Assembly (NCBI GenBank): GCA_004563715.1
Contig: SIRX01000021.1
Span: forward strand, 1,580 to 65,579
Reading direction: 5' to 3'
DNA from: Actinomycetota bacterium
Lineage (GTDB): Bacteria; Actinomycetota; Rubrobacteria; Rubrobacterales; Rubrobacteraceae
Length of the DNA: 64,000 nucleotides
Shown: positions 1 to 64,000 of the stretch, piece after piece
Numbering within the stretch: the first letter of the stretch is position 1
How the letters are laid out: each line of letters opens with the position of its first letter
Made by a program: the position numbers and the translations under genes
Notes under the pieces: generated by a model
Seen by the model: only the letters and a program-made list of their open reading frames with translations
What the model was told of the DNA's origin: nothing
Database searches by the model: none

Positions 1-2001
1 CCCGGTGAGCATCGTCTCCCAGCCGGTCGAGGCGACGGCGAGGACGCCGTGGTCGTCGCCCCCCACGCCGCCGTTCGCGGAGGGCTTCTCGCTCTCGGCC
101 TGCTTGAAGGCGTAGTAGATGGTCACGGGGTAGTCCGGGTTGGCCTTCTCGCGCATCCGGGCGAACGCTTCCCCAAGACCGCTCTCGAAGAACTCCTGCG
201 CCTTCTGCTTGCTGCCGCCGAAGCGGTAGGGCGTGGCGACTAGCTCCGCCGACTTGGGGACGAGCATCGTACCGAAGACCTCCGGGTAGACGCCGCCGAG
301 CGAACGCCGCAGCCAGACGTAGAAGAAGTCCGAGAGGTCGGCGTAGCCAATGTTATCGTAGTAGGGCGGGTCGGTCGAGATGACCGGGCGCTCGACACTG
401 TTGATAGAGTCGGTTGCATCTTGTTGATGAGCTTCGCTAATGCCTATTGCGGGAGACTCTGCGATTACTTTGTAAATCCAGTCAACTCCACCCTGAAAAT
501 TACCCGTCGAATCGCTCAACGGATTCGTCTCCGTGAAGTCCCAGTTCATCGGGATCGCCTGTCGCGCAAAGGTGTTTCGGATCAAATCTCGTCCAGAATG
601 CCAACTGGTTATGCTTGAACTGTAGTCGCTTAACCGGTCCACCGCGAACGCCAGATACGTCGCTACGGCGTCGGCGTAGGCTGCGGCCCGCTCTTCTGGC
701 AGGTCGCTAGCGAGGGCGTCGTTGCGGGCGCGTTCCCGCGCCTCTCCCACGAGGTCCGAGAACGTCCCGAGCGCGACGAGCTGGCGCGGGGTGAACAGGT
801 CGGCGAAGGTGGTCAGACCGTACGGGAGGCACCAGAGGTTGCGCGGGTCGTTCGCAAGCTCCTGCTCCGGCCCCCACTCGGGCCTTGCCCCCTCCGCCGC
901 CGCGACGTGTTCCCCGGTTGCCTCCAGGTACTTCCGGCCGCGATGCCCCTCGGCGACGACGGTCATCAGTTGCTGGCCCATGCGTCCGGCCTTGCCCTCG
1001 GCCTTGATGTGGGCGTCGTCCGAGATCTGGTCGCACACCAGACACCGGAACTTCGCTCCGCGCCCGAGCTTCGGCGGGTCCGGCGGCGCGCCGCTCGTCT
1101 GCCCATTTTTCACCACGAACCGGACGCCTGGCCTCCCGTCTTCGGTATCCGAGCCGTCCACGACGACCGGCTCGACCCACGCCTTCTTGTCTTTCTTCTT
1201 GGAGAGCCAGAACGAGCGGACGAGCGGCATCGTCGCGCCGCAGGCCGGGTTCGGGCAGCGGACGGTGCGCGCCCAGAGCCAGGCTATGACGGTCAACCCC
1301 TTCCCTGGGGCCGCAGCCATCCTGGCCGCATCACTCCCTGCTTCTCCCGCGGGCTGAAAGCTCCCGTCCCCAGGGTCCTTCACGGTCGGGTAGAGGTGGC
1401 CGATGCGCTCCTTCGCCTTCTTGCGCATCCAGGCCCCGTAGAAGCGCACGTCCTCGGCCAGCCCCTGCGCCCCGCGCCAGGAGGAGAGGTCGGCGGTCTC
1501 GCGGGACTCCGGGTTGACGGGAGGGTCGTTGGCGAACTTCGGCGGCAGCTCGATGAGGGCCTTCGTGATCATGACCGCCACCGGGTTCAGGTCGCTGCCG
1601 TGCGCCTCCAGCCCGAGCCGCTGGGCCTCCAGCGGGATCGAACCACCCCCGCAGAACGGGTCCAGCACCGGCGGCGGCTCGCCCCCGGTGGAGCACAGGA
1701 TCTCTTTCCGCGCCCTCCCCAGCACGCTCTCGTCCGAGGAGTTCTCCCACTTCACCAGCTCCCGGATAATGTCGAAGAGCCGCTCGCGCTCCCTTTGCGC
1801 CTCGTCTTCGGACAGGTCGTTCGACGGGTCGTCCACCAGCGAGGCGAACAGGACGGCCCGGCAGGCGGCGAGGGGTCTTCTGGCCCACCACAAATGAAGC
1901 GTCGAGGGGTGGCCGTGGCGGATAGACTTCTCGCGGGCCGACTCGGCGTTGATCTCGTCCAAAGGCAGCGCCACCTCGATCAGCTTCTTGCGGTAGGTCA
2001 T
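1..2001 (-). CDS. DUF1156-type DNA methyltransferase (N6-adenine/N4-cytosine class), C-terminus cut off by the window edge
   Basis: I translated the frame by hand. It is open for 667 codons from ATG 1999-2001, preceded by RBS GGAGGAAGGG. The N-terminus is [47 protein letters not shown], a DUF1156 signature. SAM motif I is DPFCGGGSIPLEAQ and motif IV is VISTDPPYYDNIGYADLSDFFYVW. It is absent from the ORF track because it runs off nt 1. Confidence 0.85.
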   Translation of the reverse strand, partial: MTYRKKLIEVALPLDEINAESAREKSIRHGHPSTLHLWWARRPLAACRAVLFASLVDDPSNDLSEDEAQRERERLFDIIRELVKWENSSDESVLGRARKEILCSTGGEPPPVLDPFCGGGSIPLEAQRLGLEAHGSDLNPVAVMITKALIELPPKFANDPPVNPESRETADLSSWRGAQGLAEDVRFYGAWMRKKAKERIGHLYPTVKDPGDGSFQPAGEAGSDAARMAAAPGKGLTVIAWLWARTVRCPNPACGATMPLVRSFWLSKKKDKKAWVEPVVVDGSDTEDGRPGVRFVVKNGQTSGAPPDPPKLGRGAKFRCLVCDQISDDAHIKAEGKAGRMGQQLMTVVAEGHRGRKYLEATGEHVAAAEGARPEWGPEQELANDPRNLWCLPYGLTTFADLFTPRQLVALGTFSDLVGEARERARNDALASDLPEERAAAYADAVATYLAFAVDRLSDYSSSITSWHSGRDLIRNTFARQAIPMNWDFTETNPLSDSTGNFQGGVDWIYKVIAESPAIGISEAHQQDATDSINSVERPVISTDPPYYDNIGYADLSDFFYVWLRRSLGGVYPEVFGTMLVPKSAELVATPYRFGGSKQKAQEFFESGLGEAFARMREKANPDYPVTIYYAFKQAESEKPSANGGVGGDDHGVLAVASTGWETMLTG
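1896..2000. repeat. Direct repeat copy 1 (105 bp) = first 35 codons of the intact methyltransferase gene
   Basis: Matches 2650-2754 at 104 of 105 positions (a versus g in ggcggatAgac / ggcggatGgac). The flanks diverge immediately on both sides. Confidence 0.9.
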
Positions 2002-2059
2002 CCCTTCCTCCGTCCGGTCGTCCCTCTATGTTCTTCGTCTACGCGGCGCACGCTGTCAC

Positions 2060-2534
2060 CTACCAACGCACCGGCTTCGTCACGACACCGTAAACATCTT
2101 TCAACGCCGGCGGGAACTGGCTCACTCTTAACGCCCCGGCGCGGATCTGCTTCATAAAGTCCGCCTCCTGAGCCAATACCCGGGACGGTCTCTTCTGAGG
2201 GTTCAAGATACCCACGGTGAGACCCAACTTCCTCCTGACCACACTAATCGGCTCCAGCAGGTCCGAGTCGTTGGAGACGACGACCGCCACCTCGTAGTCC
2301 TTCCTGAAACCATCGTACAGCAGGTGGGTAGCGAGGTTCACGTCCGACCCCTTCTCCTCGGGGATCGCCCGGCCTCGCACGAACGCGGGCCGTGAAGTAG
2401 CGGATGCGGTTGATCGCATTGCCTTTCAACAACGCGCCGCAGAGCTTACTCAGGTCGAGCCACTTGTAAGGGGTGCCCTTCAAACAGCCATAGTAGAGGT
2501 TGAAACCATCAACATACACGTTGGTTCTCTTCAT
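2060..2534 (-). pseudogene. NYN/LabA-like (PIN-related) RNase domain gene, inactivated by an internal out-of-frame deletion
   Basis: The N-terminal part [31 protein letters not shown]...RIRYFTARV..PGDP lies in one frame (ORF 2244-2534). The C-terminal part ..IPEEKGSDVNLATHLLYDGFRKDYEVAVVVSNDSDLLEPI.. lies in another (ORF 2060-2419). The frames switch near 2360-2370. About 50 residues normally found between the GDP and EEKGSDV motifs are missing. Confidence 0.75.
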
Positions 2535-2552
2535 CTATCACCACGAAATGGC

Positions 2553-2582
2553 AAAAAGCTGGGGCCACCTCCCGGCGACCCC
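2553..2582 (-). terminator. Intrinsic-terminator-like hairpin plus U5 tract
   Basis: Minus strand reads GGGGTCGCC-GGGA-GGTGGCCCC (7 of 9 bp stem) followed by AGCTTTTTGCC. It lies between the HEPN stop and the NYN start. Confidence 0.45.
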
Positions 2583-2620
2583 GCATCCCGCCGCCGAAGC
2601 AGCGAGAGTGATCTACCAAT

Positions 2621-2649
2621 ATAATAAATGATAACCCGTTGCTCTTCAA
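2621..2649 (-). promoter_or_regulatory. Sigma-70-like promoter, TTGAAG-17 nt-TATTAT
   Basis: On the minus strand the -35 is at 2644-2649 and the -10 at 2621-2626, with an exact 17-nt spacer. This is the most AT-rich patch of the region. The -35 directly abuts repeat copy 2. Confidence 0.4.
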
Positions 2650-2754
2650 GAAGCGTCGAGGGGTGGCCGTGGCGGATGGACTTCTCGCGGGCCGACTCGG
2701 CGTTGATCTCGTCCAAAGGCAGCGCCACCTCGATCAGCTTCTTGCGGTAGGTCA
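2650..2754. repeat. Direct repeat copy 2 (105 bp) = orphan duplicate of the methyltransferase 5' end. This accounts for the 5' end of track ORF 2531-2755.
   Basis: Encodes [35 protein letters not shown] and then diverges into non-homologous sequence. It begins with TTG (2755-2753), which overlaps the HEPN stop as TTGA. Confidence 0.9.
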
Positions 2755-3171
2755 AGCGTTCTCCTCCGGTTCGTAGCCGTGGCGTTTCAGGTTTTCAAAG
2801 GTGGTTTCGTAAACGTCTCTGGCCTGCCTTACGGCCAGCGCCGCATCCTGGCGGGATGCTTCGACGAAGTCGCCGGGGTAGCGAGGTTCGACGGCCCAAC
2901 GACTGAGACGGACGAGATCCTCATCCGAAACGCCGATCTCAAACTCGTCGGAGAGCAAACGCCGCAGGGTAAAAAGGTCGTGGGTCTTGGAGAAGGGGGT
3001 CTGCAAGTAGACGAGCGCGGCCTTCAGGGCCTTCTCGGCACACTGCTGGGCGTGAAAACAAGCCGCCCGCGGAACTTGACCATGTTCCAGAATTAACTCC
3101 GCCGTGCCCAGGTCTTCCCGGGCGTAGCGAAGCCACCGCGGAACTTCGGGAGGGTCAGCGCGCTCGCTCAT
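2752..3171 (-). CDS. HEPN domain protein (toxin of a HEPN/MNT pair)
   Basis: 139 aa, with ..[41 protein letters not shown].., which is typical of HEPN proteins paired with minimal nucleotidyltransferases. It overlaps the upstream MNT gene by 17 nt. Confidence 0.8.
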
Positions 3172-3538
3172 AAAGCACCTTTCCCTCTCGCAGAGCAGGG
3201 TAGAGTATCGTGCCCACCATGTTTCCCCGGCGTTCGATCTCTTCCGGGTCGGCGACTACCACGTCTATCGGAGCCGGCACCTCCGTCATGGCCAGACGCA
3301 CCTGCACCGCAAGCTCTCTCTTGTCCTCCCGCTCTACGCGGTCGAAGACAACCAGCAAGTCCAGGTCCGAGTCGTAGTTCGCCTCCCCACGTGCCACCGA
3401 CCCGAAAACGATCACCTTGAGCGGGTCGAATTGCTCTACGACCCGCTCCACGACCGCCGGTAGCCACTCTTCGACGGTCTTGCCCTCGTATAGAAAGAGT
3501 CCGGTCCTGTCTGTGCACGGGTTTCCCATGTCCCGCAT
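3155..3538 (-). CDS. Minimal nucleotidyltransferase (MNT, antitoxin partner of HEPN)
   Basis: Contains the pol-beta NTase motif VIVFGSVARGEANYDSDLDLLVVF. It sits directly upstream of HEPN in the canonical MNT-then-HEPN order. Confidence 0.8.
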   Translation of the reverse strand: MRDMGNPCTDRTGLFLYEGKTVEEWLPAVVERVVEQFDPLKVIVFGSVARGEANYDSDLDLLVVFDRVEREDKRELAVQVRLAMTEVPAPIDVVVADPEEIERRGNMVGTILYPALREGKVLYERAR

Positions 3539-3550
3539 TCTAGCGAAGGG

Positions 3551-6500
3551 CTAGGACGGAGGCTGAGACAGCTCCAGCAGCTTCTTGAGGTCGTGGTTCA
3601 CGCTGACCTCGGTGAAGCCGGGTTCTTTGTCGAAGGGGCTGCGGACGTAGCGCGGGTAGGCTGCATAGTCTCCGTCCACCTCGACGAGAGCGAGGATGAA
3701 GTCCTCGGGTTTGTTCAGGGCGGTGATGATCTCGTTTCGGGTCACCGTGACGGTCTGAGCGCCTTTCACCCTGCCTTTCACCTCGATCATCCGCAACCTG
3801 CCGGTCTCTTTATCTCTCGACTCGACATCGTAACCCCGGTTCTCTCTCGACACGTCCCGAGGGTCGTTGCCGAGGTCCAGCTCCGCCATGATGACGGCCT
3901 GCATGGCGAGGTTCTCGACCTTCTTGCGGGCTTCGGGGCTCGCGGCGAAGGTGTGAGGAGTTCCGGGCGCGGGGAGTTCCGCATCCGGTAACATTCCGGC
4001 GGGAATGACGAGCGCGGCCCCGACGATGTTGGGAGGGGCGGGAACGAGGTCTAGCTCACGGTCCAGCTCTTCCATCCGGCGCTCCAGCCGCCGGCTCAGG
4101 ACGTCGCGGCGGCGGGTGAAGTCGTTGATGGTTACGCGCACGTCGGGCCTGCGGCCCACCTCGTCCCACAGCTCCCCGAGCCGGCGGTCCCAGTACCCGA
4201 TCTCCGCCGTCAGGCGCTCGCGGACGAGCCCTCGCGCCTTCCCTACCTGCTCCTCGCGCCGCTCCCGCAGCTCTCGTAGATGCTCCCTGGCGAGGACCCC
4301 GGCGGCGTAGCTCCGCGCTTTCTCCGCCGCGCCTTTGGGCAGGTCCCCGACGTCTCGCAGGATATGCTTCTCCTCTTCGCGGATGGGTCGGTAGTCCAGG
4401 TGCGGGGCGAAGCCGGAGTTGCCGGCCTCTCCGGTGGCCGAGACCTCCACGAACTGCATCTTGCGCCCGGCGACGCGGTTTGCGTCGTCCTTACCTTTCC
4501 TGCCGTCGCGGATGGTGTGCTCCAGCAACGCCAGTACGCGGGGTTCCCTGCCGGTATCGGACTCGTCCACGAGCGCCGCACCCCGGACCAGGTTCCCGCC
4601 GCAGCGCTCCAGGACTAGCTGGCCGGCGGCGTCCACGACCGGGTGTCCAGGGTAGAAGAACACAGCCGGTGGTTTGCCCTTCACGCTACGCAAGGACTTC
4701 TCGAAGGTGATGCGTTCGTAAGCGCTTGCAATGCTGGAGCCGCCGGGTAGCCGCCGCGCCCGCTCGAAGATCACATCCGGCACCTTCCCGAGCTTGTAGC
4801 GACCCTTTTCGGGCTCGGTCGGCTTGCCCCCGAAGAGCCGCGCCGCTTCGAGGAAGAACGCGGCGACGAAGTGCGGCTGCAGGCGTTGGGCCGCCGCCCG
4901 CTCCATGTCCTCCCGTATCCTGCCGACGACGGACGGGTCCATCGCCTCGTGGGTGAGCGCCTGGTCCTCGACGATCTTCTTGAGGCGTTCCTGTTCCATC
5001 GCGAGGTCCAGTTTGTCGGTTACGCTCCGGCTTACCGACCCGCGCCCGCTCTCCCGGACGGCGGCCACGAGCAGCTCGCTCAACGACTGGTCCCGGAACA
5101 TCTCTCCGAGCACGTCGAACACCTTGCCGCCGAGGGCTTTGCGGGCGGCCTCCAGCTTCTCCAACAGGCGGCGGTAGACCTGTCCCTCGCGGGTGTCCTC
5201 CGCGACGAGGTTCCACACGTGGCACACCTCCGTCTGGCCGATCCGGTGTATGCGTCCGAAGCGCTGTTCCAGGCGGTTGGGGTTCCACGGCAGGTCGTAG
5301 TTGACCATCAGGGAGGCTCGTTGAAGGTTCACCCCCTCTCCGGCGGCGTCGGTGGCGAGGAGCAGGGCCGTGTCCGGGTCGTTCAGGAACTTCTCCTGGG
5401 CGGCCTTGCGCGCCTGGCGGTTCATGCCGCCCGTGATCTTTACGAGCCAGTCATCGCCCCGGAGCGCCTTCAGCTTCCGTTCCAGATAGCCGAGCGTGTC
5501 CTTGTGCTCGGTAAAGACGATCAGCTTCCGGGGAGACTCACCGTCCACAGAAGCGCGGCCGATTCCAAGATGGGGGTTCTGGAGCAGGTCGCGCAGTTGC
5601 GCCCACTTGCGGTCCCCGTGGCCGTTGCGCAGGACGCGGGCCTGCTCCTCCAGGGTCTTGAGGGTCACTATCTCCGCTTCGAGCTCCCGGATCGTGGTCG
5701 CGGCCGTGGCGAGATCCAGGACCTCTTCCTCGGTCTGCTCCACCTCGCCGGCGTCATCGAACTCCTGCACCTCGCGCCCGCCGATACCGAGCTGATCTTC
5801 GTAGTCTTCCACCCTCGACACGAGGGTTTCGAGTGAAGAGTCCCGCGCGACGCGCCCGAGCCTGCGGGCTTCTTTCAGCTTCTCTTCCAGCCTTTTGCGG
5901 CGGCGGACGAGGGAGAGGTAGATCGCCTCGGGCGAAGAAGCGAGCCGGCGCTGGAGGACCGTCAGGGCGAAGCCGACCGTGCGCTTGCGACCGTCGGCGG
6001 CCTGCTCCGCGCGGTTGAACTCCGTCCTTACATATTCCGTAACGTCCTCGTAGAGCCAGTGTTCCGCAGCCGAGAGCTTGAAGGGAACCATGTGGGCCAC
6101 CCGCGGCGGGAAGAGGTCGCTGCCATCGAACTTCTTCAGGTCCTCCTTGACCATGCGCCGCATCACGTCGTCCGTGTCCACTTTGTTCGCCCGGCCGCCC
6201 CGGAAGTACCGCTCGAAGCGGTCCGCGTCCAGCAGGCGCATAAAGAGCTGGAAGTCCTCCTCCTTGCCGTTGTGCGGCGTCGCCGTCATCAGCAGGAAGT
6301 GCCGCGTTGTCCCGGAGAGAAGCTCCCCGAGCTGGTAGCGTTTCGTCGGGGTGACCTCGCCCCCCGAGAAGGAGGCGCTCATCTTGTGCGCCTCGTCCGC
6401 CACGACCAGGTCCCACTCCGTCTGCCGAAGTGTCTCCTTCACCTCCTCATTGCGCGCGAGGTGGTCGAGGCGGCAGATCACGAACGGCTCCTCGGTAAAC

Positions 6501-7081
6501 GGGTCGCCCGTCATGGAGGACTCGACCTGTTCGCGGGCCACGATCCTGAACGGCAGCCCGAACTTCCCCCGAAGCTCGTCTTGCCACTGCTCCACCAGGC
6601 TCCCCGGGCACACGACCATGCACCGCTCCAAGTCTCCGCGGGCGATAAGTTCTTTGATGAGCAGACCCGCCATGATCGTCTTCCCGGCCCCCGGGTCATC
6701 CGCCAGCAGGAAGCGCAGCGGCTGGCGATTGAGCATCCGCTCGTAGACGGCGGAGATCTGGTGCGGGTAAGGGTCCACGAGCGAGGTATGCACGGCGAGC
6801 AGCGGGTCGAAGAGGTACGCCGAGCCTATCCTGCGGGCCTCCGCCGCCAGCCGGAACCGCGCCCCGTCGCCGTCAAAGCGCCACCCGCCGTCCTCCCGCA
6901 CGGCCTTCAGGTTCGGCTCGTCCGACCGGAAGAGCAGCCGCTCCCCGATGCGGCCGGAGGCGTCCTTGAAGATCACCTCCACCGTCCCGTCCCCGCCCGG
7001 CTCTACGCTCTTCAGCGTGACAGCCCCGCCGGAGGACAACCATTCGACGAGCATCCCTCTTCTCAACTCTTCAAGCTTCAT
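3551..7081 (-). CDS. SNF2/RapA-like superfamily-2 helicase with a C-terminal DUF3883 (PD-(D/E)xK-like) domain
   Basis: 1176 aa. Motif I is LLADDPGAGKTIMAG, motif II is VVADEAHKM, and further motifs are LLMTATPHNG and the helicase-C motif NYDLPWNPNRLEQRFGRIHRIGQ. The C-terminus has RGYDVESRDKETGRLRMIEVKGR..VTVTRNEI, which is DUF3883-like. Confidence 0.85.
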   Translation of the reverse strand: MKLEELRRGMLVEWLSSGGAVTLKSVEPGGDGTVEVIFKDASGRIGERLLFRSDEPNLKAVREDGGWRFDGDGARFRLAAEARRIGSAYLFDPLLAVHTSLVDPYPHQISAVYERMLNRQPLRFLLADDPGAGKTIMAGLLIKELIARGDLERCMVVCPGSLVEQWQDELRGKFGLPFRIVAREQVESSMTGDPFTEEPFVICRLDHLARNEEVKETLRQTEWDLVVADEAHKMSASFSGGEVTPTKRYQLGELLSGTTRHFLLMTATPHNGKEEDFQLFMRLLDADRFERYFRGGRANKVDTDDVMRRMVKEDLKKFDGSDLFPPRVAHMVPFKLSAAEHWLYEDVTEYVRTEFNRAEQAADGRKRTVGFALTVLQRRLASSPEAIYLSLVRRRKRLEEKLKEARRLGRVARDSSLETLVSRVEDYEDQLGIGGREVQEFDDAGEVEQTEEEVLDLATAATTIRELEAEIVTLKTLEEQARVLRNGHGDRKWAQLRDLLQNPHLGIGRASVDGESPRKLIVFTEHKDTLGYLERKLKALRGDDWLVKITGGMNRQARKAAQEKFLNDPDTALLLATDAAGEGVNLQRASLMVNYDLPWNPNRLEQRFGRIHRIGQTEVCHVWNLVAEDTREGQVYRRLLEKLEAARKALGGKVFDVLGEMFRDQSLSELLVAAVRESGRGSVSRSVTDKLDLAMEQERLKKIVEDQALTHEAMDPSVVGRIREDMERAAAQRLQPHFVAAFFLEAARLFGGKPTEPEKGRYKLGKVPDVIFERARRLPGGSSIASAYERITFEKSLRSVKGKPPAVFFYPGHPVVDAAGQLVLERCGGNLVRGAALVDESDTGREPRVLALLEHTIRDGRKGKDDANRVAGRKMQFVEVSATGEAGNSGFAPHLDYRPIREEEKHILRDVGDLPKGAAEKARSYAAGVLAREHLRELRERREEQVGKARGLVRERLTAEIGYWDRRLGELWDEVGRRPDVRVTINDFTRRRDVLSRRLERRMEELDRELDLVPAPPNIVGAALVIPAGMLPDAELPAPGTPHTFAASPEARKKVENLAMQAVIMAELDLGNDPRDVSRENRGYDVESRDKETGRLRMIEVKGRVKGAQTVTVTRNEIITALNKPEDFILALVEVDGDYAAYPRYVRSPFDKEPGFTEVSVNHDLKKLLELSQPPS

Positions 7082-7275
7082 ATCTCTCAGCCTCTGACAG
7101 CGAAAGGATGAACCCCGTAAACATATGTTCGCACCTTCGGTGCCCGTAGATAAACCTGCTCAAGCTAACGGCCCTCCCTCAACCTTCGGGCGCGCATTCA
7201 CCATACCATGCCACAGGTCAACAGACCCGCCTCGATGAGTACCAGAGCCGAGATATACCGGTTACAAAGCCGCGA

Positions 7276-8853
7276 TCAGGAAACCTCACACATAAAGAGC
7301 GGCGGGATGTGCATGTAGGTCGTGCTCGGGCTGGGGCCGACGACGTCCCGGGCCATCTCCAGGGCTTCGGCGACGGAGGCGGCGCGTTTGTAGCCCATGC
7401 GGGCGGTGGTGTAGGGGTCGCCGCCGACGAAGATAACGCCTCCAAGATGGTCGAGGGCGTGGGCGCCCCACTGCCAGGTGGTGAACGGGTGCCAGCCGTG
7501 GTAGGCGTGGGCGTGGCGGTAGAGGGTCCGGTACCAGGGGTCGTAGATGTACTTCTCCTCGAAGCGTTGCTCCGCCTCGTGCGGGTCGGTGGTCTCGGCG
7601 ATGACCTCCTCGAAAAAGGGCCGGTAGCTCGGGTGGTGGGCGTCGTCGAAGTCGTTGGGCACCGGGTGGGTGGCGATTATGACGCCGCCCTCACGCACCA
7701 GCGGTTTGCCCCGGTAGAGGTTGAAGAGGTAGCCGAGGACCATGTTGTGGACCAGGATCGGGTTCATTATGGAGTCCACGTTGTACGGCCCGAGGTACGG
7801 CACCCCGAGGAGCAGCACGTCCGCCTGGCCCTCTACGTGGACGAGCTGCTGGCGGTGGAGGTTCCTGATCGTCTCGTCGTGGACGGCGTCGGTGGCGCCG
7901 GCCTGCACGCTGGTCATCCGGTGCGGCGCGACGATGGACTGGAAGACCCGCCGGGCCACGCTGCGGGGCATGAGGCTGGTCGACTTGTGGTTGGCGAGGA
8001 AGTTGGCCTTCGTGATGGCGCTCCACTCGTGCTCGGGCTTGCCCATGAAGTCGAAGACCGCCGGGAAGGTGGCGTTGTTCAGCGTCGTCTCGATGTGGAA
8101 GACCTTGATGGCGTTGTCCAGGAGCTCGCCCATCCGGTTCACCGAACCGTGCAGGGCGGAGTTCGGCGGGTCCATGAGGCTCCTCGTGTTCCGCAAGGTG
8201 TGGGCGTTGTGGTGGTGGCGGATGGAGGAGTAGGGTGAGATGCCGGTGTGGACGGACTTGTGGCCGCCGTTCATGGAGACCAGGTTGATGTTCACGTAGA
8301 CGACCAGGTCGCTCTCGGCGGCGCGCTTGCTGATGCGGACCTGCTCGCCGTGCGCCGTCTCCCCGATGACCGTGTTGCCTTCTTCGTCCTCGGCGTCGTA
8401 GTTGTAGAGGCGGTCGGGGTAGTAGCGGGCCATGATCTTCTTCCCCAGCGCCCAGCGCAGCTCTTTCTCGGTCATGCGGCGGTGCAGCCCGAGCGCGGCG
8501 ATGAGGTGGATGTCCTCGACGCCCTTCGCGGCGGCCTTCTCCAGCACCTTCTCGATGACGAGCTGGCGGTTGTCCGGCGGGCGCATCGGCGGCAGCGGGC
8601 ACGAGACGTCGTCGAAGACGATGGTGAGCTTCATGCCGGGGAAGAGCAGCTCGTGCAGCGGCTCCATGCCCATCGGCTCCAGGAGCGCCCTCTCGATGGC
8701 GACGTTCGGGTCCGGCAACGGGTCCACGGGCGCGGGAGGGTAGATCACGCGGGTCCCCTCCGGCAGCTTCTCGTAGTGGAACCCGTCCCCCGCGTTGAAC
8801 ATCATCGGCGGGCTGTCGCTGTCCAGCGTGATCGTAAACCCGGGTCGGCTCAT
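7276..8853 (-). CDS. LarA-like (DUF2088, lactate-racemase-family) protein
   Basis: Motifs IAALGLHRRMT and NGGHKSVHTGISPYSS (equivalent to the GG-x-K cofactor-tethering region). The start was trimmed to ATG 8853, preceded by GGGAGGAAAG. The track ORF is 25 codons longer. Confidence 0.7.
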   Translation of the reverse strand: MSRPGFTITLDSDSPPMMFNAGDGFHYEKLPEGTRVIYPPAPVDPLPDPNVAIERALLEPMGMEPLHELLFPGMKLTIVFDDVSCPLPPMRPPDNRQLVIEKVLEKAAAKGVEDIHLIAALGLHRRMTEKELRWALGKKIMARYYPDRLYNYDAEDEEGNTVIGETAHGEQVRISKRAAESDLVVYVNINLVSMNGGHKSVHTGISPYSSIRHHHNAHTLRNTRSLMDPPNSALHGSVNRMGELLDNAIKVFHIETTLNNATFPAVFDFMGKPEHEWSAITKANFLANHKSTSLMPRSVARRVFQSIVAPHRMTSVQAGATDAVHDETIRNLHRQQLVHVEGQADVLLLGVPYLGPYNVDSIMNPILVHNMVLGYLFNLYRGKPLVREGGVIIATHPVPNDFDDAHHPSYRPFFEEVIAETTDPHEAEQRFEEKYIYDPWYRTLYRHAHAYHGWHPFTTWQWGAHALDHLGGVIFVGGDPYTTARMGYKRAASVAEALEMARDVVGPSPSTTYMHIPPLFMCEVS

Positions 8854-8961
8854 CTTTCCTCCCGTTCCTGCTAGGTACGCTTTGTGGTGCCGATGCTGTC
8901 CGAACGCTCCACCGGCTCCGGAAAGCATAGCAGCCGGCCCGCCGGGCGTAACGGCGAGAGC

Positions 8962-9663
8962 TCAGCCCGGCCCTTCGAGCCGGGGAGCGGCGCTCTCGGA
9001 GACGCCGGCGAGCCGCTTCTCGAACGTCCGCCGCCAGGAGGCGGAGAGCGCCGACAGCGCGAGCAAACGCTCGATGCCCGCCGCGTCGCGCCGGTCGCGG
9101 TGCATGACCCGGTTGGCCTCCGCCACGCTGACACCTTCCGGCGGGCGCTCGACGAGCTCTATAGCGTCGTCCGCCCGCACCTCCCCGGGTTCGAGGCACC
9201 GGAGGTAGAAGCCGGTGCGCCCGGTCTCCTGCACCCACAGCGCCAGCTCTTTCACCTCGTGGCGGGCGGCGAGCTTGTAGCAGGGCTGGCGCGGCTGGCT
9301 CACCTGCACCGCCGCCTCCCCGACCCGGTACACGTCCCCGACGCACACCTCCGGCTCCAGCAGCCCCTCCGTGGAGAAGTTCTCGCCGAAGGCGGCGGGC
9401 TCCAGCGGGCGGGCCAGCCGCTCCCGCCAGTACGGGTAGTGCTCCAGGGGGTAGACGCAGACCGCCTTGTCCGGCCCGCCGTGCGCCTTGAGGTCGGCCT
9501 GGGCGTCGCCTTCGAGACCAGTCTCCTCCAGCCACAGCGCCCCCAAAACCGGCGACTTGCGGAACCCGCTCTGCACCCACCGGCCCCGGTAGGCCAGCGG
9601 CGCGGGCTGCCCCACGTTCAGCGACTTCAGGCGCGCCGGTTCACCATCCTGGATAAAGTCCAT
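8962..9663 (-). CDS. MOSC domain protein (YiiM-like, with a C-terminal 3-alpha helical domain)
   Basis: Contains GDAQADLKAHGGPDKAVCVYP..ENFSTEGL..VCVGDVYRVGEAAVQVSQPRQPCYKL plus the helical tail VSVAEANRVMHRDRRD. Confidence 0.8.
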   Translation of the reverse strand: MDFIQDGEPARLKSLNVGQPAPLAYRGRWVQSGFRKSPVLGALWLEETGLEGDAQADLKAHGGPDKAVCVYPLEHYPYWRERLARPLEPAAFGENFSTEGLLEPEVCVGDVYRVGEAAVQVSQPRQPCYKLAARHEVKELALWVQETGRTGFYLRCLEPGEVRADDAIELVERPPEGVSVAEANRVMHRDRRDAAGIERLLALSALSASWRRTFEKRLAGVSESAAPRLEGPG

Positions 9664-9675
9664 TGTCTCCCCTCC

Positions 9676-10299
9676 TCAACTTGCGGTTGCGGGCTCGTGC
9701 TCCGGGCAGTCCGTCCGCAGGTCCGCGACGGCCAGGGGCGCGTCGAGCAGGGCGCAGTGGTGCGGCGCGTCGCCGCCCGGATGGGCGTCCGGCCGAAAGA
9801 AGCGGCAGGTCACGCACATCCGGGCGACCGAGATCACACCCGCCCGCTGCAACGACCCGATGAGGCCCATGAGAAAGCGCAGGACGACCTCCTTCTCCTC
9901 CGCCGGCGTGCCCTCCAGCCGCTCCCGGATGACCTCGGCCCAGGTCGAGAGCTCGCCCGCCAGGGCCTTTCCCGCCGGGGTGAGCCGCAGCGTGGCGACG
10001 CGCCCGTCGCCGGGCCAGGGCTCGCGGCTGACCAGCCCCTTGCGCTCCAGGGCGCCCACGGCGTCGCTGACCGTGGCCCGCGTGAGGTCGAACTCGCGGG
10101 CGAGCCGCCCGACGCGGCGGAGCTCCAGGTCGTGGAAGAGCAGGTGGACGAGGAACTGGGCCTGTATCGGGCTGAGGCCGTGCTCCCGCGCCGCGTCGCG
10201 CAGCAGCAGCTGGAAGACCCGCGAGAGCCGCTCCAGCGCGGCGACGAGCTTGGCGTCCACGTCGCCGTGCTGCCCGGCGGGCTCGAAGACGGAGCCCAC
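9676..10299 (-). CDS. MarR-family transcriptional regulator with a Cys/His-rich C-terminal extension
   Basis: Winged-helix core LSPIQAQFLVHL...RLAREFDLTRATVSDAVGALERKGLV. The tail is CVTCRFFRPDAHPGGDAPHHCALLDAPLAVADLRTDCPEHE. Confidence 0.75.
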   Translation of the reverse strand: MGSVFEPAGQHGDVDAKLVAALERLSRVFQLLLRDAAREHGLSPIQAQFLVHLLFHDLELRRVGRLAREFDLTRATVSDAVGALERKGLVSREPWPGDGRVATLRLTPAGKALAGELSTWAEVIRERLEGTPAEEKEVVLRFLMGLIGSLQRAGVISVARMCVTCRFFRPDAHPGGDAPHHCALLDAPLAVADLRTDCPEHEPATAS

Positions 10300-10333
10300 T
10301 ACCCGACCTCCCCCGACTGTAGCGAACGCGAAC

Positions 10334-10933
10334 TCAGAAGTCCCCTTCCCGGGTGTACGGGTAGCTCCACAGCGTCACGTGCAGCACCACGGACTTGAAC
10401 CAGGCGTCGTACATCTTCTCTACCTCTTCGGTGGTGTGGCCCTTGTTCGCCAGAAAGGGCTTGATGGTCGCGGTGATAGGGTAGATGAACGAGATCATGT
10501 ACCGCAACCCGATGTGATCCGGGGTCTCGTACGCCCCGTCGGTCTGGTTCTTCTTGATCCGGGTATGGCGCAGCGCGATCTCCTGCTGGTAATCTAGCCA
10601 TTTCTCGTCGTAGGACCGTCGGCAAGCGTCGAGTATCCACTGACCGAACCTCTCCCTGACCCGCCCCAGGTACGCCTCGTCGGGGTTCCCGTCCGCGTCG
10701 GAGAAGTAGCGGACCAGGTGCGGATGCGAAGCGACGAAACCGTACCATACGTCGAGCACGTCCTCGACCTGGTCCTCCAGCACGTCCCCCGCCAGCCGCA
10801 GGTACTCCTCATCCTCCCCGCCGAACATCACCGTCTGCCGCAGCAGGTCCAACTCCTCGACGCCCAGCGGCGATACCGCCGTACCCGACGCACCAAAACC
10901 GTAACCCGGTATTCCCGCCCGTCCCTCGACCAT
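10334..10933 (-). CDS. Single-domain protoglobin
   Basis: Contains KWLDYQQEIALRHTRIKKNQTDGAYETPDHIGLRYMISFIYPITATIKPFLANKGHTTEEVEKMYDAWFKSVVLHVTLWSYPYT. From memory this is very close to archaeal protoglobin sequence. RBS is GGAAGGAG. Confidence 0.8.
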   Translation of the reverse strand: MVEGRAGIPGYGFGASGTAVSPLGVEELDLLRQTVMFGGEDEEYLRLAGDVLEDQVEDVLDVWYGFVASHPHLVRYFSDADGNPDEAYLGRVRERFGQWILDACRRSYDEKWLDYQQEIALRHTRIKKNQTDGAYETPDHIGLRYMISFIYPITATIKPFLANKGHTTEEVEKMYDAWFKSVVLHVTLWSYPYTREGDF

Positions 10934-10974
10934 GCCGCACTCCTTCCATCAGCCCACTAGTTAGGACTCCTTAC

Positions 10975-11003
10975 AATATCTCAGACAGCGCGGGTCGTGT
11001 CAA
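10975..11003 (-). promoter_or_regulatory. Candidate promoter TTGACA-17-GATATT upstream of the protoglobin gene
   Basis: On the minus strand the -35 is at 10998-11003 and the -10 at 10975-10980. It lies about 40 nt upstream of the ATG. Confidence 0.35.
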
Positions 11004-11030
11004 GGGCGAGAGGAGTCAGAGGGGGCGTGT

Positions 11031-12236
11031 CTACCGGTGGTCGAAGACGACCTTGACGTGACCCTCGCGGCCGGCGTTGCGGGCGGCGGCGAGGGCCGAG
11101 CGGTACTCTTCGAGGCGGAACCGGGGGCCGACCATATTCTCCACGTGGATCCCAGGCGCGAGGCGCAGCGCGAGCTCGAAGCTCTTTACCTTCTCATCCC
11201 GGTAGTCCTCGACGCCGTAGGCGTAGGCGCCGGAGAGCCGGACCTCCTTGTGCCAGAGGGCGGTGAGGTCCAGGCAGTTGCGCGCGCCCGGCATCCCGAC
11301 CATGACGGTCTCGCCGCCGGGGCGGGTCAGCCGGAGGGCGTCCTCCAGCGTGGACGGTGAGCCCACGCACTCGAAGACCTTCTCCGCGCCGCCCAGCACC
11401 ACCGGCTTGCCAAGCTCCGGTTTGTGGGCCTCGGTGCCGAGCATAGCGGGGAGCTTTGTGTAGGTGTCCTTCGGGTGGACGACCTCGCTCGCGCCGAGCC
11501 GGAGGGCCTCCTCTTTCTGGCGCGCGTGTTTGGCGACGCAGATAATGCGGCCGGTGTCCGTGAGATGGCGCAGGGCGGCAACAGCGAACAGCCCGACGCT
11601 GCCCGCCCCGATCACGAGCGTCGTGTCGCCGGGCGCCGGGGCGGCCTTCAGGGCGGCGTGGACGGCGCAGGCCAGCGGCTCCACGGCGACGGCGGCCTCG
11701 TCCGGGAGGTCGTCGGGAACGCGGTGGAGCTGGGAGGGGTGGGCGACGAGCGTCCGCTGGGTCCAGCCGCCGCCGGTGTCGCGGCAGAAGCCCGTCTGGA
11801 TGCCGGGCGAGACGTCGCCCCTCGCCACGTTCAGGCACAGGGCGTACTGGCCCGCGGCGCAGTACGCGCAGGGCGGGGAGATGCCCCGGGCTTCGCAGCC
11901 GAGCGCGGGCTCCAGCGCGACCCGCTCCCCGGCCACAAAGCCCGAGTTGCTCTCGGTGACGACGCCGGTGACCTCGTGGCCCAGGACGAAGGGAGGGGAG
12001 GTTATCGGGGAGAAGTACGGCGAGTTCTCCGAGGAGAGCGTCCCGAGGTCCGAGCCGCAGATGCCGGAGAGCAGGGGTTTCACCCGGACCCATTCCGGCG
12101 TCGGAAGCTCCGGGTCGGGGACGTCCTCCAGTTGCAGGGGCGAGAAGCGGCCCGTCTCCAGGCCCTTTATCCTCTTGGCGCCGGCGCGCATGAGCAGGTA
12201 GCGCGGGACGGACTTGCGGTAGCGGAGGGAGAGCAA
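11031..12236 (-). CDS. Zn-dependent medium-chain alcohol/polyol dehydrogenase
   Basis: Contains LLSGICGSDL, FVLGHEVTGVV and the Rossmann motif LVIGAGSVGL. It starts 2 nt after the stop of the upstream reductase fusion gene. Confidence 0.8.
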   Translation of the reverse strand: MLSLRYRKSVPRYLLMRAGAKRIKGLETGRFSPLQLEDVPDPELPTPEWVRVKPLLSGICGSDLGTLSSENSPYFSPITSPPFVLGHEVTGVVTESNSGFVAGERVALEPALGCEARGISPPCAYCAAGQYALCLNVARGDVSPGIQTGFCRDTGGGWTQRTLVAHPSQLHRVPDDLPDEAAVAVEPLACAVHAALKAAPAPGDTTLVIGAGSVGLFAVAALRHLTDTGRIICVAKHARQKEEALRLGASEVVHPKDTYTKLPAMLGTEAHKPELGKPVVLGGAEKVFECVGSPSTLEDALRLTRPGGETVMVGMPGARNCLDLTALWHKEVRLSGAYAYGVEDYRDEKVKSFELALRLAPGIHVENMVGPRFRLEEYRSALAAARNAGREGHVKVVFDHR

Positions 12237-12238
12237 CC

Positions 12239-14515
12239 CTAGACCTTCTTGGGGGTCTTGAGAGGCGTGCCGTCCTTGTCCCAGTGCCGGACGGGCCAGC
12301 CCCGCTCTTCGGCGGCGGCTTTCAGCCGGCGGTCGGGGTTGACGGCCACGGGGTTGCCGACGGCCTCCAGCATCGGCAGGTCGGAGATGGAATCGGCGTA
12401 GGCGTAGGACCTGGAGAGGTCCACCTTGCGGCGGCGGGCGAAGGAGGCGAGCATCCGGGCGCGGGCGTCCCCGGCGACCGGCGCGCCGGCGAGCTCGCCG
12501 GTGTAGGCGCCGTTCTCCTCTTCGAGGGAGGCGCAGAGCACGTCGTCGGCGAGGTCTTTCATCGGCTCCAGCAGGAAGTCCAGGGCGCCCGAGAGCAGCA
12601 CGACGCGGTGGCCGGCCTCCTTGTGGGCGCGGAGCCGGGCGAGGGCCTCGGGGAAGATGCGCTGCAGGGTAAAGCCCTCGAAGCTCTCCCGCCCGAGCCG
12701 CCGGGCACGCTCCGGCTTCCAGCCCGCGTAGTTCTTGTAGAAGGCGCGGTTGAAGTGGGCGCGGCTGACCTTGTCCAGCGCCCAGTAGTAAGGAATCTTG
12801 GGCAGGAAAGAGGCGAGCCAGAGGGGACGCTTCGCCGGGGGGAGCTCCCGCAACCGGAGCCAGGCGTAGTAGGAGACCACATTCGAGCCCACGAGGGTTC
12901 CGTCCACGTCGAAGATCGCCGCGACCTCGCCGGGCTCCTTGGAGGCGGGTTGCTTGCGCCGCTTGCGGCCGGGCTTGGTCGTGAGCGCCGGCAGGTGCGT
13001 GGTGTGCAGGTACTCGCGCCAGTCCAGGTCGGTGATGTCGAAGGGGAACTCATGTTGGTCTTCGGGTAGAAGCTCCTTGTAGAGCTGCGCGGTGCGGGCG
13101 GTCGAGAAGGTGGAGGCCATGTTGGCGTAGGCCCCGTAAATGCGGCTGTAGTAGAGGCTCATCTTGGCGCGTTTGTCGGCCCGCGCGATCCGCTGCCGCA
13201 GGTCGGCCGCCACGTGGCCGTCGGGCAGCCGGGAGACGACCTTACCCGCTATGTTCAGGCCCAGGATCTCGGCCTTCAGGAAACCCTCGACGCGGGCGCG
13301 CCCCGGGAAGCTCCACTCGGCGACCGGGATCGGGCGGCCGCCGGAGTCCCGCAGCGGTTTCTGGATAAAGTACTCCCGGACGTGCTCGTAGAAGTCCCGG
13401 TAGCGGAGCGGGTTGCGCTCCCCGGAGGCCACCTGGAAGACCTCGGGCTCGACCGGACGCCGGATGGCGGCGGCCAGAACGGCGTTCACCACGTGGTCCA
13501 CAGGGACCAGGTCCACCAGGCTCTCGGGGTCGCCCGGAAACTCCCGGAGAAGTCCCTTAGCGAACGCCATGATGATCGGGTCCGCCATGCGGGAGCCCTG
13601 GATCCAGCCAGGATAAGGCTCCCGGTGGCTGCTCTCGATAATCGCCGGCCGCAGTATGATGAGCGGCGACTCCCCCCGCTCCAGCAAAACCATCCGCTCC
13701 GCTAGCGACTTGGTGAACGTGTATACGTCGTGCCAGCCGAGCTCCCGGGCCCGCACCGTCCCGCGCTCCACGAGCCGCTCGCGCATCCAGGCCCGCCGGA
13801 GCTGGTCGGCCCGCCCGGCGACCTCCTCCTCGGAACCGACCATCCCCAGCTCGGTCTCGGCCTCCGAGGCGAACCGTCGTGTGAGGTCTCTCTCCCTTGA
13901 GGCCCGCTCCACCTCCGCGACGATGCCCTCCAGGCTGGCGACCTCGTCCCGCGGGTCGAGCGTCGTGCCGTTGGGCGTGGTCGAGCCCGGCGGCTTCTCC
14001 AGCACCAGACCCTCCTGCGTCCCCGAGACGTAGGCGGTGGAGATGTGCATAAAGAGCGGCTTTCTCTCCCAGCCGCGCGCCAGCCGCAGCAGCCCCAGGG
14101 TCCCTTCGACGTTGGAGCCCACGGCGGCGTCCAGGGGGGCGTCGAAGATCACGGACGCCGCCGAGTGGACGACGATGTCCACCTCGCGCGAGAGCTCCGA
14201 GAGGTCATCCTCTCCGAGCCCGAGCCCCGGGGCGTGCACGTCCCCCTCCAGCACGCGCACCTTGCCGGCCACGTAGTCCCCGAAGCCCTCGCCCCGGGAC
14301 TCGCGCAGGTTGCGGAAGGCCGCCGAGCCGAGCACGTCCTTCTCGAAGCGGTCTCCGGCGTTCTTCTCGCCGGAGGCCCGGACCAGGAGATAGAGGCGGC
14401 CCAGGTCGGGCAGGCTGCGCAGGATCTTCTCCACGAGCGCCGTCCCGAGAAAGCCGGTTCCCCCGGTCAGCAGCAGGCTCTTCCCCCGGTAAGCTCCGCG
14501 CAGGGCGCTATCCAT
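12239..14515 (-). CDS. Fusion protein: fatty acyl-CoA/ACP reductase (NAD_binding_4 type) N-terminal part plus HAD-IB phosphatase C-terminal part
   Basis: N-terminal part has LLLTGGTGFLGTALVEKIL, HISTAYVSG and YTFTKSLAE (YxxxK). C-terminal part has HAD motif I AAIFDVDGTLV, then LLSGALDFLLEP and AYADSISDLPMLEAVGNPVAVNPD. Confidence 0.75.
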   Translation of the reverse strand: MDSALRGAYRGKSLLLTGGTGFLGTALVEKILRSLPDLGRLYLLVRASGEKNAGDRFEKDVLGSAAFRNLRESRGEGFGDYVAGKVRVLEGDVHAPGLGLGEDDLSELSREVDIVVHSAASVIFDAPLDAAVGSNVEGTLGLLRLARGWERKPLFMHISTAYVSGTQEGLVLEKPPGSTTPNGTTLDPRDEVASLEGIVAEVERASRERDLTRRFASEAETELGMVGSEEEVAGRADQLRRAWMRERLVERGTVRARELGWHDVYTFTKSLAERMVLLERGESPLIILRPAIIESSHREPYPGWIQGSRMADPIIMAFAKGLLREFPGDPESLVDLVPVDHVVNAVLAAAIRRPVEPEVFQVASGERNPLRYRDFYEHVREYFIQKPLRDSGGRPIPVAEWSFPGRARVEGFLKAEILGLNIAGKVVSRLPDGHVAADLRQRIARADKRAKMSLYYSRIYGAYANMASTFSTARTAQLYKELLPEDQHEFPFDITDLDWREYLHTTHLPALTTKPGRKRRKQPASKEPGEVAAIFDVDGTLVGSNVVSYYAWLRLRELPPAKRPLWLASFLPKIPYYWALDKVSRAHFNRAFYKNYAGWKPERARRLGRESFEGFTLQRIFPEALARLRAHKEAGHRVVLLSGALDFLLEPMKDLADDVLCASLEEENGAYTGELAGAPVAGDARARMLASFARRRKVDLSRSYAYADSISDLPMLEAVGNPVAVNPDRRLKAAAEERGWPVRHWDKDGTPLKTPKKV

Positions 14516-15107
14516 CTCTGTTCACTCTCTGGCCCACCTTCCGTTCCGTACCCCTCAGCAGCGACCGGACGTTCTCCCGGTGCCGCCACAGCACGATGGC
14601 GGCGCCCACGGCGGTGTAGAGCACGTAGGGTAGCGGCTGGCCCGCCAGGAAAAAGACGACCGGGCCCGCCAGCATTACGGATATTGCCGCCAGGGAAGTA
14701 TACCGGCTCGTCAGCGCGACGACCCACCAGAAGGCGAACAGGCCCAGGGCCACAAGCGGGGCGAGCCCGAAGACGGTCCCGGCCCCCGTGGCGACGCCCT
14801 TCCCTCCCCTGAACTTTAGGAACACCGGCCAGCAATGGCCCGCCACCGCCGCCAGGGCGACGAACGCGATGATCCACTCGTCGTTCACGAGCAGCCGCGC
14901 CAGCACGACCGGGACGAGCCCTTTGAGCATGTCACCGAACATCGTGAGGCCCGCGGCCCACTTGCCGGCGGCCCGCAGGACGTTGGCGGTGCCGATGTTA
15001 CCGCTGCCCACCTTACGGATGTCCACGCCGGCCGCCCAGCCGACCAGAAGCCCGGTCGGAACGGCGCCCAGCAGGTATCCGAGCAGGACGAGAACCACCC
15101 CTAACAT
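14508..15107 (-). CDS. plsY: Glycerol-3-phosphate acyltransferase PlsY
   Basis: Contains GSGNIGTANVLRAAGK and FLKFRGGKGVATGAG. Its stop overlaps the start of the reductase fusion gene by 8 nt. Confidence 0.9.
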   Translation of the reverse strand: MLGVVLVLLGYLLGAVPTGLLVGWAAGVDIRKVGSGNIGTANVLRAAGKWAAGLTMFGDMLKGLVPVVLARLLVNDEWIIAFVALAAVAGHCWPVFLKFRGGKGVATGAGTVFGLAPLVALGLFAFWWVVALTSRYTSLAAISVMLAGPVVFFLAGQPLPYVLYTAVGAAIVLWRHRENVRSLLRGTERKVGQRVNRDG

Positions 15108-15151
15108 GGCGGGAAGTATAGCTTAACGGTGCGTCTTTATCCTGTTCGAAA

Positions 15152-15223
15152 GGGGCCTTTGCGGCCCGGAACCCCGCTATTTTTCTTGCAGGCAACGGAC
15201 GCCGGTGTACCCGGCGGGTTGCC
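15152..15223 (-). terminator. Two GC-rich hairpins downstream of cobU; possible end of the cob operon
   Basis: Plus-strand coordinates: ggcaac-gga-cgccgg-tgtac-ccggcg-g-gttgcc at 15191-15223, and gggcc-tttgc-ggccc within 15152-15167. On the minus strand only a weak U tract (CUUUCG) follows. Confidence 0.3.
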
Positions 15224-15267
15224 TCCCGCCCGCGTTCGCGGACCAGGCCCCGGCTGGCACGTCGCAC

Positions 15268-15867
15268 TCAACCGGCTGGGGCGTTCGGGTACGTCTCTGG
15301 AAAGCCTCCGCTCTTCAAGGAGACCGGGATACCCGCGACCATCAAGACGGCTTCGGCAGCCGCGGCGGCGACCCTCTGGTTGGCCTGGCCGAGCAGGTCC
15401 CGGTAGACCCGGCCCAGCCGGTAGGGCGGCACCACGCCCCACCCGACCTCGTTGGAGACCACGACCAGGCCGCGCCCACTCTCGTCCCGCCACCGGACCA
15501 GGGCGTCCACCTCGTCCCGCGCCTCGACCGAGGCCCGCTGCTCCGCGCCGGCCCCGTCTCCCAGCCCGTTCATGGCGTCCAGCAGGACGTTGGAGACGAG
15601 CAGGCTGAGGCAGTCGAGCAGGACGACGCCCGGCACGTCCGCGCGGCGCAACCGGGCGGCCACGCCGCGCGGCGCCTCCAGCGTGGGCCATTCCCGGGGC
15701 CGGCGGCGGCGGTGCTCCTCCACGCGCCTGCGCATCTCGTCGTCGCCGGGGGCGGCGGTCGCGACGTAGAGGACGGGCTCGCCTCCGGCCAGGGAGGCCG
15801 CGAGGGCTTCGGCGTACCGGCTCTTTCCGCTGCGGGCCGCGCCCGTCACGAACACCAGCCGGCTCAC
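15268..15867 (-). CDS. cobU: Adenosylcobinamide kinase / adenosylcobinamide-phosphate guanylyltransferase
   Basis: Has the P-loop VFVTGAARSGKS and the VSNEVGWGVVP motif. The GTG start overlaps the cobD stop (GTGA). Confidence 0.9.
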   Translation of the reverse strand: MSRLVFVTGAARSGKSRYAEALAASLAGGEPVLYVATAAPGDDEMRRRVEEHRRRRPREWPTLEAPRGVAARLRRADVPGVVLLDCLSLLVSNVLLDAMNGLGDGAGAEQRASVEARDEVDALVRWRDESGRGLVVVSNEVGWGVVPPYRLGRVYRDLLGQANQRVAAAAAEAVLMVAGIPVSLKSGGFPETYPNAPAG

Positions 15868-16988
15868 GCCCGCGCCTCACTCCGGTGCGGCAGGCGCTTG
15901 AGCTCGGAGACCAGGCGCCGGCACTCCTCCGAGCGGCGCACGGAGACCCTCACGTACTCCGGCAGCCCGAACGAGGCGCAGTCCCGCACCTGCAAGCCCT
16001 TCTCCAACAGCGCCCGGCGCAGTTTCGCGGCATCCCCCACCTCCGCGAGCAGAAAGTTGGCCGCGCCCGGCGGCCCGGGGTAGCTGAGCCCGTCCAGCTC
16101 CCGGCGCAGAAAGGCCGCCTGCCGGGCCATCCGGCGGCGGCAGAGCTCCAGGTGGCGCGCGGCGGGCTCCGAGAGCGCGGCGAGCCCCGCCGCCTGGGCC
16201 GGGGCCCCGACGTTCCACGGCGGCGCGGCCACCCGCAGGGCGCGCACGACCGCTGTGGCGGCCAGCACGTACCCGAGGCGCAGGCCGGCGATGGCGTGGT
16301 CTTTGGTCATGGAGCGCAGCAGGGCCAGGCCCCCGGTGGCCAGCAGGTCCACCAGGCCGTCTGGCTCCTCCCACAACATCAGATCCCGGTAGGCTTCGTC
16401 TACCACGAGCAGGCCGCCCGCGGCGGAAACGCCCTCCAGCAACCTCTCGGCGGCGGGACGGCGCAGGTAATCCCCGGTCGGGTTGTTCGGGTTGCAGAGC
16501 CAGACGACCCGCGGCCTCTCCCGCGCCACGGTCTCCAACAACCCTTCCAGCGCCAAGGATACCCGGCCACGCGAGACGGCCCTGCCGAAAAAGAGCGTCC
16601 GGGCTCCACACAGGCGGCTGGCGCGCTCGTACTCGCCGAAGGTGGGCCCCACGATGAGGGCGGTGGCGGAGGGCGCGAGGTAGGCGCGGGCGAGGTGGTC
16701 GATCAGCTCGGCCGACCCGTTACCAAGGGCGACGCAGGAGGTGTCTACTCCCTCGCGCCCGGCGATCGCCTCCCGCAACGCGTGGCTCTCCCGGTCCGGA
16801 TAGCGGGCGATGTCCGCCGCCCGGACGGCCTTCTCTACCACCGTGGCCGGCCCGTACGGGTTGATGCTGGAGCTGAAGTCGATCACGGTCTCCGGCGCGA
16901 GGCCGAGACCGGCGAGCTCCGCGTGGTCGAAGGCACCGTGCGCCACGGGCTCCAACCGGTCGAACGGCGGGTTGGGCCGCGCGGACAT
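15864..16988 (-). CDS. cobD: Threonine-phosphate decarboxylase (CobD/CobC-type class I/II aminotransferase fold)
   Basis: Contains DFSSSINPYGP, YPD, NPNNPTG and RSMTKDHAIAGLRLGY. It lies between cbiB and cobU. Confidence 0.75.
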   Translation of the reverse strand: MSARPNPPFDRLEPVAHGAFDHAELAGLGLAPETVIDFSSSINPYGPATVVEKAVRAADIARYPDRESHALREAIAGREGVDTSCVALGNGSAELIDHLARAYLAPSATALIVGPTFGEYERASRLCGARTLFFGRAVSRGRVSLALEGLLETVARERPRVVWLCNPNNPTGDYLRRPAAERLLEGVSAAGGLLVVDEAYRDLMLWEEPDGLVDLLATGGLALLRSMTKDHAIAGLRLGYVLAATAVVRALRVAAPPWNVGAPAQAAGLAALSEPAARHLELCRRRMARQAAFLRRELDGLSYPGPPGAANFLLAEVGDAAKLRRALLEKGLQVRDCASFGLPEYVRVSVRRSEECRRLVSELKRLPHRSEARA

Positions 16989-17926
16989 TAGCCCCGTACC
17001 CCGGCCGGGGAGCGCCCGCGCAGCACCGTCGCCGCCAGTGCTCCCGCCGCGCAGAGGGCGGCGGCCCGGCGTCCCAGGCGCAGGGCGCTATGTATGTCCT
17101 CCGGTCCGGGGTCTCGGGCGCCGCGGTTTACGTCGTAGTATCCGGCCTTGCCCAGGACAACGTCCAGCGCCCCGGCGGCGGCGGAAATGGTCCAGCCCGC
17201 GTTCGGGCTCTGCGTGAGCCGGTAGTCCCGGACCATCGTCCGCAACGCCCGGCCCGCGCCCGAACCGGATGCCGCCGCGAGCGCCAGGGCCGTCAGGCGG
17301 GCCGGGACGAAGTTGAGAGCGTCGTCCAGCCGGGCGGAGGCTTTGCCGAGGTACTCGTAACGACCCCGGTAACCGAGCATCGAGTCCGCGGTGTTGGCGG
17401 CCCGGTAGAAGACCGCCGCCGGCAGCCCGCCGAGCGCGTAGTACATCAACGGCGCCACGAAGCCGTCCCCCAGGTTCTCCGCCAGGGACTCTATGGCGGC
17501 CGCCGCCACCCCGGGTTCTTCGAGGCCCGCCCGGTCGCGGCTGACGAGGGCCCGCAGCGCCTCCCGGGCGGCGGGGAGGTCTCCAACGGCGAGCGGCGCG
17601 GCCACCGAACGGCCGGCCTCTTCGAGAGCCCGGTGCGCGAAACAGGTCTTGAGCAGCCAGGCCTCCGCCGCCAAGCGCAGCGGCCCCGGCCGGATGCCTT
17701 CCAGAGCTTCCAGGGCTGCCCGGGCCACCAGCGCCGGGAAGAGCGTAACGCCGAGGGCGGTCGCCGCCCCGTACGCCAGCTCCCGGCGAGGCCCCTCCGG
17801 GGCGTGGCGCTCCAGGACGGAGATCAGGGCCCCGATACCCACCACGGGGTGCGCCCGCGCGGGCGGCTCGCCGAAGCACCGGTCCAACACCAGCGCCAGC
17901 AACAGGGCTACCGGCCGCGGCCTCAC
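16988..17926 (-). CDS. cbiB: Adenosylcobinamide-phosphate synthase
   Basis: N-terminus LLLALVLDRCFGEPP..HPVVGIG, typical of CbiB/CobD membrane proteins. The GTG start overlaps the cobT stop. Confidence 0.88.
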   Translation of the reverse strand: MRPRPVALLLALVLDRCFGEPPARAHPVVGIGALISVLERHAPEGPRRELAYGAATALGVTLFPALVARAALEALEGIRPGPLRLAAEAWLLKTCFAHRALEEAGRSVAAPLAVGDLPAAREALRALVSRDRAGLEEPGVAAAAIESLAENLGDGFVAPLMYYALGGLPAAVFYRAANTADSMLGYRGRYEYLGKASARLDDALNFVPARLTALALAAASGSGAGRALRTMVRDYRLTQSPNAGWTISAAAGALDVVLGKAGYYDVNRGARDPGPEDIHSALRLGRRAAALCAAGALAATVLRGRSPAGVRG

Positions 17927-19002
17927 CCGGCTGCCTCTCCGCCGCCGAGCCCCGCCTCCTCGAAGGTCGCCATCTCCCCGAGAACCCGCGCGGCGGCGCG
18001 AACGAGCGGCACGGCGAGCAGGCCGCCGGTCCCCTCCCCGAGCCGCATCTCCAGGTCGAGCAGGGGTTCCAGGCCGAGCTGCTCCAGGGCTATCCGGGCG
18101 CCGGGCTCGGCGGAGCGGTGGCCGGCTACCAGGTATCCGGCGACGCCCGGCGCGAGCGCCACAGCGGCGAGCGCCGCCGCGTCGGAGACCACGCCGTCGA
18201 GCACCACCGGCACGCCGCAGACGGCGCCCATGAGAACCACGCCCACGAGCGACGCGTGCTCGAGCCCACCAACCGCCGCCAGGACGCCCAGAGGGTCTCC
18301 GGGGTCTGGACGGTGGAGCTCTAGGGCCCCGGAGACGACCCCGGCCTTCAGCTCCAGCGTCGCGTCGTCTACGCCGGTGCCACGGCCCGTCACCTCCCGG
18401 GCGGGCCGCCCGGTAAAGGCGGCGACGAGGCAGGCCGCCGGGGTGGTGTTCCCGATGCCCATATCCCCCGTTACCAGGAGGTCCACCCCGCCGCTCTCGA
18501 TCAACTCCTCCGCGAGGCCTGCGCCGGCCGCCACGGCGCGCGCGGCGTCCTCCCGGCTCATCGCCAGCCCCCGGCTCAGGTCATCCGTCCCCGCCCTCAC
18601 CCGCGCCCGGCGCAGGAGCGGGTGGTCCCGGAGGCCGGCCGCCACCCCGACGTCCAGCACGCTCACCCGCGCCCCCACCTCCCGAGCGATGGCGTTCACG
18701 GCCGCGCCCCCGGCGCAGAAATTATCCACCATCGCCGCGGTGACCCCTCGCGGCCAGGGGGAGACGCCCCGCTCGAGCACCCCGTGGTCCCCCGCCGCAA
18801 CGACGACCGCCGGGCTCTCGGCGACCGGCGGCGGCACCGCGCCGGAGATGCCAGCTAGCCGCACCCCCAGCTCCTCCAGCCGGCCCAGGCTGCCCGGGGG
18901 TTTAACGAGCGCGAGGTGCCGGGCCCGCGCCACCTCCATCGCACCGGCGTCAGCCGACTCTAACTCCCCCGCCAGCTCCCGTACCCGGTCCTCCACGGCC
19001 AC
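17923..19002 (-). CDS. cobT: Nicotinate-nucleotide--dimethylbenzimidazole phosphoribosyltransferase
   Basis: Contains KPPGSLGRLEEL, GDMGIGNTT and MRLGEGTGG. Confidence 0.9.
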   Translation of the reverse strand: MAVEDRVRELAGELESADAGAMEVARARHLALVKPPGSLGRLEELGVRLAGISGAVPPPVAESPAVVVAAGDHGVLERGVSPWPRGVTAAMVDNFCAGGAAVNAIAREVGARVSVLDVGVAAGLRDHPLLRRARVRAGTDDLSRGLAMSREDAARAVAAGAGLAEELIESGGVDLLVTGDMGIGNTTPAACLVAAFTGRPAREVTGRGTGVDDATLELKAGVVSGALELHRPDPGDPLGVLAAVGGLEHASLVGVVLMGAVCGVPVVLDGVVSDAAALAAVALAPGVAGYLVAGHRSAEPGARIALEQLGLEPLLDLEMRLGEGTGGLLAVPLVRAAARVLGEMATFEEAGLGGGEAAG

Positions 19003-19010
19003 GCCGCCGC

Positions 19011-19955
19011 CTAGTGGTGATGGTGGCCGTGGTGGTGACCATGGTGTCCCGGTTCGTCGGGGTGGTAGTGGGGGGTGGCGGGCGCGCCGACCTTCTCCTC
19101 AAAGCCCGGTAGGGCGACCCGGTGGACACAGACGTCGCAGTTCATCCTTATGTCCCCGTCCGTGGCCTCGGCGTAGCGCTCCATCAGGAGGTCTGCTACC
19201 CGCTCGTGCGCCCCGAAGTAGCCCGCGTAGCGCACTTCGAAGCCTGGGTTCTCGGCAGCGTAAACCTCGCTCTGGCGCCGGATGCGCTCCTCCAGCACGC
19301 CGGTGAACAGGAAGTAGGAGAAGACCACGACGCGCCGCGCCCCGAGCCTGCGGCACCGCTCCAGCCCCTCGGCCACGTCCGGTGGCGTCATGCTCACGTA
19401 GGCGCCCTCGACCAGCGGGTAGGGTCGCCCCTCCCAAAAGAGGCGGGCCACCTTCGAGAGGTCCGAGTTGGCGTCCGGATCCGAGGAGCCGCGTCCGACG
19501 ACGAGCACCGCCGTGTCGGCCTTTTCCTCCTCGGCGACTACGGCGGAGACGCGCTCGTCCATGAGCTGCAACAGCTCCGGCCGGATGCCCAGAGACCGGC
19601 CGTACCGGAAGCTGAGGTCCGGGTGGCTTATCTTCTCCCGGACGAGCGTCGCCGGGATGTCGTCCTTGGCGTGCCCGGCGGAAAGGAGCATCAGCGGGAC
19701 CGCGGAGATCAGGCTACCGCCACGTTCCGTCAGCCGGGATACGCACTCGGAGATGGGGGGCCGCGACAGCTCGATAAACCCACCCTCCACCGGGAGCCCC
19801 GGGTTGCGCCGCCGGACGAGCCCGACCAGCTCCTCGAACTCCCGGACGCCCCGGTGGTTCCGGGTGCCGTGGCCCACTATGAGGAGCGCCGGACGACCGT
19901 GGGCTTCGCCGTTCTTTTTTTCGGTAACGCTTACCGGGTTCCGCCTGTCAGACAT
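19011..19955 (-). CDS. cbiX: Sirohydrochlorin cobaltochelatase, long CbiX form with a poly-His tail
   Basis: Contains LLIVGHGTRN.. and a second half-domain LVVGRGSSDPDAN. The C-terminus is HYHPDEPGHHGHHHGHHHH. The start was trimmed to ATG 19955 (TGATG junction with cobH). The track ORF is over-extended to 20177. Confidence 0.85.
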   Translation of the reverse strand: MSDRRNPVSVTEKKNGEAHGRPALLIVGHGTRNHRGVREFEELVGLVRRRNPGLPVEGGFIELSRPPISECVSRLTERGGSLISAVPLMLLSAGHAKDDIPATLVREKISHPDLSFRYGRSLGIRPELLQLMDERVSAVVAEEEKADTAVLVVGRGSSDPDANSDLSKVARLFWEGRPYPLVEGAYVSMTPPDVAEGLERCRRLGARRVVVFSYFLFTGVLEERIRRQSEVYAAENPGFEVRYAGYFGAHERVADLLMERYAEATDGDIRMNCDVCVHRVALPGFEEKVGAPATPHYHPDEPGHHGHHHGHHHH

Positions 19956-20539
19956 CAGTCCTCCTCGTAGTAGATGAGCGCGTTCAGGGCCGCCGCCGCG
20001 ACCGCCGAGCCGCCTTTCGGCCCGCGGTTCGCCACCGCCGGCAGCCCGCTCTCCAGCAACGCCGCCTTGGATTCCGCAGCCCCGACGAAGCCGACCGGGA
20101 GCCCGACGACGAGCTCCGGCCGCACGTCCGACTCCAGAAGCTCGAAGAGCGCCGTCGGGGCGTTGCCTACAACCCACACCGCGCCACCACCCGCCTCCTC
20201 CGCCGCGAGCCGGAACCCCGCCGCCGAGCGGGTGATGCCGCGCTCATCCGCGAGCTTTCTGGCCCGGGGTTCAGAGACGAGACACAGGACCTCGCGGGCG
20301 GTGATCCCGGCAGCCACCATCCCGACGTCGGCCACGACCGGCGCGCCCCGGCGCAGGGCTTCCAGACCCCCCAGCAGGGCTTCTTCGTCGCAGACCAGGG
20401 TCTCCGCGTACTCCGGGTCGGCGGAGGCGTGGATCACGCGCTCCACCACGGCGCGGGAGAGCGGCCCGAAGCGCGAGAGGTCCACCAGCCCGCGCAGGAT
20501 GCGGTAGCTCTCGGTCTCTATGGGGTGTACGCGCCTCAA
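19955..20539 (-). CDS. cobH: Precorrin-8X / cobalt-precorrin-8 methylmutase
   Basis: Contains HPIETESYRIL, VIHASADPEYA, VGNAPTAL and GFVGAAESK. The start is assigned to TTG 20539, behind GGAGGAGG and overlapping the ferredoxin stop (TTGA). Confidence 0.85.
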   Translation of the reverse strand: MRRVHPIETESYRILRGLVDLSRFGPLSRAVVERVIHASADPEYAETLVCDEEALLGGLEALRRGAPVVADVGMVAAGITAREVLCLVSEPRARKLADERGITRSAAGFRLAAEEAGGGAVWVVGNAPTALFELLESDVRPELVVGLPVGFVGAAESKAALLESGLPAVANRGPKGGSAVAAAALNALIYYEED

Positions 20540-20745
20540 CGATCCTCCTCCGTCCTCACGACCTCGACGCACGCGGCGACCGGGCAGACCTCGGCGCACT
20601 CGGCGCAGGCGGTGCAGCGGTCTTCGAGCACCAGCAGGGGCGAGGGGTAGCCTCTGGGGGCGGGATGTATCGCCTTCTCCGGGCAGGTTCGGATGCAGGC
20701 GCCGCAACCCGCGCAGAGGTCGGTGACGGCGAAGACCCGGTTCAC
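20536..20745 (-). CDS. Small 2x[4Fe-4S]-type ferredoxin (69 aa) embedded in the cob operon
   Basis: Sequence is VNRVFAVTDLCAGCGACIRTCPEKAI...EDRCTACAECAEVCPVAAC, giving two CxxCxxCxxxCP motifs. It is hidden inside the spurious track ORF 20536-21054. GTG 20745 overlaps the cbiGH stop (GTGA). Confidence 0.7.
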   Translation of the reverse strand: MNRVFAVTDLCAGCGACIRTCPEKAIHPAPRGYPSPLLVLEDRCTACAECAEVCPVAACVEVVRTEEDR

Positions 20746-22427
20746 GAAAGGTACCCCCGGGGCGTCACCATGCGGTCCGCCAGAATCCGGGTCTGCGAGC
20801 TGCCTACGATCACGACGGTCAGCATGTCCACGTCCTCGGGCCGGAGAGAGGAGAGGGCCGTGATCTCCACCCGCTGCTCCAGGCGGTAGGCGTCCCGGAC
20901 TACCCCCACCGGGGTGTCCGGCGGCCGGTGCCCCAGCAGGATCTCCTTCGCCTTCCCGAGCTGCCAGTCGCGCCCCCTGGAGCGCGGATTGTACAGTGCG
21001 ACCACGAAGTCGCCCGCAGCGGCGGCCTCCAGGCGGGCCCGGATCACCTCCCACGGCGTGAGCAGGTCCGAGAGGCTTACCGAACAGTGGTCGTGTCCCA
21101 GCGGGGACCCAAGCAACGCGGCCGCCGCCTGGGCCGCTGTGACCCCGGGGACGACGGTCACGTCGACTTCCTCGCCCGCAAGCTCCAGCGCTGGGGAAGC
21201 CATCGCGTACACCCCGACGTCTCCGCTGCTAACCAGCGCGACGCTGCCTCCGGCGCGGGCCTCCCCCAGCGCCCGCCACGCCCGCTCCACCTCGTCCCCG
21301 AGCGGCAGCTCCAGAACCCGCGTGCCGGGCCACAACAGGTGCCGCACCCGCTCCACGTACTGTTCCAGGCCGACCACGAGCTCCGCGGCGGTCAGGGCCT
21401 CGCGGGCGAGCGGGGAGATAAGGGCCTCGTCCCCCGGACCGAGGCTCACCAGCGAGAGCCGTCCTCGGGCGGGCAACCGCCCGATAGCGACCGTTGCCAT
21501 CCCGGACTTCCGCTTCTCCAGCAGAAGGTCCGCGCCGGCACGGAGCACCGAGGCCTCAGCCACGCTCGGGGTGCCGACAGCACCCTCGACCACGGCCGAC
21601 GGGTTCGGGACCTCGACGCCCGCCAGCTCCACGGCCGGGTAGAAGCGGACCGGCACGCCCAGCCTTCCGGCAGCCTCCAGCAACCCTTCCTCGTCCGACT
21701 TCGCCTCCACGCTGGCCAGGAGGGCCACGCTCTTTTTCGAAAGCCCGGCTTCTTCCAGGGAGCGTCCGAGAAGAGACAGTATCTCGTCCGCCCCAACTCC
21801 CCGGCTGCAACCTACGCCCGCCACGAGCGACGGCGGCCGGTACACCACCGCGGGACGCGGCGCCTCTACCAGCCGGTCCGTAACCAGAACGAGGGGCGGG
21901 ACGGGCTCTTCGGAGCGCACGAGGTTCCCCGGCAAGGGTCCGAGCGGCCAGCGTACCTCGGAGAGGAAGTTGATCTTCTCACCCGACACGAGCGCCACCC
22001 CCACCTCCGCTAGATCGGAGCCCTCCTCCACCCTGAACCCGATCTCCTTGCCGAGCGAATCCAGCGCGGGGAAGCCCAGGGCGTCGCTCGCCGTGGTGAT
22101 GACCGGCTCGGCCCCGAGCGCGCCGGCGACGCGGAGGGCCAGACCGTTGGCGCCGCCCCCGTGCCCCCCGGCGAGCGCGACGGCGAACCGCCCGGCGTCG
22201 TCCACGCAGACCACGCCCGGGTCCCGGCGCTTGTCCTCCAGCAGCGGGGCCACGAGCCGCACGGCGGCCCCAGCCGCCAGGAAAGCCACGATCCCGTCGC
22301 ACTCCTCCCACGCCCGGGTAAGGGACAGCTTCGGGGAGCCCTCGTAGAAACGGGCCTCGGGCCACACCTCCGCGAGGTGCGCGGCCCGCCGGCGGCCGTT
22401 GGCGGTCGCCGCCACGAGCCCGATCAC
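20742..22427 (-). CDS. cbiGH: Fusion of CbiG (cobalt-precorrin-5A hydrolase-like) with a CbiH/CobJ precorrin-3 C17-methyltransferase
   Basis: The N-terminal half is CbiG-like (GIVAFLAAGAAVRLVAP.., VGCSRG). The C-terminal half is a TP-methylase (LSLVSLGPGDEALISPLA.., GDVGVYAM). The GTG 22427 start overlaps the cobL stop. Confidence 0.85.
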   Translation of the reverse strand: MIGLVAATANGRRRAAHLAEVWPEARFYEGSPKLSLTRAWEECDGIVAFLAAGAAVRLVAPLLEDKRRDPGVVCVDDAGRFAVALAGGHGGGANGLALRVAGALGAEPVITTASDALGFPALDSLGKEIGFRVEEGSDLAEVGVALVSGEKINFLSEVRWPLGPLPGNLVRSEEPVPPLVLVTDRLVEAPRPAVVYRPPSLVAGVGCSRGVGADEILSLLGRSLEEAGLSKKSVALLASVEAKSDEEGLLEAAGRLGVPVRFYPAVELAGVEVPNPSAVVEGAVGTPSVAEASVLRAGADLLLEKRKSGMATVAIGRLPARGRLSLVSLGPGDEALISPLAREALTAAELVVGLEQYVERVRHLLWPGTRVLELPLGDEVERAWRALGEARAGGSVALVSSGDVGVYAMASPALELAGEEVDVTVVPGVTAAQAAAALLGSPLGHDHCSVSLSDLLTPWEVIRARLEAAAAGDFVVALYNPRSRGRDWQLGKAKEILLGHRPPDTPVGVVRDAYRLEQRVEITALSSLRPEDVDMLTVVIVGSSQTRILADRMVTPRGYLS

Positions 22428-23635
22428 GGCCTGCTCCCGGCGACGACAAAGACCGGCGTCTCGGGGACGAGCCGGTGCCACGAGCCCAAGCCCTCTACCC
22501 GCGAGGTTTGCAGAAGGGTCGTCTCTACCTCCAGGCCGCGGCTTTCGAGGACTTTCCCCGCCGGGACGACCCGTTCCAGCGTGACCAGGGTGAGCACAAC
22601 GGTCCGGCGCGTCCGGTCCGCCGCGTGCTGTATGGTCTTCTCGAAGCCTCCCCCAGTGCCCCCGATAAACACGGCGTCGGGCTCCGGGAGCGCACCCAGC
22701 GCCCCGGGCGCCTCGCCCCCGGCGACTTCGACGTAGACCCCGTGGCGGAAAGCGTTGCGCCGGATGCGGGCGCAGCTACCGGGATCCCGCTCCACGGCGA
22801 CAGCGGCGGCGCCGTGCAGGGCGCACTCTATGGCGACGGACCCACTCCCCGCGCCCACGTCCCAGATCAGGTCCCCCGGTGCGGGACCGAGCCGGGCGAG
22901 CACCTGGGCGCGGACCTCGGGCCTGGTGATCATGGCCGACCGATGCTCGAAATTGGCTACCGGCAGCGCCCACCCGCCCGGTTTCCGGTGGAAGCCGGAG
23001 ATCCAGCTCTTCTCCCCCACCGAACGCTTCTCGTCCAACACCAATACCACGTTCGGGTCTTTCCACTCCCGCTCCGCGACCGCCGCCGCGTCACCCCGGA
23101 AGAACCCCTCGTCCGGCGCCCCGAGCCGCTCGACGACCACGAACGCGCGTTCCGACGTCCCCAACTCGCGGGCCAGGTCGGCGGGACCGTAGCGCGGGGC
23201 GGTGAGCACGGCCACCTTCGGGTGCACCCGGCAGACGTTTGCGGCGCGGCGCGGCGAACGCCCGTCGCGGCCGTGGGCGCTGACGACGACGGCGTCCTCC
23301 CACGGCAGGCCGGCGCGGGCGAAGGCCCGGGCGACGGACGAAACGGCGGGCAGGACGCGCAGCTCCTCCGGCCCGAACCGCTCCGCCAGCACGCGCACGA
23401 TGCCGAAGAACCCCGGGTCGCCGGAGGCCAGCACCGCCACGGGGCCGTCCGAACCCTCTATCCACCTCATCGCTTCCGAGAGGTCTCCCACCAGGGGCAC
23501 GGCGCGTCCGGCCTCTACTCCGAGCTCCTCCAGGTGGCGTCTGCCGCCGACGACCAGGCCGGCGGCCTCGATGTAGGCACGTACCCCTCGGTCCGGCGAC
23601 CGTCCGTCGAACCCTATGATGGTAATTCGGCTCAG
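22424..23635 (-). CDS. cobL: Precorrin-6Y C5,15-methyltransferase (decarboxylating), CbiE+CbiT fusion
   Basis: The CbiE part has ITIIGFDG..VVGGRRHL..LASGDPGFFG. The CbiT part has DVGAGSGSVAIE. The track ORF is over-extended. The only in-frame start candidate at the cbiD stop is CTG 23635 (CTGA); ATT/ATC codons lie a few codons downstream. Confidence 0.78.
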   Translation of the reverse strand: MSRITIIGFDGRSPDRGVRAYIEAAGLVVGGRRHLEELGVEAGRAVPLVGDLSEAMRWIEGSDGPVAVLASGDPGFFGIVRVLAERFGPEELRVLPAVSSVARAFARAGLPWEDAVVVSAHGRDGRSPRRAANVCRVHPKVAVLTAPRYGPADLARELGTSERAFVVVERLGAPDEGFFRGDAAAVAEREWKDPNVVLVLDEKRSVGEKSWISGFHRKPGGWALPVANFEHRSAMITRPEVRAQVLARLGPAPGDLIWDVGAGSGSVAIECALHGAAAVAVERDPGSCARIRRNAFRHGVYVEVAGGEAPGALGALPEPDAVFIGGTGGGFEKTIQHAADRTRRTVVLTLVTLERVVPAGKVLESRGLEVETTLLQTSRVEGLGSWHRLVPETPVFVVAGSRP

Positions 23636-24801
23636 GCCGCGCTCCAGGTCGTGTGCTCCAGGGCGCCGGGGCTCGCGCCCGCCGGGTCCAGGGTGTCGAA
23701 GTCCACCAGGATAACGTGGATCTCCAGCTTTTCTTCCGCGAAGGTCGCCAGGTTCCGCGCCGCCAGCGCGCACAGCCGGTCTGAAGCTTCTGCCAGGCCC
23801 GCCGCCCGCCACAGCTCGTAGGCATGCCGGGCGGTATTGGCGCCCCCTATCTCCTCGACCAGCTCCGGCGTACCTCCGGCCTCTTGGGTGACCCCGGCCA
23901 GCAACTCGTTGTTGACCTTGGAGCGCGTCCAGTGGGTCATCATCACGCCGTCGGCGAGCTTGGAGATCTTGCCCACCATCCCGACGAAGAAGCCCCGCCG
24001 CAGCCCGTTCTCCACGGCCCGTTTGACGGCCTGTCCGGTGAAGTCCCCAACCTCGATAAAACATACCTCCTCAAGGTCCGGTAACAGGCGCATGGCAGCC
24101 TTCTCAGTGAGACCTCCGGTCGAGAGAACGAACGTATCGATGTTCTGCGCCCCCATAACGTCTATCGCCTGTACCACGCTCGCGGCCCACGCAGCGGTAG
24201 AGAAGGGCCGGACGATGCCGGTGGTCCCTAGAATGGAGATACCGCCGACGATGCCGAGCCGGGCGTTGGTGGTCTTCTCGGCCATCACCTCGCCGCCAGG
24301 CACGCTGATAACCACTCGTACGCCGCGATCTTTGGGCTCGAGGACTTCCTTCACCGAGTAGGAGACCATGCGCCGCGGCACCGGGTTTATTGCCGGTCCG
24401 CCGACCGGCAGCCCGAGGCCGGGCTTCGTCACCAGCCCGACGCCCGGCCCCCGGTCGAGTTCCAGGCCCGGCTCCTCCTTCCACGCGACGCGGGCGGTGA
24501 GGTGGGCGCCGTCGGTCACGTCCGGGTCGTCGCCGGCGTCCTTGACTACCACCGCCTCGGCCCACCCCTCGCCTCTCTCGCAGCGCTCGACCTCGAACTC
24601 CACGCGGCGTTCGGCGCCCTTTCTGGGCAGCTTCACGTCGATCCGGGTCTGTGGTACGCCGGTAAGCAGGGTAATGGCGGCCGCCTTCGCGGCTGCTGCG
24701 GCGCAGGTGCCGGTCGTCCAGCCGGTTCGGAGCTTCTCGTCCCGGGCCCGCGCCATGCTCGGGGGCATGGAAGGCTCCCGTATCCTGGGACTACGGGGCA
24801 T
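23632..24801 (-). CDS. cbiD: Cobalt-precorrin-5B (C1)-methyltransferase
   Basis: Contains LRTGWTTGTCAAAAAKAA, ARLGIVGGISILGTTGIVRPFS. ATG 24801 is preceded by GGGGGGAA. Alternative ATG codons are at 24768 and 24756. Confidence 0.85.
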   Translation of the reverse strand: MPRSPRIREPSMPPSMARARDEKLRTGWTTGTCAAAAAKAAAITLLTGVPQTRIDVKLPRKGAERRVEFEVERCERGEGWAEAVVVKDAGDDPDVTDGAHLTARVAWKEEPGLELDRGPGVGLVTKPGLGLPVGGPAINPVPRRMVSYSVKEVLEPKDRGVRVVISVPGGEVMAEKTTNARLGIVGGISILGTTGIVRPFSTAAWAASVVQAIDVMGAQNIDTFVLSTGGLTEKAAMRLLPDLEEVCFIEVGDFTGQAVKRAVENGLRRGFFVGMVGKISKLADGVMMTHWTRSKVNNELLAGVTQEAGGTPELVEEIGGANTARHAYELWRAAGLAEASDRLCALAARNLATFAEEKLEIHVILVDFDTLDPAGASPGALEHTTWSAA

Positions 24802-25579
24802 CGTTTCCCCCCGTGGGCGCGGGACGGGCCTTGCGGAACATGTGCGAGAACCCCGGGCTGTAGAGGTGGGAGCGCGTGCCGCCGGCCGCGAGCCCCGGCC
24901 CCACCAAGATCAGCGCCTGGCGCGTAAAGCCTGCCTCCCGGATGCGGGCGGCGAGATTTTGTAGGCGGCACTCTATTACCTGCTCGTCCGGCCAGCTCGC
25001 CCGGTAGACCACGGCGCACGGCGTATCGGGGGCGTATCCACCTCCGAGCAACTCCTCCTGTAGCGCACGGGGGCGGGCGGCGGAGAGAAAGATCGCCATC
25101 GTCGTGCCGTGGGCCGCGAAGCCCCGGATGTCCTCGCCCTCCGGCATCGGGGTCCGGCTCGCGCGGCGGGTCAGAATCACGGACTGGGAGACCTCGGGGA
25201 CGGTCAATTCCCGGCCGATGGCCGCCGCCGCCGCGCCCAGGGACGAGACGCCGGGCACGATCTCCCACGGAAGCCCGATCTCCTCGCAGAGCTCTACCTG
25301 CTCCATGACGGCTCCGTAGATGCCCGGGTCGCCGGAGTGGATGCGGGCCACTTTCAGGCCCTCGGCCGCGGCCCGCTCGTACAGGCCGCGCACCCCTTCG
25401 AGCGGAACGGTCGTGGACTCGAAGATCTCGGCCCCGGCAGAAGCGTGTTCGAGGACGCCTTTCTGCACGAGGCTGCGGGCCCAGATTACCACGTCCGCCT
25501 CGCCGATAAGCCTCGCCCCCCGGAGGGTCAGCAGGTCCGGGTCGCCAGGCCCCGCCCCGATAAACCATACCTTACCCAA
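24791..25579 (-). CDS. cobM: Precorrin-4 / cobalt-precorrin-4 C11-methyltransferase
   Basis: Contains VWFIGAGPGDPDLLTLRG and IHSGDPGIYGA. The start is assigned to TTG 25579, behind GGGAGGAAAGAGG. The track ORF is over-extended to 25750. Confidence 0.85.
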   Translation of the reverse strand: MGKVWFIGAGPGDPDLLTLRGARLIGEADVVIWARSLVQKGVLEHASAGAEIFESTTVPLEGVRGLYERAAAEGLKVARIHSGDPGIYGAVMEQVELCEEIGLPWEIVPGVSSLGAAAAAIGRELTVPEVSQSVILTRRASRTPMPEGEDIRGFAAHGTTMAIFLSAARPRALQEELLGGGYAPDTPCAVVYRASWPDEQVIECRLQNLAARIREAGFTRQALILVGPGLAAGGTRSHLYSPGFSHMFRKARPAPTGGNDAP

Positions 25580-26282
25580 CCTCTTTCCTCCCGCCGAATA
25601 TAACCGTGGACAGGTACGTGCCCTCCCGCCCGACCATCTCCCGGGCCCGGACCACCTCCTCGCCGGCCACGCCGAGCCGGGCACCGTACACGGCGTCGTC
25701 CAGCCTCCCGGCCCTCTCGGCCGTGCGCAGCACCTCGCCAAGCCGGCCACCGCCCTTGTAGCAGACCACCGTCTCGAAGCTGGAGAGGGCCTCCGAGAGC
25801 GCCTCCTCCCCAGCCGTAAACGGCAGCAGCGCGAGGCGCGCGTCTCCCTCGAGCAGGACCGTTCCGCTCTTTGAAGCGAGGTCCTGCATCGCCGTTATGC
25901 CGGGCACCGTCTCAACGGTGGCCCCCGGCAGCCTCTCCCGCACGGCCCGCGCCAGGTAGGAGAATGTGGAGTAGACGTTCGGGTCCCCGATGGTCGCGAA
26001 GGCGCAGTCCCTGTTCTCTCTGAGGGCCTGAGACACGGTATCTGCAGCGCACCTCCAGTTCCGCTCGCGGGCCCCGCGGTCGTCGGAGAGGGCAAAGAGC
26101 AGGCGCTTTACACGGTCTTTCCGCAGGTAGGCCCGCACCGTGGCCTCCGCCCGGCCGACCTCCCCGGTGTCCGAAACGGGGACGAACACCTCGTCGGCCC
26201 CCCGCAGCACGCGTAGGCCCTTTACCGTGAGCAACTCCGGGTCCCCCGGACCCACGCCCACCCCGACGAGCCGCCCGCTCAC
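25572..26282 (-). CDS. cobI: Precorrin-2 / cobalt-precorrin-2 C20-methyltransferase
   Basis: Contains LVGVGVGPGDPELLTVKG and ATIGDPNVYSTFSY. The GTG start overlaps the cobB stop (GTGA). Confidence 0.85.
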   Translation of the reverse strand: MSGRLVGVGVGPGDPELLTVKGLRVLRGADEVFVPVSDTGEVGRAEATVRAYLRKDRVKRLLFALSDDRGARERNWRCAADTVSQALRENRDCAFATIGDPNVYSTFSYLARAVRERLPGATVETVPGITAMQDLASKSGTVLLEGDARLALLPFTAGEEALSEALSSFETVVCYKGGGRLGEVLRTAERAGRLDDAVYGARLGVAGEEVVRAREMVGREGTYLSTVIFGGRKEVG

Positions 26283-27637
26283 GCCCGCGCTCCCGTCCTC
26301 CGCGCCGCCTGCAAAAGACGCCGCGGCACCTCCGGGGTCGCGGCCCAGTGGGTGTGCAGGTAGCTAGCGTGCAGGTTGCCCCGAACAAAGCCCTCGGGAC
26401 CACGACCCGGCATCTCCCACGCCGGGCTCTCACCGGACCCGGGCTCGACGGCCGAGTAGTGGAACTCGTGGCCGCGTACGGCCGTACCCGCCACCGCCAG
26501 CGGAGAGTCGGCCGCCGCCCGCGCCTCCCGGTAGCCCAGGATCAGCCGGTTCGTCATCCGGGCCCGCGCCTCCAAGACACCGCACATCCCGTGCCCGTCC
26601 AGCTCCTCCGACAGGTACAGCAGGCCACCGCACTCGGCGGCGACCGGACGGTCCTCCGATACGAAACGCCGCACCACGCTTTTCAGGGGCTCGTTAGCGG
26701 AGAGGACTTCGGCGTAGCTCTCCGGGAAGCCGCCGCCGATGTAGAGGACCTCCGCGCCTTCGGGGAGACGCTCGTCGGCGGTCGGGTCGAAGAAGGAGAT
26801 CTCCGCGCCCGCGCCCCCCAGGAGCTCCAGGTTATCCTCGTAGACAAAGCTAAAGGACGGGCCGGCGGCGACCGCGACGCGCACCGGCGGCCCCGGCTCC
26901 GGCGCTTCGGGGCTCCAGGGCGCGGCTGTAGAGGGTCCACTGGAGCGGGCGAGACGCAGGACACCCGCCAGGTCGCAGGAGCGGGCAACTGCCTGACCCA
27001 GTGTCTTCAGGGCGTCGCGGGCTTCGGGGCGGCGTTCGGCGACCGGCACGAGGCCGAGGTGCCGGTCCGGGGCCCGGAGCCCCTCGTCGCGGGGCAGGGC
27101 ACCGAGGATCGGGATGCCGAGCGGTTCGAGGGCCTCGCGGAGCATTTCCTCGTGCCTCCCGGAGCCGACGCGGTTCAGTACTACGCTGGCGACCCGCACC
27201 CCCGGGTCGAAGGTCGCGTAACCATGCACCAGCGCCGCCGCCGAGCGGGCCATCGCGGCGGCGTCCACGACCAGTAAGACGGGGGCGTCCAGGAGCTTGG
27301 CCACTTGCGCCGTGGAGGCGAGATCCCCGCCACCGCCCTTGCCGTCGAAAAGGCCCATGACGCCCTCGATCACGGCTATCTCCGCGCCGCGCGACCCGTG
27401 GGCAAAGAGTGGCCCGATGAGGTCCGGCCCGGAGAGAAAGGCGTCCAGGTTACGCCCGGGACGGCCGGTGGCGAGGGCATGGTACGAGGGGTCTATAAAG
27501 TCCGGGCCAACCTTGAACGGCGCGACCTCGCAGCCCCTCGCGGAGAGCGCGGCCATCAGGCCGGAGGCGACGGTGGTCTTTCCCACGCCCGAGTGGGTAC
27601 CAGCGACGACTACGCGGGGGAGCGAGGTCGCTACCAC
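26279..27637 (-). CDS. cobB: Cobyrinate a,c-diamide synthase
   Basis: Contains VVVAGTHSGVGKTTVASGL and GPDFIDPSYH, with a C-terminal GATase part ECGGLLYL. The GTG 27637 start overlaps the cobO stop by 7 nt. The track ORF is over-extended to 28021. Confidence 0.85.
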   Translation of the reverse strand: MVATSLPRVVVAGTHSGVGKTTVASGLMAALSARGCEVAPFKVGPDFIDPSYHALATGRPGRNLDAFLSGPDLIGPLFAHGSRGAEIAVIEGVMGLFDGKGGGGDLASTAQVAKLLDAPVLLVVDAAAMARSAAALVHGYATFDPGVRVASVVLNRVGSGRHEEMLREALEPLGIPILGALPRDEGLRAPDRHLGLVPVAERRPEARDALKTLGQAVARSCDLAGVLRLARSSGPSTAAPWSPEAPEPGPPVRVAVAAGPSFSFVYEDNLELLGGAGAEISFFDPTADERLPEGAEVLYIGGGFPESYAEVLSANEPLKSVVRRFVSEDRPVAAECGGLLYLSEELDGHGMCGVLEARARMTNRLILGYREARAAADSPLAVAGTAVRGHEFHYSAVEPGSGESPAWEMPGRGPEGFVRGNLHASYLHTHWAATPEVPRRLLQAARRTGARA

Positions 27638-28212
27638 TCGATCCCCTTCTGTCCCCGGTACCCCTCGTCCATCGGGTGCTTCACCTTGCGCACCTCGCTG
27701 ACGAGGTCGGCGGCCTCCACCAGCTCTTGTGGCGCGTCGCGGCCCGTAACGATGACGTGCTGGAAACCGGGACGGTTCTCCAGAACCTCCACCACCTCGC
27801 GGGTATCCACCCAGCCGAACTTCATCGGGTAGGTAAACTCGTCCAGCAGGAGCATGTCGTAGGTCTCGTCGGCCAGCCGGCGCTTGACCTCCTCCCAGCC
27901 TTCGCGGGCGAGTTCGGCGGAGTGCTCGATGTCTCTCACGGTCCAGGTCCAGCCGTCGCCCATCTTGAACCAGTCTATGTTGCCCAGCCGCTCGGCCGCC
28001 TGCTGTTCGCCGACGTTCCACTTGCCGCTCTTGACGAACTGGTAGACCCCGACGCGGTAGCCCCGCGCCCAGCCGCGGAGCATAACCCCGAACGCCGCCG
28101 TGCTCTTCCCCTTGCCGTGCCCGGTGTTGACCAGGAGCAAGGGCCGCTCCCGCCGGGAGCGTTGCCTCAACCGCTCCTCCCGGGGCCTCCGAACTCCCTG
28201 CGACTCGCTCAC
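27631..28212 (-). CDS. cobO: Cob(I)yrinic acid a,c-diamide adenosyltransferase (CobO/BtuR type)
   Basis: Contains LLLVNTGHGKGKSTAAFG, LLLDEFTY and VKHP. GTG 28212 overlaps the stop of the upstream gene (GTGA). Confidence 0.85.
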   Translation of the reverse strand: MSESQGVRRPREERLRQRSRRERPLLLVNTGHGKGKSTAAFGVMLRGWARGYRVGVYQFVKSGKWNVGEQQAAERLGNIDWFKMGDGWTWTVRDIEHSAELAREGWEEVKRRLADETYDMLLLDEFTYPMKFGWVDTREVVEVLENRPGFQHVIVTGRDAPQELVEAADLVSEVRKVKHPMDEGYRGQKGIEW

Positions 28213-30158
28213 GCTACGCGCCTCCTCTCGACCAGTTCGACCAGCGCGTCGGCCCGCAACTCCTCCAGGCGCAGGCACCGCGCTCCCATAGCTTCCGCCA
28301 CCCGCGGTGCCAGGCCCAACCTCACGGGACCATCCTCGGTGTCCACCACGACGGCGGACGCGCCCAATCTTCGCAACCTCTTCGCCACCCCCAGGGGATC
28401 GGCCCCCGCCGTGGCTCGTCCGTCGGTGAGCAGCACCACGAGCGGCCGCCGCTCCTTCTCCCGGAGCGCCTCGCGGGAGACTACCTCCGCTGCCAAGAGC
28501 AGCCCCGCCGCGAGCGGCGTCCGCCCCCCGGTTGGCAGCTCCCCGAGCCGGGCGGCGGCAAGCTCGACGCCCGAAGTCGGCTCCAACAGCACCCGGGCGC
28601 CCTCGCCCCGAAAGGATACTACGCCGATCTTGTCGCGCCGCTGGTAGGCGTCGGTGAGAAGGGCGAGCACGGCGCCCTTTACGGCACCCATGCGCCGCCG
28701 CGCCGCCATCGAGCCGCTCGCGTCCACCACGAAGAGCACCAGGTTCCCCTCCCGGCCTTCGCGCAGGTTCTCCCGCAGGTCCTCACGGCGCAGGACCAGC
28801 CCGCTCCCCGTCCGACCTCGTGACTTCTGGCGCGGCGCTGCTGTCCTCAGCGTCGCCGCCAGCGCCACGTCAGCCGGTGACGCCCCGCCCTCCCGGTCGC
28901 CCACGGGGAGGCCGTGGGCGCCCACGACCCGGCTCCGGCGTCCGAGGGGGCCTCCGCGGCCCTTTTCCTGCACCTCCAGGCGTGCGGGATCGAAGAACCC
29001 CGACGCGGAGAACTTCCGCTCGCCGGCGCCCGCACGCCGCTCGTCGGGCTCCGGGCTGGTGTTGGACGGGGCTCGACCGGCGCTGTCCCCCCGCCCATTA
29101 CCCGGCGGGAGCTCACCGTCCGGCGGGTCCGGTTCGGGATCGGGGTCTTGGTCGCCGGAGAGGGCGTTGTCCAGCTCGTCGGGGTCTATGCCGGGGTCTT
29201 CGAAAGGGTTGCGCCGGCGGCGGTGCGAGAGGGCGAGCAGGGCCGCCCGGCGCACGTCGCCGGTCTCCACCGCGCCGCGCGCCTCCCAAGCGGCCAGGGC
29301 CCGGGCGGCCTTCGCCGTCACCAGGTCGCCGCGCAGACCATCCACGCCGAGCCTGGCGCAGAGGACGGCGATCCTGTGCAGCGACGCGTCGGAGAGGCGG
29401 GTAGAAGGGAGCCGTTCGCGGGCCGCCCGGACGCCGCGCGCCAGCTCCTCGTCTGCGACCTCCCACTCGTGGGCGAACCCGGCCGGGTCCGACTCGTAGC
29501 GCAGGCGGCGGCGCACGATCTCCACCCTCTCCGCGGCGTCGGGGGTGCCGGAGACCTCGACCGTGATGCCGAACCGGTCCAGCAGCTGCGGCCGCAGTTC
29601 CCCCTCCTCGGGGTTCATCGTCCCGACCAGCAGAAAGCGCGCCGGGTGCCGGACGCTGACGCCCTCGCGCTCGACGTAGTTGGTCCCCATCGCCGCCACG
29701 TCCAGCAGCAGGTCCACGAGGTGGTCGGAGAGCAGATTCACCTCGTCCACGTACAGGATGCCCCGATGCGCCGCGGCGAGCAGGCCCGGCTCGAACGCCT
29801 TTACGCCTTCCGTCAGCGCCTTCTCGATGTCCAGCGTGCCCGTCAGACGGTCCGTACTCGCCCCGACCGGAAGCTCAACGAGCCGCGCGGCACGAACCTC
29901 AGAGGGAGCGTCGGGCGGGTGCGGACCCGCCGGGCACTCCGGGTTCGGCTCCCGAGGATCGCAGGAGTACGGGCAGCCGGCCACGACCTCCACGGGCGGC
30001 AACAGGTCCGCGAGCGCCCGCACGGCGGTGGACTTGGCGGTTCCCTTCTCGCCGCGCACCAGCACCCCACCAACCTCCGGGGAGACGGCGTTCAGGAGCA
30101 GGGCCAGCTTCAGGTCCTCCTGCCCGACGATGGCGGAGAACGGGTACGGGGCGCTCAT
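28209..30158 (-). CDS. ChlI/ChlD-type AAA+ and vWA fusion, the likely ATPase partner of CobN cobaltochelatase
   Basis: The AAA+ part has FSAIVGQEDLKLALLLNAV..VLVRGEKGTAKST..ILYVDEVNLL. A Pro/Asp-rich linker follows. The vWA part has LVLFVVDASGSM..LLTDGRA. ATG 30158 overlaps the cobN stop (ATGA). Confidence 0.8.
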   Translation of the reverse strand: MSAPYPFSAIVGQEDLKLALLLNAVSPEVGGVLVRGEKGTAKSTAVRALADLLPPVEVVAGCPYSCDPREPNPECPAGPHPPDAPSEVRAARLVELPVGASTDRLTGTLDIEKALTEGVKAFEPGLLAAAHRGILYVDEVNLLSDHLVDLLLDVAAMGTNYVEREGVSVRHPARFLLVGTMNPEEGELRPQLLDRFGITVEVSGTPDAAERVEIVRRRLRYESDPAGFAHEWEVADEELARGVRAARERLPSTRLSDASLHRIAVLCARLGVDGLRGDLVTAKAARALAAWEARGAVETGDVRRAALLALSHRRRRNPFEDPGIDPDELDNALSGDQDPDPEPDPPDGELPPGNGRGDSAGRAPSNTSPEPDERRAGAGERKFSASGFFDPARLEVQEKGRGGPLGRRSRVVGAHGLPVGDREGGASPADVALAATLRTAAPRQKSRGRTGSGLVLRREDLRENLREGREGNLVLFVVDASGSMAARRRMGAVKGAVLALLTDAYQRRDKIGVVSFRGEGARVLLEPTSGVELAAARLGELPTGGRTPLAAGLLLAAEVVSREALREKERRPLVVLLTDGRATAGADPLGVAKRLRRLGASAVVVDTEDGPVRLGLAPRVAEAMGARCLRLEELRADALVELVERRRVA

Positions 30159-33100
30159 TCGCGATCCTCCAGCATACCCTCGTTCTCCAGGTAGACGGCT
30201 TTGAGGGCTTCCAGGTCTCCCGGGTCGGGGTCGGACCACAGGCCGCGATCAGCAGCTTCGATGAGGCGTTCGCTTATGGCGCGCAGCGCCCAGGGGTTCG
30301 ATTCTTGCATGAAGGCGCGGACCTGCTCGTCCAGGACGTACTTGCGGGTTACGTCGCGGTACATCCAGTCCTCCACGACGTTCGCGGTGGCGTCGTAGCC
30401 AAAAATGTAGTCTACGGTGGCGGAGAGCTCGAAAGCGCCCTTGTAGCCGTGGCGTTGCATGGCCTCGATCCATTTCGGGTTCGCCACGCGGGAGCGGAAG
30501 ACGCGGCGGGCTTCTTCGGCCAGGTCGCGGGTTTTGAGGCGGGACGGGTCGGCGGAGTCGCCGATGTAGCCTTTCGGGTCGCGGCCGGTTAGGGCGCGGA
30601 TCGCAGAGATCATACCCCCGTGGTACTGGAAGTAGTCGTCGGAGTCGAAGAGGTCGTGCTCGCGGTTGTCCACGTTTTTTACGGCGACCTCGGTGCGCCG
30701 CAGGTTGTCTTCCATCGCCCCCCGGGCCTCGACGCCGTCCAGGCCCTTGCCGTAGGCGTAGCCGCCCCACACGGCGTAGACCTCGGCCAGATCCTGATCG
30801 TCCCGCCAGTTGCGGGCGTCAATTAGCGGGAGGAGCCCGGCCCCGTAGGCCCCGGGCTTGGAGCCGAAGATGCGGGTGGTGGCCCGCCGGTCGTCGGCAC
30901 CAGAACGCCTTTCTTCTTCGGCGTGCTTCCTGATGAAGTTCAGGTCGCCGGGCTCGTCGAGGGCGGCGACCGCGCGGACAGCGTCGTCCAGGAGGGAGAT
31001 CAGGTTCGGAAAAGCGTCCCGGAAAAAGCCGCTGATCCTGACCGTCACGTCTATCCGGGGCCGGCCGAGGTCTCCGAGCGGGACGACCTCTATACCCGTC
31101 ACCCGCCGCGACTCCTCGTTCCAGACCGGGCGCACGCCCAGCAGAGCCAGGATCTCCGCGACATCGTCGCCCTGGGTCCGCATCGCCGCCGTTCCCCACA
31201 CCACGATGCCGACGGTTTCGGGGTACCGTCCCTCCTCGTCCAGGTATCGTCGCAGCAGGTCCTCGGCCAGCCCCTGGCCAACCTCCCAGGAGAGCCGGGA
31301 CGGCAGCGCCCTCGGGTCCACCGAGTAGAAGTTGCGCCCGGTGGGCAGCACGTTCACGAGCCCCCGCGTCGGGGAGCCGGACGGACCCGCCGGCACGTAA
31401 CCGCCCGCGAGCCCGCCCAGCAGGTTGCCCACCTCCTCCGGCGTGCGCGCGAGGCGCGGTACGACCTCGCGGGCGGCGAAGCGTAAGGCGCGGGCTACGC
31501 CCTCGTCTGCGACGCCGAGCACCGCTTCGCAGACGTTCTCAGCAGCGCCCGCGTTCCATCCATGCGCCTCCAGCGCCAGGAGCAGCGCCCCCTGGGCCTC
31601 TTCCAACCGGTCCAGGAGGTCGGAGGCCGTCGCCGCCGGGCCGGGAAAGCGTCCGGTGAGCGCCGCCGCCGGCGCTTCGACCCGGATGCCCCCGTTCTCC
31701 GAGAGGGCCCGCTCGTTCAGGCCGAAGGCCGCGCCGACGGCCCGCCGCAACCCTGGCACCTCGCCCGCGTCGAGGCGCAGGATGGCGGCTACCAGGTGGC
31801 GCAGAGGCTCGCCCTCGGGAGCTTCGCCCAAGACGTGGAGGCCGTCCCGGATGGGGAGGTCCTTGATCTCGCACAGGTACCCGTCCACGTGGGTGAGGAA
31901 GTCGTCGAACTCCTCCGGCTGCTCCTCAACCCCGAGATCCCGGTGCAACTCCGCGTCGCGCAGCGTCTCCCAGATCCGGACCCTTATGGCGGGCAGCTTT
32001 GAGGGGCCGAGCGTCTCCACCTGGTAGTACTCGTCCAGGAGCTGCTCCAACCTCGCCAGGTCATCGTAAGTCTCGGCCCGGGTCATCGGCGGGATCAGGT
32101 GGTCCACCACCGTCGCGTGCGCCCGCCGCTTGGCCTGGGTCCCCTCGCCGGGATCGTTGACGACGAACGGGTAGAAGAGCGGCACCTCCCGGAGCGCCGC
32201 GTCCGGAGCGCAGGAGGGCGAGAGCCCCAGGGACTTGCCCGGCAGCCACTCCAACGTGCCGTGCTTGCCGAGGTGAACCACCGCGTCGGCCCCGAACTCC
32301 TCTATGAGCCACCAGTACGCGGCCAGGTAGTGGTGCGTCGGCGGCAGGTCGGGGTCATGGTAGACGGCGATGGGGTTCTCGCCAAAACCCCGCGGCGGCT
32401 GGATGCCGACAAAAACGTTTCCGAACCTCAGGCCGGCGACGACGAGCTCCCCGTCTTTTACGTAGAGCTCACCCGGGGGCGGCCCCCAGTGCTCCTCGAC
32501 CTCGTGGCGCAGGTCCTCCGGCAGCCCCGCAAACCACCGCGCGTAGCGCCGGGCGTCGAGCCGGCCGGCCGCGCCGCCGAGCTGCTCGTCGGTCAGGAAC
32601 TCCAGGTCGTGACCGCCGGCGTCGATAAGGCTGTGGATCAGGTCGTCCCCATCGTCGGGCGCACCGTCTACCCGGTACCCGGCCTCACGCAGCGCCGCCA
32701 GCAGCCGCACCGCGCTGCGGGGGGTGTCCAGCCCCACGGCGTTGCCCACCCGGGAATGTTTGGTCGGGTAGTTGGAGAGCAGGATCGCGACCCGCTTCTC
32801 CCCGTTCGGGGTTCGGCGGAGGCTGGCGAAGCGGGCGGCTATCCCGGCGAGACGCCGCACGCGCTCCGGGTCGGCCCGGTAGACGGTGAGCTGCGCCCCG
32901 ACCGGAGTCTCGGCCAGACGCTCCTTGAAGGAAAACGGGACGGAGACGATGCGCCCGTCGAACTCCGGTATCGCCACCTGCCAGGCGGTATCGAGCGGCG
33001 AGAGACCGGCGTCAGACTTTATCCACGCCTCCCGGGAGGAGGTGGTGCAGATACCCTGCACCACCGGCAACCCCAGCTCCTCGAAGGCCGGGACCTCCCA

Positions 33101-33928
33101 CTCCAGCCACTCCTCCGGCGCGCCGTCCCGCCGGGCGTCGGCGGCGTTCGAGCCGCCGCTGGCGAGCACGGTCGTCACCAGGCAGTCCACGCGACCCCGC
33201 ACCAGATCCAGCGCGGAGACCCGCCCGCCAGCCTCCGCCCGCAGCGAGTAGCAGTAGACGGGCAGGGCGTTCGCCCCGGCTTCCTCTAAAGCCCGAACGA
33301 GCTCGTCCACGAAAGCCGTGTTGCCGCTCATCCAGTGGGTCCGGTAGAAGACCACCCCGACCGTCGGACGCTCCGGATCGTGCCGTGCATCCAGTTCATC
33401 GAGGGCAGCCACCTCCGACGACCACGGGTGGTAGAAACCGGCCTCCGGCAGTTCGTTCGCGGGCTCGAAACCAAACCCTTCCAGGAGCACCGTATCGGCG
33501 ACGAAGCGTAGGAGGTTCGCCATGTTGGCCACACCGCCGTAACGCAGGTACTCGAAGGCCTCGGCTACCACACCCGAGGGGACGGTGGAGGCCGCGGTCA
33601 GATCCGCGTCGGGTTCTGCCTCGCCGCCGAACGCCAGCAAGGGTACCCGGAGCTCCTCGCACCGGCGGCGGAGCTCCTCAACCCCCTCCGGCCACGCCTT
33701 ACGCCCCCCGAGCAACCGGACCATTACGGCCCGCGCCCCGTCGAGCAGTTCCTCCAGGGCTTCCGGCTCCCCCAGGTTCGCCGGGTTCGCGCAGCGGACT
33801 TCCGGGAAGCCATCCGGCAGCGACTCCGTGGCCTTCGCGACGGCCAGTATCTCCGTGTCGGCGGTAGTCAGGAAAAGCAACGAAGCTGCTGTTCGTCTCT
33901 CAAACGTCGGTGTGCCGGCCATCAGCAT
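30155..33928 (-). CDS. cobN: Cobaltochelatase large subunit CobN
   Basis: 1257 aa, CobN/Mg-chelatase H family over its whole length (..HLGKHGTLEWLPGK.., ..GGYVPAGPSGSPTRG..). Confidence 0.9.
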   Translation of the reverse strand: MLMAGTPTFERRTAASLLFLTTADTEILAVAKATESLPDGFPEVRCANPANLGEPEALEELLDGARAVMVRLLGGRKAWPEGVEELRRRCEELRVPLLAFGGEAEPDADLTAASTVPSGVVAEAFEYLRYGGVANMANLLRFVADTVLLEGFGFEPANELPEAGFYHPWSSEVAALDELDARHDPERPTVGVVFYRTHWMSGNTAFVDELVRALEEAGANALPVYCYSLRAEAGGRVSALDLVRGRVDCLVTTVLASGGSNAADARRDGAPEEWLEWEVPAFEELGLPVVQGICTTSSREAWIKSDAGLSPLDTAWQVAIPEFDGRIVSVPFSFKERLAETPVGAQLTVYRADPERVRRLAGIAARFASLRRTPNGEKRVAILLSNYPTKHSRVGNAVGLDTPRSAVRLLAALREAGYRVDGAPDDGDDLIHSLIDAGGHDLEFLTDEQLGGAAGRLDARRYARWFAGLPEDLRHEVEEHWGPPPGELYVKDGELVVAGLRFGNVFVGIQPPRGFGENPIAVYHDPDLPPTHHYLAAYWWLIEEFGADAVVHLGKHGTLEWLPGKSLGLSPSCAPDAALREVPLFYPFVVNDPGEGTQAKRRAHATVVDHLIPPMTRAETYDDLARLEQLLDEYYQVETLGPSKLPAIRVRIWETLRDAELHRDLGVEEQPEEFDDFLTHVDGYLCEIKDLPIRDGLHVLGEAPEGEPLRHLVAAILRLDAGEVPGLRRAVGAAFGLNERALSENGGIRVEAPAAALTGRFPGPAATASDLLDRLEEAQGALLLALEAHGWNAGAAENVCEAVLGVADEGVARALRFAAREVVPRLARTPEEVGNLLGGLAGGYVPAGPSGSPTRGLVNVLPTGRNFYSVDPRALPSRLSWEVGQGLAEDLLRRYLDEEGRYPETVGIVVWGTAAMRTQGDDVAEILALLGVRPVWNEESRRVTGIEVVPLGDLGRPRIDVTVRISGFFRDAFPNLISLLDDAVRAVAALDEPGDLNFIRKHAEEERRSGADDRRATTRIFGSKPGAYGAGLLPLIDARNWRDDQDLAEVYAVWGGYAYGKGLDGVEARGAMEDNLRRTEVAVKNVDNREHDLFDSDDYFQYHGGMISAIRALTGRDPKGYIGDSADPSRLKTRDLAEEARRVFRSRVANPKWIEAMQRHGYKGAFELSATVDYIFGYDATANVVEDWMYRDVTRKYVLDEQVRAFMQESNPWALRAISERLIEAADRGLWSDPDPGDLEALKAVYLENEGMLEDRE

Positions 33929-35571
33929 CTGTCCTCCCGCTCGTCGCCGCCGGCCGACGCGGCCGCGGCCGGGAAGGACACCGCAGCCTCGCCGGACTCC
34001 ATGCGGGTCGCGCCGCCACTCGCGAGGCTTCCTTGATCTGCCTCCCGGCCGGCTGGCTGGCCGACCAACCGACTGCTTACTACCGGCAGACTCCCTGGAG
34101 CGCCGCCCGCGACCAGCCTCATCAGGGCCTCGCGGTCCACGTTCTCCGCGACAAGGTCCCCTAGTCGCTCCAGCCGCTCCTCGCGGGCGGCGGCGAACGG
34201 TGTCTCACCGGGAAGCCATTCGAGGCCGCGCACCTCGGCCACCCACTGCAGAAAACGCCGGCGGAAGCCGTCGGACTCCAGGACGCCGTGCCAGGAGGTC
34301 CCGGCGGTGGCGTCGACCCGGCAGCCCTCGTCGGAGTCGTCGAAGACGAACACGGGGTCACCTCCAGAGCGGCGGACGCGGCCGTGCCGGATCTCGTAGC
34401 CGCGGACCTCGAAGTTTCCGAACCCCGGAGCTTGGCCCGCGGACCGGGCCAGCAGCTTCTCCTCCTCAAAAACGGTCTCGACCGGCAACAGGCCGAGACC
34501 CCGGACCTCGGCCACGCCGCTTTCGACGCCGTCCAGGATGCGTCCCCCGAGCATCTGGTAGCCGCCGCAGATCCCCAGCACGGGGAGGCCGAGCCGGGCG
34601 CGTTCGGCAAAGGCCCGGTCCAGGCCGCGGGCCCGAAGCCCCGCGAGGTCCGCGACGGTGGCCTTGGTGCCGGGCAGCACGGCCAGATCGGCCGCGAGTA
34701 TCTCCGGGGCGGAGGTCGTAAACGAGACCGAGACGCCCGGCTCGCAGGCGAGGGCGTCGAAGTCGGTGAAGTTGGAGATCCGGCCGAGACGCGCTACCGC
34801 GACCCGCAACACATCTCCACCGAGCGGCGGCCGGGTCCCCCGCGGCGCGTCGAGGGCGAGCGAGTCCTCCCCATCGAGCTCCAGCCCCGGTGCATAAGGC
34901 AACGTCCCGAAAAACGGCCGGCCCGTGAGCTGGCGCAGCAGGTCCAGGCCCGGCGCCAGCACCGCCGGGTCGCCGCGGAACTTGTTCACGAGAAAGCCGC
35001 CGACAAGAGCCTGGTCCTCTGGGGAGAGGAGGGCGAGCGTGCCGTAGAGAGAGGCGAAGAGACCACCCCGGTCTATGTCTCCTACCAGGAGGACCGGAAG
35101 ACGCGCCGCCCGCGCCAGGCCCATGTTCGCCAGGTCGTAGGGACGCAGGTTTATCTCGGCCGGGCTCCCGGCCCCCTCGCAGATGACCACCTCGAAACGT
35201 CGCCGAAGGCTATCCAGCGCCTCGAGCACGACCGGCAACAGGTCTTGCTTCAGGCCCTGGTAACCGCGGGCGCTGGCCGTGGCCCAGGGCTTGCCGCGCA
35301 CGATCACCTGCGTCCGCCGCTCCGCGGAGGGCTTGAGCAGCACCGGGTTCATCGCCACCTCGGGCTCGACGAGCGCGGCGGCGGCCTGGGCGGCTTGGGC
35401 GCGCCCGATCTCCGCGCCCTCACGCGTTACGTAGGAGTTGAGCGCCATGTTCTGCGCCTTGAAGGGAACCACGCGCACGCCCTCGCGCGCGAGCCAGCGG
35501 CAGAGGCCCGCCACGACGACGCTCTTGCCCGCGTCAGAGTGGGTTCCGGCGACGAGCAGGGCGCCGCTCAT
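33922..35571 (-). CDS. cobQ: Cobyric acid synthase
   Basis: Contains LLVAGTHSDAGKSVVVAGLC, CEGAGSPAEINL and the GATase part GICGGYQMLG. ATG 35571 overlaps the cbtA stop (ATGA). The track ORF is over-extended to 36321. It carries an unusually long C-terminal tail of about 50 aa. Confidence 0.9.
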   Translation of the reverse strand: MSGALLVAGTHSDAGKSVVVAGLCRWLAREGVRVVPFKAQNMALNSYVTREGAEIGRAQAAQAAAALVEPEVAMNPVLLKPSAERRTQVIVRGKPWATASARGYQGLKQDLLPVVLEALDSLRRRFEVVICEGAGSPAEINLRPYDLANMGLARAARLPVLLVGDIDRGGLFASLYGTLALLSPEDQALVGGFLVNKFRGDPAVLAPGLDLLRQLTGRPFFGTLPYAPGLELDGEDSLALDAPRGTRPPLGGDVLRVAVARLGRISNFTDFDALACEPGVSVSFTTSAPEILAADLAVLPGTKATVADLAGLRARGLDRAFAERARLGLPVLGICGGYQMLGGRILDGVESGVAEVRGLGLLPVETVFEEEKLLARSAGQAPGFGNFEVRGYEIRHGRVRRSGGDPVFVFDDSDEGCRVDATAGTSWHGVLESDGFRRRFLQWVAEVRGLEWLPGETPFAAAREERLERLGDLVAENVDREALMRLVAGGAPGSLPVVSSRLVGQPAGREADQGSLASGGATRMESGEAAVSFPAAAASAGGDEREDRC

Positions 35572-36299
35572 ACCGACACCCCGCTGTTCGCCCGCCCACA
35601 CAGTAGCCCGAACACGACGCCGAGCCCGGCCCAGAAGACCAGTTGCGTGCCCAGGGAAGCGAGCCGGAAATCCCACAGCAGCCCCGCCGGGAACCCTCCG
35701 GGGTCCGGGGCTGCCGGGAGCAAGACAAACAGCGCCGCAGATGCCAGTGCCAGCCCGAGCCCCACCGAGAGGTGCCTTACAGGGGTTTTTACGCCCCTCT
35801 CCCGGAGCATCCGGGCCGCCATCCAGGCGGTCAGGACCGCGAGCAGCGAGAGGGCCACCATCGAGTAGTAGGCTACGGTGCGTTCCCCGATAGCAGCCGC
35901 CCCTCTGACGCCCGGCGGGTTGGCGGGATACTTGACGAACGGGATGAGGAAGGCGCCGGTGAACATGCACGAGGTCAGGCAGAGGCTGCGGACCCAGTCG
36001 GAATCTGAAGCCAGCCGGCCCCGAAAATACGCGAAGAGAACCCCGAAAATGCCGCCGACGGTAACGCCAAAGAGCCCCATGACGAGAAACAAGCCCAACT
36101 TCTGGGCCGGGCGATCGAAGACCGGGGCTTCGTGCTGGTGGCCGGGTGCGCCCGCGTGGCCGTGGACGCCGGAGGCGGCAGCTTCCAGGGCTATGGCCCG
36201 GTCCAGAACGGGCTCTCCGACGAAGAAAGCGAAGCCACCGGCGAGAAGACCGGCGATCAGGCCGGCCGCCATCCCGCGGCGCAGGTGAGAAGCTGTCAT
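35568..36299 (-). CDS. cbtA: CbtA-family putative cobalt transporter subunit
   Basis: Multi-TM protein with a His-rich loop GVHGHAGAPGHQHE. It sits immediately downstream of cbtB and the B12 riboswitch. Confidence 0.72.
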   Translation of the reverse strand: MTASHLRRGMAAGLIAGLLAGGFAFFVGEPVLDRAIALEAAASGVHGHAGAPGHQHEAPVFDRPAQKLGLFLVMGLFGVTVGGIFGVLFAYFRGRLASDSDWVRSLCLTSCMFTGAFLIPFVKYPANPPGVRGAAAIGERTVAYYSMVALSLLAVLTAWMAARMLRERGVKTPVRHLSVGLGLALASAALFVLLPAAPDPGGFPAGLLWDFRLASLGTQLVFWAGLGVVFGLLCGRANSGVSV

Positions 36300-36311
36300 T
36301 CCGGCCCGCAG

Positions 36312-36527
36312 CTAGTGGCAAGGCACGGCGAGCAGGTGACGCCCGTCGTGGGCGATCTCGTGCAGATAGTCAGCCGCTCCAGCGGCCTGTCCCAATACCG
36401 GAGACAGGAGGGCGCCGCTGGCCGACAGGAGCACGAAAAGCATCACCACCAAGACGGCTAACGGCAGCCAGCTGCCCAGCGATAACCCGCTGGACAGCGG
36501 CCGCTGCGCGAGTGGATCGTTCCCCAT
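36312..36527 (-). CDS. cbtB: CbtB-family small cobalt transporter subunit
   Basis: 71 aa with one TM helix. The C-terminal signature is HEIAHDGRHLLAVPCH. RBS is AAGGAGG. Confidence 0.72.
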   Translation of the reverse strand: MGNDPLAQRPLSSGLSLGSWLPLAVLVVMLFVLLSASGALLSPVLGQAAGAADYLHEIAHDGRHLLAVPCH

Positions 36528-36566
36528 GCAGACCTCCTTTGGGATCCTCGTCCCAGTCGGTTTCTA

Positions 36567-36724
36567 GGGTGTAGTATCAGTATCCTGACTCCCGGATCCA
36601 CGCTCCAACCCCGGCCTTCCCGCCGCCGAAAGGTGGACGGCAGTGGCCTTCGGTGGGATCGGCTCCCCGGTCACAGTGGCGGGACCGTGCCGGATTCTCA
36701 CCGGCTTCCTGAACCTCTACACCC
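36567..36724 (-). ncRNA. Cobalamin (B12) riboswitch aptamer
   Basis: Minus strand reads GGGTGTAG(P1)AGGTTCAGGAAGCCGGTGAGAATCCGGCACGGTCCCGCCACTGTGACCGGGGAGC...GAAGGCCACTGCC...GGGAAGGCCGGGG...GGGAGTCAGGATAC...CTACACCC(P1'). Both the conserved core and a B12-box-like element are present. It lies directly upstream of cbtB. Confidence 0.82.
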
Positions 36725-36741
36725 TTTGTTCGTCTCCGCGC

Positions 36742-36770
36742 AGCATAGTCCGTATCCCATCCTGAGTCAA
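36742..36770 (-). promoter_or_regulatory. Promoter of the cob operon, TTGACT-17-TATGCT
   Basis: On the minus strand the -35 is at 36765-36770 and the -10 at 36742-36747, with an exact 17-nt spacer. It lies about 15-20 nt upstream of riboswitch stem P1. Confidence 0.55.
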
Positions 36771-36854
36771 AGCCCGCGGCGAAGCCTACCGGGCCACCCG
36801 GGCTCGGCCGCTCTACTGGTCCTGGGTCCGGCTTTTCGAGTTCTCACCGGATCA

Positions 36855-37253
36855 CTACGGGCTTTCCATCCCGTCGGCAAGGGTTTGCAGCTGGTCAAGC
36901 AGAACGCGGAGGTCTTCCAGTTCCATGCCGTCCACCACCGAGTGACGTCCGTCCACACCGACCCGTGAAAGGGCACCGTGATCCGGGTAGAGCTCGACCC
37001 AGGCCCGGACGGCCATCTTCGCGCTGGGAGCCAGATAGCTGCTGATGATCAAGTGCGGCGCGAAGTCCTCGACGTGGTAACAAAGCGACGCCGGCTCACC
37101 GCAGAGCACCTTCGTGTTAGGACACAACTCTTGCAGCGCCGCCGCTATCGTCTCGCGGTAGGCTCGGGGCTCGTTGACCAGCAGCACCCGCAACACGTTC
37201 TCCGGTAGCCCGGAGGTCTGCTGCTGGTGTCTTTTCAACGAAGCTTCGGTCAT
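36855..37253 (-). CDS. Hypothetical 132-aa protein, degenerate receiver(REC)-like fold with a Cys/His cluster
   Basis: The ATG is preceded by AGGGAGA, which overlaps the MCO stop. LRVLLVNEPRAYRE and PHLIISS resemble REC strands, but Asn/Glu and Ser replace the acidic pocket and the phospho-acceptor Asp. It also carries CPNTKVLCGEPASLCYH. Confidence 0.5.
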   Translation of the reverse strand: MTEASLKRHQQQTSGLPENVLRVLLVNEPRAYRETIAAALQELCPNTKVLCGEPASLCYHVEDFAPHLIISSYLAPSAKMAVRAWVELYPDHGALSRVGVDGRHSVVDGMELEDLRVLLDQLQTLADGMESP

Positions 37254-37266
37254 CTATACCGTCTCC

Positions 37267-38859
37267 CTAGAAAGGCCTCATCTTCGAGACCGGCTTTGCC
37301 CGGGCCGCGAGCGGCGACGGACCGCCCTTTCCGACCTCCATCTGGATCATCATGTCGTGGTCCTCGTGGACCAGGTTGTGGCAGTGCATCATGTAGCGGC
37401 CCTTGCGCGGCCCGAACTTGGCGACGATCTTCACCGTCTCGCCCCCGCCGATGTACATGACGTCCTTGGGGCCGCGCTCGTAGGGGAAGGGCGGCGACTG
37501 TCCGTTCTTTCCGCGGCCGATGATCTTGAAGTCGATCAGGTGTATGTGGAACGGGTGGAACCAGCCGCCCGAGTTGTTGGTGCACTCCCACACCTCGACG
37601 GCGTTGAACGCGGGGTTCGCGTCCACCCGCTTCGGGTCGAAGGTCCGGTTGTTTATCATCCACAGCCCGTTCTTGCGATGGAACCTGAACCTCCGCCGTG
37701 GCCCCGTCGCGTCGGACTCCTTGAGCCGCATGGGACTGTACGCGCCCCTGCCGGGGTTCAGGCGAGGGGGAACGGAGTTGTTCCGCCGGTCCTTCGCGTC
37801 GCTGACCACGTCGAAGCGCATGATCTGGCGCGTGGAGGAGAAGTCGGCGTTGTTTTTGAGGTCCAGGTTCCGCAGAACGACCTGCTGCCCCACCCGGTAC
37901 CTGGCAAAGTCTATGACCACCTCGTAGCGCTCGGCCATCCCGACGTTCATGCGCTGCACCAGAACGGGACGGGGCATCAGACCGCCGTCGGTGCCGACTA
38001 CGGTCAGGGGCTCCCCGGTGGAGAGGGCCAGCCGGTAGCCGCGGGAGGTGGAGGCGTTGAGGATGCGGAAGCGGTACTTCCGCCGCTCGACCCTCATCAC
38101 CGGCCACGGCTTGCCGTTGACCAGGATGATGTCGCCCATGAGGCTAGATAGGCTCTGGTCTTCGAAGATCAACTGCCCGTTCTGCGAGAGGATGGCGTCT
38201 TTGATGACCAGGGGCACGTCGTAGCGGCCTTGGGGGATCGGGAGCTTCGCCTCCAGGTCGTCGTGCAGGAGGTAGAGGCCCGCCAGGCCCATATAGGCGT
38301 TGAAGCCGGTGTGGTGGAAGGCGTGGTCGTGATACCAGATGGTCCGCGCGTCCTGGTCGTCGGGGTAGACGTAGTCCTTGAACCATCCCGGACGGGTCGT
38401 GTCCATGGCGTAGCCATCGTACTGCGGCAGCGTGTCCGAGCCGTGCAGGTGGGTGGAGGTCGTGTTCTCGTCGCCGTGGGCCGGGTTTATCCCGCGCGGC
38501 AGGCCGTTGATCTGGCGCACGATCACTCTGCGCCCGCGCCGGGCGACGATGGTGGGACCGGGCGTGATGCCGTTATAGCCGAAGATCCGGGTCTTCGGCA
38601 AGCCTGGCGCGAGCTGAACACCGGCCTGCTTCTGCACTATCCGGTAGAAGTCCGTGTCGCCGCGCCGCAGAACCGGCTTCAATACCGGGGGCCGGACAAA
38701 GCCCACCTGGAACGGCTCGGGCAGCTGGCTGCTGGCCATCCGGGCGTTCAGCAACTGGGTTTTGGCCGCCCGCTCCAGAGGCAACAAGAGCGCGGCCCCG
38801 GCCAGCACCCCCAGCTTCAACACGTCCTTGCGGCTGATCTCTCTCTGCGCGATCTCCAT
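37267..38859 (-). CDS. Multicopper oxidase (bilirubin oxidase/CotA-like), probably Tat-exported
   Basis: All four copper motifs are present: STHLHG, WYHDHA, HPFHIHL and HCHNLVHEDHDMM. The N-terminus ISRKDVLKLGVLAGAALLLP is a Tat-like signal with RK in place of RR. Confidence 0.85.
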   Translation of the reverse strand: MEIAQREISRKDVLKLGVLAGAALLLPLERAAKTQLLNARMASSQLPEPFQVGFVRPPVLKPVLRRGDTDFYRIVQKQAGVQLAPGLPKTRIFGYNGITPGPTIVARRGRRVIVRQINGLPRGINPAHGDENTTSTHLHGSDTLPQYDGYAMDTTRPGWFKDYVYPDDQDARTIWYHDHAFHHTGFNAYMGLAGLYLLHDDLEAKLPIPQGRYDVPLVIKDAILSQNGQLIFEDQSLSSLMGDIILVNGKPWPVMRVERRKYRFRILNASTSRGYRLALSTGEPLTVVGTDGGLMPRPVLVQRMNVGMAERYEVVIDFARYRVGQQVVLRNLDLKNNADFSSTRQIMRFDVVSDAKDRRNNSVPPRLNPGRGAYSPMRLKESDATGPRRRFRFHRKNGLWMINNRTFDPKRVDANPAFNAVEVWECTNNSGGWFHPFHIHLIDFKIIGRGKNGQSPPFPYERGPKDVMYIGGGETVKIVAKFGPRKGRYMMHCHNLVHEDHDMMIQMEVGKGGPSPLAARAKPVSKMRPF

Positions 38860-39028
38860 GGGTCCTCGTCTTTCTGGCCTCGATGCTGGCTAAAGGATGC
38901 CCCCACGGAACGCTCGTGCCATCGCAAAAACTGATGAACTTTTCCTGGCCCACAACGGCTAGCTTGAAAGAGCTAGCAACGAGGACGCCGGGCAAGCCTC
39001 TCCCGAACAGAGCAGGCCCCAGAGGACG

Positions 39029-39058
39029 AAAAGACGGGCCCACCGCCACGGGTGGCGG
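39029..39058 (-). terminator. Weak terminator-like hairpin downstream of trpE
   Basis: Minus strand reads CCGCCA-cccg-TGGCGG, followed 9 nt later by UUUU. Confidence 0.3.
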
Positions 39059-39093
39059 CTGGCGAGCTAGACAGGAGCCAGTCTAGCGCCGGA

Positions 39094-40623
39094 TCACAGC
39101 CACAGCTCGCGGCTGCGGGCGACCTCCAGCGCCCGGACTATGGCGCGGGCCTTGTTGCGGGTCTCCTCGTACTCCAGGGCGGGCACCGAGTCGGCGACGA
39201 CCCCGCCGCCGGCCTGGAAGTAGGCCATACTGTCTTTCAGCAGGGCGGTGCGCAGCGTGATGCAGGTGTCCAGCCGCCCGTCCACGCCGTAGTAGCCGGT
39301 GGCGCCCGCGTAGGGGCCGCGGCGGGTGGGCTCCAGCTCGTCGATGATCTCCATCGCCCGCACCTTCGGCGCCCCCGAGACCGTGCCCGCCGGAAAGGCC
39401 GCCGCCAGCGCGTCGAGCGCCGTGAGTTCCTCCCGCAGCTCCCCCTCCACGGTCGAAACGATGTGCATGACGTGGGAGTAGCGTTCGATCTCCATGAAGT
39501 CCGCGAGCCGCACGCTGCCGACCTCGCTCACCCGCCCCAGGTCGTTGCGCCCGAGGTCCACGAGCATGACGTGCTCGGCCCGCTCCTTCTCGTCGGCCAG
39601 AAGCTCTTCGGCCAGAGCCGCGTCTTCTTCGGGGGTCGCGCCCCGCGGCCGGGTGCCGGCGACGGGCCGGGTCATCACGCGCCGCCCCTCGACCCGCACC
39701 AGCGGCTCCGGTGAAGCCCCCACGAGCGTCAGGTCGCCGAGCTTGAGGTAGGTCATGTACGGTGAGGGGTTGACGGTGCGCAGGCCCCGGTACAGCAGCA
39801 GCGGGTCCAGGTCCCCGATCTCCGCCTGGAACCGCTGCGAGGGCACCACCTGGAAGGCGTCCCCCGCCCGGATGTACTCCTGGGCCTTCTCCACGGCCTC
39901 CTCGTAACCGGCCCGGGTAAAGCGCGAGTAGACGTCCGGCTCCCCGCCGCCCGGGGACCGGGTGCGGAGCGCGGGCGGGCCCGAGAGCCGCTCCGTAACC
40001 CGGCGCACGTCGTCGGCCGCCCGTCGGTAGGCCGCGCCGAAGCCCTCTCCCTCAACGTCCCGCAGCCGGCCGGCGTCCACGAGCGCTATGACCAGGATCC
40101 GGTGCCGCAGGTGGTCGAAGACGACCAGCGTGTCGGTCACGGCGAAGCAAGCCTCCGGCACGCCCAGGTCGTCCGGCGGCGCGTCCGGCAACTTTTCCAG
40201 GTAGCGCACCGCGTCGTAGGCGAAGTACCCTACGGCCCCACCCACGAAAGCCGGCAGGTTCGGCAGCGGGGCGACGCTCCTCTTGCCCACAAGCTCCGCC
40301 AGGCCCCGGAAAGGGTCCGCCGCCGGGACCTCCCGAACGCCGTCGGCGTCCACGACCGTATAGACACCGTTGCGGTACGAGAGCGTGCGTTTGGGGTCAA
40401 AGCCGAGAAACGAGTAGCGGGCGAAGCGCTCACCGCCCTCAGCGCTCTCCAGCAGGAAGACGTTCTCTTCGGCGGCGAACTTCATGACGGCGGAGATGGG
40501 CGTCTCCAGGTCCCCGATAAACTCCGCGTATACGGGCACCACGTCGTGGTGGCGGGCGAGCTTGCGCGCCTCGCCCAGCGAGGGGGTCAGGTTCGCACCG
40601 GCGTTTCTAGCGGTGCCGATCAC
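39094..40623 (-). CDS. trpE: Anthranilate synthase component I
   Basis: Contains [33 protein letters not shown] and [15 protein letters not shown]. The start is assigned to GTG 40623, overlapping the hisIE end by 17 nt. The track ORF is over-extended to 40761. Confidence 0.85.
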
Positions 40624-41245
40624 CCAGCACCCGCGCCACCTCGTCGATGCCCACACCCCGCTCCTCCAGCAGCACCAGCAGGTGGTACACGAGGTCCGCC
40701 GTCTCCTCGGCGAGCCGCTCGCCCCGGAGCGCGGCGACCACCACCTCGACCGCCTCCTCACCGACCTTCTGGGCCACCCGCCCTGTTCCGCGCCGGATCA
40801 GGTCCGCCGTGTAAGACCCTTCCGGCATCTCCTCGTGCCGCCGGGCTATCGTACCCGCCAGGTGCTCGACCATGGGGCCGAAGCCCTCGTACTCATCCCC
40901 GCCGACCGCCAGGCCCACACCCTCGCCGGCCATCGTCGTAAAGAAGCACGTCCGCTCGCCGGTGTGGCACGCTGGCCCCCGGGGCTCGACTTTGTAGAGC
41001 AGGGCGTCGGCGTCGCAGTCCAACCGCACCTCGACCACCCGCTGCGTGTTGCCGCTGGTCGCGCCCTTCCGCCACAACTCCCCGCGCGAACGGGAGTAGA
41101 AGTGGGTCTCGCCCGTTTGCAAGGTCTTCTCGACGGCCTCCCGGTTGGCGTAGGCCAGGGTGAGTACCTCGCCGGAGGCCACGTTCTGCGCGATAACGGG
41201 CACGAGTCCCCGCTCGTCGAAGCGTATGTTCTCCACCGCGCTCAC
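40607..41245 (-). CDS. hisI: Bifunctional phosphoribosyl-AMP cyclohydrolase / phosphoribosyl-ATP pyrophosphatase
   Basis: The HisI part has [47 protein letters not shown]. The HisE part has [29 protein letters not shown] 41245 overlaps the hisF stop (GTGA). Confidence 0.9.
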
Positions 41246-42000
41246 CGGACCGGTATTCCCGCGCCGAGCATGTGTTCTTTGACTGCGGCAATGCTCCACT
41301 CCCCGAAGTGGAAGATGCTCGCCGCCAGCACCGCCCCGGCCCCGGCCTCCACGGCCCGGACCATATGCTCCGGCCCCCCGGCCCCGCCGGAGGCGATAAT
41401 GGGCAGCGTCGTCTTCTCCGCGACGGTGGAGATCAGGGCCAGGTCGTAGCCCTTCTCCGTGCCGTCGGCGTCCATGCTGTTGAGCACGAACTCTCCCGCA
41501 CCGCGTTTCTCGCCCTCGACGAGCCAGCCGATAGCGTCTATGCCCGTGTTTACCCGGCCCCCGTTCAGGTAGACCTCCCAGCCGGTTCCGCCCTCCCGGC
41601 GCTTGACGTCCACGCTCAGGACGACGCACTGGCTCCCGAAGCGCTCGGCCCCGGCGTTTATGAGGTCCGGGTCCTGCACGGCGGCGCTGTTGATGGAGAC
41701 CTTGTCGGCCCCGGCCCGGAGCATGGCGCGCATGTCGTCTGCGGTACGGACCCCGCCGCCGATGGTGTACGGGATAAAGACCTCTTCGGCGGTGCGGCGG
41801 GCGAGCTCGACGGCGGTGTCGCGGCGCTCGTGGGAGGCGGTGATGTCGTAGAAGACGACCTCGTCGGCCCCCTCGCGGTCGTAGAGCGCGGCCAGCTCCA
41901 CGGGGTCGCCGGCGTCCCGCAGGTCCTTGAACTTAGTTCCCTTCACGACGCGGCCCGCGGCCACGTCCAGACAGGGGATAATGCGCACGCAGAGGCCCAT
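41242..42000 (-). CDS. hisF: Imidazole glycerol phosphate synthase, cyclase subunit
   Basis: Contains [32 protein letters not shown] and ASGGAG. Confidence 0.95.
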
Positions 42001-42001
42001 G

Positions 42002-42859
42002 CTAGACGTAGGGCACCCCGGCGTTGCGGCACTCCTCGGCGATCCGGGCGTGCAGGGCGTCGGCCGCCGGCAGGAGCACGGAGCCCTCGTAGCCGGCGCC
42101 GACGACTATGGAGCCGCCGCGGCCCTTCCAGTGGCGGTGTACCGTGTAGGCGGCGAGCGTGCCCTCGACGAGGCTGGAGATCCGGTCCAGCTCCGCGTGC
42201 GAGAGCTCCGGGGTGATGTCGAGCTTGGAGATGTCCACGTTCTCCGGGGCCGCGAGGTCGGCGGAGAGGTTCCCGGTGCGCATCCGCAACCCCGGCGCGT
42301 TCCACAGGGTGTTTACAGCATCCTTGAGCGTCGCCGCCCGCTCCGTCTTGTTTCCCTTGCGCAGCTTGGGGTCGTCCATCTCGCGCAGCCTCTGGGCCAG
42401 GTCTCCGTTCCGGCCGTTGCAGTCTCCTTCCAGGGCGAGGACCTTCAGCGTCGCCGCGGAATCCACCTCCACCACGGTTCGCTGGCCCCGCCGGCGGCGG
42501 AAAGGGTAGTCCGTGTACTCGACCCCGATCCCCTCCAGCGCCGCCAGCAACTCCTCGGGATAGGGCTCCCCCCCGAACATCTTGCGGCTCGCCGAATAAG
42601 CCGGCAGGGCCACTTTGGAGAGCACGCGCTCTATCCTGCGGGTCCCGCGCTCGTTGGGGACAGAGAGCGGGGCGTCCACCCCGACCAGAACTCCCCGGCG
42701 CTCCGAGGCGTAGCCCTCCACGGCGGCGGAGACCTCCCCGGTGCTGCCCGCGAAGGCGTTGGCGAGGATACTCCCCCGCTCGTCCATAACCACCAGGCAC
42801 GAGGTCTTCTCCCGCGCCTCGCCCGGCCTCCAGGCCAGGGCACAGCCTATAAACCTCAA
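42002..42859 (-). CDS. DUF429-like (predicted RNase-H-fold) protein
   Basis: Sequence is RFIGCALAW..(TS)CLVVMDERG...[19 protein letters not shown].. The start is assigned to TTG 42859, overlapping the glmM stop (TTGA). Its stop is 1 nt before the hisF ATG. The family call was made by eye only. Confidence 0.5.
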
Positions 42860-44187
42860 ACCTCTACCTCCGCTCCCACGTCGGCCACGACCCCCGCGAC
42901 CTCCTCGCAGACCCGCCGGCACACCTCCTCGTCGGCGTGCTCGACCATGACCCGGACGACCGGCTCCGTGCCGCTGGGCCTCAGCAGGATGCGCCCCTCG
43001 CCGCCGAGCCGGGCCTCCGCCCGCGAGACCGCCCGGGCCACCGGCTCCGAACCGGCGACGGTCCGGGCGGAGACCGGCTCTCCGACGGCCACGTTTATCA
43101 GGCTCTGCGGGTACACCTCGATCACGTCCGCCAACTCCGAGAGGGGTTTGCCGCTGCGCGCCATCACGTCCAGCAGGGCCAGCGCCGTCAAAAGGCCGTC
43201 CCCGGTCGTCCCGTGCTCGGACAGGATAACATGGCCCGACTGCTCTCCACCCACGGCGGCCCCGGTGCGCTCCATAGCATCCGCGACGTGCCGGTCCCCG
43301 ACGGGGGTTACTTCGTACGGGACGCTCATGGCGTCCATCGCCTTGAAAAACCCCAGGTTGCTCATCACCGTGACCACGACGCCGCCCGCCAGCAGGCCGC
43401 GCTCCCGGAGGTCGCGGGCGAGGATGGCGATCATGCGATCCCCGTCTACCACGGCTCCTTTCTCGTCTACCGCCAGCACCCGGTCGGCGTCCCCGTCGAA
43501 CGCGAACGCCACGTCGTGCCCCACGGCCTCCAGCTGGTGAACGTGGGTCGAGCCACAGCCCGCGTTTATGTTCGTCCCCGTCGGCTCGTCCGCGACGACC
43601 GTCAGATCGGCGCCGAGGTCCCGGAAGACCCGGGGGGCGACCTCGTAAGCAGCCCCGTTGGCGCAGTCCAGCAGGACCCGCATCCCCTCTGCCGCCGGCC
43701 GCAGCCGTTCCAGCACGAACGCCGCGTACCGCTCTCCGGCGTCTTCCACCCTTCTGACGGCGCCGACACCGCCCCCTATGGGCCTCTCGGCATCGCCGTC
43801 CGCGAAGCGGCGTTCCAGCTCGCCCTCCGCCTCCGGAGAGAGCTTGCGGCCCGCGCCCGAGAAGAACTTGATGCCGTTGTCCAGGTAGGGGTTGTGCGAG
43901 GCGCTCACGACCCCGGCGGCGGCCGCGCCGAGCCGGGGGGCGAGGGCGGCTACGCCGGGGGTCGGAAGAACACCCAGGTCCAGGACTTCCGCGCCACCGC
44001 TGGCGCTCCCGGCCGCGAGGGCGCCCGAGAGCATGCCGCCGGAGACCCGGGTGTCGCTACCGATGAGGAGCGGCCCCCCGAAGGTGCGGGCGGCGGCCAG
44101 CCCGAGCCGCAGGGCCACCTCCGGGGTTAGGTCGCGGTTGGCGAGGCCACGCACCCCGTCGGTTCCGAAAGTTATTCGCTCTTCCAA
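42856..44187 (-). CDS. glmM: Phosphoglucosamine mutase
   Basis: Contains FGTDGVRG, VSASHNPYLDNGIKFF, DGDADR and GGEQSGH. The start is assigned to TTG 44187, 5 nt after GGAGGAGG. The track start at 44202 lies within the U tract and RBS. Confidence 0.9.
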   Translation of the reverse strand: MEERITFGTDGVRGLANRDLTPEVALRLGLAAARTFGGPLLIGSDTRVSGGMLSGALAAGSASGGAEVLDLGVLPTPGVAALAPRLGAAAAGVVSASHNPYLDNGIKFFSGAGRKLSPEAEGELERRFADGDAERPIGGGVGAVRRVEDAGERYAAFVLERLRPAAEGMRVLLDCANGAAYEVAPRVFRDLGADLTVVADEPTGTNINAGCGSTHVHQLEAVGHDVAFAFDGDADRVLAVDEKGAVVDGDRMIAILARDLRERGLLAGGVVVTVMSNLGFFKAMDAMSVPYEVTPVGDRHVADAMERTGAAVGGEQSGHVILSEHGTTGDGLLTALALLDVMARSGKPLSELADVIEVYPQSLINVAVGEPVSARTVAGSEPVARAVSRAEARLGGEGRILLRPSGTEPVVRVMVEHADEEVCRRVCEEVAGVVADVGAEVEV

Positions 44188-44200
44188 GATCACCTCCTCC

Positions 44201-44239
44201 AAAAGCGACGAGCCCCTTCCGCGCGGGAAAGGGCCCGTC
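44201..44239 (-). terminator. Hairpin plus UUUU between rpsI and glmM (partial terminator/attenuator candidate)
   Basis: Minus strand reads GACGGGCCCTTTCCCGCGCGGAAGGGGCTCGTC (imperfect 12-bp stem), followed by GCTTTTGGAGGAGG. Confidence 0.35.
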
Positions 44240-44268
44240 GTAGAACCGCCGAGAACCAGCCGCGCCGT

Positions 44269-44661
44269 CTAGCGTTTGGAGAACTGCGGGCGCTTGCGGG
44301 CTTTTTTGAGGCCGTACTTCTTGCGCTCCACGGCCCGGGCGTCCCGCGTCAGAAGACCAGCGTTCTTCAACTCGCCACGCGCCTGCGGCGACTCTTCGGA
44401 GAGGGCGCGCGCCAGGCCGTGGCGCACGGCGTCCGCCTGCCCGGTGGGGCCGCCGCCCTCGACCTTTACCACCACGTCGTAGCTGCCGGCGGAGTCCAGA
44501 ACCTGCAGCGGGGCCAGCACCACCGCCTGGTAGGCCGCGCGGGGGAAATATTCTTTATAGTCGCGGCCGTTGATCGTGATCTTGCCGTCACCCGGCAGCA
44601 GCCTTACCCGCGCCACCGAGGTCTTGCGCCGTCCCGTTCCCGTGTACAGTGCCTGTGCCAT
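44269..44661 (-). CDS. rpsI: 30S ribosomal protein S9
   Basis: Begins [12 protein letters not shown] and ends ..[11 protein letters not shown]. Confidence 0.95.
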
Positions 44662-45096
44662 CTATTCGCTCACCTCGTAGGGCTCGGGACGCTGGGCCTC
44701 GTGGGGATGGTCCGGTCCCGCGTAGATCTTCAACTTCTTGAACTGCTGGCGTCCGAGCCTCGTCTTCGGCATCATGCCGTAGACCGCCTTGCGGAGAACC
44801 TCGGTCGGCTTGCGCTCCATCATCCGCTCGTAGCTCGTCTCGCGCAGGCCCCCGGGGTAGCCCGTGTGGCGCCGGTAGAGCTTCTGCTCGGCCTTGCGGC
44901 CCGTCACCGAGACCTTCTCGGCGTTCACCACGACCACGAAGTCGCCGGTGTCCACGTGCGGGGTGTACTGGGGCTTGTTCTTACCGCGCAGGACGCGCGC
45001 GATCTCCGACGCCAGACGGCCCAGGGTCTTACCCTCGGCGTCTACGACGTACCAATTCCGTTCGACCTCCAGGGGCCGGGCCATGTAACTTTTCAT
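44662..45096 (-). CDS. rplM: 50S ribosomal protein L13
   Basis: Contains [38 protein letters not shown]. It sits directly upstream of rpsI. Confidence 0.95.
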
Positions 45097-45209
45097 CTTC
45101 CTCCGGAGCTTCCTGCAAGTTTGTACTGCGATTCAAACGCTGCAAATAGTAGCATACATCTACAATACTCACAGTCCCGGGCCGTGGCGCAAACCCTGGT
45201 TTTTCGGGG

Positions 45210-46247
45210 CTATCCGGAGGTCAGGCCGCTTACGGGCCCCGTCTCCTCCACCGGGGGTTCCGGAGTGTAGCCTGGACCGACGACCACCTTCAGGGCCCGG
45301 GGCAGCACCGTAAACTCGGCCGGCTCCTCGCCGATCAACTCCCCGTCGGCGGTAAAGCCCAGGCCGGGGTCGGCTTCGACCCGCAGGTTCTCGCCCCTGG
45401 CGTAGAACACGCCTTCCTCTTCGAGGTAATCGGCCCGCAGCAGGGCCTTGGGGGCGAGGGTCATGATCTCGTCCAGCCGGCCGTCCTCGATTACGACCAG
45501 GTCCAGCAGCCCGTCTTCGGGATTGGCCCGGGGGGCCACAGGCCAGCCGCCGCCCGCGTATCGGCAGTTGCCGACGGTAACGTTCACCGCCTGGAGCCGG
45601 TGCTCCTGACCGTCCACCGAGATCCGGGCCTCTCGCGCGGCGTGGCCGCCCAGGGCGTCGAATGAAGCCCGCAGGTAGGCCAGCCGGCCCCAGCGGCGTT
45701 TCAAGTCCGGATCGCTGGCAGCCTCGGAGATCTCCATGCCCGCCCCGCCGGTCGCCACGTTGATAAAGAAATGTTCTCCAACCCCCCCGGAGCGTATACG
45801 CGCCACGTCCAGGTGCCGCACGGCGCCCCGCTGGACTATCTCCGCGCCGCGTTCCAGGTCTTTCGGTATCTCCAGGGTCTGGGCCAGGTCGTTGCCGGTA
45901 CCCATCGGCAGCAGCGCCAGGGTTACGCCTTCTGGAAACCCGGCTTTCCCCAGGCCGTTGACCGCCTCGTTGACCGTCCCGTCACCCCCGGAGACCACGA
46001 GCAAGCCGTTCTCCCAATCGCAGGCCGCCTCCAGCGCGTCGCCGCGGCCCCTGGTTATCACCAGCTCCGGGCTGAGATCGCCCAAAGCCTCGCACAGGTC
46101 CTCCGGTTCGTGAACCCAACCGCCGGAAGCGGGATTGCAGATCAGGCGCACCGGGCCGCGGCGCTCGTCTCCCGCGCCTTTATCTGAGCCGTACGGACCC
46201 TCCCGCACCGCCCTGTCACCCGCCGACCGTTCCGAATTGCCGCCCAT
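45210..46247 (-). CDS. Diacylglycerol-kinase-family lipid kinase (YegS/BmrU-like)
   Basis: Contains LICNPASGG, VVSGGDGTVNEAVNGL and PMGTGNDLA. I use ATG 46247. The track start at 46280 is a TTG without an RBS. The start is uncertain. Confidence 0.78.
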   Translation of the reverse strand: MGGNSERSAGDRAVREGPYGSDKGAGDERRGPVRLICNPASGGWVHEPEDLCEALGDLSPELVITRGRGDALEAACDWENGLLVVSGGDGTVNEAVNGLGKAGFPEGVTLALLPMGTGNDLAQTLEIPKDLERGAEIVQRGAVRHLDVARIRSGGVGEHFFINVATGGAGMEISEAASDPDLKRRWGRLAYLRASFDALGGHAAREARISVDGQEHRLQAVNVTVGNCRYAGGGWPVAPRANPEDGLLDLVVIEDGRLDEIMTLAPKALLRADYLEEEGVFYARGENLRVEADPGLGFTADGELIGEEPAEFTVLPRALKVVVGPGYTPEPPVEETGPVSGLTSG

Positions 46248-46294
46248 AGGCTTGTTGTACCAGAAAAACGACCGAGGCAAACGGGCATGATAAG

Positions 46295-46927
46295 ATGCCC
46301 CAATTCATGGCCGCCGTCGAGCACTTCACCGTACGCCTAGCGAACCCCGGCGACAACCCGGCGATAGCGGTCCTCGTGGTGGAGGGCTTTGTAGATCAGT
46401 TCGTACCCGTCTTCGGCGAAAACCCGGAGGTCTCCAACGAGATCATGGAGCAGTGGGTAAAGCTGGAGCACGCCCTGGGCGGCGTCCAGTCGCTCGTGGC
46501 GGAGGTAGACGGCCGGGTCGTCGCCAGCGTCGGCGTGCGCACCACTGAGCCCCAGGATTCGGAGCTGGCCCGCGGCCTGTGGCGCATCTTCCGCCAGAAC
46601 CTGGGCCTGCTGCGCGCGGTCTGGGCGACGGCGCTGCTCTCGAACCCCCGCTATTCCTCCAGGCCCACGGAGGCTTACGTCGAACGGCTCGTGGTCACCT
46701 CCGGCCACCGCAACCGCGGCGTGGCCCGCAGCCTGCTCCACCGGGCCGAGGTCCTGGGCAACGAAGCCGGAAAGAAGTCCGTCGGGCTCCACGTCAGCAG
46801 CGGCAACGACCCCGCGATCGGGCTCTACGACGACGAAGGCTACGTCGAGGTCTCCCGGCAACGCTCGCTCCTGACCGGATACTTTCTAAACATCCGCGAG
46901 TGGCTCTACCTCAGAAAGAACCTCTGA
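46295..46927 (+). CDS. GNAT-family N-acetyltransferase
   Basis: The acetyl-CoA-binding segment is LVVTSGHRNRGVARSLLHRAE, followed by GLYDDEGY. Confidence 0.7.
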   Translation: MPQFMAAVEHFTVRLANPGDNPAIAVLVVEGFVDQFVPVFGENPEVSNEIMEQWVKLEHALGGVQSLVAEVDGRVVASVGVRTTEPQDSELARGLWRIFRQNLGLLRAVWATALLSNPRYSSRPTEAYVERLVVTSGHRNRGVARSLLHRAEVLGNEAGKKSVGLHVSSGNDPAIGLYDDEGYVEVSRQRSLLTGYFLNIREWLYLRKNL

Positions 46928-46952
46928 GAGATCCCCGGTAGAGGGCGGCCTA

Positions 46953-48377
46953 CTACCTGCCGCTCTCCGGGTCCGGCGAGTCGTCGTCTCCGGAGGTTTC
47001 TCGCTCCCCCCGGGTCCTCCGGGAACGCTGGCCGGGGCTGAACTCGCCGGGGGGCTCGGACCACCGGAAAAGGTCTTCGGGAAACTCCGGCACGCGCCCC
47101 CGGCCGGGCTCTCTCTCCTCGCCCTGTTGCTCCCGGGGGGGCGGGACACGCCGGACCCTGTCCGGGTGATCTTCCCGACGCTCCTCACCGTTGGGCACCG
47201 CCCTCTCGGCCCTATCTGGGGCTTCGGCGGCCGGCTCCTCTTTCTCTGCCGCAGTTTGCCCGGGGTTCGACGTGCCGGCGGAGCCGGAGTCCCGGGAGCT
47301 TCCGGAATCGAAGTCCCAAACCAGGTCGCTGAAGAAGGTTTTTTCCCTGCCGGGGCGCGCCTCCGGAGCCGCCGTTTCCGGTTCGCCGGTCTCGGCCTGC
47401 CCGTGCAACTCCTCCCCGCCGGTGTCCTCTGCCGGCGAGGGGACCTCCTTCACGTATTCCAGGTAGCCGTTGTCCCCGGTCAAGAACGCCAGCACGCGGG
47501 CACCGAACTCCGGGGCAGCCTCCACCATGGGCAGGTGCCCGCACTCGCTAAAAAGCGCTATCTCGGCCTGGGTAGCGTTCTGACCCCAGTCGCTGACGGC
47601 GCGGGGGTCCACGATCTGGTCCTCCTCGCCGGCGGCGAGCAAGACGGGCACCTTTATTATGCGCGCCTGGCGGGCGAGCCGGCCGCCGGAGATTTCGTGC
47701 CGAACGGCCTTGAAGGTCCCGGCGGCGGCGGCGGGCGTGGAGCGGCCAGCGTCCTCGACGAGCTCGGGCGGCAGGTCTGCGGAGTCCAGGACGAAAGGCC
47801 GCATCCAGAGCCGGCGCACGGGACGCAGGGCGCCTCCCAGGACGTAGAGCAGGGGTCCCACAACCGGCAGGGTGGTGATCCAGAGCAGCGTGGGCAGGTC
47901 TATCTGGTCCTCCTCCGCCGGGGTCGCCACCAGCACCAGCCGCCCGACGATGTCCGGGTGGTCGGCGGCGAGCTTGACGGCCATAGCGCCGCCGACGTCG
48001 TGGCCGACAACGGCGGTCCGGGTGAGGCCGAAGCGGGCGCAGAAGGCGTAGAGCAGCCGGCTGCCGTACCGGACGCCGTAGCCCTCTGTCGGCTTGTCCG
48101 ACTCCCCGAAGCCCGTGAGGTCGAGGGTGTAGACGGTAAAGCGCTGGGCCAGCCGGCGGACGAGGGGCTCCCAAATCTTCGACGACGAGAGCCAGCCGTG
48201 CACCAGCAGGACCGGAGGCCCCCCTCCGGCAACCTCGTAGCGGACCCAGCGGCCCTCGATCTCCACGTACTCCGTGTCGCGGGCGCTCTCCACCTCGTGG
48301 GAGATCCTCCCGAGAAAGAACGAGGTCACGACCACGGCCAGAACCACGAGGAGCAGGACGATCATCAAGGTACTCAT
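46953..48377 (-). CDS. Membrane-anchored alpha/beta hydrolase with a long, low-complexity, charged C-terminal tail
   Basis: Has an N-terminal TM helix LMIVLLLVVLAVVVTSFF. The hydrolase core has PVLLVHGW and VVGHDVGG (nucleophile-elbow position). The last ~170 aa are rich in E/P/G/R/S. I use ATG 48377; the track start is TTG 48395. Confidence 0.72.
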   Translation of the reverse strand: MSTLMIVLLLVVLAVVVTSFFLGRISHEVESARDTEYVEIEGRWVRYEVAGGGPPVLLVHGWLSSSKIWEPLVRRLAQRFTVYTLDLTGFGESDKPTEGYGVRYGSRLLYAFCARFGLTRTAVVGHDVGGAMAVKLAADHPDIVGRLVLVATPAEEDQIDLPTLLWITTLPVVGPLLYVLGGALRPVRRLWMRPFVLDSADLPPELVEDAGRSTPAAAAGTFKAVRHEISGGRLARQARIIKVPVLLAAGEEDQIVDPRAVSDWGQNATQAEIALFSECGHLPMVEAAPEFGARVLAFLTGDNGYLEYVKEVPSPAEDTGGEELHGQAETGEPETAAPEARPGREKTFFSDLVWDFDSGSSRDSGSAGTSNPGQTAAEKEEPAAEAPDRAERAVPNGEERREDHPDRVRRVPPPREQQGEEREPGRGRVPEFPEDLFRWSEPPGEFSPGQRSRRTRGERETSGDDDSPDPESGR

Positions 48378-48439
48378 GCCGCCATGATAACCCAACCACC
48401 GGCGTGCAACACGGCTCGCCGGCGGTACTTAGAGGGTGT

Positions 48440-48661
48440 TTAGTCGCTCCAGTTGCGGCTCACGATCTGCCGGACGATTATGGAGGCGAGGACGGTAGAG
48501 GCAAAGCGAAAGACGCCCTTGATCAAGGCTTCCTTTACGTCGTCTTTGATGCCGGGCTCTTCCGGTACGTTTATGTACCGATCAGCGAGCCTGTCGGCCA
48601 CCAGAAAGGCGATCACCCCCGACAGGATGGTGATCATGCGCTTCTGCATCTCTTCGTTCAC
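48440..48661 (-). CDS. Small hypothetical protein (73 aa), DUF4235-like architecture
   Basis: The GTG start lies 5 nt after GGAGGGA. It has a hydrophobic N-terminal helix ITILSGVIAFLVA, a charged loop and a second amphipathic helix. Confidence 0.4.
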   Translation of the reverse strand: MNEEMQKRMITILSGVIAFLVADRLADRYINVPEEPGIKDDVKEALIKGVFRFASTVLASIIVRQIVSRNWSD

Positions 48662-48687
48662 AGACGTCCCTCCCTCTGCGCCACGCT

Positions 48688-48710
48688 TTGCCGGGCTCCC
48701 GGCCCGGCAA
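48688..48710 (-). terminator. Perfect 9-bp GC-rich hairpin downstream of the 108-aa ORF (no U tract)
   Basis: Plus-strand sequence is ttgccgggc-tcccg-gcccggcaa. Confidence 0.3.
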
Positions 48711-48734
48711 GAATTCTACCGGCCCGCGTAGATT

Positions 48735-49061
48735 CTAGCCGACCTCCTGCGGCTGCGCCTCGCGGCGGTAGAGGTTCTCCAGCTGGCTGCGGAGTACCGA
48801 CCGCTGTTGGCTCCCGGCGTAGCAATCTATGCAATACACTACGTCCTCGGGACGGCCCGGGTGGAGGTCGTGCTCCATCATGAAATCCAGCAGCTCCCGG
48901 TAGCTATCTCCCATCTGATCCACGAACTCCGAGAAGGATATGCGGCCCGAGATCAGCCGCTCGCAGGCCTCGCGCGGCTTTAGCCTGCCTAGACGTCGGT
49001 TGGTGTGTCGTACGATAAGACCGGGCGCTATGGCCTCGGTCACCATCTCCTCATTCGTCAC
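48735..49061 (-). CDS. Hypothetical protein (108 aa)
   Basis: Coding-like codon usage. The segment LISGRISFSEFVDQMGDSYRELLDFMMEHDLHP faintly resembles UPF0175-type HTH antitoxin-like proteins. This is a judgement by eye only. Confidence 0.45.
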   Translation of the reverse strand: MTNEEMVTEAIAPGLIVRHTNRRLGRLKPREACERLISGRISFSEFVDQMGDSYRELLDFMMEHDLHPGRPEDVVYCIDCYAGSQQRSVLRSQLENLYRREAQPQEVG

Positions 49062-49325
49062 GACGATCCCTTTCTAGCTTCGTGAGACGAGCAATTCCCT
49101 TGTTGGTTCCCCTAACGACGCTAGCGCGCCAGCATCGCCTACGAAGTCTACGGGATAATCGCGGACGTTGTAAAGCGTCACCCGGCGCCGGGCCGTCGCA
49201 AAGATATACTGACCGACGTCCCACAAACAATCCCGAGGACCCCGCATGAGCGAAATTTCGATCTCCGACGTTACGACAGGCCCCGCGCGGGCAGCCACGA
49301 GCCGGCGCCCGGGAGGTTCCCGGGC

Positions 49326-50597
49326 GTGACGGATACCGCACACCACGCCCGCCTGGTCGTCGTGGGCGCCGGGTTTGCGGGCTCGAGCCTCCTGCGGAAC
49401 CTGCCGCGTGCCCTGCGCGGCCCCGGTGCGTCACTCCTCGTGGACCGCGCGGAGGAGTACCCGTTTATACCCCTGGTCCACGAGGTCGCCGTCGGCCGCA
49501 TCCACCCCGAGAGCGTCTGCTTCCCGATAGCCGACCTTTGCGAAAACCGCTGCGGCTTCCTGCGGGCGGAGGTAACCGGCATCGACCTGGAGAGCCGGGT
49601 GCTCGACACCTCCGCCGGCGAGGTCGGCTACGAGCACCTGGTGCTGGCCGCCGGTAGCGGGCCCGCCCGGCCGCCGGAGAACATAGCCGAACACTTCCAG
49701 TTATTCTGGACCCTGGAAGACGCCCTCCTGCTGCGGGCTTCGCTGGCCGAGGCCTGGCACGCGGCCACGGCACCGGCCAGGAGCGCCGGTGAATTGTCTT
49801 CCGGAGCCCTGACGGTCGCCGTGGTCGGGGGTGGCGCCACGGGGGTCGAGCTGGCCGCGGAGGTGGCCGTGCTCTTCGAGTACCTGCGCAAGCGTGCCGT
49901 CCGGCCGCCGGCCGCCGAACCCCGCGTAGTGCTCTTCGAGGCCACGGACAGGCTTCTCGGGTGGTTGAACCCATATTTTCACGAGGTAGCCCTGGAAGAG
50001 CTGGGCAAGCTCGGCGTCGAGGTGCGGCTCGGCACCCCGGTCGAAGCCGCCGACGAGGCGTCGGTGGACCTCGGGGAGCACCGGCTGCCCGCCGCCATGA
50101 AAATTTGGACGACCGGCATAGAGACCTCGCCCCTGATCAAAAACCTGCCCGGCGAGCACGACGCCACGGGCCGGGTGGCGGTGGACGCGCACCTCACCCT
50201 GCCGGGCTACCCGGAGGTCTACGTGCCCGGCGACGCGGGACTCTACGAGGACCCGCGCCACGGTCAACTGCCCCCCACCGCCTCCGTCGCCGTGCAGCAG
50301 GGACCCTGGATCTCCCGGGACCTCGGGCGCCGGATGTCGGGCCGGTCCCGGCCGCCCTTCGACTACTTCGACCGGGGCTACATCGTGAGCCTCGGGCCCG
50401 AGAGCGCGGTCGCCGACGCCGTGGGGGTCCGGTTCAGGGGACCCGCCGCCCAGGCGCTCTACCGCAGCGTCTTCCTGTACTACCTCAAGCGCAGCCGGGA
50501 CCGGGTTCTGGCCACGAGTGACTGGGCCATGGAGCGGACGCTCGGGCGCGTGGGCTTCGGCAGACCGCGCGGCACCGGCAAGCCGCAGGCCGGGTAG
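49326..50597 (+). CDS. ndh: Type II NADH dehydrogenase (NDH-2) / FAD-dependent pyridine nucleotide-disulfide oxidoreductase
   Basis: Contains LVVVGAGFAGS and VAVVGGGATGVELAAE. The GTG start lies 9 nt after GGGAGG. Confidence 0.8.
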   Translation: MTDTAHHARLVVVGAGFAGSSLLRNLPRALRGPGASLLVDRAEEYPFIPLVHEVAVGRIHPESVCFPIADLCENRCGFLRAEVTGIDLESRVLDTSAGEVGYEHLVLAAGSGPARPPENIAEHFQLFWTLEDALLLRASLAEAWHAATAPARSAGELSSGALTVAVVGGGATGVELAAEVAVLFEYLRKRAVRPPAAEPRVVLFEATDRLLGWLNPYFHEVALEELGKLGVEVRLGTPVEAADEASVDLGEHRLPAAMKIWTTGIETSPLIKNLPGEHDATGRVAVDAHLTLPGYPEVYVPGDAGLYEDPRHGQLPPTASVAVQQGPWISRDLGRRMSGRSRPPFDYFDRGYIVSLGPESAVADAVGVRFRGPAAQALYRSVFLYYLKRSRDRVLATSDWAMERTLGRVGFGRPRGTGKPQAG

Positions 50598-50604
50598 AAG
50601 CGGT

Positions 50605-50898
50605 CTACGCCCCGGTCTTGCTGGACCGCGAGCCGGCCAGGTGATTCTCCACTATCCCCGGCACGTCGCCGGGCGTGACCTCTGTGTACCAGACGTCGTC
50701 GGGATACACGAACACCACCGGCCCCTCGTGGTGGCGGCGGGTGCAGGCGTTGCGGAGCACGGCAGACGGCGCGTAACCGTGCCGCTCGACCTCGGCCCGG
50801 AAGCTCTCCAGCACCTCTCCCCCGCCCTTCGAGCCGCAGCGTCCCTCGCCGGGCGTGGCGCACACAAAGAACTGGCAGAACTTCGGCATGGGCATCAT
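50605..50898 (-). CDS. Thioredoxin-like [2Fe-2S] ferredoxin-domain protein
   Basis: Sequence is KFCQFFVCATPGEGRCGSKGG...NACTRRHHEGPVVFVYPDDVWYTEVTPGDVPGIVENHL. It is hidden in the tail of the spurious ORF 50605-52056. ATG codons are at 50898, 50895 and 50889. Confidence 0.65.
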   Translation of the reverse strand: MMPMPKFCQFFVCATPGEGRCGSKGGGEVLESFRAEVERHGYAPSAVLRNACTRRHHEGPVVFVYPDDVWYTEVTPGDVPGIVENHLAGSRSSKTGA

Positions 50899-50969
50899 TC
50901 TATGCCGGGCGGCGAACGATTGCAGCGACGCACCGCCCGTTTCCGGTACCAGCCGGTCTCCGGAGCCTT

Positions 50970-52418
50970 CTAGAAGCCCGTGGCCGAGAGGCCGACCTCC
51001 TCCCGCTCGGGCCGCGAGCGGCGGGCCATCCCGCTCTCGCGGGCGGCCTCCGCCACGGCCTCGGCGACCGCCGGGGCGACCCGCTCGTCGAAGACGGAGG
51101 GGATGACGTAGTCCTCCGAGAGGTCCCCCTCCGGTATGACGCCGGCTATGGCCTCGGCGGCGGCCAGCTTCATCTCCTCGTCTATGCCGCGGGCCCGGAC
51201 GTCCAGGGCGCCCCGGAAAACGCCGGGGAAGCAGAGGACGTTGTTGATCTGGTTCGGATAATCGCTCCGGCCGGTGGCGATGATCCTGGCGTGCTCCATC
51301 GCCTCTTCGGGACGGATCTCCGGGTCGGGGTTGGCCATGGCGAAGATCAGGGGGTCTTTGTTCATGGCCTTGAGGTGCTCTATGGTCAGCACGTCCGGCA
51401 CGGAGAGGCCGAGAAAGAGGTCCGTATCCCGAACGGCCTCTGAGAGGTCTCCGGTCTTGCCCTCGGGGTTGGTGTGCTCGGCGAACCACTGCTTGGAGGG
51501 GTTGAGCCCCTCGCGCCCCTCGTGGACGATGCCGCGGGAGTCGCAGCCGATTACGTTCTCCACCCCGGCGGCCATGAGGATCTTGGCGCAGGCCACCCCG
51601 GCGGCGCCGATACCGTTGACCACCACCCGCAAGTCCTCCATCCGCTTGCCCACGATCTTGAGCGAGTTGATCAGGGCGGCCAGCACCACCACCGCCGTGC
51701 CGTGCTGGTCGTCGTGGAAGACGGGTATGTCGAGCTCTTTCTTCAGGCGCTCCTCGATCTCGAAGCACCGGGGGGCCGAGATGTCCTCCAGGTTTATCCC
51801 GCCGAACGCAGGGGCTATGTTCTTTACGGCCTGCACGATCTCGTCGGCGTCCTTGGTGTCCAGGCAGATCGGGAAGGCGTCCACCCGGGCGAACTCCTTG
51901 AAGAGCATGGCCTTGCCCTCCATGACGGGCATCGCCGCCCGCGGCCCTATGTCCCCGAGCCCGAGCACCGCCGTGCCGTCGGAGACGACCGCCACCGTGT
52001 TGCGCTTGATGGTCAGGTTGAACGCCCGCTCGGGGTCCCGGGCGATGGCCCGGCACACCCGGGCTACCCCCGGCGTGTAGGCCATCGAGAGGTCGTCGCG
52101 GGTCCGTATCTGCATCTTGGAGCGGACCTCGATCTTGCCGCCGAGGTGCATGAGGAAGGTCCGGTCCGAGACGTTGACCACCCGCACGTCGGGCAGCTCC
52201 TCGACGGTTTGGACGATCTGCTGGCCGTGGTCGGAGTCGCGGGCGTTTACGGTGATGTCGCGGATGGTTCTCTCCTGCTGCATCCGCACGATGTCCACCG
52301 CGCCGACCATCCCCCCGGCTTCCCCCACGGCCGTGAGGATCTTGCCCAGAGACCCCGCCCGGTGCGGGAACTCGACTCGTAACGTCATGCTGTAGCTCGC
52401 GCTGGGTATTGCTTCCAT
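50970..52418 (-). CDS. NAD(P)-dependent malic enzyme with an N-terminal ACT domain
   Basis: Contains LSMAYTPGVA, VVSDGTAVLGLGDIG, FGGINLEDI, HDDQHGTA and NGIGAAG. The N-terminal ~70 aa are ACT-like. Confidence 0.9.
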   Translation of the reverse strand: MEAIPSASYSMTLRVEFPHRAGSLGKILTAVGEAGGMVGAVDIVRMQQERTIRDITVNARDSDHGQQIVQTVEELPDVRVVNVSDRTFLMHLGGKIEVRSKMQIRTRDDLSMAYTPGVARVCRAIARDPERAFNLTIKRNTVAVVSDGTAVLGLGDIGPRAAMPVMEGKAMLFKEFARVDAFPICLDTKDADEIVQAVKNIAPAFGGINLEDISAPRCFEIEERLKKELDIPVFHDDQHGTAVVVLAALINSLKIVGKRMEDLRVVVNGIGAAGVACAKILMAAGVENVIGCDSRGIVHEGREGLNPSKQWFAEHTNPEGKTGDLSEAVRDTDLFLGLSVPDVLTIEHLKAMNKDPLIFAMANPDPEIRPEEAMEHARIIATGRSDYPNQINNVLCFPGVFRGALDVRARGIDEEMKLAAAEAIAGVIPEGDLSEDYVIPSVFDERVAPAVAEAVAEAARESGMARRSRPEREEVGLSATGF

Positions 52419-52530
52419 ATCTGCGGTTCCTCTTTTCCCTCGGGAGCTTTCCCCAAAAGCTCTTCAGGCACCATTTTATTGCAGGGCCTGCTCCCGGTAA
52501 ACGGGAAGGACCCGCGGGAGGCGAACCGCC

Positions 52531-52983
52531 TTAAACCGGCAGGTAGCCGGGGTCTTCCGGGAGGTCCTCTCCAGGGAGCGTATCCCGGCGGGCGAGGAAC
52601 CAGCGGGCGAGGTCGGACCCCGCTCCCGCCTCCAGGGCGGCGGCTTCGAGCCCGGCGCGCAGCTCGTGCAGGAGCGGCGGACGCTCGCCGTAGGAGATCA
52701 TCTCCAGCTCGGCGGCGACGGCGGCGTCCACAAAGCCGCCCCAGAGCTCCGCGGCGGTGCTCTCGACACCGGGCGGCGCGGCGAAGGCCCGCTTGATCTC
52801 GTCCGGCAGCGGGGCGGGCTCCACGACCTCCCGGCGAGCGGGGTCCGCCGCCGCGCCGGTTTCCGCCAGGTAGCGGCGGGCGGCCAGGAGCAGCAGGCGC
52901 GAGGAGACGGTGCGCTTGCGCCACGAGCCCGCCACCGTCTCCCAGTTCACGAACGAACCGCCGTAGAGTTCTCCGAGGTCCAT
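52531..52983 (-). CDS. Hypothetical protein (150 aa), downstream of tetR
   Basis: I use ATG 52983. The track start at 53064 would overlap the tetR coding region. I recognised no family. Confidence 0.4.
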   Translation of the reverse strand: MDLGELYGGSFVNWETVAGSWRKRTVSSRLLLLAARRYLAETGAAADPARREVVEPAPLPDEIKRAFAAPPGVESTAAELWGGFVDAAVAAELEMISYGERPPLLHELRAGLEAAALEAGAGSDLARWFLARRDTLPGEDLPEDPGYLPV

Positions 52984-53011
52984 GAGGGCTTTATACCACC
53001 CGACGTCCCGG

Positions 53012-53605
53012 TCAGTCGCAGCGCATCCGGGCCAAAAACGCCCGCACGAGCGCCATGGGGTCACCGAGCCCTTTCTCCTCTTCGTCGTGGCCGCTGAGGG
53101 CCAGGTCGATAGCCCCGTGGCCCGTGGCGTAGAGCAGCGCGGCCAACTCGACGGGGTCCCCTGCGGGCAACTGGCCGGCCTCCTGGCACGCAGCTACCGC
53201 GCGGACGATCCGCCCGTACACTGCCTGCGGCGCCTCGTGCAACTCCCGGCGGGCTTCGTCTCGCCCCTTCAGGGCGAACATCATCCGGTAGCGTGAAGGA
53301 TTCTCCAACGCAAAGCGCACGTAAGCCTCGCTCATGGCCTCCAGGCGCTCTGCCGGATCCTCGCCCGCGACACCGGCGGCCGCGGACATGCGTTCGCCCA
53401 GCTTCTCGAAGTAGCCCGCCGCCAACACGGAGAGCAACTCTCCCTTGTCCGCGAAGTGCCTGTAGGGCGCCTGCCTCGAAACGCCCGCCCGCTCCCCGAC
53501 CGCGCGCAAAGTGAGAGCCCCGAGACCACGCTCCTCGAGCAGACCCGCCGCCGCCTCCAGCAACGCCGAGCGCGTGCCACCCCGCGCCAGAGAACCATCA
53601 GCCAT
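53012..53605 (-). CDS. TetR-family transcriptional regulator
   Basis: The HTH segment is LTLRAVGERAGVSRQAPYRHFADKGELL. The start was trimmed to ATG 53605. Confidence 0.85.
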   Translation of the reverse strand: MADGSLARGGTRSALLEAAAGLLEERGLGALTLRAVGERAGVSRQAPYRHFADKGELLSVLAAGYFEKLGERMSAAAGVAGEDPAERLEAMSEAYVRFALENPSRYRMMFALKGRDEARRELHEAPQAVYGRIVRAVAACQEAGQLPAGDPVELAALLYATGHGAIDLALSGHDEEEKGLGDPMALVRAFLARMRCD

Positions 53606-53612
53606 TGCAAAG

Positions 53613-53669
53613 AATATCTCATACCTGGTTGACGCTGTCAACAAATGACGGTATGTTGACAGCGTCAAC
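53613..53669. promoter_or_regulatory. Divergent promoters with two 15-bp palindromic operators
   Basis: Operators are GTTGACGCTGTCAAC (53628-53642) and its reverse complement GTTGACAGCGTCAAC (53655-53669). The plus-strand promoter is TTGACG(53629)-17-TATGTT(53652). The minus-strand promoter is TTGACA-17-GATATT (plus-strand coordinates 53636-53641 and 53613-53618), ending 7 nt before the tetR ATG. Confidence 0.6.
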
Positions 53670-53700
53670 ATATTCCGAGGGTTGTACGGAGGAGGAAGAG

Positions 53701-54735
53701 ATGGGTATCGAGAGCGGTGCCAGGCGGTCGGTGATCGTCACTGGCGGCAATTCCGGGCTGGGCTACGAGTGCGCAAGGGCTATCTCGGGTTCCGGCTCCG
53801 GCTGGCACGTGGTCCTTGCCGTCCGGGACGCCGAGAAGGGTGGGCGGGCGGCGCGGGGGGTCTCGGAGGAGACCGGGAACCCGGGGGTGGAGGCGATGGC
53901 CCTGGATCTGGCCTCCCTCGCCTCCGTGCGCTCCTTCGCGCGTGAGGTCGCCTCCCGGGACGATCTACCTCCCTTGAAAGCGGTGGTCTGCAACGCCGGC
54001 CTGCAGGTCGTTGCCGGGACGAGCTATACCGATGAAGGCTTCGAGACTACTTTTGGGGTCAACCACCTCGGGCACTTCCTGCTCGTCAACCTGCTGCTGA
54101 AGGAGCTGTCCGCCCCAGCCCGAGTCGTCGTCGTCTCCAGCGGCACGCACGACCCCGGGCGCAGGACGGGAATGCCCGTCCCGCGCTACCGCGGCGCCGA
54201 GGCGCTCGCGTACCCGGAGCGCCACCCCAATCCCGACGAGACCAGCGAAGGCCCTGGTGTGGTCGGCAGGAGACGTTACACCACCTCCAAGCTGTGCAAC
54301 GCAATGTTCGCCTACGAGCTGGACCGACGCCTTCGGTCCGAGGGGGTGAGCACGCCGGAGCGTCCGATCTGCGTCAACGCCTTCGACCCCGGCGCCATGC
54401 CCAACACCGGCCTCACGCGCGACTACGGCCCCCTGGCACGATTCGCGTGGGACAAGGGGCTGACGCTGCTGCTGCCGGTCTTCAGGCGGCTGGGCGTCGC
54501 CACGAGCACCCCGGAAGTCTCCGGTAGGGCCCTGGCACGGCTGGTGACGGACCCCGCGCTAGAAGGCGTCTCCGGCAGATACTTCGAGATAAACGAAGAA
54601 GCACGTTCTTCGGAGGAGTCCTACGACGAGAGGAAGGCCGCAGAGCTTTGGGAGACCAGCGTCCGCCTGGTCGGTTTGAGACCGGAAGAAACCCCGTCGC
54701 GGGCAGCGATGGCGAAACGAGGAGCCTCCTACTAG
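53701..54735 (+). CDS. Short-chain dehydrogenase/reductase (retinol-dehydrogenase / protochlorophyllide-reductase-like subfamily)
   Basis: Contains VIVTGGNSGLGYE, NAG and YTTSKLCN (YxxxK). The start was trimmed to ATG 53701, behind GGAGGAGGAAGAG. Confidence 0.85.
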   Translation: MGIESGARRSVIVTGGNSGLGYECARAISGSGSGWHVVLAVRDAEKGGRAARGVSEETGNPGVEAMALDLASLASVRSFAREVASRDDLPPLKAVVCNAGLQVVAGTSYTDEGFETTFGVNHLGHFLLVNLLLKELSAPARVVVVSSGTHDPGRRTGMPVPRYRGAEALAYPERHPNPDETSEGPGVVGRRRYTTSKLCNAMFAYELDRRLRSEGVSTPERPICVNAFDPGAMPNTGLTRDYGPLARFAWDKGLTLLLPVFRRLGVATSTPEVSGRALARLVTDPALEGVSGRYFEINEEARSSEESYDERKAAELWETSVRLVGLRPEETPSRAAMAKRGASY

Positions 54736-54849
54736 CCGCCTTCGTCCCCGGTTCCACGGCATCCGTCGCCTCGCCGGTCCGGGATCTCCGTGGGCGGCTC
54801 CGACGCGTCTTCAGCCGTCGCGTCCCTCCTCCCGGTCGGGCCAGGAAGT

Positions 54850-56856
54850 TCAGGTGTCTGCCGGGATCGCGAGAGAGGAGGTGTCCGGCGGGTCGGCCGC
54901 GTAGCCCCGGTCCAGCGTCGAGAACTCCTCGTAATCGGCCTCCGGGAAGTCCAGCTGCGGCGAGGCGCCGGTAGCCTCGTCCATGTAGTCGGCCCAGATA
55001 TCGAGCGGCAGCGTCCGCCCGTTGACCTCTTCGAGGCCGTGGATGTTCACCATCGGGCGCCGACCCTCGGGGTAGCCCACCCAGACCGCCGTCGAGAGCC
55101 GCCGGGTGTACCCGACGTACCACGCGTCCACGAAGTCGTCGGTCGTCCCGGTCTTGCCAGCCGACGGCCGCCCGAGCCGCCCGTCCAGGTCCTGCCCGCC
55201 GGTGGCCTCCTCGTCCTCGACCACCCGCCGGAGCACCTCGGTGACCGCGGCGGCCTGGTTGCCGGAGAGTACCCGCCTTCCGGAGACCCGGTGGCTGTAG
55301 ACTTGCTCCTCCTCGCCGAAGTAGCGCCACGTCACGCTCTCCACCGCGTAGGGCTCGCGGTAGATGCCGGCCCCGGCGAACGTGGCGTAGGAGGAGGCCA
55401 TGTCCAGGACGCTCACGCCGGTTCCGAGGCCGCCGATGGCCGTCGAGGGGTAGGGCTCGACGGGCGTCGTGATGCCCAGGGCCTCGGCGGTGCCGGCGAC
55501 GTTCGAGAACCCGAGGTCCGCGGCGAGCTGCACGAACACGGAGTTGTCCGACTCCACCATAGCTTTTCCGACCGTGATCGGGCCGCGCTCGACGTTGTCG
55601 TAGTTCTCGATAACGTAGTCGGTGCCCTGAAACTCGATGTCCAGCTCCCGGGAGACGTAGACGGTGTCCGGCGAGACGTACTGGCGGAGGGCCGTGGCGA
55701 GCACCAGCGGCTTTATGGAGCTGCCGGGCTGCCGGCGGGCGTCGAGGGCCAGGTTGAAGTCGCCTGCCTGCCCGGCGAGCGCCCGGATGGCGCCGGTCTG
55801 CGGTTCCACCGTCGCCACCGCCGCCGAGGGGTCGTCGGTCCCGGAGAGCACTTCTTCGGCCGAAGCCGTCGCGGCGCGCTGGAGGGCCGGGTCGAGGGAG
55901 GTCTTTATCTCGAGCCCGCCGCGGGCCAGCGCGTCGTCTCCGAGTTGCTCCTGCACCTCCCGGCGCACCTTGTCCAGGAACGGGTTGTAGACGGGGTCGT
56001 CCGGAGGCTCCGTCGGGGCGAACTCCATGCCCGCCGCGGCGGCCTCCCGGCGTTCCGCCGGAGAGATCATACCCTCCCCGGCCATGATGGCGAGCACCTG
56101 GTCCCGGCGCGCCTCGGCACGCTCGATGCCGCTGGCGGTACCGGCCCCGTAGGTCGACGGGGCGTGGAGAAAACCGGCGAGGGCGGCCGCCTCCGAGAGG
56201 GTCAGCTCGCGGGCGCTCTTGCCGAAGTACCGCTGGGCGGCGAGCTCGGCCCCGTAGGCGCCCTGGCCGAAGTACACCGTGTTCAGGTAGGCGGTGAGGA
56301 TCTCCTCCTTGGTGTGGTTGCGTTCGTAGGCGAACGCCAGCGCCGACTGGTTCAGGCGCCGCCAGAAAGAGACCTCCATCCACTGCTCCTCCGGGACGAA
56401 CAGGTTCTTGGCGAGCTGCTCGGTGACGGTCGAGCCGCCCTCCTCCACGCTCCAGGAGCGCAGGTCTGTCCACGCGGCCCGGGCGAGCCCCTCGAAGTCC
56501 ACGCCGAAGTGCTCGTAGAACCGCCGGTCTTCTATGGCGACCACCGCCCGGGGCAGGTGCTCGCCGAGCCCGTCAGACCCAACGGTCTCCCGGCTCTGCT
56601 CAGCCGGGAGCGTGGCGATCTCGGTCCCGTCGGCGTCGTAGACGTGAGAGTTCTGGGCGAGGTCCGGGTAGCGCTGGTCCAGCTGTACCCGGTACTCCTG
56701 GACCAGGTAGAAGTACAGCCCCGCGAAGCCGGCCACCATCACCACCATCGCCACCAGGAACGCCAGAGACAGCCTGACGAGCACCCGCAACGCCCGGACG
56801 AAAAACCCCCGCCGCTTCCTGCTCGCCTTCTTGCTCGTCTCGAAGAAACTATTCAT
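54850..56856 (-). CDS. Class A penicillin-binding protein (glycosyltransferase + transpeptidase)
   Basis: GT51 motifs are EDRRFYEHFGVD and GGSTVTEQLAKN. Transpeptidase motifs are GSSIKP (SxxK), SDN and KTGTT. It has an N-terminal TM anchor. Confidence 0.9.
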   Translation of the reverse strand: MNSFFETSKKASRKRRGFFVRALRVLVRLSLAFLVAMVVMVAGFAGLYFYLVQEYRVQLDQRYPDLAQNSHVYDADGTEIATLPAEQSRETVGSDGLGEHLPRAVVAIEDRRFYEHFGVDFEGLARAAWTDLRSWSVEEGGSTVTEQLAKNLFVPEEQWMEVSFWRRLNQSALAFAYERNHTKEEILTAYLNTVYFGQGAYGAELAAQRYFGKSARELTLSEAAALAGFLHAPSTYGAGTASGIERAEARRDQVLAIMAGEGMISPAERREAAAAGMEFAPTEPPDDPVYNPFLDKVRREVQEQLGDDALARGGLEIKTSLDPALQRAATASAEEVLSGTDDPSAAVATVEPQTGAIRALAGQAGDFNLALDARRQPGSSIKPLVLATALRQYVSPDTVYVSRELDIEFQGTDYVIENYDNVERGPITVGKAMVESDNSVFVQLAADLGFSNVAGTAEALGITTPVEPYPSTAIGGLGTGVSVLDMASSYATFAGAGIYREPYAVESVTWRYFGEEEQVYSHRVSGRRVLSGNQAAAVTEVLRRVVEDEEATGGQDLDGRLGRPSAGKTGTTDDFVDAWYVGYTRRLSTAVWVGYPEGRRPMVNIHGLEEVNGRTLPLDIWADYMDEATGASPQLDFPEADYEEFSTLDRGYAADPPDTSSLAIPADT

Positions 56857-56948
56857 GCCCCTGCCTAAGTCTACCTAGCACCCCGTCTGATTGCGATCTC
56901 GCCCCACAACCCCGGACAGGTTCCGGGGCGCGGTGGTAGGATGCGGGT

Positions 56949-57260
56949 ATGCCAGAGCTTACCTGCACGGCACGCCGGATCGGCGACTACGAGAGCCGCA
57001 CGGAGGAGTACGAGGTCTCCTTCACCCTCGGCGGCACCCAGCCCCGCACGCTGGAGCTCAAGTACCAGGCCGCCCGGGCCTACGAGATCAACGCCGCCCT
57101 CGACGCCGCCGCCGAGGCCGCCCGCGAAGCGATAGCCGACAACCACCCGGAGCTCGCGTCCCGGCCCACCGACGAGGCGCTCTCCAAGTTCACCTGGCGG
57201 GCCATACAGTCCGTCAAGTACGACGAGGGCGCGGCGAAGACCTCGACGCTGGAGGTCTAG
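56949..57260 (+). CDS. Hypothetical protein (103 aa)
   Basis: High GC3, coding-like frame. I recognised no family. Its stop codon overlaps the hisA stop on the opposite strand. Confidence 0.45.
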   Translation: MPELTCTARRIGDYESRTEEYEVSFTLGGTQPRTLELKYQAARAYEINAALDAAAEAAREAIADNHPELASRPTDEALSKFTWRAIQSVKYDEGAAKTSTLEV

Positions 57261-58006
57261 CGGGGGGAGGCTTCTCCGGCGGCCCTCAACAGCTCCTTCA
57301 GCGTCACCTGCCGCTCGTAGAGGGCGGTCCCGACGACCGCCCCGACCACGCCATCTATCCCGGCGAGCGCCGCCACGTCCTCCGCGCCCCGCACCCCGCC
57401 GCTGGCGATGGTGGGGATGCGCCGGGCGACCCGGGCGGTCTCCTCCAGCGCGGCCCCGGTGTCCATGCCGTCGCGGGCGACGTCCGTGTACAGAACCGTG
57501 GCGACCCCGTCATCGGCCAGCTCCTCGGCCAGCTCCAGCATCCCGACGCCGCTGGAGCGCTGCCAGCCGTGGGTGGAGACAACGCCGTCTCGGGCGTCCA
57601 CGGCGACGACCAGCGCCCCGCCCGCTTCCTCCACGGCCCGCAGCCGGAGGTCCCGGTCCCCCACCGCCGCCGTGCCCATCACGACCCGGGCGGCCCCGGC
57701 CTCTAGGAGCGCCCGCAGGTCCTCCAGGGCGCGCACCCCACCGCCGACCTGCACCGGCACGCCCACAGCCCGGACCATCTCCCGCACGAGGGTTAGCTGC
57801 GCGGGACGGCCCTCTTTCGCCCCGTCGAGGTCCACCACGTGGAGCACCCGCGCCCCCTGACGCTCCCACTCGCGGGCGCGCTCGACGGGGTCGGCGTCGT
57901 ACTCCCGGGAGCGGTCGAAGTCACCCTGCTTGAGCCGGACGCACCGCCCCCCGCGCAGGTCTATGGCCGGAAAGACGGTAAAGCCTGGCACTTCAATCCC
58001 CGTCAC
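57257..58006 (-). CDS. hisA: HisA / PriA-type ProFAR isomerase
   Basis: Contains FPAIDLRGGRCVRL, HVVDLDGA, VGGGVR and ASGGV. GTG 58006 overlaps the hisH stop (GTGA). The alternative is ATG 58021. Confidence 0.9.
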   Translation of the reverse strand: MTGIEVPGFTVFPAIDLRGGRCVRLKQGDFDRSREYDADPVERAREWERQGARVLHVVDLDGAKEGRPAQLTLVREMVRAVGVPVQVGGGVRALEDLRALLEAGAARVVMGTAAVGDRDLRLRAVEEAGGALVVAVDARDGVVSTHGWQRSSGVGMLELAEELADDGVATVLYTDVARDGMDTGAALEETARVARRIPTIASGGVRGAEDVAALAGIDGVVGAVVGTALYERQVTLKELLRAAGEASPR

Positions 58007-58626
58007 AGGCCGCGCGCCCACGTGAGGAAGCTCTCGTAGAGCCTCAGGCCCGCCCGGCTGCTCTTCTCCGGGTGGAACTGGACGGCGGCCAGGTTCTCCC
58101 GGCCCGCCGCCGCACAGAACCTGATGCCGTAGTCGGCGGTGCCGAGCACGTCGGCGGGCTCCTCGGGCTCGGGGTAGTAGGAGTGGACGAAGTAGAAGGC
58201 CTCGCCGTCGAGCCCGTCCAGCACCGGGTGCTCCCGGACGAGGTCAAGCTGGTTCCAGCCCATGTGCGGGACCTTCAGGCCGCCGCCCTTGAAGCGGACC
58301 ACGGTGCCGGGGAAGATCCCCAGCCCGTCGACCCCCGGCGACTCTTCCGAGCGCTCGAAGAACACCTGCAACGCGACGCAGACGCCCAGGAAGGGCTTGC
58401 CGCTGCGGTAGGTCTCACGGCAGGCGGCGTCCATCCCCCGCTCCTCCAGCTTCCGCATGCAGTCCCCGAAGGCCCCGACCCCCGGCAGCACCACCGCGTC
58501 CGCCGCCGCCACCCGCTCCGGGTCGGGCGTGAGGTCCACCCGGGCGCCGACCTTCTCCAGCGCCCGCGTCACGGAGAGGGTGTTGCCCGCGTCGTAGTCC
58601 ACGACGACCACGTTCAAGCCGCTCAA
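58003..58626 (-). CDS. hisH: Imidazole glycerol phosphate synthase, glutamine amidotransferase subunit
   Basis: Contains VVVVDYDAGN, LPGVGAFG, GVCVALQ, PHMGWN and FHPEKS. TTG 58626 overlaps the hisB stop (TTGA). Confidence 0.9.
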   Translation of the reverse strand: MSGLNVVVVDYDAGNTLSVTRALEKVGARVDLTPDPERVAAADAVVLPGVGAFGDCMRKLEERGMDAACRETYRSGKPFLGVCVALQVFFERSEESPGVDGLGIFPGTVVRFKGGGLKVPHMGWNQLDLVREHPVLDGLDGEAFYFVHSYYPEPEEPADVLGTADYGIRFCAAAGRENLAAVQFHPEKSSRAGLRLYESFLTWARGL

Positions 58627-59207
58627 TCTATTACCCCCTTCGTCGAGGCGGTGCCGGAGCCGCGGGGGGCGACGCCTTTCCGCAAGGCCACGGCCAGGGC
58701 CTTTACCCCGGACTCGACCTTGTGGTGGGCGTTCTCGCCGTAGTGGCAGTTGAGGTGCAGGGTAAAGCGCCCGTACTGGGTAAAGGCGCGGAGAAACTCG
58801 GGGAACAGCTCCACGTCGAAGGTCCCGATCTTCTCCGGCATGGGCCCGAGGTTGCAGGTCAGGTGCGAACGTCCCCCGAGGTCTACAACGACGCTGCTGA
58901 GGGCCTCGATGAGCGGCGCGCTGGCGTCGGCGAAGCGGGTGAGGCCCGCCCGGTCGCCGAGGGCCTCGTCCAGCGCCCGGCCCAGCACCAGGCCGGTGTC
59001 CTCTACGGTGTGGTGGTCGTCGACCCAGGTGTCGCCCTCGGCCTCGACCTCCAGGTCCATGCCGGAGTGGTGGGCGAGCAGGTGCAGGACGTGGTCGAGA
59101 AAGCCGACGCCGGTCGAGACGTCCGCTTTTCCCGTTCCGTCCACGTCCAGGCTCACCCGCACAAAGGTCTCGCCCGTCTTGCGCTCCGCGCTGCCGGTCC
59201 GCGTCAT
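58623..59207 (-). CDS. hisB: Imidazoleglycerol-phosphate dehydratase
   Basis: Contains RKTGET, GFLDHVLHLLAHHSG and DDHHTVEDTGLVLG. Confidence 0.95.
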   Translation of the reverse strand: MTRTGSAERKTGETFVRVSLDVDGTGKADVSTGVGFLDHVLHLLAHHSGMDLEVEAEGDTWVDDHHTVEDTGLVLGRALDEALGDRAGLTRFADASAPLIEALSSVVVDLGGRSHLTCNLGPMPEKIGTFDVELFPEFLRAFTQYGRFTLHLNCHYGENAHHKVESGVKALAVALRKGVAPRGSGTASTKGVID

Positions 59208-59665
59208 TCTTCCTCCGGTCGTTTTTTGTCCTGGATCTCTTTCAGATCTTTTAGGAAGTGAAACGAGGAGATGCGCATTCCCTCCCGGAAGTAGAAGCGG
59301 TGCGCGTCGCCGCGCTGCACGCCCGAGTCCAGGTGGAGCTGCCCGCAGTCTTTATCCCGCGCCTCGTCCTCGAGCCAGCGGAGGAGCCGGGCACCGTGTC
59401 CGGCGGAGCGGGATTCTTCAGCCGCGATCAGGTCGTCCACGTAGAGGTACCTCCCGCTGTAGAGGAACTCCTGGACCCTGAACCCCGCCACGCACGCCAC
59501 CCGGCCCGCCTCTAACACCGCGGCCAGCCGGTAGCCGCCCTCGCGCATCCGGCGTACCTGCTCCACGTACCCGTCTTTCTCCAGGTGCGTCCGGAGCTGG
59601 CGCATCACGGGGAAGGTCGCGGCGACCTCTTTGTCTGAGACCATCTCCCGCACCTCGGGGGCCAC
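59204..59665 (-). CDS. GNAT-family N-acetyltransferase embedded in the his operon
   Basis: Contains YLYVDDLIAAEESRSAGHGARLLRWLEDEA and FYFREGM. Its stop overlaps the hisB ATG (ATGA). The GTG start is 1 nt after the hisD stop. The alternative is ATG 59644. Confidence 0.75.
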   Translation of the reverse strand: MAPEVREMVSDKEVAATFPVMRQLRTHLEKDGYVEQVRRMREGGYRLAAVLEAGRVACVAGFRVQEFLYSGRYLYVDDLIAAEESRSAGHGARLLRWLEDEARDKDCGQLHLDSGVQRGDAHRFYFREGMRISSFHFLKDLKEIQDKKRPEEE

Positions 59666-59666
59666 G

Positions 59667-60917
59667 CTACTCCCTCCCCAGCCGGACCGCTATGCTCCGC
59701 GCGTGGTTCTCGAAGCCTTCGAGACGCGCCAGACGCTCGGCGTGCGGCCCCAGGTCCCGGAGCGCGTCGTGGGTGAAGTGCATGTAGTTGGTGCGGACGG
59801 TGAAGTCGTGGGTGCCCAGCGGAGAGGCCCAGGCGGCGGTGCCGGAGGTGGGCAGGGCGTGCGAGGGGCCGGCGGCGTAGTCGCTGAGGGCGATGGGGCT
59901 CCAGTCGCCGACGCCGACGAGGCCCGCCTCGCGCAGGTCGTTCAGGACGGCCTCGTGGTCCTCGGAGATAACGTGGGCGTGCTCCGGGGCGTAGAGGTTG
60001 GAGAGTTCGGCGGCGTGGCTCAGGTCCCGGACGTGGACCAGCTTCACCAGCTCCGCCGGCTCGCCGGTGAGCAGCGGTTCGACGGCCCGGATCAGCTCCT
60101 CGCTCGGGCTCAGCAGGATGGCCGACGCGCCCGAGAGGTGCTCGGCCTGGGCCATCAGGTCCGCGGCAACCCGCCCGGGGAAGGCCGAGGCGTCGGCGAT
60201 CACGATTATCTCGCTCGGCCCCTGCGGCGCGTCTATGCCGACAAAGCCGAAGACCTCCAGCTTGGCCGCCGTGACGTAGTCGTTGCCGGGGCCGACGATC
60301 TTGTTTACCGCCGGGACGCTCTCCGTGCCGTGCGCCATCGCCGCTACGGCCTGGGCGCCCCCGACGGCGTACACCTCGTCCAGGCCGAGCAGGCCCGCCA
60401 CGGCGAGCACCCACTCGCTTACGCGCCCGTTGGGCCCCGGAGGAGCGCAGACGCAGACCTCCTCCACCCCCGCGACCTGGGCCGGGACCGCCGACATTAT
60501 CAGGGTGCTCGGGTACGCCCCGTGGCCGCCGGGGACGTAGAGACCGGCCCGCCGCACGGGCCGCACCCGCTGCCCCGTCGTCGCCCCGTTGCGGCTCGTC
60601 TCCCAGGAGCGGTCCATCTCGCGCCGGTGGAAAAGACGGACGTTCTCCGCCGCCGCCACGAACGACTCCTCGGCCTCCGCCGGCAGCGCCTCCCGGGCGC
60701 GCCGGATCTCTCCCGGCGGCACCCGCAGCGGGTCCGGCCGCACGCCGTCGAAGCGCCCGGTGTACTCCAGGAGCGCCGCGTCGCCCCGCTCCCGCACGTC
60801 CTCGACGATCCCGCGGGCGGCGTCGCGCACCTCCGGGTAGAGAAAGCCGCCAGGACGCCGCAGCCCGCCGACGACCTCCCGGGCATCCCGGTCCCGCGCG
60901 TCGAGCCTTCTAGCCAC
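59667..60917 (-). CDS. hisD: Histidinol dehydrogenase
   Basis: Contains YVPGG.GAYPSTLIM, GGAQAVAAMA, GPGN.YVTAAK and AQAEH. Confidence 0.95.
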   Translation of the reverse strand: MARRLDARDRDAREVVGGLRRPGGFLYPEVRDAARGIVEDVRERGDAALLEYTGRFDGVRPDPLRVPPGEIRRAREALPAEAEESFVAAAENVRLFHRREMDRSWETSRNGATTGQRVRPVRRAGLYVPGGHGAYPSTLIMSAVPAQVAGVEEVCVCAPPGPNGRVSEWVLAVAGLLGLDEVYAVGGAQAVAAMAHGTESVPAVNKIVGPGNDYVTAAKLEVFGFVGIDAPQGPSEIIVIADASAFPGRVAADLMAQAEHLSGASAILLSPSEELIRAVEPLLTGEPAELVKLVHVRDLSHAAELSNLYAPEHAHVISEDHEAVLNDLREAGLVGVGDWSPIALSDYAAGPSHALPTSGTAAWASPLGTHDFTVRTNYMHFTHDALRDLGPHAERLARLEGFENHARSIAVRLGRE

Positions 60918-61569
60918 CGCCCACCCCCTGGGGTTGCTTCCGCGCCCGCATGGCGTCTACCACGGCGGCGACCTCGTCGTGACGGAGGCGGTAGGAGCCA
61001 CGGTTGGCGATGACCCGGGCCGTAGAGTAGGAGATGCTGTCCAGCACCACCAGGTTGTTCTCGCGCAGCGTCGTACCGGTGGCGGTGAGGTCCACGATGC
61101 ACTCGGAGAGGCCGACCAGCGGCGCCAGCTCGATAGAGCCGTGGAGCGCGATGACCTCCGCCTGACGCCCGAGGCCCTCGAAGTAGCGCCGGGCGGTGTT
61201 CGGGAACTTGGTCGCCACCCGCACCACCTCGGCGTGGGATATGGCCTCCCGCACCGCTCGGGCCTTCTCACCCGGGGCGGCCAGGACCATGCGGCAACCC
61301 CCGGTCCCCAGGTCCTTCAGCTCCATGACGTTGGGCTCCTGCTCCTCCAGCACGTCCTTGCCCACTATCCCGAGGTCGGCGGCCCCGTGCTCCACGAACA
61401 CCGGCACGTCCGAAGGCCGGCTCGTGATGAACTCCGTCCCCCCGGAGCGGTAGACTAGCCGCCGCCCGTTCTCGCGCAGCACGTCAACCGGCAGGCCCGC
61501 CGTCCCCAGGGCCGCCAGCGCGTCCTCGAAGATGGCCCCCTTCGGAACCGCGATCCTGAGCCTCCTCAC
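60910..61569 (-). CDS. hisG: ATP phosphoribosyltransferase, short (HisZ-dependent) form
   Basis: 219 aa with LRIAVPKG, DLGIVGKDVL and DLTATGTTLREN. It has no C-terminal regulatory domain. Confidence 0.9.
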   Translation of the reverse strand: MRRLRIAVPKGAIFEDALAALGTAGLPVDVLRENGRRLVYRSGGTEFITSRPSDVPVFVEHGAADLGIVGKDVLEEQEPNVMELKDLGTGGCRMVLAAPGEKARAVREAISHAEVVRVATKFPNTARRYFEGLGRQAEVIALHGSIELAPLVGLSECIVDLTATGTTLRENNLVVLDSISYSTARVIANRGSYRLRHDEVAAVVDAMRARKQPQGVGGG

Positions 61570-62807
61570 GCGTGCACCCTCTCTGCGACCTCTGGGACCG
61601 GCACCAGCTCGAACTCTCCGCCGCCGGTACGGGCGAGCTTGACCCCGTCCGGAGCCGGATAGCAGATCCAGGAAGCCTCGACCGAACGCGCGTACCGGCT
61701 TGCTTTCTCCGGGGAAGCATCCTCGGCCAGGTGGGAGACCTTCACGCCCGAACCGCGCAGGCCGTTGGCGGCCCGGGTGCTCTCCACGCCGCCCCCGACG
61801 AGGACAACGAGCGGTTCCGGCTCGCGGGCGGGCAGCACGGCGAGGAGGCGTTCGAGGGAGATGGCGAAGCCCGTGGCGGGCAGCGTCTCGCCAAAGCGCC
61901 TGAGCAGGTTATCGTAGCGGCCGCCGCTGGCGATGGTAAAGCCCAGGTCCGGCGAGTAAGCCTCGTAGACCGTGCCGGTGTAGTAGTTGTAGCGCCCGAT
62001 CAGGCCGAGGTCCAGGATCACCGCTTCCCGGCACCCGTACGCCTCCAGATGGGCGAGGGTCTCGCGCAGGTTCTCCAGCGCGGCGGCGGCCTCCTCACCC
62101 TCCGCGTACCGGGCGGCCTTCTCCAGAGTCGCGCCATCCGCCGCCGGCCCGACGATCCTCGGGATCTCCCGCGCCGCGGCGGCCACCTCGTCGGACAAGC
62201 CCGCAGATAGCTCGTCCACCCGCACCAAATCCTTGGCGGCCAGCGCCCCCAGAAGCTCCGGCGCGGCCTCCGGCGCCGCCCGGCGCAGGTACCCCTCGTA
62301 GAAGGCCGTCTGGCCGAGCACGACGGCGAAGCCTTCCTTCGGGCGCAGCCCGAGGTCCTGGAGAACGTCCACGAGCAGCGCGATGGCCCCGGCGTCCTCC
62401 GCCGGGCTCCGGGAGCCGACCACCTCGACCCCGGCCTGGTGGAACTCGGCGGCCTGTCCGCGCACGACGCCCGTCCGGCGGTAGACCGGCAGGCTGTAGG
62501 AGAGCTTGTGCGGCGGCGGGCTGTTGCGCAGCCGCTGGGCGACCAGCCGGGCCACCGGCGTGGTCACCTCGGGGCGCAGGATCAGCATCTGGTTGCCCTG
62601 GTCGAAGAGCTTGAACGACGCGTCCCGCAGGCGCGGCTCCTCGATGACCTCCGAGTACTCCAACGCGGGCGTCACCACCTCCCGGAACCCGAACGCCCGG
62701 AACCGCCGCAAAATGCGCGCCTGCACGTCCCACAAACGGGTTGACTCCGGCGGCAGGATGTCCCGCGTCCCGGGGGTGGTCGCCAGCTTTCTCGGTAGCT
62801 TTTTCAT
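61566..62807 (-). CDS. hisZ: ATP phosphoribosyltransferase regulatory subunit (HisRS paralogue)
   Basis: Contains PGTRDILP, LRPEVTTPVAR, AEFHQAGVE and GGRYDNL. I use ATG 62807. The track start at 62843 is a TTG without an RBS. Confidence 0.8.
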   Translation of the reverse strand: MKKLPRKLATTPGTRDILPPESTRLWDVQARILRRFRAFGFREVVTPALEYSEVIEEPRLRDASFKLFDQGNQMLILRPEVTTPVARLVAQRLRNSPPPHKLSYSLPVYRRTGVVRGQAAEFHQAGVEVVGSRSPAEDAGAIALLVDVLQDLGLRPKEGFAVVLGQTAFYEGYLRRAAPEAAPELLGALAAKDLVRVDELSAGLSDEVAAAAREIPRIVGPAADGATLEKAARYAEGEEAAAALENLRETLAHLEAYGCREAVILDLGLIGRYNYYTGTVYEAYSPDLGFTIASGGRYDNLLRRFGETLPATGFAISLERLLAVLPAREPEPLVVLVGGGVESTRAANGLRGSGVKVSHLAEDASPEKASRYARSVEASWICYPAPDGVKLARTGGGEFELVPVPEVAERVHA

Positions 62808-62851
62808 ACGGACCGCTATCTTAACCGATAGAACCCCGTCCAACGACCGCG

Positions 62852-63724
62852 CTACTCGAAGACCACCGTCCGGTTGCCGTCAACCAGAATGCGGTCTTCG
62901 AGGTGCCAGCGGACGGCGCGGGCGAGAACCCGGCGCTCGATGTCGCGGCCGAGGCGCACGAGGTCCTCGACCGTGTCGCGGTGGGTGACGTGGGAGACGT
63001 CCTGGTGGATGATGGGGCCGGCGTCGAGATCCTCGGTGACGTAATGGGCGGTGGCCCCGATCACTTTCACGCCCCGCTCGTGCGCCCGCTGGTAGGGGTC
63101 CGCCCCCACGAACGCCGGCAGGAACGAGTGGTGGATGTTGACGATCCGGTCCGGGTAGGCGCCGACGAAGGCCGGCGTGAGGACCTGCATGTAGCGCGCG
63201 AGCACCACGAGGTCTACCTCGTGCTCAGCCAGCAACTCCAGCACGGCGGCTTCCTGCTCCGCTTTGTTCGCCTTCGTCACCGGCATGTGGTGGTAGGGAA
63301 TGCCGTAGACCTCCGCCCGCAACGCCAGGTCCGGATGGTTGGAGACGACGAGCGGTATCTCGGCCGCAAGCTCCCCGGCGTCCCAGCGCCAGAGCAGGTC
63401 TATGAGGCAGTGGTCGTAGCGGGAGACCAGGATCGCCATCTTCCTGGGGGCGTCGGTGTGGCTCACGCGCCAGCGCATCCCTTGCCGCCGGGCCAGCGGG
63501 GCGAAGGCCCCGGCGAACTCCTCCCGCTCCAGGCCGAAGCCCTCGCCCTCGATCTCTAAACGCATAAAAAAGCGGCCCGCGTCGCTCACGTACTGGTCGG
63601 CGGAGAGGATGTTCCCGTCGTGCATCGCGATAAACGACGAGATCGCCGCTATAAGGCCCTTTTTGTCGGGACAGGATACGAGCAGCCGGACGTTGTAACC
63701 GGAGGTTGTTTCGTGCGCGGTCAT
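62852..63724 (-). CDS. purU: Formyltetrahydrofolate deformylase
   Basis: Has an N-terminal ACT-like part [16 protein letters not shown], then SNH.., [25 protein letters not shown] and LD.GPII. Confidence 0.9.
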
Positions 63725-63793
63725 AGCCGGAGGGGATTCTCCTACACGGCCTCCGCACTGGCAAGAGCGCCGCCGGGGCTTTAGATTTCAACC

Positions 63794-64000
63794 ATGGGAC
63801 CGACGCGACGACCGAGAGACATAATCCAGACCCTCCTGTACATGACCGGGGAGGAGCGCCGGCTATTTGACCGGGCGGCGCCCGCCGCCGCCCCGGAGCT
63901 GGCCGCCCTGCCCGCCCGCGACCAGGACATCTTCATGGCGCGGCTGGCCCACTACTGGCGAGACCTCTACAGCGGGCTCAAGGGTCCTTACGGGGAGTTG
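63794..64000 (+). CDS. 5' part of a plus-strand gene running off the window. The N-terminus is faintly reminiscent of amylosucrase-type GH13 enzymes.
   Basis: ATG 63794, open to nt 64000 (69 codons): MGPTRRPRDIIQTLLYMTGEERRLFDRAAP...FMARLAHYWRDLYSGLKGPYGEL. High GC3. The family guess is weak. Confidence 0.3.
   Translation, partial: MGPTRRPRDIIQTLLYMTGEERRLFDRAAPAAAPELAALPARDQDIFMARLAHYWRDLYSGLKGPYGEL

Follow-up and report, generated by a model that had tools for sequence, protein, structure and literature searches.

A duplicated hmaB 5′ end as the likely scar of cassette gain in an Hma defence operon

An Hma anti-phage defence operon at one end of the 64-kb stretch of DNA analysed here (the window) carries the 5′ end of its methylase gene, hmaB, twice, once in the intact gene and once as a stub behind the neighbouring HEPN gene. 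Our best model for this structure, to which we assign a probability of roughly 0.68, is an insertion-duplication that combined one homologous exchange in the conserved hmaB 5′ end with one illegitimate joint and involved no dedicated recombinase. Scars of this class recur at the hmaB 5′ end, and the repeat is an example of them.

The genes belong to Hma (helicase–methylase–ATPase), a system related to Type-1 BREX, and run on the minus strand in the order hmaA helicase, MNT, HEPN, 35-codon hmaB stub, NYN and intact hmaB. hmaA (3551–7081) encodes an SNF2 helicase with a C-terminal NOV_C (DUF3883) nuclease domain (Pfam SNF2-rel_dom, Helicase_C and NOV_C), and the PADLOC HmaA profile matches it over its full length (1448 bits). 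The product of hmaB is a DUF1156 N6-adenine DNA methylase encoded on the same strand as hmaA; its first 666 codons occupy 1–2001 (Pfam DUF1156, E = 5e-30; PADLOC HmaB, 812 bits). The gene starts with an ATG at 2001–1999 and runs past the window start; the Hma assignment is based on the HmaA and HmaB matches, along with the HEC-09 match of NYN. The third component, HmaC, is a DUF499 ATPase encoded 3′ of hmaB, and a DUF499 protein with HEPN_Swt1 is found downstream in two related loci, L092 and L096. Between hmaA and the stub lie MNT, a minimal nucleotidyltransferase (3155–3538; Pfam NTP_transf_2 and Polbeta; PADLOC PDC-S09), and the overlapping HEPN gene (2752–3171; Pfam HEPN, E = 2e-23), the toxin-like half of the MNT–HEPN pair.

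The two repeat copies, at 1896–2000 and 2650–2754, are 105 nt long and differ by a single mismatch (A at 1924, G at 2678); similarity is lost abruptly at both edges. Such a pair cannot have arisen by chance in 64 kb, and a search of the window revealed neither a third copy of the repeat nor a second copy of the DNA between them. Both copies correspond to nt 2–106 of the DUF1156 methylase ORF on the minus strand, a length of 35 codons and one further base. Copy 1 lies within the intact gene, whose 666-codon frame starts with ATG and is preceded, 6–11 nt upstream, by GGAGGA. Copy 2 is what remains of the old hmaB start, a stub at 2650–2755: a TTG at 2755–2753, followed by 35 codons, overlaps the HEPN stop codon (TTGA). 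Its frame remains open as far as 2531, giving a 74-codon ORF that matches the Pfam DUF1156 profile at positions 1–26 only. A sequence-only reading of this DNA had described two 105-bp segments identical bar one base, an intact gene with its own ATG and ribosome-binding site, and a dead TTG-start stub fused to the HEPN stop; alignment, frame and profile match agree with that description. The stop of the stub ORF overlaps the NYN start (ATGA); we considered translational coupling and judged the overlap coincidental, since every relative has ATGA at its own NYN start.

The 649 bp between the copies (2001–2649) contain a promoter-like site, a terminator-like hairpin and a split NYN gene, all on the minus strand. 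The promoter-like site (2621–2649) has a −35 box TTGAAG at 2649–2644 and a −10 box TATTAT at 2626–2621 and is conserved in NYN-type loci. It is followed by a conserved NYN leader (2525–2625) that comprises a −10-like box, two GC-rich hairpins and the NYN start; the second hairpin (2582–2561), with a T-run after it, is the terminator-like one. No Rfam family matched the insert, even at E = 1. The NYN gene (2060–2534; Pfam NYN) matches the PADLOC HEC-09 profile (E = 2.5e-33) and occupies the HEC-09 slot between hmaA and hmaB; what it lacks is the intact ORF of about 208 aa. Intact homologues have 207–208 aa, and the window NYN is 63–67% identical to the 208-aa homologues between hmaA and hmaB. 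It reads as two frames (ORFs 2534–2244 and 2419–2060) because 152 bp are missing internally, at about 2360–2362, where alignment to L092, L095 and L096 opens a 152-column gap. The gene is thus a pseudogene, killed by a single 152-bp deletion. The elements named in the sequence-only reading are present, but the NYN gene, which it called decayed, was not worn down gradually: one deletion explains the frameshift. NYN is followed by a 58-nt spacer (2002–2059) with a GGAGGA ribosome-binding site (about 2007–2012), which aligns with the homologous 56–57-nt spacer of NYN-type Hma loci.

Relatives display two configurations of the locus. In the closest metagenome relatives, L012 and L013, the order is MNT–HEPN–hmaB and the insert is absent; HEPN homologues lie directly upstream of hmaB in both and in L007, whose sequence opens with the 3′ end of a homologous HEPN gene joined to an hmaB start. 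Rubrobacter xylanophilus CP073779.1 (L092) and L093–L098 instead carry hmaA, about 166 bp, NYN (208 aa), 56–57 bp and hmaB. The NYN-then-DUF1156 arrangement that the sequence-only reading proposed to look for thus exists, as one of the standard layouts of this system within the genus. The window is a hybrid of the two configurations, because relatives run MNT–HEPN into hmaB while the insert is ~85% identical to loci of the hmaA–NYN–hmaB type, from the −35 box through leader and NYN to the spacer.

The illegitimate joint lies at 2649/2650, where hmaB nt 106 abuts the −35 region that belongs to the NYN cassette: here hmaB homology stops and homology to the hmaA–NYN intergenic region of L092, L095 and L096 starts. 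Across the joint, hmaB nt 93–106 show imperfect similarity to donor-like promoter regions (CCTCG in L096, G.CGCT.C in L095). Set against L012, L013 and L007, the recipient has lost no sequence; part of it is present twice. Both 105-nt copies are of the resident type, being 88–90% identical to L012, L001 and L007 versus 79–83% to known NYN-type loci. Variants specific to the window are common to the two copies. Sliding-window comparison of hmaB with MNT–HEPN-type and NYN-type relatives detected no switch that would map a crossover; resident-type sequence extends over the entire 5′ region. The copy differences at nt 1 and nt 78 were also considered as donor and recipient markers, and nt 78 (TCC or TCT) proved non-diagnostic, occurring in both groups. 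A database search for an hmaB allele from a conspecific gave an HmaB of 82% identity as its best hit, and exact-protein look-ups with HEPN, MNT, HmaA and the NYN gene call found no other strain or second assembly of the locus on record.

These comparisons refine the earlier proposal of a recent homologous recombination with a second DUF1156 locus that swapped the upstream region. The upstream region of another locus was indeed gained, but homologous recombination alone cannot produce a structure with the illegitimate joint at 2649/2650. Nor was anything swapped: MNT–HEPN and the old methylase start were kept, and the new cassette was nested behind them. The proposed recency is borne out by the 99% identity of the copies, compared with 72–95% between analogous stubs and their genes elsewhere. 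The same arrangement with diverged repeats, which would point to an ancient event, was not seen in relatives; their cassettes and breakpoints differ, and the events are therefore independent.

The insertion-duplication model would start from an ancestral hmaA–MNT–HEPN–hmaB locus, in which the HEPN stop overlapped the hmaB start, and from a donor locus of the hmaA–NYN–hmaB type. The incoming piece would have run from the NYN promoter through the hairpin leader, NYN and the 58-nt spacer, which bears the ribosome-binding site, into the start of hmaB. Homologous exchange would have taken place within the first ~100 nt of hmaB, which are extremely conserved, with an illegitimate event at 2649/2650. 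The outcome would be an old hmaB start left as a 35-codon stub on HEPN and an intact hmaB with donor spacer and ATG. The 152-bp NYN deletion may have occurred after integration or already before it. Campbell-type integration is the likeliest route: a donor fragment, trimmed and recircularised but retaining hmaB nt 1–106, would have entered the chromosome by a single crossover. Because both copies are of the resident type, such an event requires donor and recipient to have matched at 99% or more in the hmaB 5′ end; we infer a close, near-conspecific donor, as we do the circular intermediate and the order of events. The geometry is that of an insertion-duplication scar: direct repeats forming a contiguous piece of the target gene, heterologous DNA between them, and one truncated and one intact copy. 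In E. coli, one-sided homology has been found to lead mostly to 109–950 bp duplications of the homologous locus, via a single crossover of recircularised trimmed DNA (PMC3240628). A 754-bp circle with a 105-bp crossover target would make the single crossover a rare event.

hmaB 5′ stubs are present in about 12 of ~90 Hma loci, nearly all of these supporting loci being metagenome contigs or MAGs. All stubs begin at the start codon, and their ends are scattered over nt ~35–295; the repeat in L029 measures 759 bp. The stub-flanked cassettes encode VapBC (PIN), HigBA, DarTG (DarT–Macro), ParE, SLFN–AlbA_2 or NYN. L007 and L062 contain two layers, the distal stub being the more decayed, and the window contains one. 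The dominant dispersed direct repeat of these loci is the hmaB 5′ end, compared with stub counts of 0 in 69 loci for the hmaA 3′ end, 1 in 55 for the hmaC 5′ end and 1 in 64 for the hmaB 3′ end. Nucleotide conservation peaks at hmaB codons 11–60 (74–78% mean pairwise identity), adjoining the variable slot. When each stub was compared with ~90 hmaB 5′ ends, its nearest relative was its own gene in 9 of 14 cases. Among finished plasmids (84 records), searched at a threshold above short or decayed stubs, the three inspected two-hit plasmids contained no stub: either there was another complete Hma system, or nothing lay within 9 kb. L001 (VapBC–hmaB) was tried as a base-level donor reference for the VapBC layer of L007, but its sequence upstream of VapB has diverged too far for the joint to be placed. 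Scars of this kind, seen in roughly one of every eight loci, suggest a route by which extra defence genes become embedded.

Transposons leave terminal inverted repeats, a transposase gene and a short (2–14 bp) duplication. The insert has no terminal inverted repeats around it, about 15 kb of the sequenced side contain no integrase, transposase or recombinase gene, and the duplication measures 105 bp; a target-site duplication is excluded, as the sequence-only reading had already argued from the repeat length and the lack of a transposase or integrase. Site-specific integration was rejected as well, given 13 stubs with differing ends, no common junction motif and no recombinase. A broader version of this idea, that the hmaB 5′ end serves a site-specific recombinase or a nuclease of the system itself in the manner of an integron, strikes us as highly improbable. 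The strong clustering of stubs at the hmaB 5′ end and the layered arrays with the newest cassette adjoining hmaB would fit it, as would a conserved hairpin element that borders the NYN cassette and one Abi_2 cassette on their 5′ side; the NOV_C domain of HmaA, a candidate enzyme, is a nickase in vitro (PMC11232893). However, breakpoints spread over nt ~35–295 with no common motif beyond them, no recombinase is nearby, and the hairpin element is missing beside the stubs in all other loci. The clustering is explained by a DNA-conservation peak that adjoins the most-used variable slot. We likewise give very little credence to the hmaB 5′ end as a functional capture site that makes Hma operons integrase-free cassette platforms. 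If it were one, the NOV_C nickase or the cassette-edge hairpin would promote breaks or strand exchange, toxin–antitoxin and defence cassettes would be gained and stacked in a programmed way, and the repeats would allow their precise excision.

A different origin of the repeat is conceivable in which both 105-nt copies are resident and resident nt 1–106 was copied twice. A nascent strand would exit hmaB at nt 106, copy NYN from a foreign or paralogous Hma locus and re-enter via ~20 nt of identity at the hmaB start; in a variant, a staggered break would be filled in around captured DNA. Such template switching would accommodate copies that are 99% identical and share window-specific variants around a cassette only ~85% identical to known donors, and the ATG and first 20 nt of the gene copy, identical to L096, could be the short return homology. 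The 9 of 14 stubs closest to their own gene also fit. Yet a conspecific donor accounts for the same facts, the stub–gene identities of 72–93% in other loci would all have to reflect decay after insertion, and we retrieved no direct precedent, the E. coli duplications being ascribed to a single crossover of circles (PMC3240628). We therefore regard template switching and its staggered-break variant as unlikely. An assembly artefact, in which coexisting MNT–HEPN-type and NYN-type strains or alleles were misjoined via the shared hmaB 5′ end, might be suspected of a near-identical repeat of about short-read length in a locus for which the exact-protein look-ups found no second assembly. A chimera through a shared segment would, however, produce HEPN–hmaB or NYN–hmaB; the fusion of hmaB nt 106 to the NYN promoter is left unexplained because the joint has no shared k-mer. 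One base differs between the copies, and 11 other loci from independent assemblies have analogous structures with diverged copies that cannot be artefacts. This makes misassembly very unlikely.

Many multi-gene defence systems, among them Hma, BREX, DISARM and Type I R-M, carry embedded defence or toxin–antitoxin genes, and ‘guilt by embedding’ is already in use for finding new systems. The kind of mechanism proposed here is conventional; such scars have not been described for Hma, and published work itself leaves open how embedded genes arrive there. The scars offer a concrete, testable answer: ordinary recombination, with the ultra-conserved hmaB 5′ end as its anchor, may exchange cassettes and stack them. 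With the other joint illegitimate, the old cassette would be kept, giving rise to layered arrays whose order records their history. From the 105-bp repeats one would also predict that the NYN cassette can be lost precisely, through RecA. Stubs could mark cassette gain, for dating and tracing, and the same logic may hold for other embedded-gene hotspots.

Closest among known systems are the Hma-embedded candidate systems HEC-01 to HEC-09 and the ‘defence gene insertion hotspot’ in hmaABC (bioRxiv 10.1101/2024.01.29.577857; PMC11232893). System and hmaA–hmaB slot are the same, NYN is HEC-09, and MNT–HEPN, PIN, RelE and Abi are typical embedded genes. Those studies catalogue embedded genes and leave the basis of embedding for exploration, the word ‘recombination’ being absent from the preprint (bioRxiv 10.1101/2024.01.29.577857; PMC11232893); they describe neither hmaB 5′ stubs nor layered arrays, nor how the junctions are built. 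Integron arrays resemble the Hma loci in their ordered, small, promoter-proximal cassettes with the newest beside a fixed site. In contrast to integrons, Hma has no integrase and no attC-like conserved junction, and its breakpoints vary.

Classical HFIR in naturally transformable bacteria likewise joins one homologous and one illegitimate end and gains foreign DNA beside a conserved anchor. It typically combines insertion with recipient deletion and has 3–10 bp of microhomology at the joint (as summarised in PMC3240628), and the true HFIR events of the E. coli study were insertions plus deletions (PMC3240628). The window differs from classical HFIR in that recipient DNA is duplicated rather than deleted. 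The insertion-duplications of that study are nearer: their direct repeats, of variable length (109–950 bp), are the homologous part retained on the incoming DNA and flank a heterologous insert. They arose from laboratory plasmids in E. coli conjugation, whereas the Hma event is natural, has a very small insert and would have passed through a circular intermediate. Sequential displacement of T6SS effector–immunity modules and Rhs/CDI orphan arrays (PMC5361080) share with Hma a conserved homology anchor beside which a new module is placed while the old one is displaced yet kept, and repeated events produce layers with gene remnants and no integrase. Layers in which the older remnant is more decayed are seen in L007 and L062, each with two, compared with one in the window. 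In T6SS/Rhs/CDI arrays the anchor lies upstream and the orphans (3′ fragments and immunity genes) downstream; in Hma the downstream gene provides the anchor with its 5′ end, the old modules lie upstream, the cargo consists of toxin–antitoxin or defence genes, and the scar is the duplicated anchor itself.

The two copies of the repeat (1896-2000 and 2650-2754, both on the minus strand, which carries all genes here) are 105 nt each, differ at one position (1924 A versus 2678 G) and correspond to nt 2-106 of the DUF1156 methylase ORF. The likeness between them breaks off sharply at both ends, and no further copy of repeat or insert is found elsewhere within the 64-kb window. Copy 1 is preceded by an ATG (2001-1999) with GGAGGA upstream, and its frame stays open to the window edge, for 666 codons (Pfam DUF1156, E = 5e-30). 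Copy 2 is preceded by a TTG (2755-2753) that overlaps the HEPN stop (TTGA), and the DUF1156 profile matches it at its first 26 positions only. Between the copies, on the same strand, come a promoter-like site (its -35 box starts at 2649, where the insert begins), then a terminator-like hairpin at 2582-2561, and the NYN gene, which is broken across two frames. The sequence-only reading is thus upheld in its description of a one-mismatch duplication of the methylase 5′ end, an intact gene at copy 1, a stub at copy 2 and the contents of the insert. The stub is a dead remnant. Its frame runs for 74 codons and its TGA overlaps the NYN ATG (ATGA, 2531-2534), giving a chain of overlaps from HEPN to stub and from stub to NYN; the second overlap is probably a coincidence, since NYN natively carries this ATGA in every relative.

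Against PADLOC profiles, the 1176-aa helicase (3551-7081) scores 1448 bits as HmaA and the methylase 812 bits as HmaB. The NYN protein, once reconstructed, hits HEC-09, which is an 'Hma-embedded candidate'; for MNT the matching profile is PDC-S09. Hma, also called Type-1 BREX-related, consists of the helicase-nuclease HmaA, the DUF1156 methylase HmaB and the DUF499 ATPase HmaC. Other defence or toxin-antitoxin genes are known between its core genes, affecting about two-thirds of hma systems, and HEC-09 is a catalogued embedded family that gave no protection when tested (PMC11232893, bioRxiv 10.1101/2024.01.29.577857, PMC12839542). Past hmaA, the genes are ordinary chromosomal ones (LarA-like, MOSC, MarR, cobalamin synthesis), with no integrase or transposase among them, as had been claimed.

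Both locus types occur in relatives. In L012 and L013, the closest metagenome loci (HmaB 83% and 75% identical), MNT-HEPN is followed directly by hmaB, and the Rubrobacteraceae MAG contig L007 opens with a HEPN 3′ end homologous to that of the window and fused in the same way to the hmaB start. The NYN-then-DUF1156 arrangement that the earlier reading proposed to look for is present in Rubrobacter xylanophilus (CP073779.1, L092) and in L093-L098 from several further assemblies, with the order hmaA, ~166 bp, NYN (208 aa), 56-57 bp, hmaB. The window insert is ~85% identical to these loci at the nucleotide level, in an alignment that starts with the -35 box, takes in a very conserved hairpin leader and NYN, and reaches the spacer. 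The sole gross difference is a 152-bp gap within the window NYN which, not being a multiple of three, spreads the gene over two frames. Since homology switches from one locus type to the other precisely at 2649/2650, the window is a hybrid of [hmaA-MNT-HEPN-hmaB nt 1-106] and [NYN promoter ... NYN-spacer-hmaB]. As hmaB is now preceded by the promoter, leader and spacer of NYN, just as it is in NYN-type loci, its expression context is a normal one for Hma. Precise RecA-mediated loss of the cassette is predicted from the 105-bp direct repeats, and would restore HEPN-hmaB. Among the NYN-type loci, the gene call in L097 (2260-8203) is a single product, 2036 aa or longer, that unites DUF1156, HEPN_Swt1 and DUF499. 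This would be an apparent hmaB-hmaC fusion (or read-through), where the near-identical L096 has two separate genes.

The leader is a ~100-nt element located at the 5′ boundary of the NYN cassette. It combines a -10-like box with two hairpins, the first with a UUCG loop, the second GC-rich and terminator-like with a U-run (window 2525-2625, minus strand; L092:5910-6010; L095:2672-2772; L096:5803-5903). It is ~95% conserved among Rubrobacter loci, against ~85% for the NYN coding sequence. A covariance model found one further copy in the distant locus L070 (8834-8942), where hmaA lies on one side of it and an Abi_2 gene on the other; it has six compensatory pairs, which all come from that one sequence. 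Rfam contains no match to the element, which could serve as a terminator for hmaA or as a leader or attenuator of the embedded gene.

Scanning 96 Hma loci (11 from genomes, 80 from metagenomes, the rest retrieved via NYN homologues; nearly all metagenome contigs or MAGs) for additional copies of the hmaB N-terminus revealed upstream partial copies in about 12 of the ~90 loci with at least 500 nt of upstream sequence, a frequency (~13%) from a sample skewed towards relatives of one query. They occur in the window, L007 (two), L022, L026 (identical to L027), L029, L033, L037, L052, L055, L062 (two), L065 and L085. Every stub begins at the start codon or close to it, in many cases with the overlap onto the preceding gene's stop still in place, and the ends scatter (at about nt 35, 65, 72, 88, 95, 105, 105, 115, 140, 146, 185, 235 and 295), with no common motif in the sequences past the breakpoints. 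The 0.4-6 kb between stub and next copy carry PIN (with a VapB-like partner), HigB/HigA, DarT with Macro-domain DarG, ParE/RelE-type toxins, an SLFN-AlbA_2 ATPase, NYN or unannotated ORFs; in L085 (477-2608), a whole DarT/DarG pair lies between a 185-nt stub and intact hmaB. L007 (1-1812) has two layers: HEPN 3′ end, 13-codon stub, VapB-like gene and PIN, 36-codon stub, HigB/HigA, hmaB. It shares the ancestral HEPN-hmaB junction with the window and differs in insertion points and cassettes. In both L007 and L062 the distal stub is the more decayed, as expected if every new cassette enters next to hmaB. A HicB-like segment is duplicated in L062 (1905-2168 and 7084-7347), one copy upstream of each stub (2714-2777 and 8880-9110), which suggests that an entire unit of toxin-antitoxin module and hmaB 5′ end was added twice; an opposite-strand NYN gene lies between the proximal stub and hmaB. 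L029 represents the long end of the spectrum, with a 759-nt partial copy (375-1133 versus 2847-3605, 91% identical) 2.1 kb upstream of the full gene and an opposite-strand 449-aa ORF of unknown function between the two.

Outside the window, stubs are 72-95% identical to their genes, some with stop codons or indels. Such divergence rules out an assembly artefact for these stubs, so the recurring phenomenon itself is real. With 99% identity, the window appears to be the youngest case seen, which agrees with the earlier view of a recent event. Inspection of three finished plasmids revealed no stub. One finished plasmid, Planktothrix agardhii NIES-204 plasmid2 (AP017993.1), houses two complete Hma systems whose embedded genes differ (~39433-51340 and 75683-85760; L101/L102), so paralogous loci that might exchange cassettes can share one replicon.

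An unbiased self-comparison of all loci returned the hmaB 5′ end as by far the commonest dispersed direct repeat. Targeted searches found no hmaA 3′-end stub in 69 loci and one case each for the hmaC 5′ end and the hmaB 3′ end. In these two cases a scar of this kind marks a different end of an Hma gene: a 41-codon stub 1.2 kb upstream of hmaC in L082 (15944-16066 versus 17178-17534) and a partial copy 4.3 kb downstream of hmaB in L049 (6932-7048 versus 2484-2726). In a codon alignment of 70 hmaB genes, nucleotide conservation within the first 500 codons peaks at codons 11-60 (mean pairwise identity 74-78%, versus ~45-60% over most of the gene). Because this peak directly adjoins the most-used variable slot, it offers Hma loci that have otherwise diverged their best available anchor of homology.

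To produce the structure, an exchange inside hmaB homology must be combined with an illegitimate joint. The proposed homologous recombination with a second DUF1156 locus can therefore account for the former but not for the joint at 2649/2650. Likewise, a donor-type NYN upstream region is present as suggested, but MNT-HEPN and the old hmaB start were kept, making the event an addition instead of a swap. The scattered breakpoints and the lack of a junction motif or recombinase speak against site-specific integration, and the lack of terminal inverted repeats and the 105-bp duplication against transposition; the earlier reading had already judged the repeat far too long for a transposon target-site duplication. 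Classical homology-facilitated illegitimate recombination couples insertion to deletion of recipient DNA (as summarised in PMC3240628); no such deletion is seen in the window, and this process does not fit. When homology was one-sided, duplications of the homologous locus (109-950 bp) were present in 56 of 60 recombinants; the authors explained them by trimming and recircularisation of incoming DNA followed by a single crossover (PMC3240628). Their insertion-duplications have the geometry of the window: a truncated copy in its native upstream context, heterologous DNA, and an intact copy with the incoming upstream context. On this match we favour Campbell-type integration, in which a donor fragment spanning the NYN promoter to hmaB nt 106 would have circularised and integrated by a single crossover in hmaB homology, 2649/2650 being the closure point of the circle.

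A real difficulty for Campbell-type integration is that both 105-nt copies are of resident type, 88-90% identical to L012, L001 and L007 versus 79-83% to known NYN-type loci, with window-specific variants common to both. Either the donor was nearly conspecific, or resident sequence was duplicated by a template-switch or staggered-break process, in which the strand would have returned via 20 nt of identity at the hmaB start. The data fit both readings; we consider such duplication unlikely. In 9 of 14 cases a stub is closest to its own gene, which is compatible with either, and the difference at position 78 is not diagnostic of donor versus recipient. No conspecific hmaB allele is on record, and the label 'resident' is formally ambiguous for either configuration.

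It is known that hma operons carry embedded defence genes, and NYN is a named family; according to the preprint defining the families, what underlies embedding has yet to be explored, and recombination is nowhere mentioned in it (bioRxiv 10.1101/2024.01.29.577857). Among described processes, the nearest is the sequential displacement seen at T6SS effector-immunity and Rhs/CDI loci, where a conserved anchor and an illegitimate joint add a new module and the old one is kept as an orphan (PMC5361080). The recombination behind the scars is of a conventional kind; the novelty lies in recognising the scars as a recurrent record of embedded-cassette gain in a defence operon. We regard the Hma case as a variant of sequential displacement that differs from the T6SS and Rhs/CDI loci in its anchor, the 5′ end of the downstream gene, in the accumulation of displaced modules upstream, and in its scar, the duplicated anchor.

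Follow-up and report, generated by a model that had tools for sequence, protein, structure and literature searches.

The plsY locus described here likely encodes an Elb-type route to 1-O-alkyl-glycerol phosphate. We predict that an oxygen-tolerant, Elb-type gene set for ether lipids, widespread in Actinomycetota, is present here in its Rubrobacteraceae form, and consider this reading probable as well. All positions refer to the window, the whole 64,000-nt stretch of Rubrobacteraceae DNA that was analyzed. In Rubrobacterales, 1-O-alkyl glycerol ethers are reported to make up as much as about 46% of the core lipids, and mixed ether/ester species are the dominant polar lipids (Sinninghe Damste 2023, as cited in PMC10821996 and PMC11181052); the Rubrobacter group is described as the one actinobacterial group with a known dominance of 1-O-alkyl glycerol ethers. 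The first-pass annotation had proposed a non-canonical lipid pathway leading to ethers, free alcohols, or diols; the ether direction is strengthened by an ElbD-like reductase and by the ether-rich host group, while the diol and free-alcohol options gained no specific support.

The locus comprises three minus-strand ORFs: plsY (14508-15107; 199 aa, PF02660 at 174 bits, TIGR00023 at 171.7 bits with a cut-off of 137.2), a reductase::HAD-IB fusion (12239-14515; 758 aa), and a Zn-dependent medium-chain dehydrogenase (11031-12236; 401 aa, ADH_N plus ADH_zinc_N). The coordinates and fusion length assigned in the first-pass annotation are borne out, as are the 8 nt shared by plsY and the fusion (ATGGATAG) and the 2-nt gap between the fusion and the dehydrogenase (TAG-gg-TTG, with AAGAAGG shortly upstream). 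Phylum-wide conservation of the N-terminal motif LxLEYxRSxPRY shows that the dehydrogenase does start at this TTG. The order of the three genes is identical in 11 of 11 related loci, and the arrangement is not due to chance. The letters of the minus-strand intergenic region 5' of plsY (15108-15175), read directly, show a GC hairpin 3' of the cob operon and then TATACT, a possible leaderless-type promoter, 7 nt ahead of the plsY ATG; a consensus promoter scan did not flag this region.

The fusion was initially read as an N-terminal acyl reductase joined to a C-terminal HAD-IB phosphatase, and domain searches agree, with matches to NAD_binding_4 (aa 16-346, 225.9 bits), HAD PF12710 (aa 533-717, 133 bits), and TIGR01490 HAD-IB (132.6 bits; cut-off 98.3), plus a weak Sterile/FAR_C match (aa 456-506) whose 32.9 bits fall under the 35.4 cut-off. 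The reductase part (12980-14488, minus strand; aa 10-512) is of the alcohol-forming fatty acyl reductase (FAR) type, with NAD_binding_4 and a FAR_C-like region, and its closest solved structure is PDB 7eoz, "Fatty acyl-CoA reductase" (E = 6.6e-80). Its nearest non-fusion relatives are proteins of ElbD architecture (FAR-ACS-ACP-AGPAT), at 39-44% identity. The phosphatase part (12323-12922, minus strand; aa 532-731) carries motif I FDVDGT and motif IV DSISD, which, like TGGTGFLG, STAYV, and YTFTK, are kept even in orthologues of only 40% identity. The HAD nucleophile Asp536 is invariant among orthologues; at the second acidic position of motif I, 13/13 Rubrobacteraceae have Asp and 57/78 other orthologues have Glu. 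As to how widespread the fusion is, which the first-pass annotation had left to be measured, we found it at full length in 31/31 sampled family genomes and 110/401 sampled Actinomycetota genomes, and a census across the phylum gave at least 556 species-level matches. In this genome, the fusion and an NRPS-like A-T-R protein are the only two strong NAD_binding_4 proteins. The genome also encodes a two-SDR-domain protein (G000 C135:46065-47930) that may be another candidate acyl reductase.

The reductase domain is that of a typical alcohol-forming FAR, and actinobacteria commonly make wax esters; both points would fit a fatty alcohol, wax ester, or neutral-lipid pathway in which the reductase makes storage or envelope alcohols and the other genes are accessory. 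We consider such a pathway quite unlikely, as a wax synthase/DGAT gene is not conserved in the cassette, and it would leave unexplained why the reductase is strictly linked to a HAD phosphatase, Zn-dehydrogenase, nickel-cofactor enzyme, and either PlsY or a glycerolipid acyltransferase.

The nearest characterized relatives of the dehydrogenase are idonate 5-dehydrogenase, threonine 3-dehydrogenase, ketose reductase, and xylitol dehydrogenase. Of 56 orthologues, 55-56 retain catalytic Cys60 and His87 as well as the four cysteines of the structural zinc site, and GxGxxG is followed by a conserved VAKH without an acidic residue. The enzyme is of the polyol/secondary-alcohol type and probably NADP(H)-linked. 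At practically all loci with sufficient flank, its gene lies 3' of the fusion, so the dehydrogenase stands as a conserved partner of the fusion. The case of plsY is different. It is the sole PF02660 gene in the genome (a single match in G000) and, in all Rubrobacteraceae genomes listed, immediately precedes the fusion, but this placement is limited to the family, and elsewhere an AGPAT-family gene substitutes for it. The first-pass annotation had held that finding the fusion apart from plsY or the dehydrogenase in most genomes would speak against its operon of plsY, fusion, and Zn-dehydrogenase; given the AGPAT substitution, this is what we found for plsY, whereas the dehydrogenase stays with the fusion. 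The proposed operon thus keeps the dehydrogenase, loses plsY as a core member, and had missed a LarA homologue. Because plsY is the only PlsY gene of the genome, its position may reflect mere co-regulation.

Across Actinomycetota, the fusion, the Zn-dehydrogenase, a group 14 LarA homologue, and an AGPAT acyltransferase form a fixed cassette, with this order kept in nearly all of 80 loci. TetR or larB/larC/larE often lie beside it, with larE, larB, and larC adjoining in 15-17 of the 80 loci, and a glycerolipid acyltransferase (AGPAT or PlsY) is constantly present. The conserved core is therefore the fusion, the Zn-dehydrogenase, the LarA homologue, and an acyltransferase. The present fusion, dehydrogenase, and LarA homologue share 40-55% identity with their orthologues in the actinobacterial cassette, in identical order and on the same strand; the present locus differs in having plsY upstream and no AGPAT or TetR downstream, in the DxD of HAD motif I (DxE in most other members), and in a host with a documented ether-lipid phenotype. 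Many cassette-bearing genera (Micromonospora, Frankia, and Actinomadura) are not known as ether-lipid makers, which speaks against the Elb-type reading. It is improbable that the genes are adjacent without a common role in lipids, in which case a soluble phosphorylated polyol or sugar acid would be the substrate of the fusion, the dehydrogenase, and the LarA homologue, and plsY would be a chance neighbor. The family-confined plsY linkage would fit this, as would the closest characterized relatives of the HAD domain, histidinol-phosphate and phosphoserine phosphatases; against it, AGPAT or PlsY occurs at every locus, the reductase has a FAR_C-like region and belongs to the long-chain FAR type, and fused forms link such a reductase to acyl-CoA synthetase, ACP, and AGPAT.

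The LarA homologue (7276-8853, minus strand), a presumed nickel-pincer-nucleotide enzyme of the group 14 type, had been set aside as a separate "orphan" but belongs to the core. It scores 847 bits against NF052592 (LarAH14/15/16; cut-off 740) and shares 54% identity with the printed N-terminal fragment of Frankia LarAH14. As the only LarA-family gene of the genome (a single PF09861 match in G000), it is the sole possible client of the larB, larC, and larE found there. Here it is set 2.1 kb apart from the dehydrogenase by an inserted block of protoglobin, MarR, and MOSC genes (Pfam assignments; 8962-10933, minus strand), which is outside the system. Within Rubrobacteraceae, the LarA homologue occurs in 58 and the dehydrogenase in 59 of 61 genomes, always on the same strand and at most 6.6 kb apart, and in 31/51 family genomes the former lies less than 300 bp 3' of the latter. 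A promoter-like site was seen between the inserted block and the dehydrogenase (10975-11003).

Characterized LarA homologues so far all act on 2-hydroxy acids, not glycerol phosphates, and the closest relatives of the dehydrogenase handle polyols and sugar acids. The cassette might accordingly make long-chain 1,2-diol or hydroxy-acid lipids or head groups, diol lipids having been raised in the first-pass annotation: the LarA homologue would isomerize a 2-hydroxy acid, such as a glycerate derivative or 2-hydroxy fatty acid, whose thioester would be reduced by the reductase to a diol for further processing by the dehydrogenase, phosphatase, and acyltransferase. This is unlikely. Comparison of 52 orthologues shows that the equivalents of LarA H108, K184, and H200 are kept but that of H174, the second catalytic histidine needed for racemization, is absent. 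In addition, a hydroxylase or other source of 2-hydroxy acid is not conserved in the cassette, the Rubrobacter lipids reported are 1-O-alkyl glycerols, and the system-level match to elb favors ether lipids. Frankia LarAH14 (Franean1_4168), the sole assayed member of the actinobacterial cassette, was inactive in all seven hydroxy-acid assays attempted; this and the 2-hydroxy acid substrates of the characterized homologues speak against the Elb-type reading.

In Myxococcus xanthus elbA-elbE, ElbD is FAR-ACS-ACP-AGPAT, ElbB is HAD-like, and ElbC is described without an assigned function (Lorenzen et al. 2014, as reviewed in PMC9131029). A point against our reading is that, as presented there, elbD is the only gene with a clear requirement, disruption of elbB is considered to act through polarity, and elbC was outside the tests (PMC9131029). 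With elbD being MXAN_1528, we infer that MXAN_1529, a group 15 LarA homologue, is ElbC. The gene context of group 15 includes COG0451, COG0560, and COG1022, and that of group 14 includes COG0204, COG0560, COG1063, and COG3320 (Table S1 of Desguin et al. 2020, PMC7583248). Both systems thus contain a FAR1-like reductase, a COG0560 HAD-type phosphohydrolase (ElbB being likened at family level), a LarA homologue of one NCBIfam family (group 15 there, group 14 type here), a glycerolipid acyltransferase, and additional NAD(P) dehydrogenases, and the two hosts are both ether-lipid-making aerobes. They differ in that the Rubrobacteraceae reductase is joined to the HAD domain and that of ElbD to ACS-ACP-AGPAT, with a separate ACS-ACP-AGPAT protein encoded elsewhere in this genome (G000 C126:2530-5241); in a Zn-dependent MDR in place of the SDR-type ElbA and ElbE; in PlsY occupying the acyltransferase slot; and in the LarA homologue being split off by the insertion.

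The AGPS route of eukaryotes and M. xanthus (MXAN_1676-1674) comprises GNPAT, FAR1, AGPS, alkyl-DHAP reductase, and a phosphatase. All steps except AGPS have candidates here (acyltransferase, FAR, NADP(H)-type reductase, and phosphatase), and the enzyme left without an assigned step is the nickel-pincer-type LarA homologue. Neither an AGPS gene nor a PlsA/Ger gene was found in this genome, which has no HGD-D (PlsA/Ger) domain; its FAD-oxidase matches are GlcD-like and were rejected as AGPS.

In the Elb-type route that we propose, PlsY would, by its established family function, convert acyl-phosphate to 1-acyl-glycerol-3-phosphate, and the reductase domain would convert acyl-CoA or acyl-ACP to a fatty alcohol. 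The sn-1 acyl group would be swapped for this alcohol, as in AGPS, on an intermediate oxidized at C2 to the dihydroxyacetone-phosphate level, with oxidation and re-reduction at C2 by the LarA homologue and/or the NADP(H)-type Zn-dehydrogenase. The HAD-IB domain would dephosphorylate alkyl(acyl)glycerol phosphate, opening it to head-group addition from CDP-alcohols; sn-2 acylation would fall to an acyltransferase encoded elsewhere in the genome or, in other actinobacteria, to the cassette AGPAT. Secondary-alcohol carbons are the target of both the LarA homologue and the dehydrogenase, and the configuration of Rubrobacter ether lipids is without assignment in the literature, so the two enzymes might instead edit backbone stereochemistry by inverting or equilibrating C2. 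This is very improbable: the LarA homologue has a single catalytic histidine, so canonical two-base inversion is unlikely; the reductase would be left without a role; and the Elb-made ether lipids of M. xanthus are written as ordinary sn-glycero-3-phospho lipids (PMC9131029).

The basic idea is probably not new, as a putative Rubrobacter ether-lipid operon has been reported. Sinninghe Damste et al. (2023; Syst Appl Microbiol 46:126404) reportedly described a putative 1-O-alkyl glycerol phosphate operon in five Rubrobacter genomes and are said to have likened it to the ether-lipid operon of other aerobic bacteria; this is probably the present locus. Altogether, we predict that the mixed ether/ester membrane lipids of the family most likely obtain their 1-O-alkyl-glycerol(-phosphate) backbone from this gene set.

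The three genes that open the lipid locus lie on the minus strand as plsY (14508-15107), the 758-aa reductase::phosphatase fusion (12239-14515), and a Zn-dependent medium-chain dehydrogenase (11031-12236), exactly the open reading frames and coordinates of the first-pass annotation. Its junctions also hold: ATGGATAG shows that plsY and the fusion overlap by 8 nt, and the 2-nt gap between the fusion and the dehydrogenase reads TAG-gg-TTG, with a Shine-Dalgarno-like AAGAAGG upstream. The TTG start of the dehydrogenase is supported by an N-terminal motif that is conserved phylum-wide, LxLEYxRSxPRY. Upstream on the same strand is a large cobalamin operon, and downstream are genes for a protoglobin, MarR, and MOSC, then a LarA-family gene. 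Within 15108-15175, a GC hairpin (GGGCC-GCAAA-GGCCC) comes after the cob operon and TATACT stands 7 nt before the plsY ATG, which suggests that the lipid genes may form their own, possibly leaderless, transcript. The best database matches of the window proteins are to named Rubrobacteraceae or Rubrobacter.

By sequence, the plsY product is a genuine PlsY that clears the curated equivalog threshold (TIGR00023; 171.7 bits, cut-off 137.2). It is the sole PF02660 gene of the host genome, in which no second one was found; plsX is on another contig. The fusion combines an N-terminal NAD_binding_4 domain, which has a weak FAR_C tail, and a C-terminal HAD-IB domain (PF12710, and TIGR01490 above its cut-off) in one protein, bearing out the two-part architecture proposed earlier. 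Residues 10-512 match a solved "Fatty acyl-CoA reductase" (PDB 7eoz, E = 6.6e-80), and the fatty acyl reductase (FAR) motifs TGGTGFLG (Rossmann GxxGxxG) and YTFTK (YxxxK) are conserved among orthologues; the Pfam Sterile (FAR_C) match, at 32.9 bits, is under its cut-off of 35.4. The N-terminal part thus has the features of a putative alcohol-forming fatty acyl-CoA reductase. The HAD-IB motifs are all intact: motif I FDVDGT, motif II LLSGA, and motif IV DSISD. Motif I (fusion residues 536-540, at about 12896-12910) reads DxDGT in every one of the 13 Rubrobacteraceae fusions and in 19 others. In 57 other fusion orthologues it is DxEGT, which is unusual for the general acid/base position of a HAD phosphatase. 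The dehydrogenase has idonate 5-dehydrogenase, threonine 3-dehydrogenase, ketose reductase, and xylitol dehydrogenase as its nearest characterised relatives; both of its zinc sites are conserved, and its VAKH motif suggests NADP(H) as cofactor.

The fusion is present in all 31 sampled Rubrobacteraceae genomes, and the order plsY-fusion-dehydrogenase was found at 11 of 11 related loci. The fusion also extends well beyond the family, to 110 of 401 genomes in an even sample of Actinomycetota, and a scan with one genome per species found a fusion relative in at least 556 species. In other families, the genes that come after the fusion orthologues (40-46% identity) encode the Zn-dehydrogenase, a LarA homologue, and an acyltransferase of the AGPAT family; a TetR gene is often present too. 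Among the 80 loci fetched, the order fusion-dehydrogenase-LarA homologue-AGPAT is kept wherever the flank is long enough, in hosts that include Micromonospora, Phytohabitans, Actinoallomurus, Actinomadura, Frankia/Parafrankia, Pseudonocardiaceae, Jiangellaceae, Haloechinothrix, Wenjunlia, and many uncultured lineages. In 15-17 of these 80 loci, larE, larB, and larC, the makers of the nickel-pincer nucleotide cofactor, are just upstream of the fusion. The first-pass annotation had proposed a unit of plsY, fusion, and dehydrogenase; its dehydrogenase linkage stands, but plsY is linked to the fusion in Rubrobacteraceae only and drops out of the conserved core, to which the LarA homologue and AGPAT belong instead. 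PF02660 is mostly missing altogether from several cassette-rich families.

In the window, the LarA homologue (7276-8853) had been regarded as an orphan. It has the same transcriptional direction as the dehydrogenase, across a 2.1-kb gap that holds a protoglobin-MarR-MOSC block (8962-10933), with a promoter-like TTGACA-17-GATATT at 10975-11003. Among 61 Rubrobacteraceae genomes, 58 have the LarA homologue and 59 the dehydrogenase, and where a single contig carries both (51 genomes) the LarA homologue always lies downstream of the dehydrogenase on the same strand, at less than 300 bp in 31 and at 0.7-6.6 kb in the other 20. With such gaps in other members of the family, the junction seems to accept insertions. 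Because the downstream position is conserved family-wide and the block is an insertion in the window, we assign the LarA homologue to the lipid locus. Two other Rubrobacteraceae genomes deviate in gene content or integrity: G011 (98% complete) lacks a dehydrogenase match at E <= 1e-60 and carries its LarA homologue on another contig, and the LarA homologue of G013 is split in two.

The LarA homologue matches NCBIfam NF052592 (LarAH14/15/16) at 847 bits against a cut-off of 740, and shares 54% identity with Frankia LarAH14 over the N-terminal stretch of the latter that is printed. No other LarA-family gene was found in the host genome, whose other contigs carry genes for LarB (NF033503, 228 bits, cut-off 175), LarC, and LarE. 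Residues equivalent to LarA H108, K184, and H200 (H124, K199, and H215) are conserved in 52 cassette orthologues; K184 is the cofactor tether and H200 the nickel ligand. The equivalent of H174, the second catalytic histidine, is missing from the same 52 proteins, which have I or V there and a conserved Asn beside it, leaving only one of the two histidines expected of a LarA-type racemase/epimerase. These residues make cofactor binding probable and canonical racemase activity unlikely. Groups 14 and 15 show the same residue pattern, with H174 missing (Table S3, PMC7583248), and Desguin et al. (PMC7583248) proposed that proteins without H174 may carry out some hydride-mediated reaction instead of racemisation. 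In their assays, Frankia LarAH14 had no activity in seven out of seven hydroxy-acid tests.

The published gene contexts of these groups connect the locus to the Myxococcus xanthus ether-lipid (elb) operon. LarAH group 14 is found with COG0204, COG0560, COG1063, and COG3320, and group 15 with two COG0451, COG0560 (100%), and COG1022 (PMC7583248); the former context is the actinobacterial cassette of this locus, and the latter is the elb operon. M. xanthus elbD is MXAN_1528, and MXAN_1529 appears among the LarA homologues of group 15 (PMC7583248), from which we infer that MXAN_1529 is ElbC. The name "LarAH15" in a 2024 JBC paper refers to a Phytophthora gluconate 2-epimerase, which plays no part in this comparison. 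In the operon, ElbA and ElbE are NAD-dependent epimerase/dehydratase-type proteins, ElbB is HAD-like, ElbC has no assigned function, and ElbD has the architecture FAR-ACS-ACP-AGPAT, where ACS is acyl-CoA synthetase (PMC9131029). Disruption of elbD strongly decreases ether lipids in M. xanthus, and elbD is the only elb gene genetically tied to them in Myxococcus (PMC9131029).

Among 1.84 billion representative proteins, searched exhaustively, the closest non-fusion relatives of the fusion reductase domain were proteins with the full ElbD architecture (Pfam NAD_binding_4, Sterile, AMP-binding, PP-binding, and Acyltransferase; 1413-1469 aa), which align to residues 3-523 of the fusion with 39-44% identity (E 1e-99 to 1e-111). 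The LarA homologue and MXAN_1529 both belong to the LarAH14/15/16 family NF052592. The HAD domain (PF12710/TIGR01490) agrees at family level with the COG0560 of the MXAN_1529-group context and may correspond to ElbB. In a 1223-aa protein from the representative library (P0248), FAR and AMP-binding (ACS) domains are joined to a HAD domain that is likewise of family PF12710, which makes a third fused arrangement of Elb-type modules. The locus differs from elb in that the ACS, ACP, and AGPAT modules are absent from the window, where plsY holds the acyltransferase position, and in that a Zn-dependent MDR dehydrogenase stands where elb has ElbA/ElbE. Elsewhere in the host genome (contig C126, 2530-5241), a 903-aa ACS-ACP-AGPAT protein that is kept in Rubrobacteraceae corresponds to ElbD minus the reductase. 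Its gene stands alone, with an SRPBCC gene and a transporter gene as neighbours, and a protein search with it as query returned close Rubrobacter relatives only. When the cassette AGPAT and the AGPAT domain of this protein were compared by reciprocal best match, the cassette gene was best in one of three genomes.

Rubrobacterales have about 46% ether-linked core lipids, with mixed ether/ester polar lipids dominant (Sinninghe Damste et al. 2023, as cited in PMC10821996 and PMC11181052), and other routes to alkyl chains were sought in the host genome. This 99%-complete genome has no match to PF06050, the HGD-D (2-hydroxyacyl-CoA dehydratase-like) domain of the anaerobic PlsA/PlsR or Ger pathway, and AGPS, of the FAD-linked oxidase family, was not found in it. 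Its PF02913 matches were rejected as AGPS: they comprise a GlcD-like protein, which has a GlcE-like one beside it, and an Fe-S fusion of 963 aa. Nor was a second FAR found in the genome, with one caveat. A 621-aa protein (contig C135, 46065-47930) combines an extended SDR (HpnA/OleD-like) with a classical SDR in a general architecture of PRK07201 type, although weakly, at 122 bits against a family cut-off of 549. The sole other strong NAD_binding_4 protein is a 1033-aa NRPS-like adenylation-thiolation-reductase enzyme, followed by a 260-aa SDR (contig C29, 1183-5059). It is kept across Rubrobacteraceae (matches of about 1030-1100 aa) and could form an amino alcohol by reduction of an amino acid; a phosphothreoninol head group is reportedly present in some Rubrobacter species. 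With no PlsA/Ger, no AGPS, and only this NRPS-like protein as another strong NAD_binding_4 match, the fusion is the obvious source of alkyl chains.

Altogether, homology, synteny, and the published phenotype make it fairly probable that the locus is an Elb-type gene set for 1-O-alkyl-glycerol phosphate. In the pathway we propose, PlsY would form 1-acyl-glycerol-3-phosphate, an established or family-level step, and the fusion reductase would supply fatty alcohol, as expected for its family. The ether bond would then arise by an AGPS-like exchange of acyl for alkyl at sn-1 of a C2-oxidised intermediate, with oxidation and re-reduction coming from the LarA homologue (by hydride borrowing with the nickel-pincer cofactor), the dehydrogenase, or both, and the HAD domain may dephosphorylate the alkyl(acyl)glycerol phosphate ahead of head-group addition. 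A much more speculative reading, to which we give a low probability, is that the LarA homologue, as the ElbC counterpart, is itself the missing ether-bond-forming enzyme of AGPS-less aerobic bacteria. Its nickel-pincer cofactor would borrow the C2 hydride of 1-acyl-glycerol-3-phosphate to give a transient acyl-DHAP, whose activated C1 would swap its fatty acid for fatty alcohol from the fused reductase, and the LarA homologue would give the hydride back to yield 1-O-alkyl-glycerol-3-phosphate. An exchange of this kind, redox-neutral and confined to one face, would be in keeping with a single catalytic histidine.

A putative operon for 1-O-alkyl glycerol phosphate, like that of other aerobic ether-lipid producers, is said in the abstract of Sinninghe Damste et al. 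2023 to occur in all five Rubrobacter genomes, and we take it to be, probably, this locus. Our literature search found no paper that joins LarA or the nickel-pincer cofactor with ether lipids or elb. Particular to this locus are plsY where other families have AGPAT, an inserted block that obscures the LarA homologue, and a host with a documented ether-lipid phenotype.

The problem addressed is how aerobic bacteria form non-isoprenoid alkyl glycerol ethers without AGPS. If the proposal is true, the nickel-pincer cofactor would gain its first role beyond hydroxy-acid racemisation, a function would be found for both ElbC and the orphan LarAH group 14, and about a quarter of the sampled Actinomycetota would become candidate sources of alkyl glycerol ethers in soil and sediment. 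The Rubrobacteraceae are the simplest test case, being culturable, with ether-lipid-dominated membranes, a compact set of plsY, reductase::phosphatase, Zn-dehydrogenase, and LarA homologue, and a larBCE complement that has only one LarA-family protein to serve.
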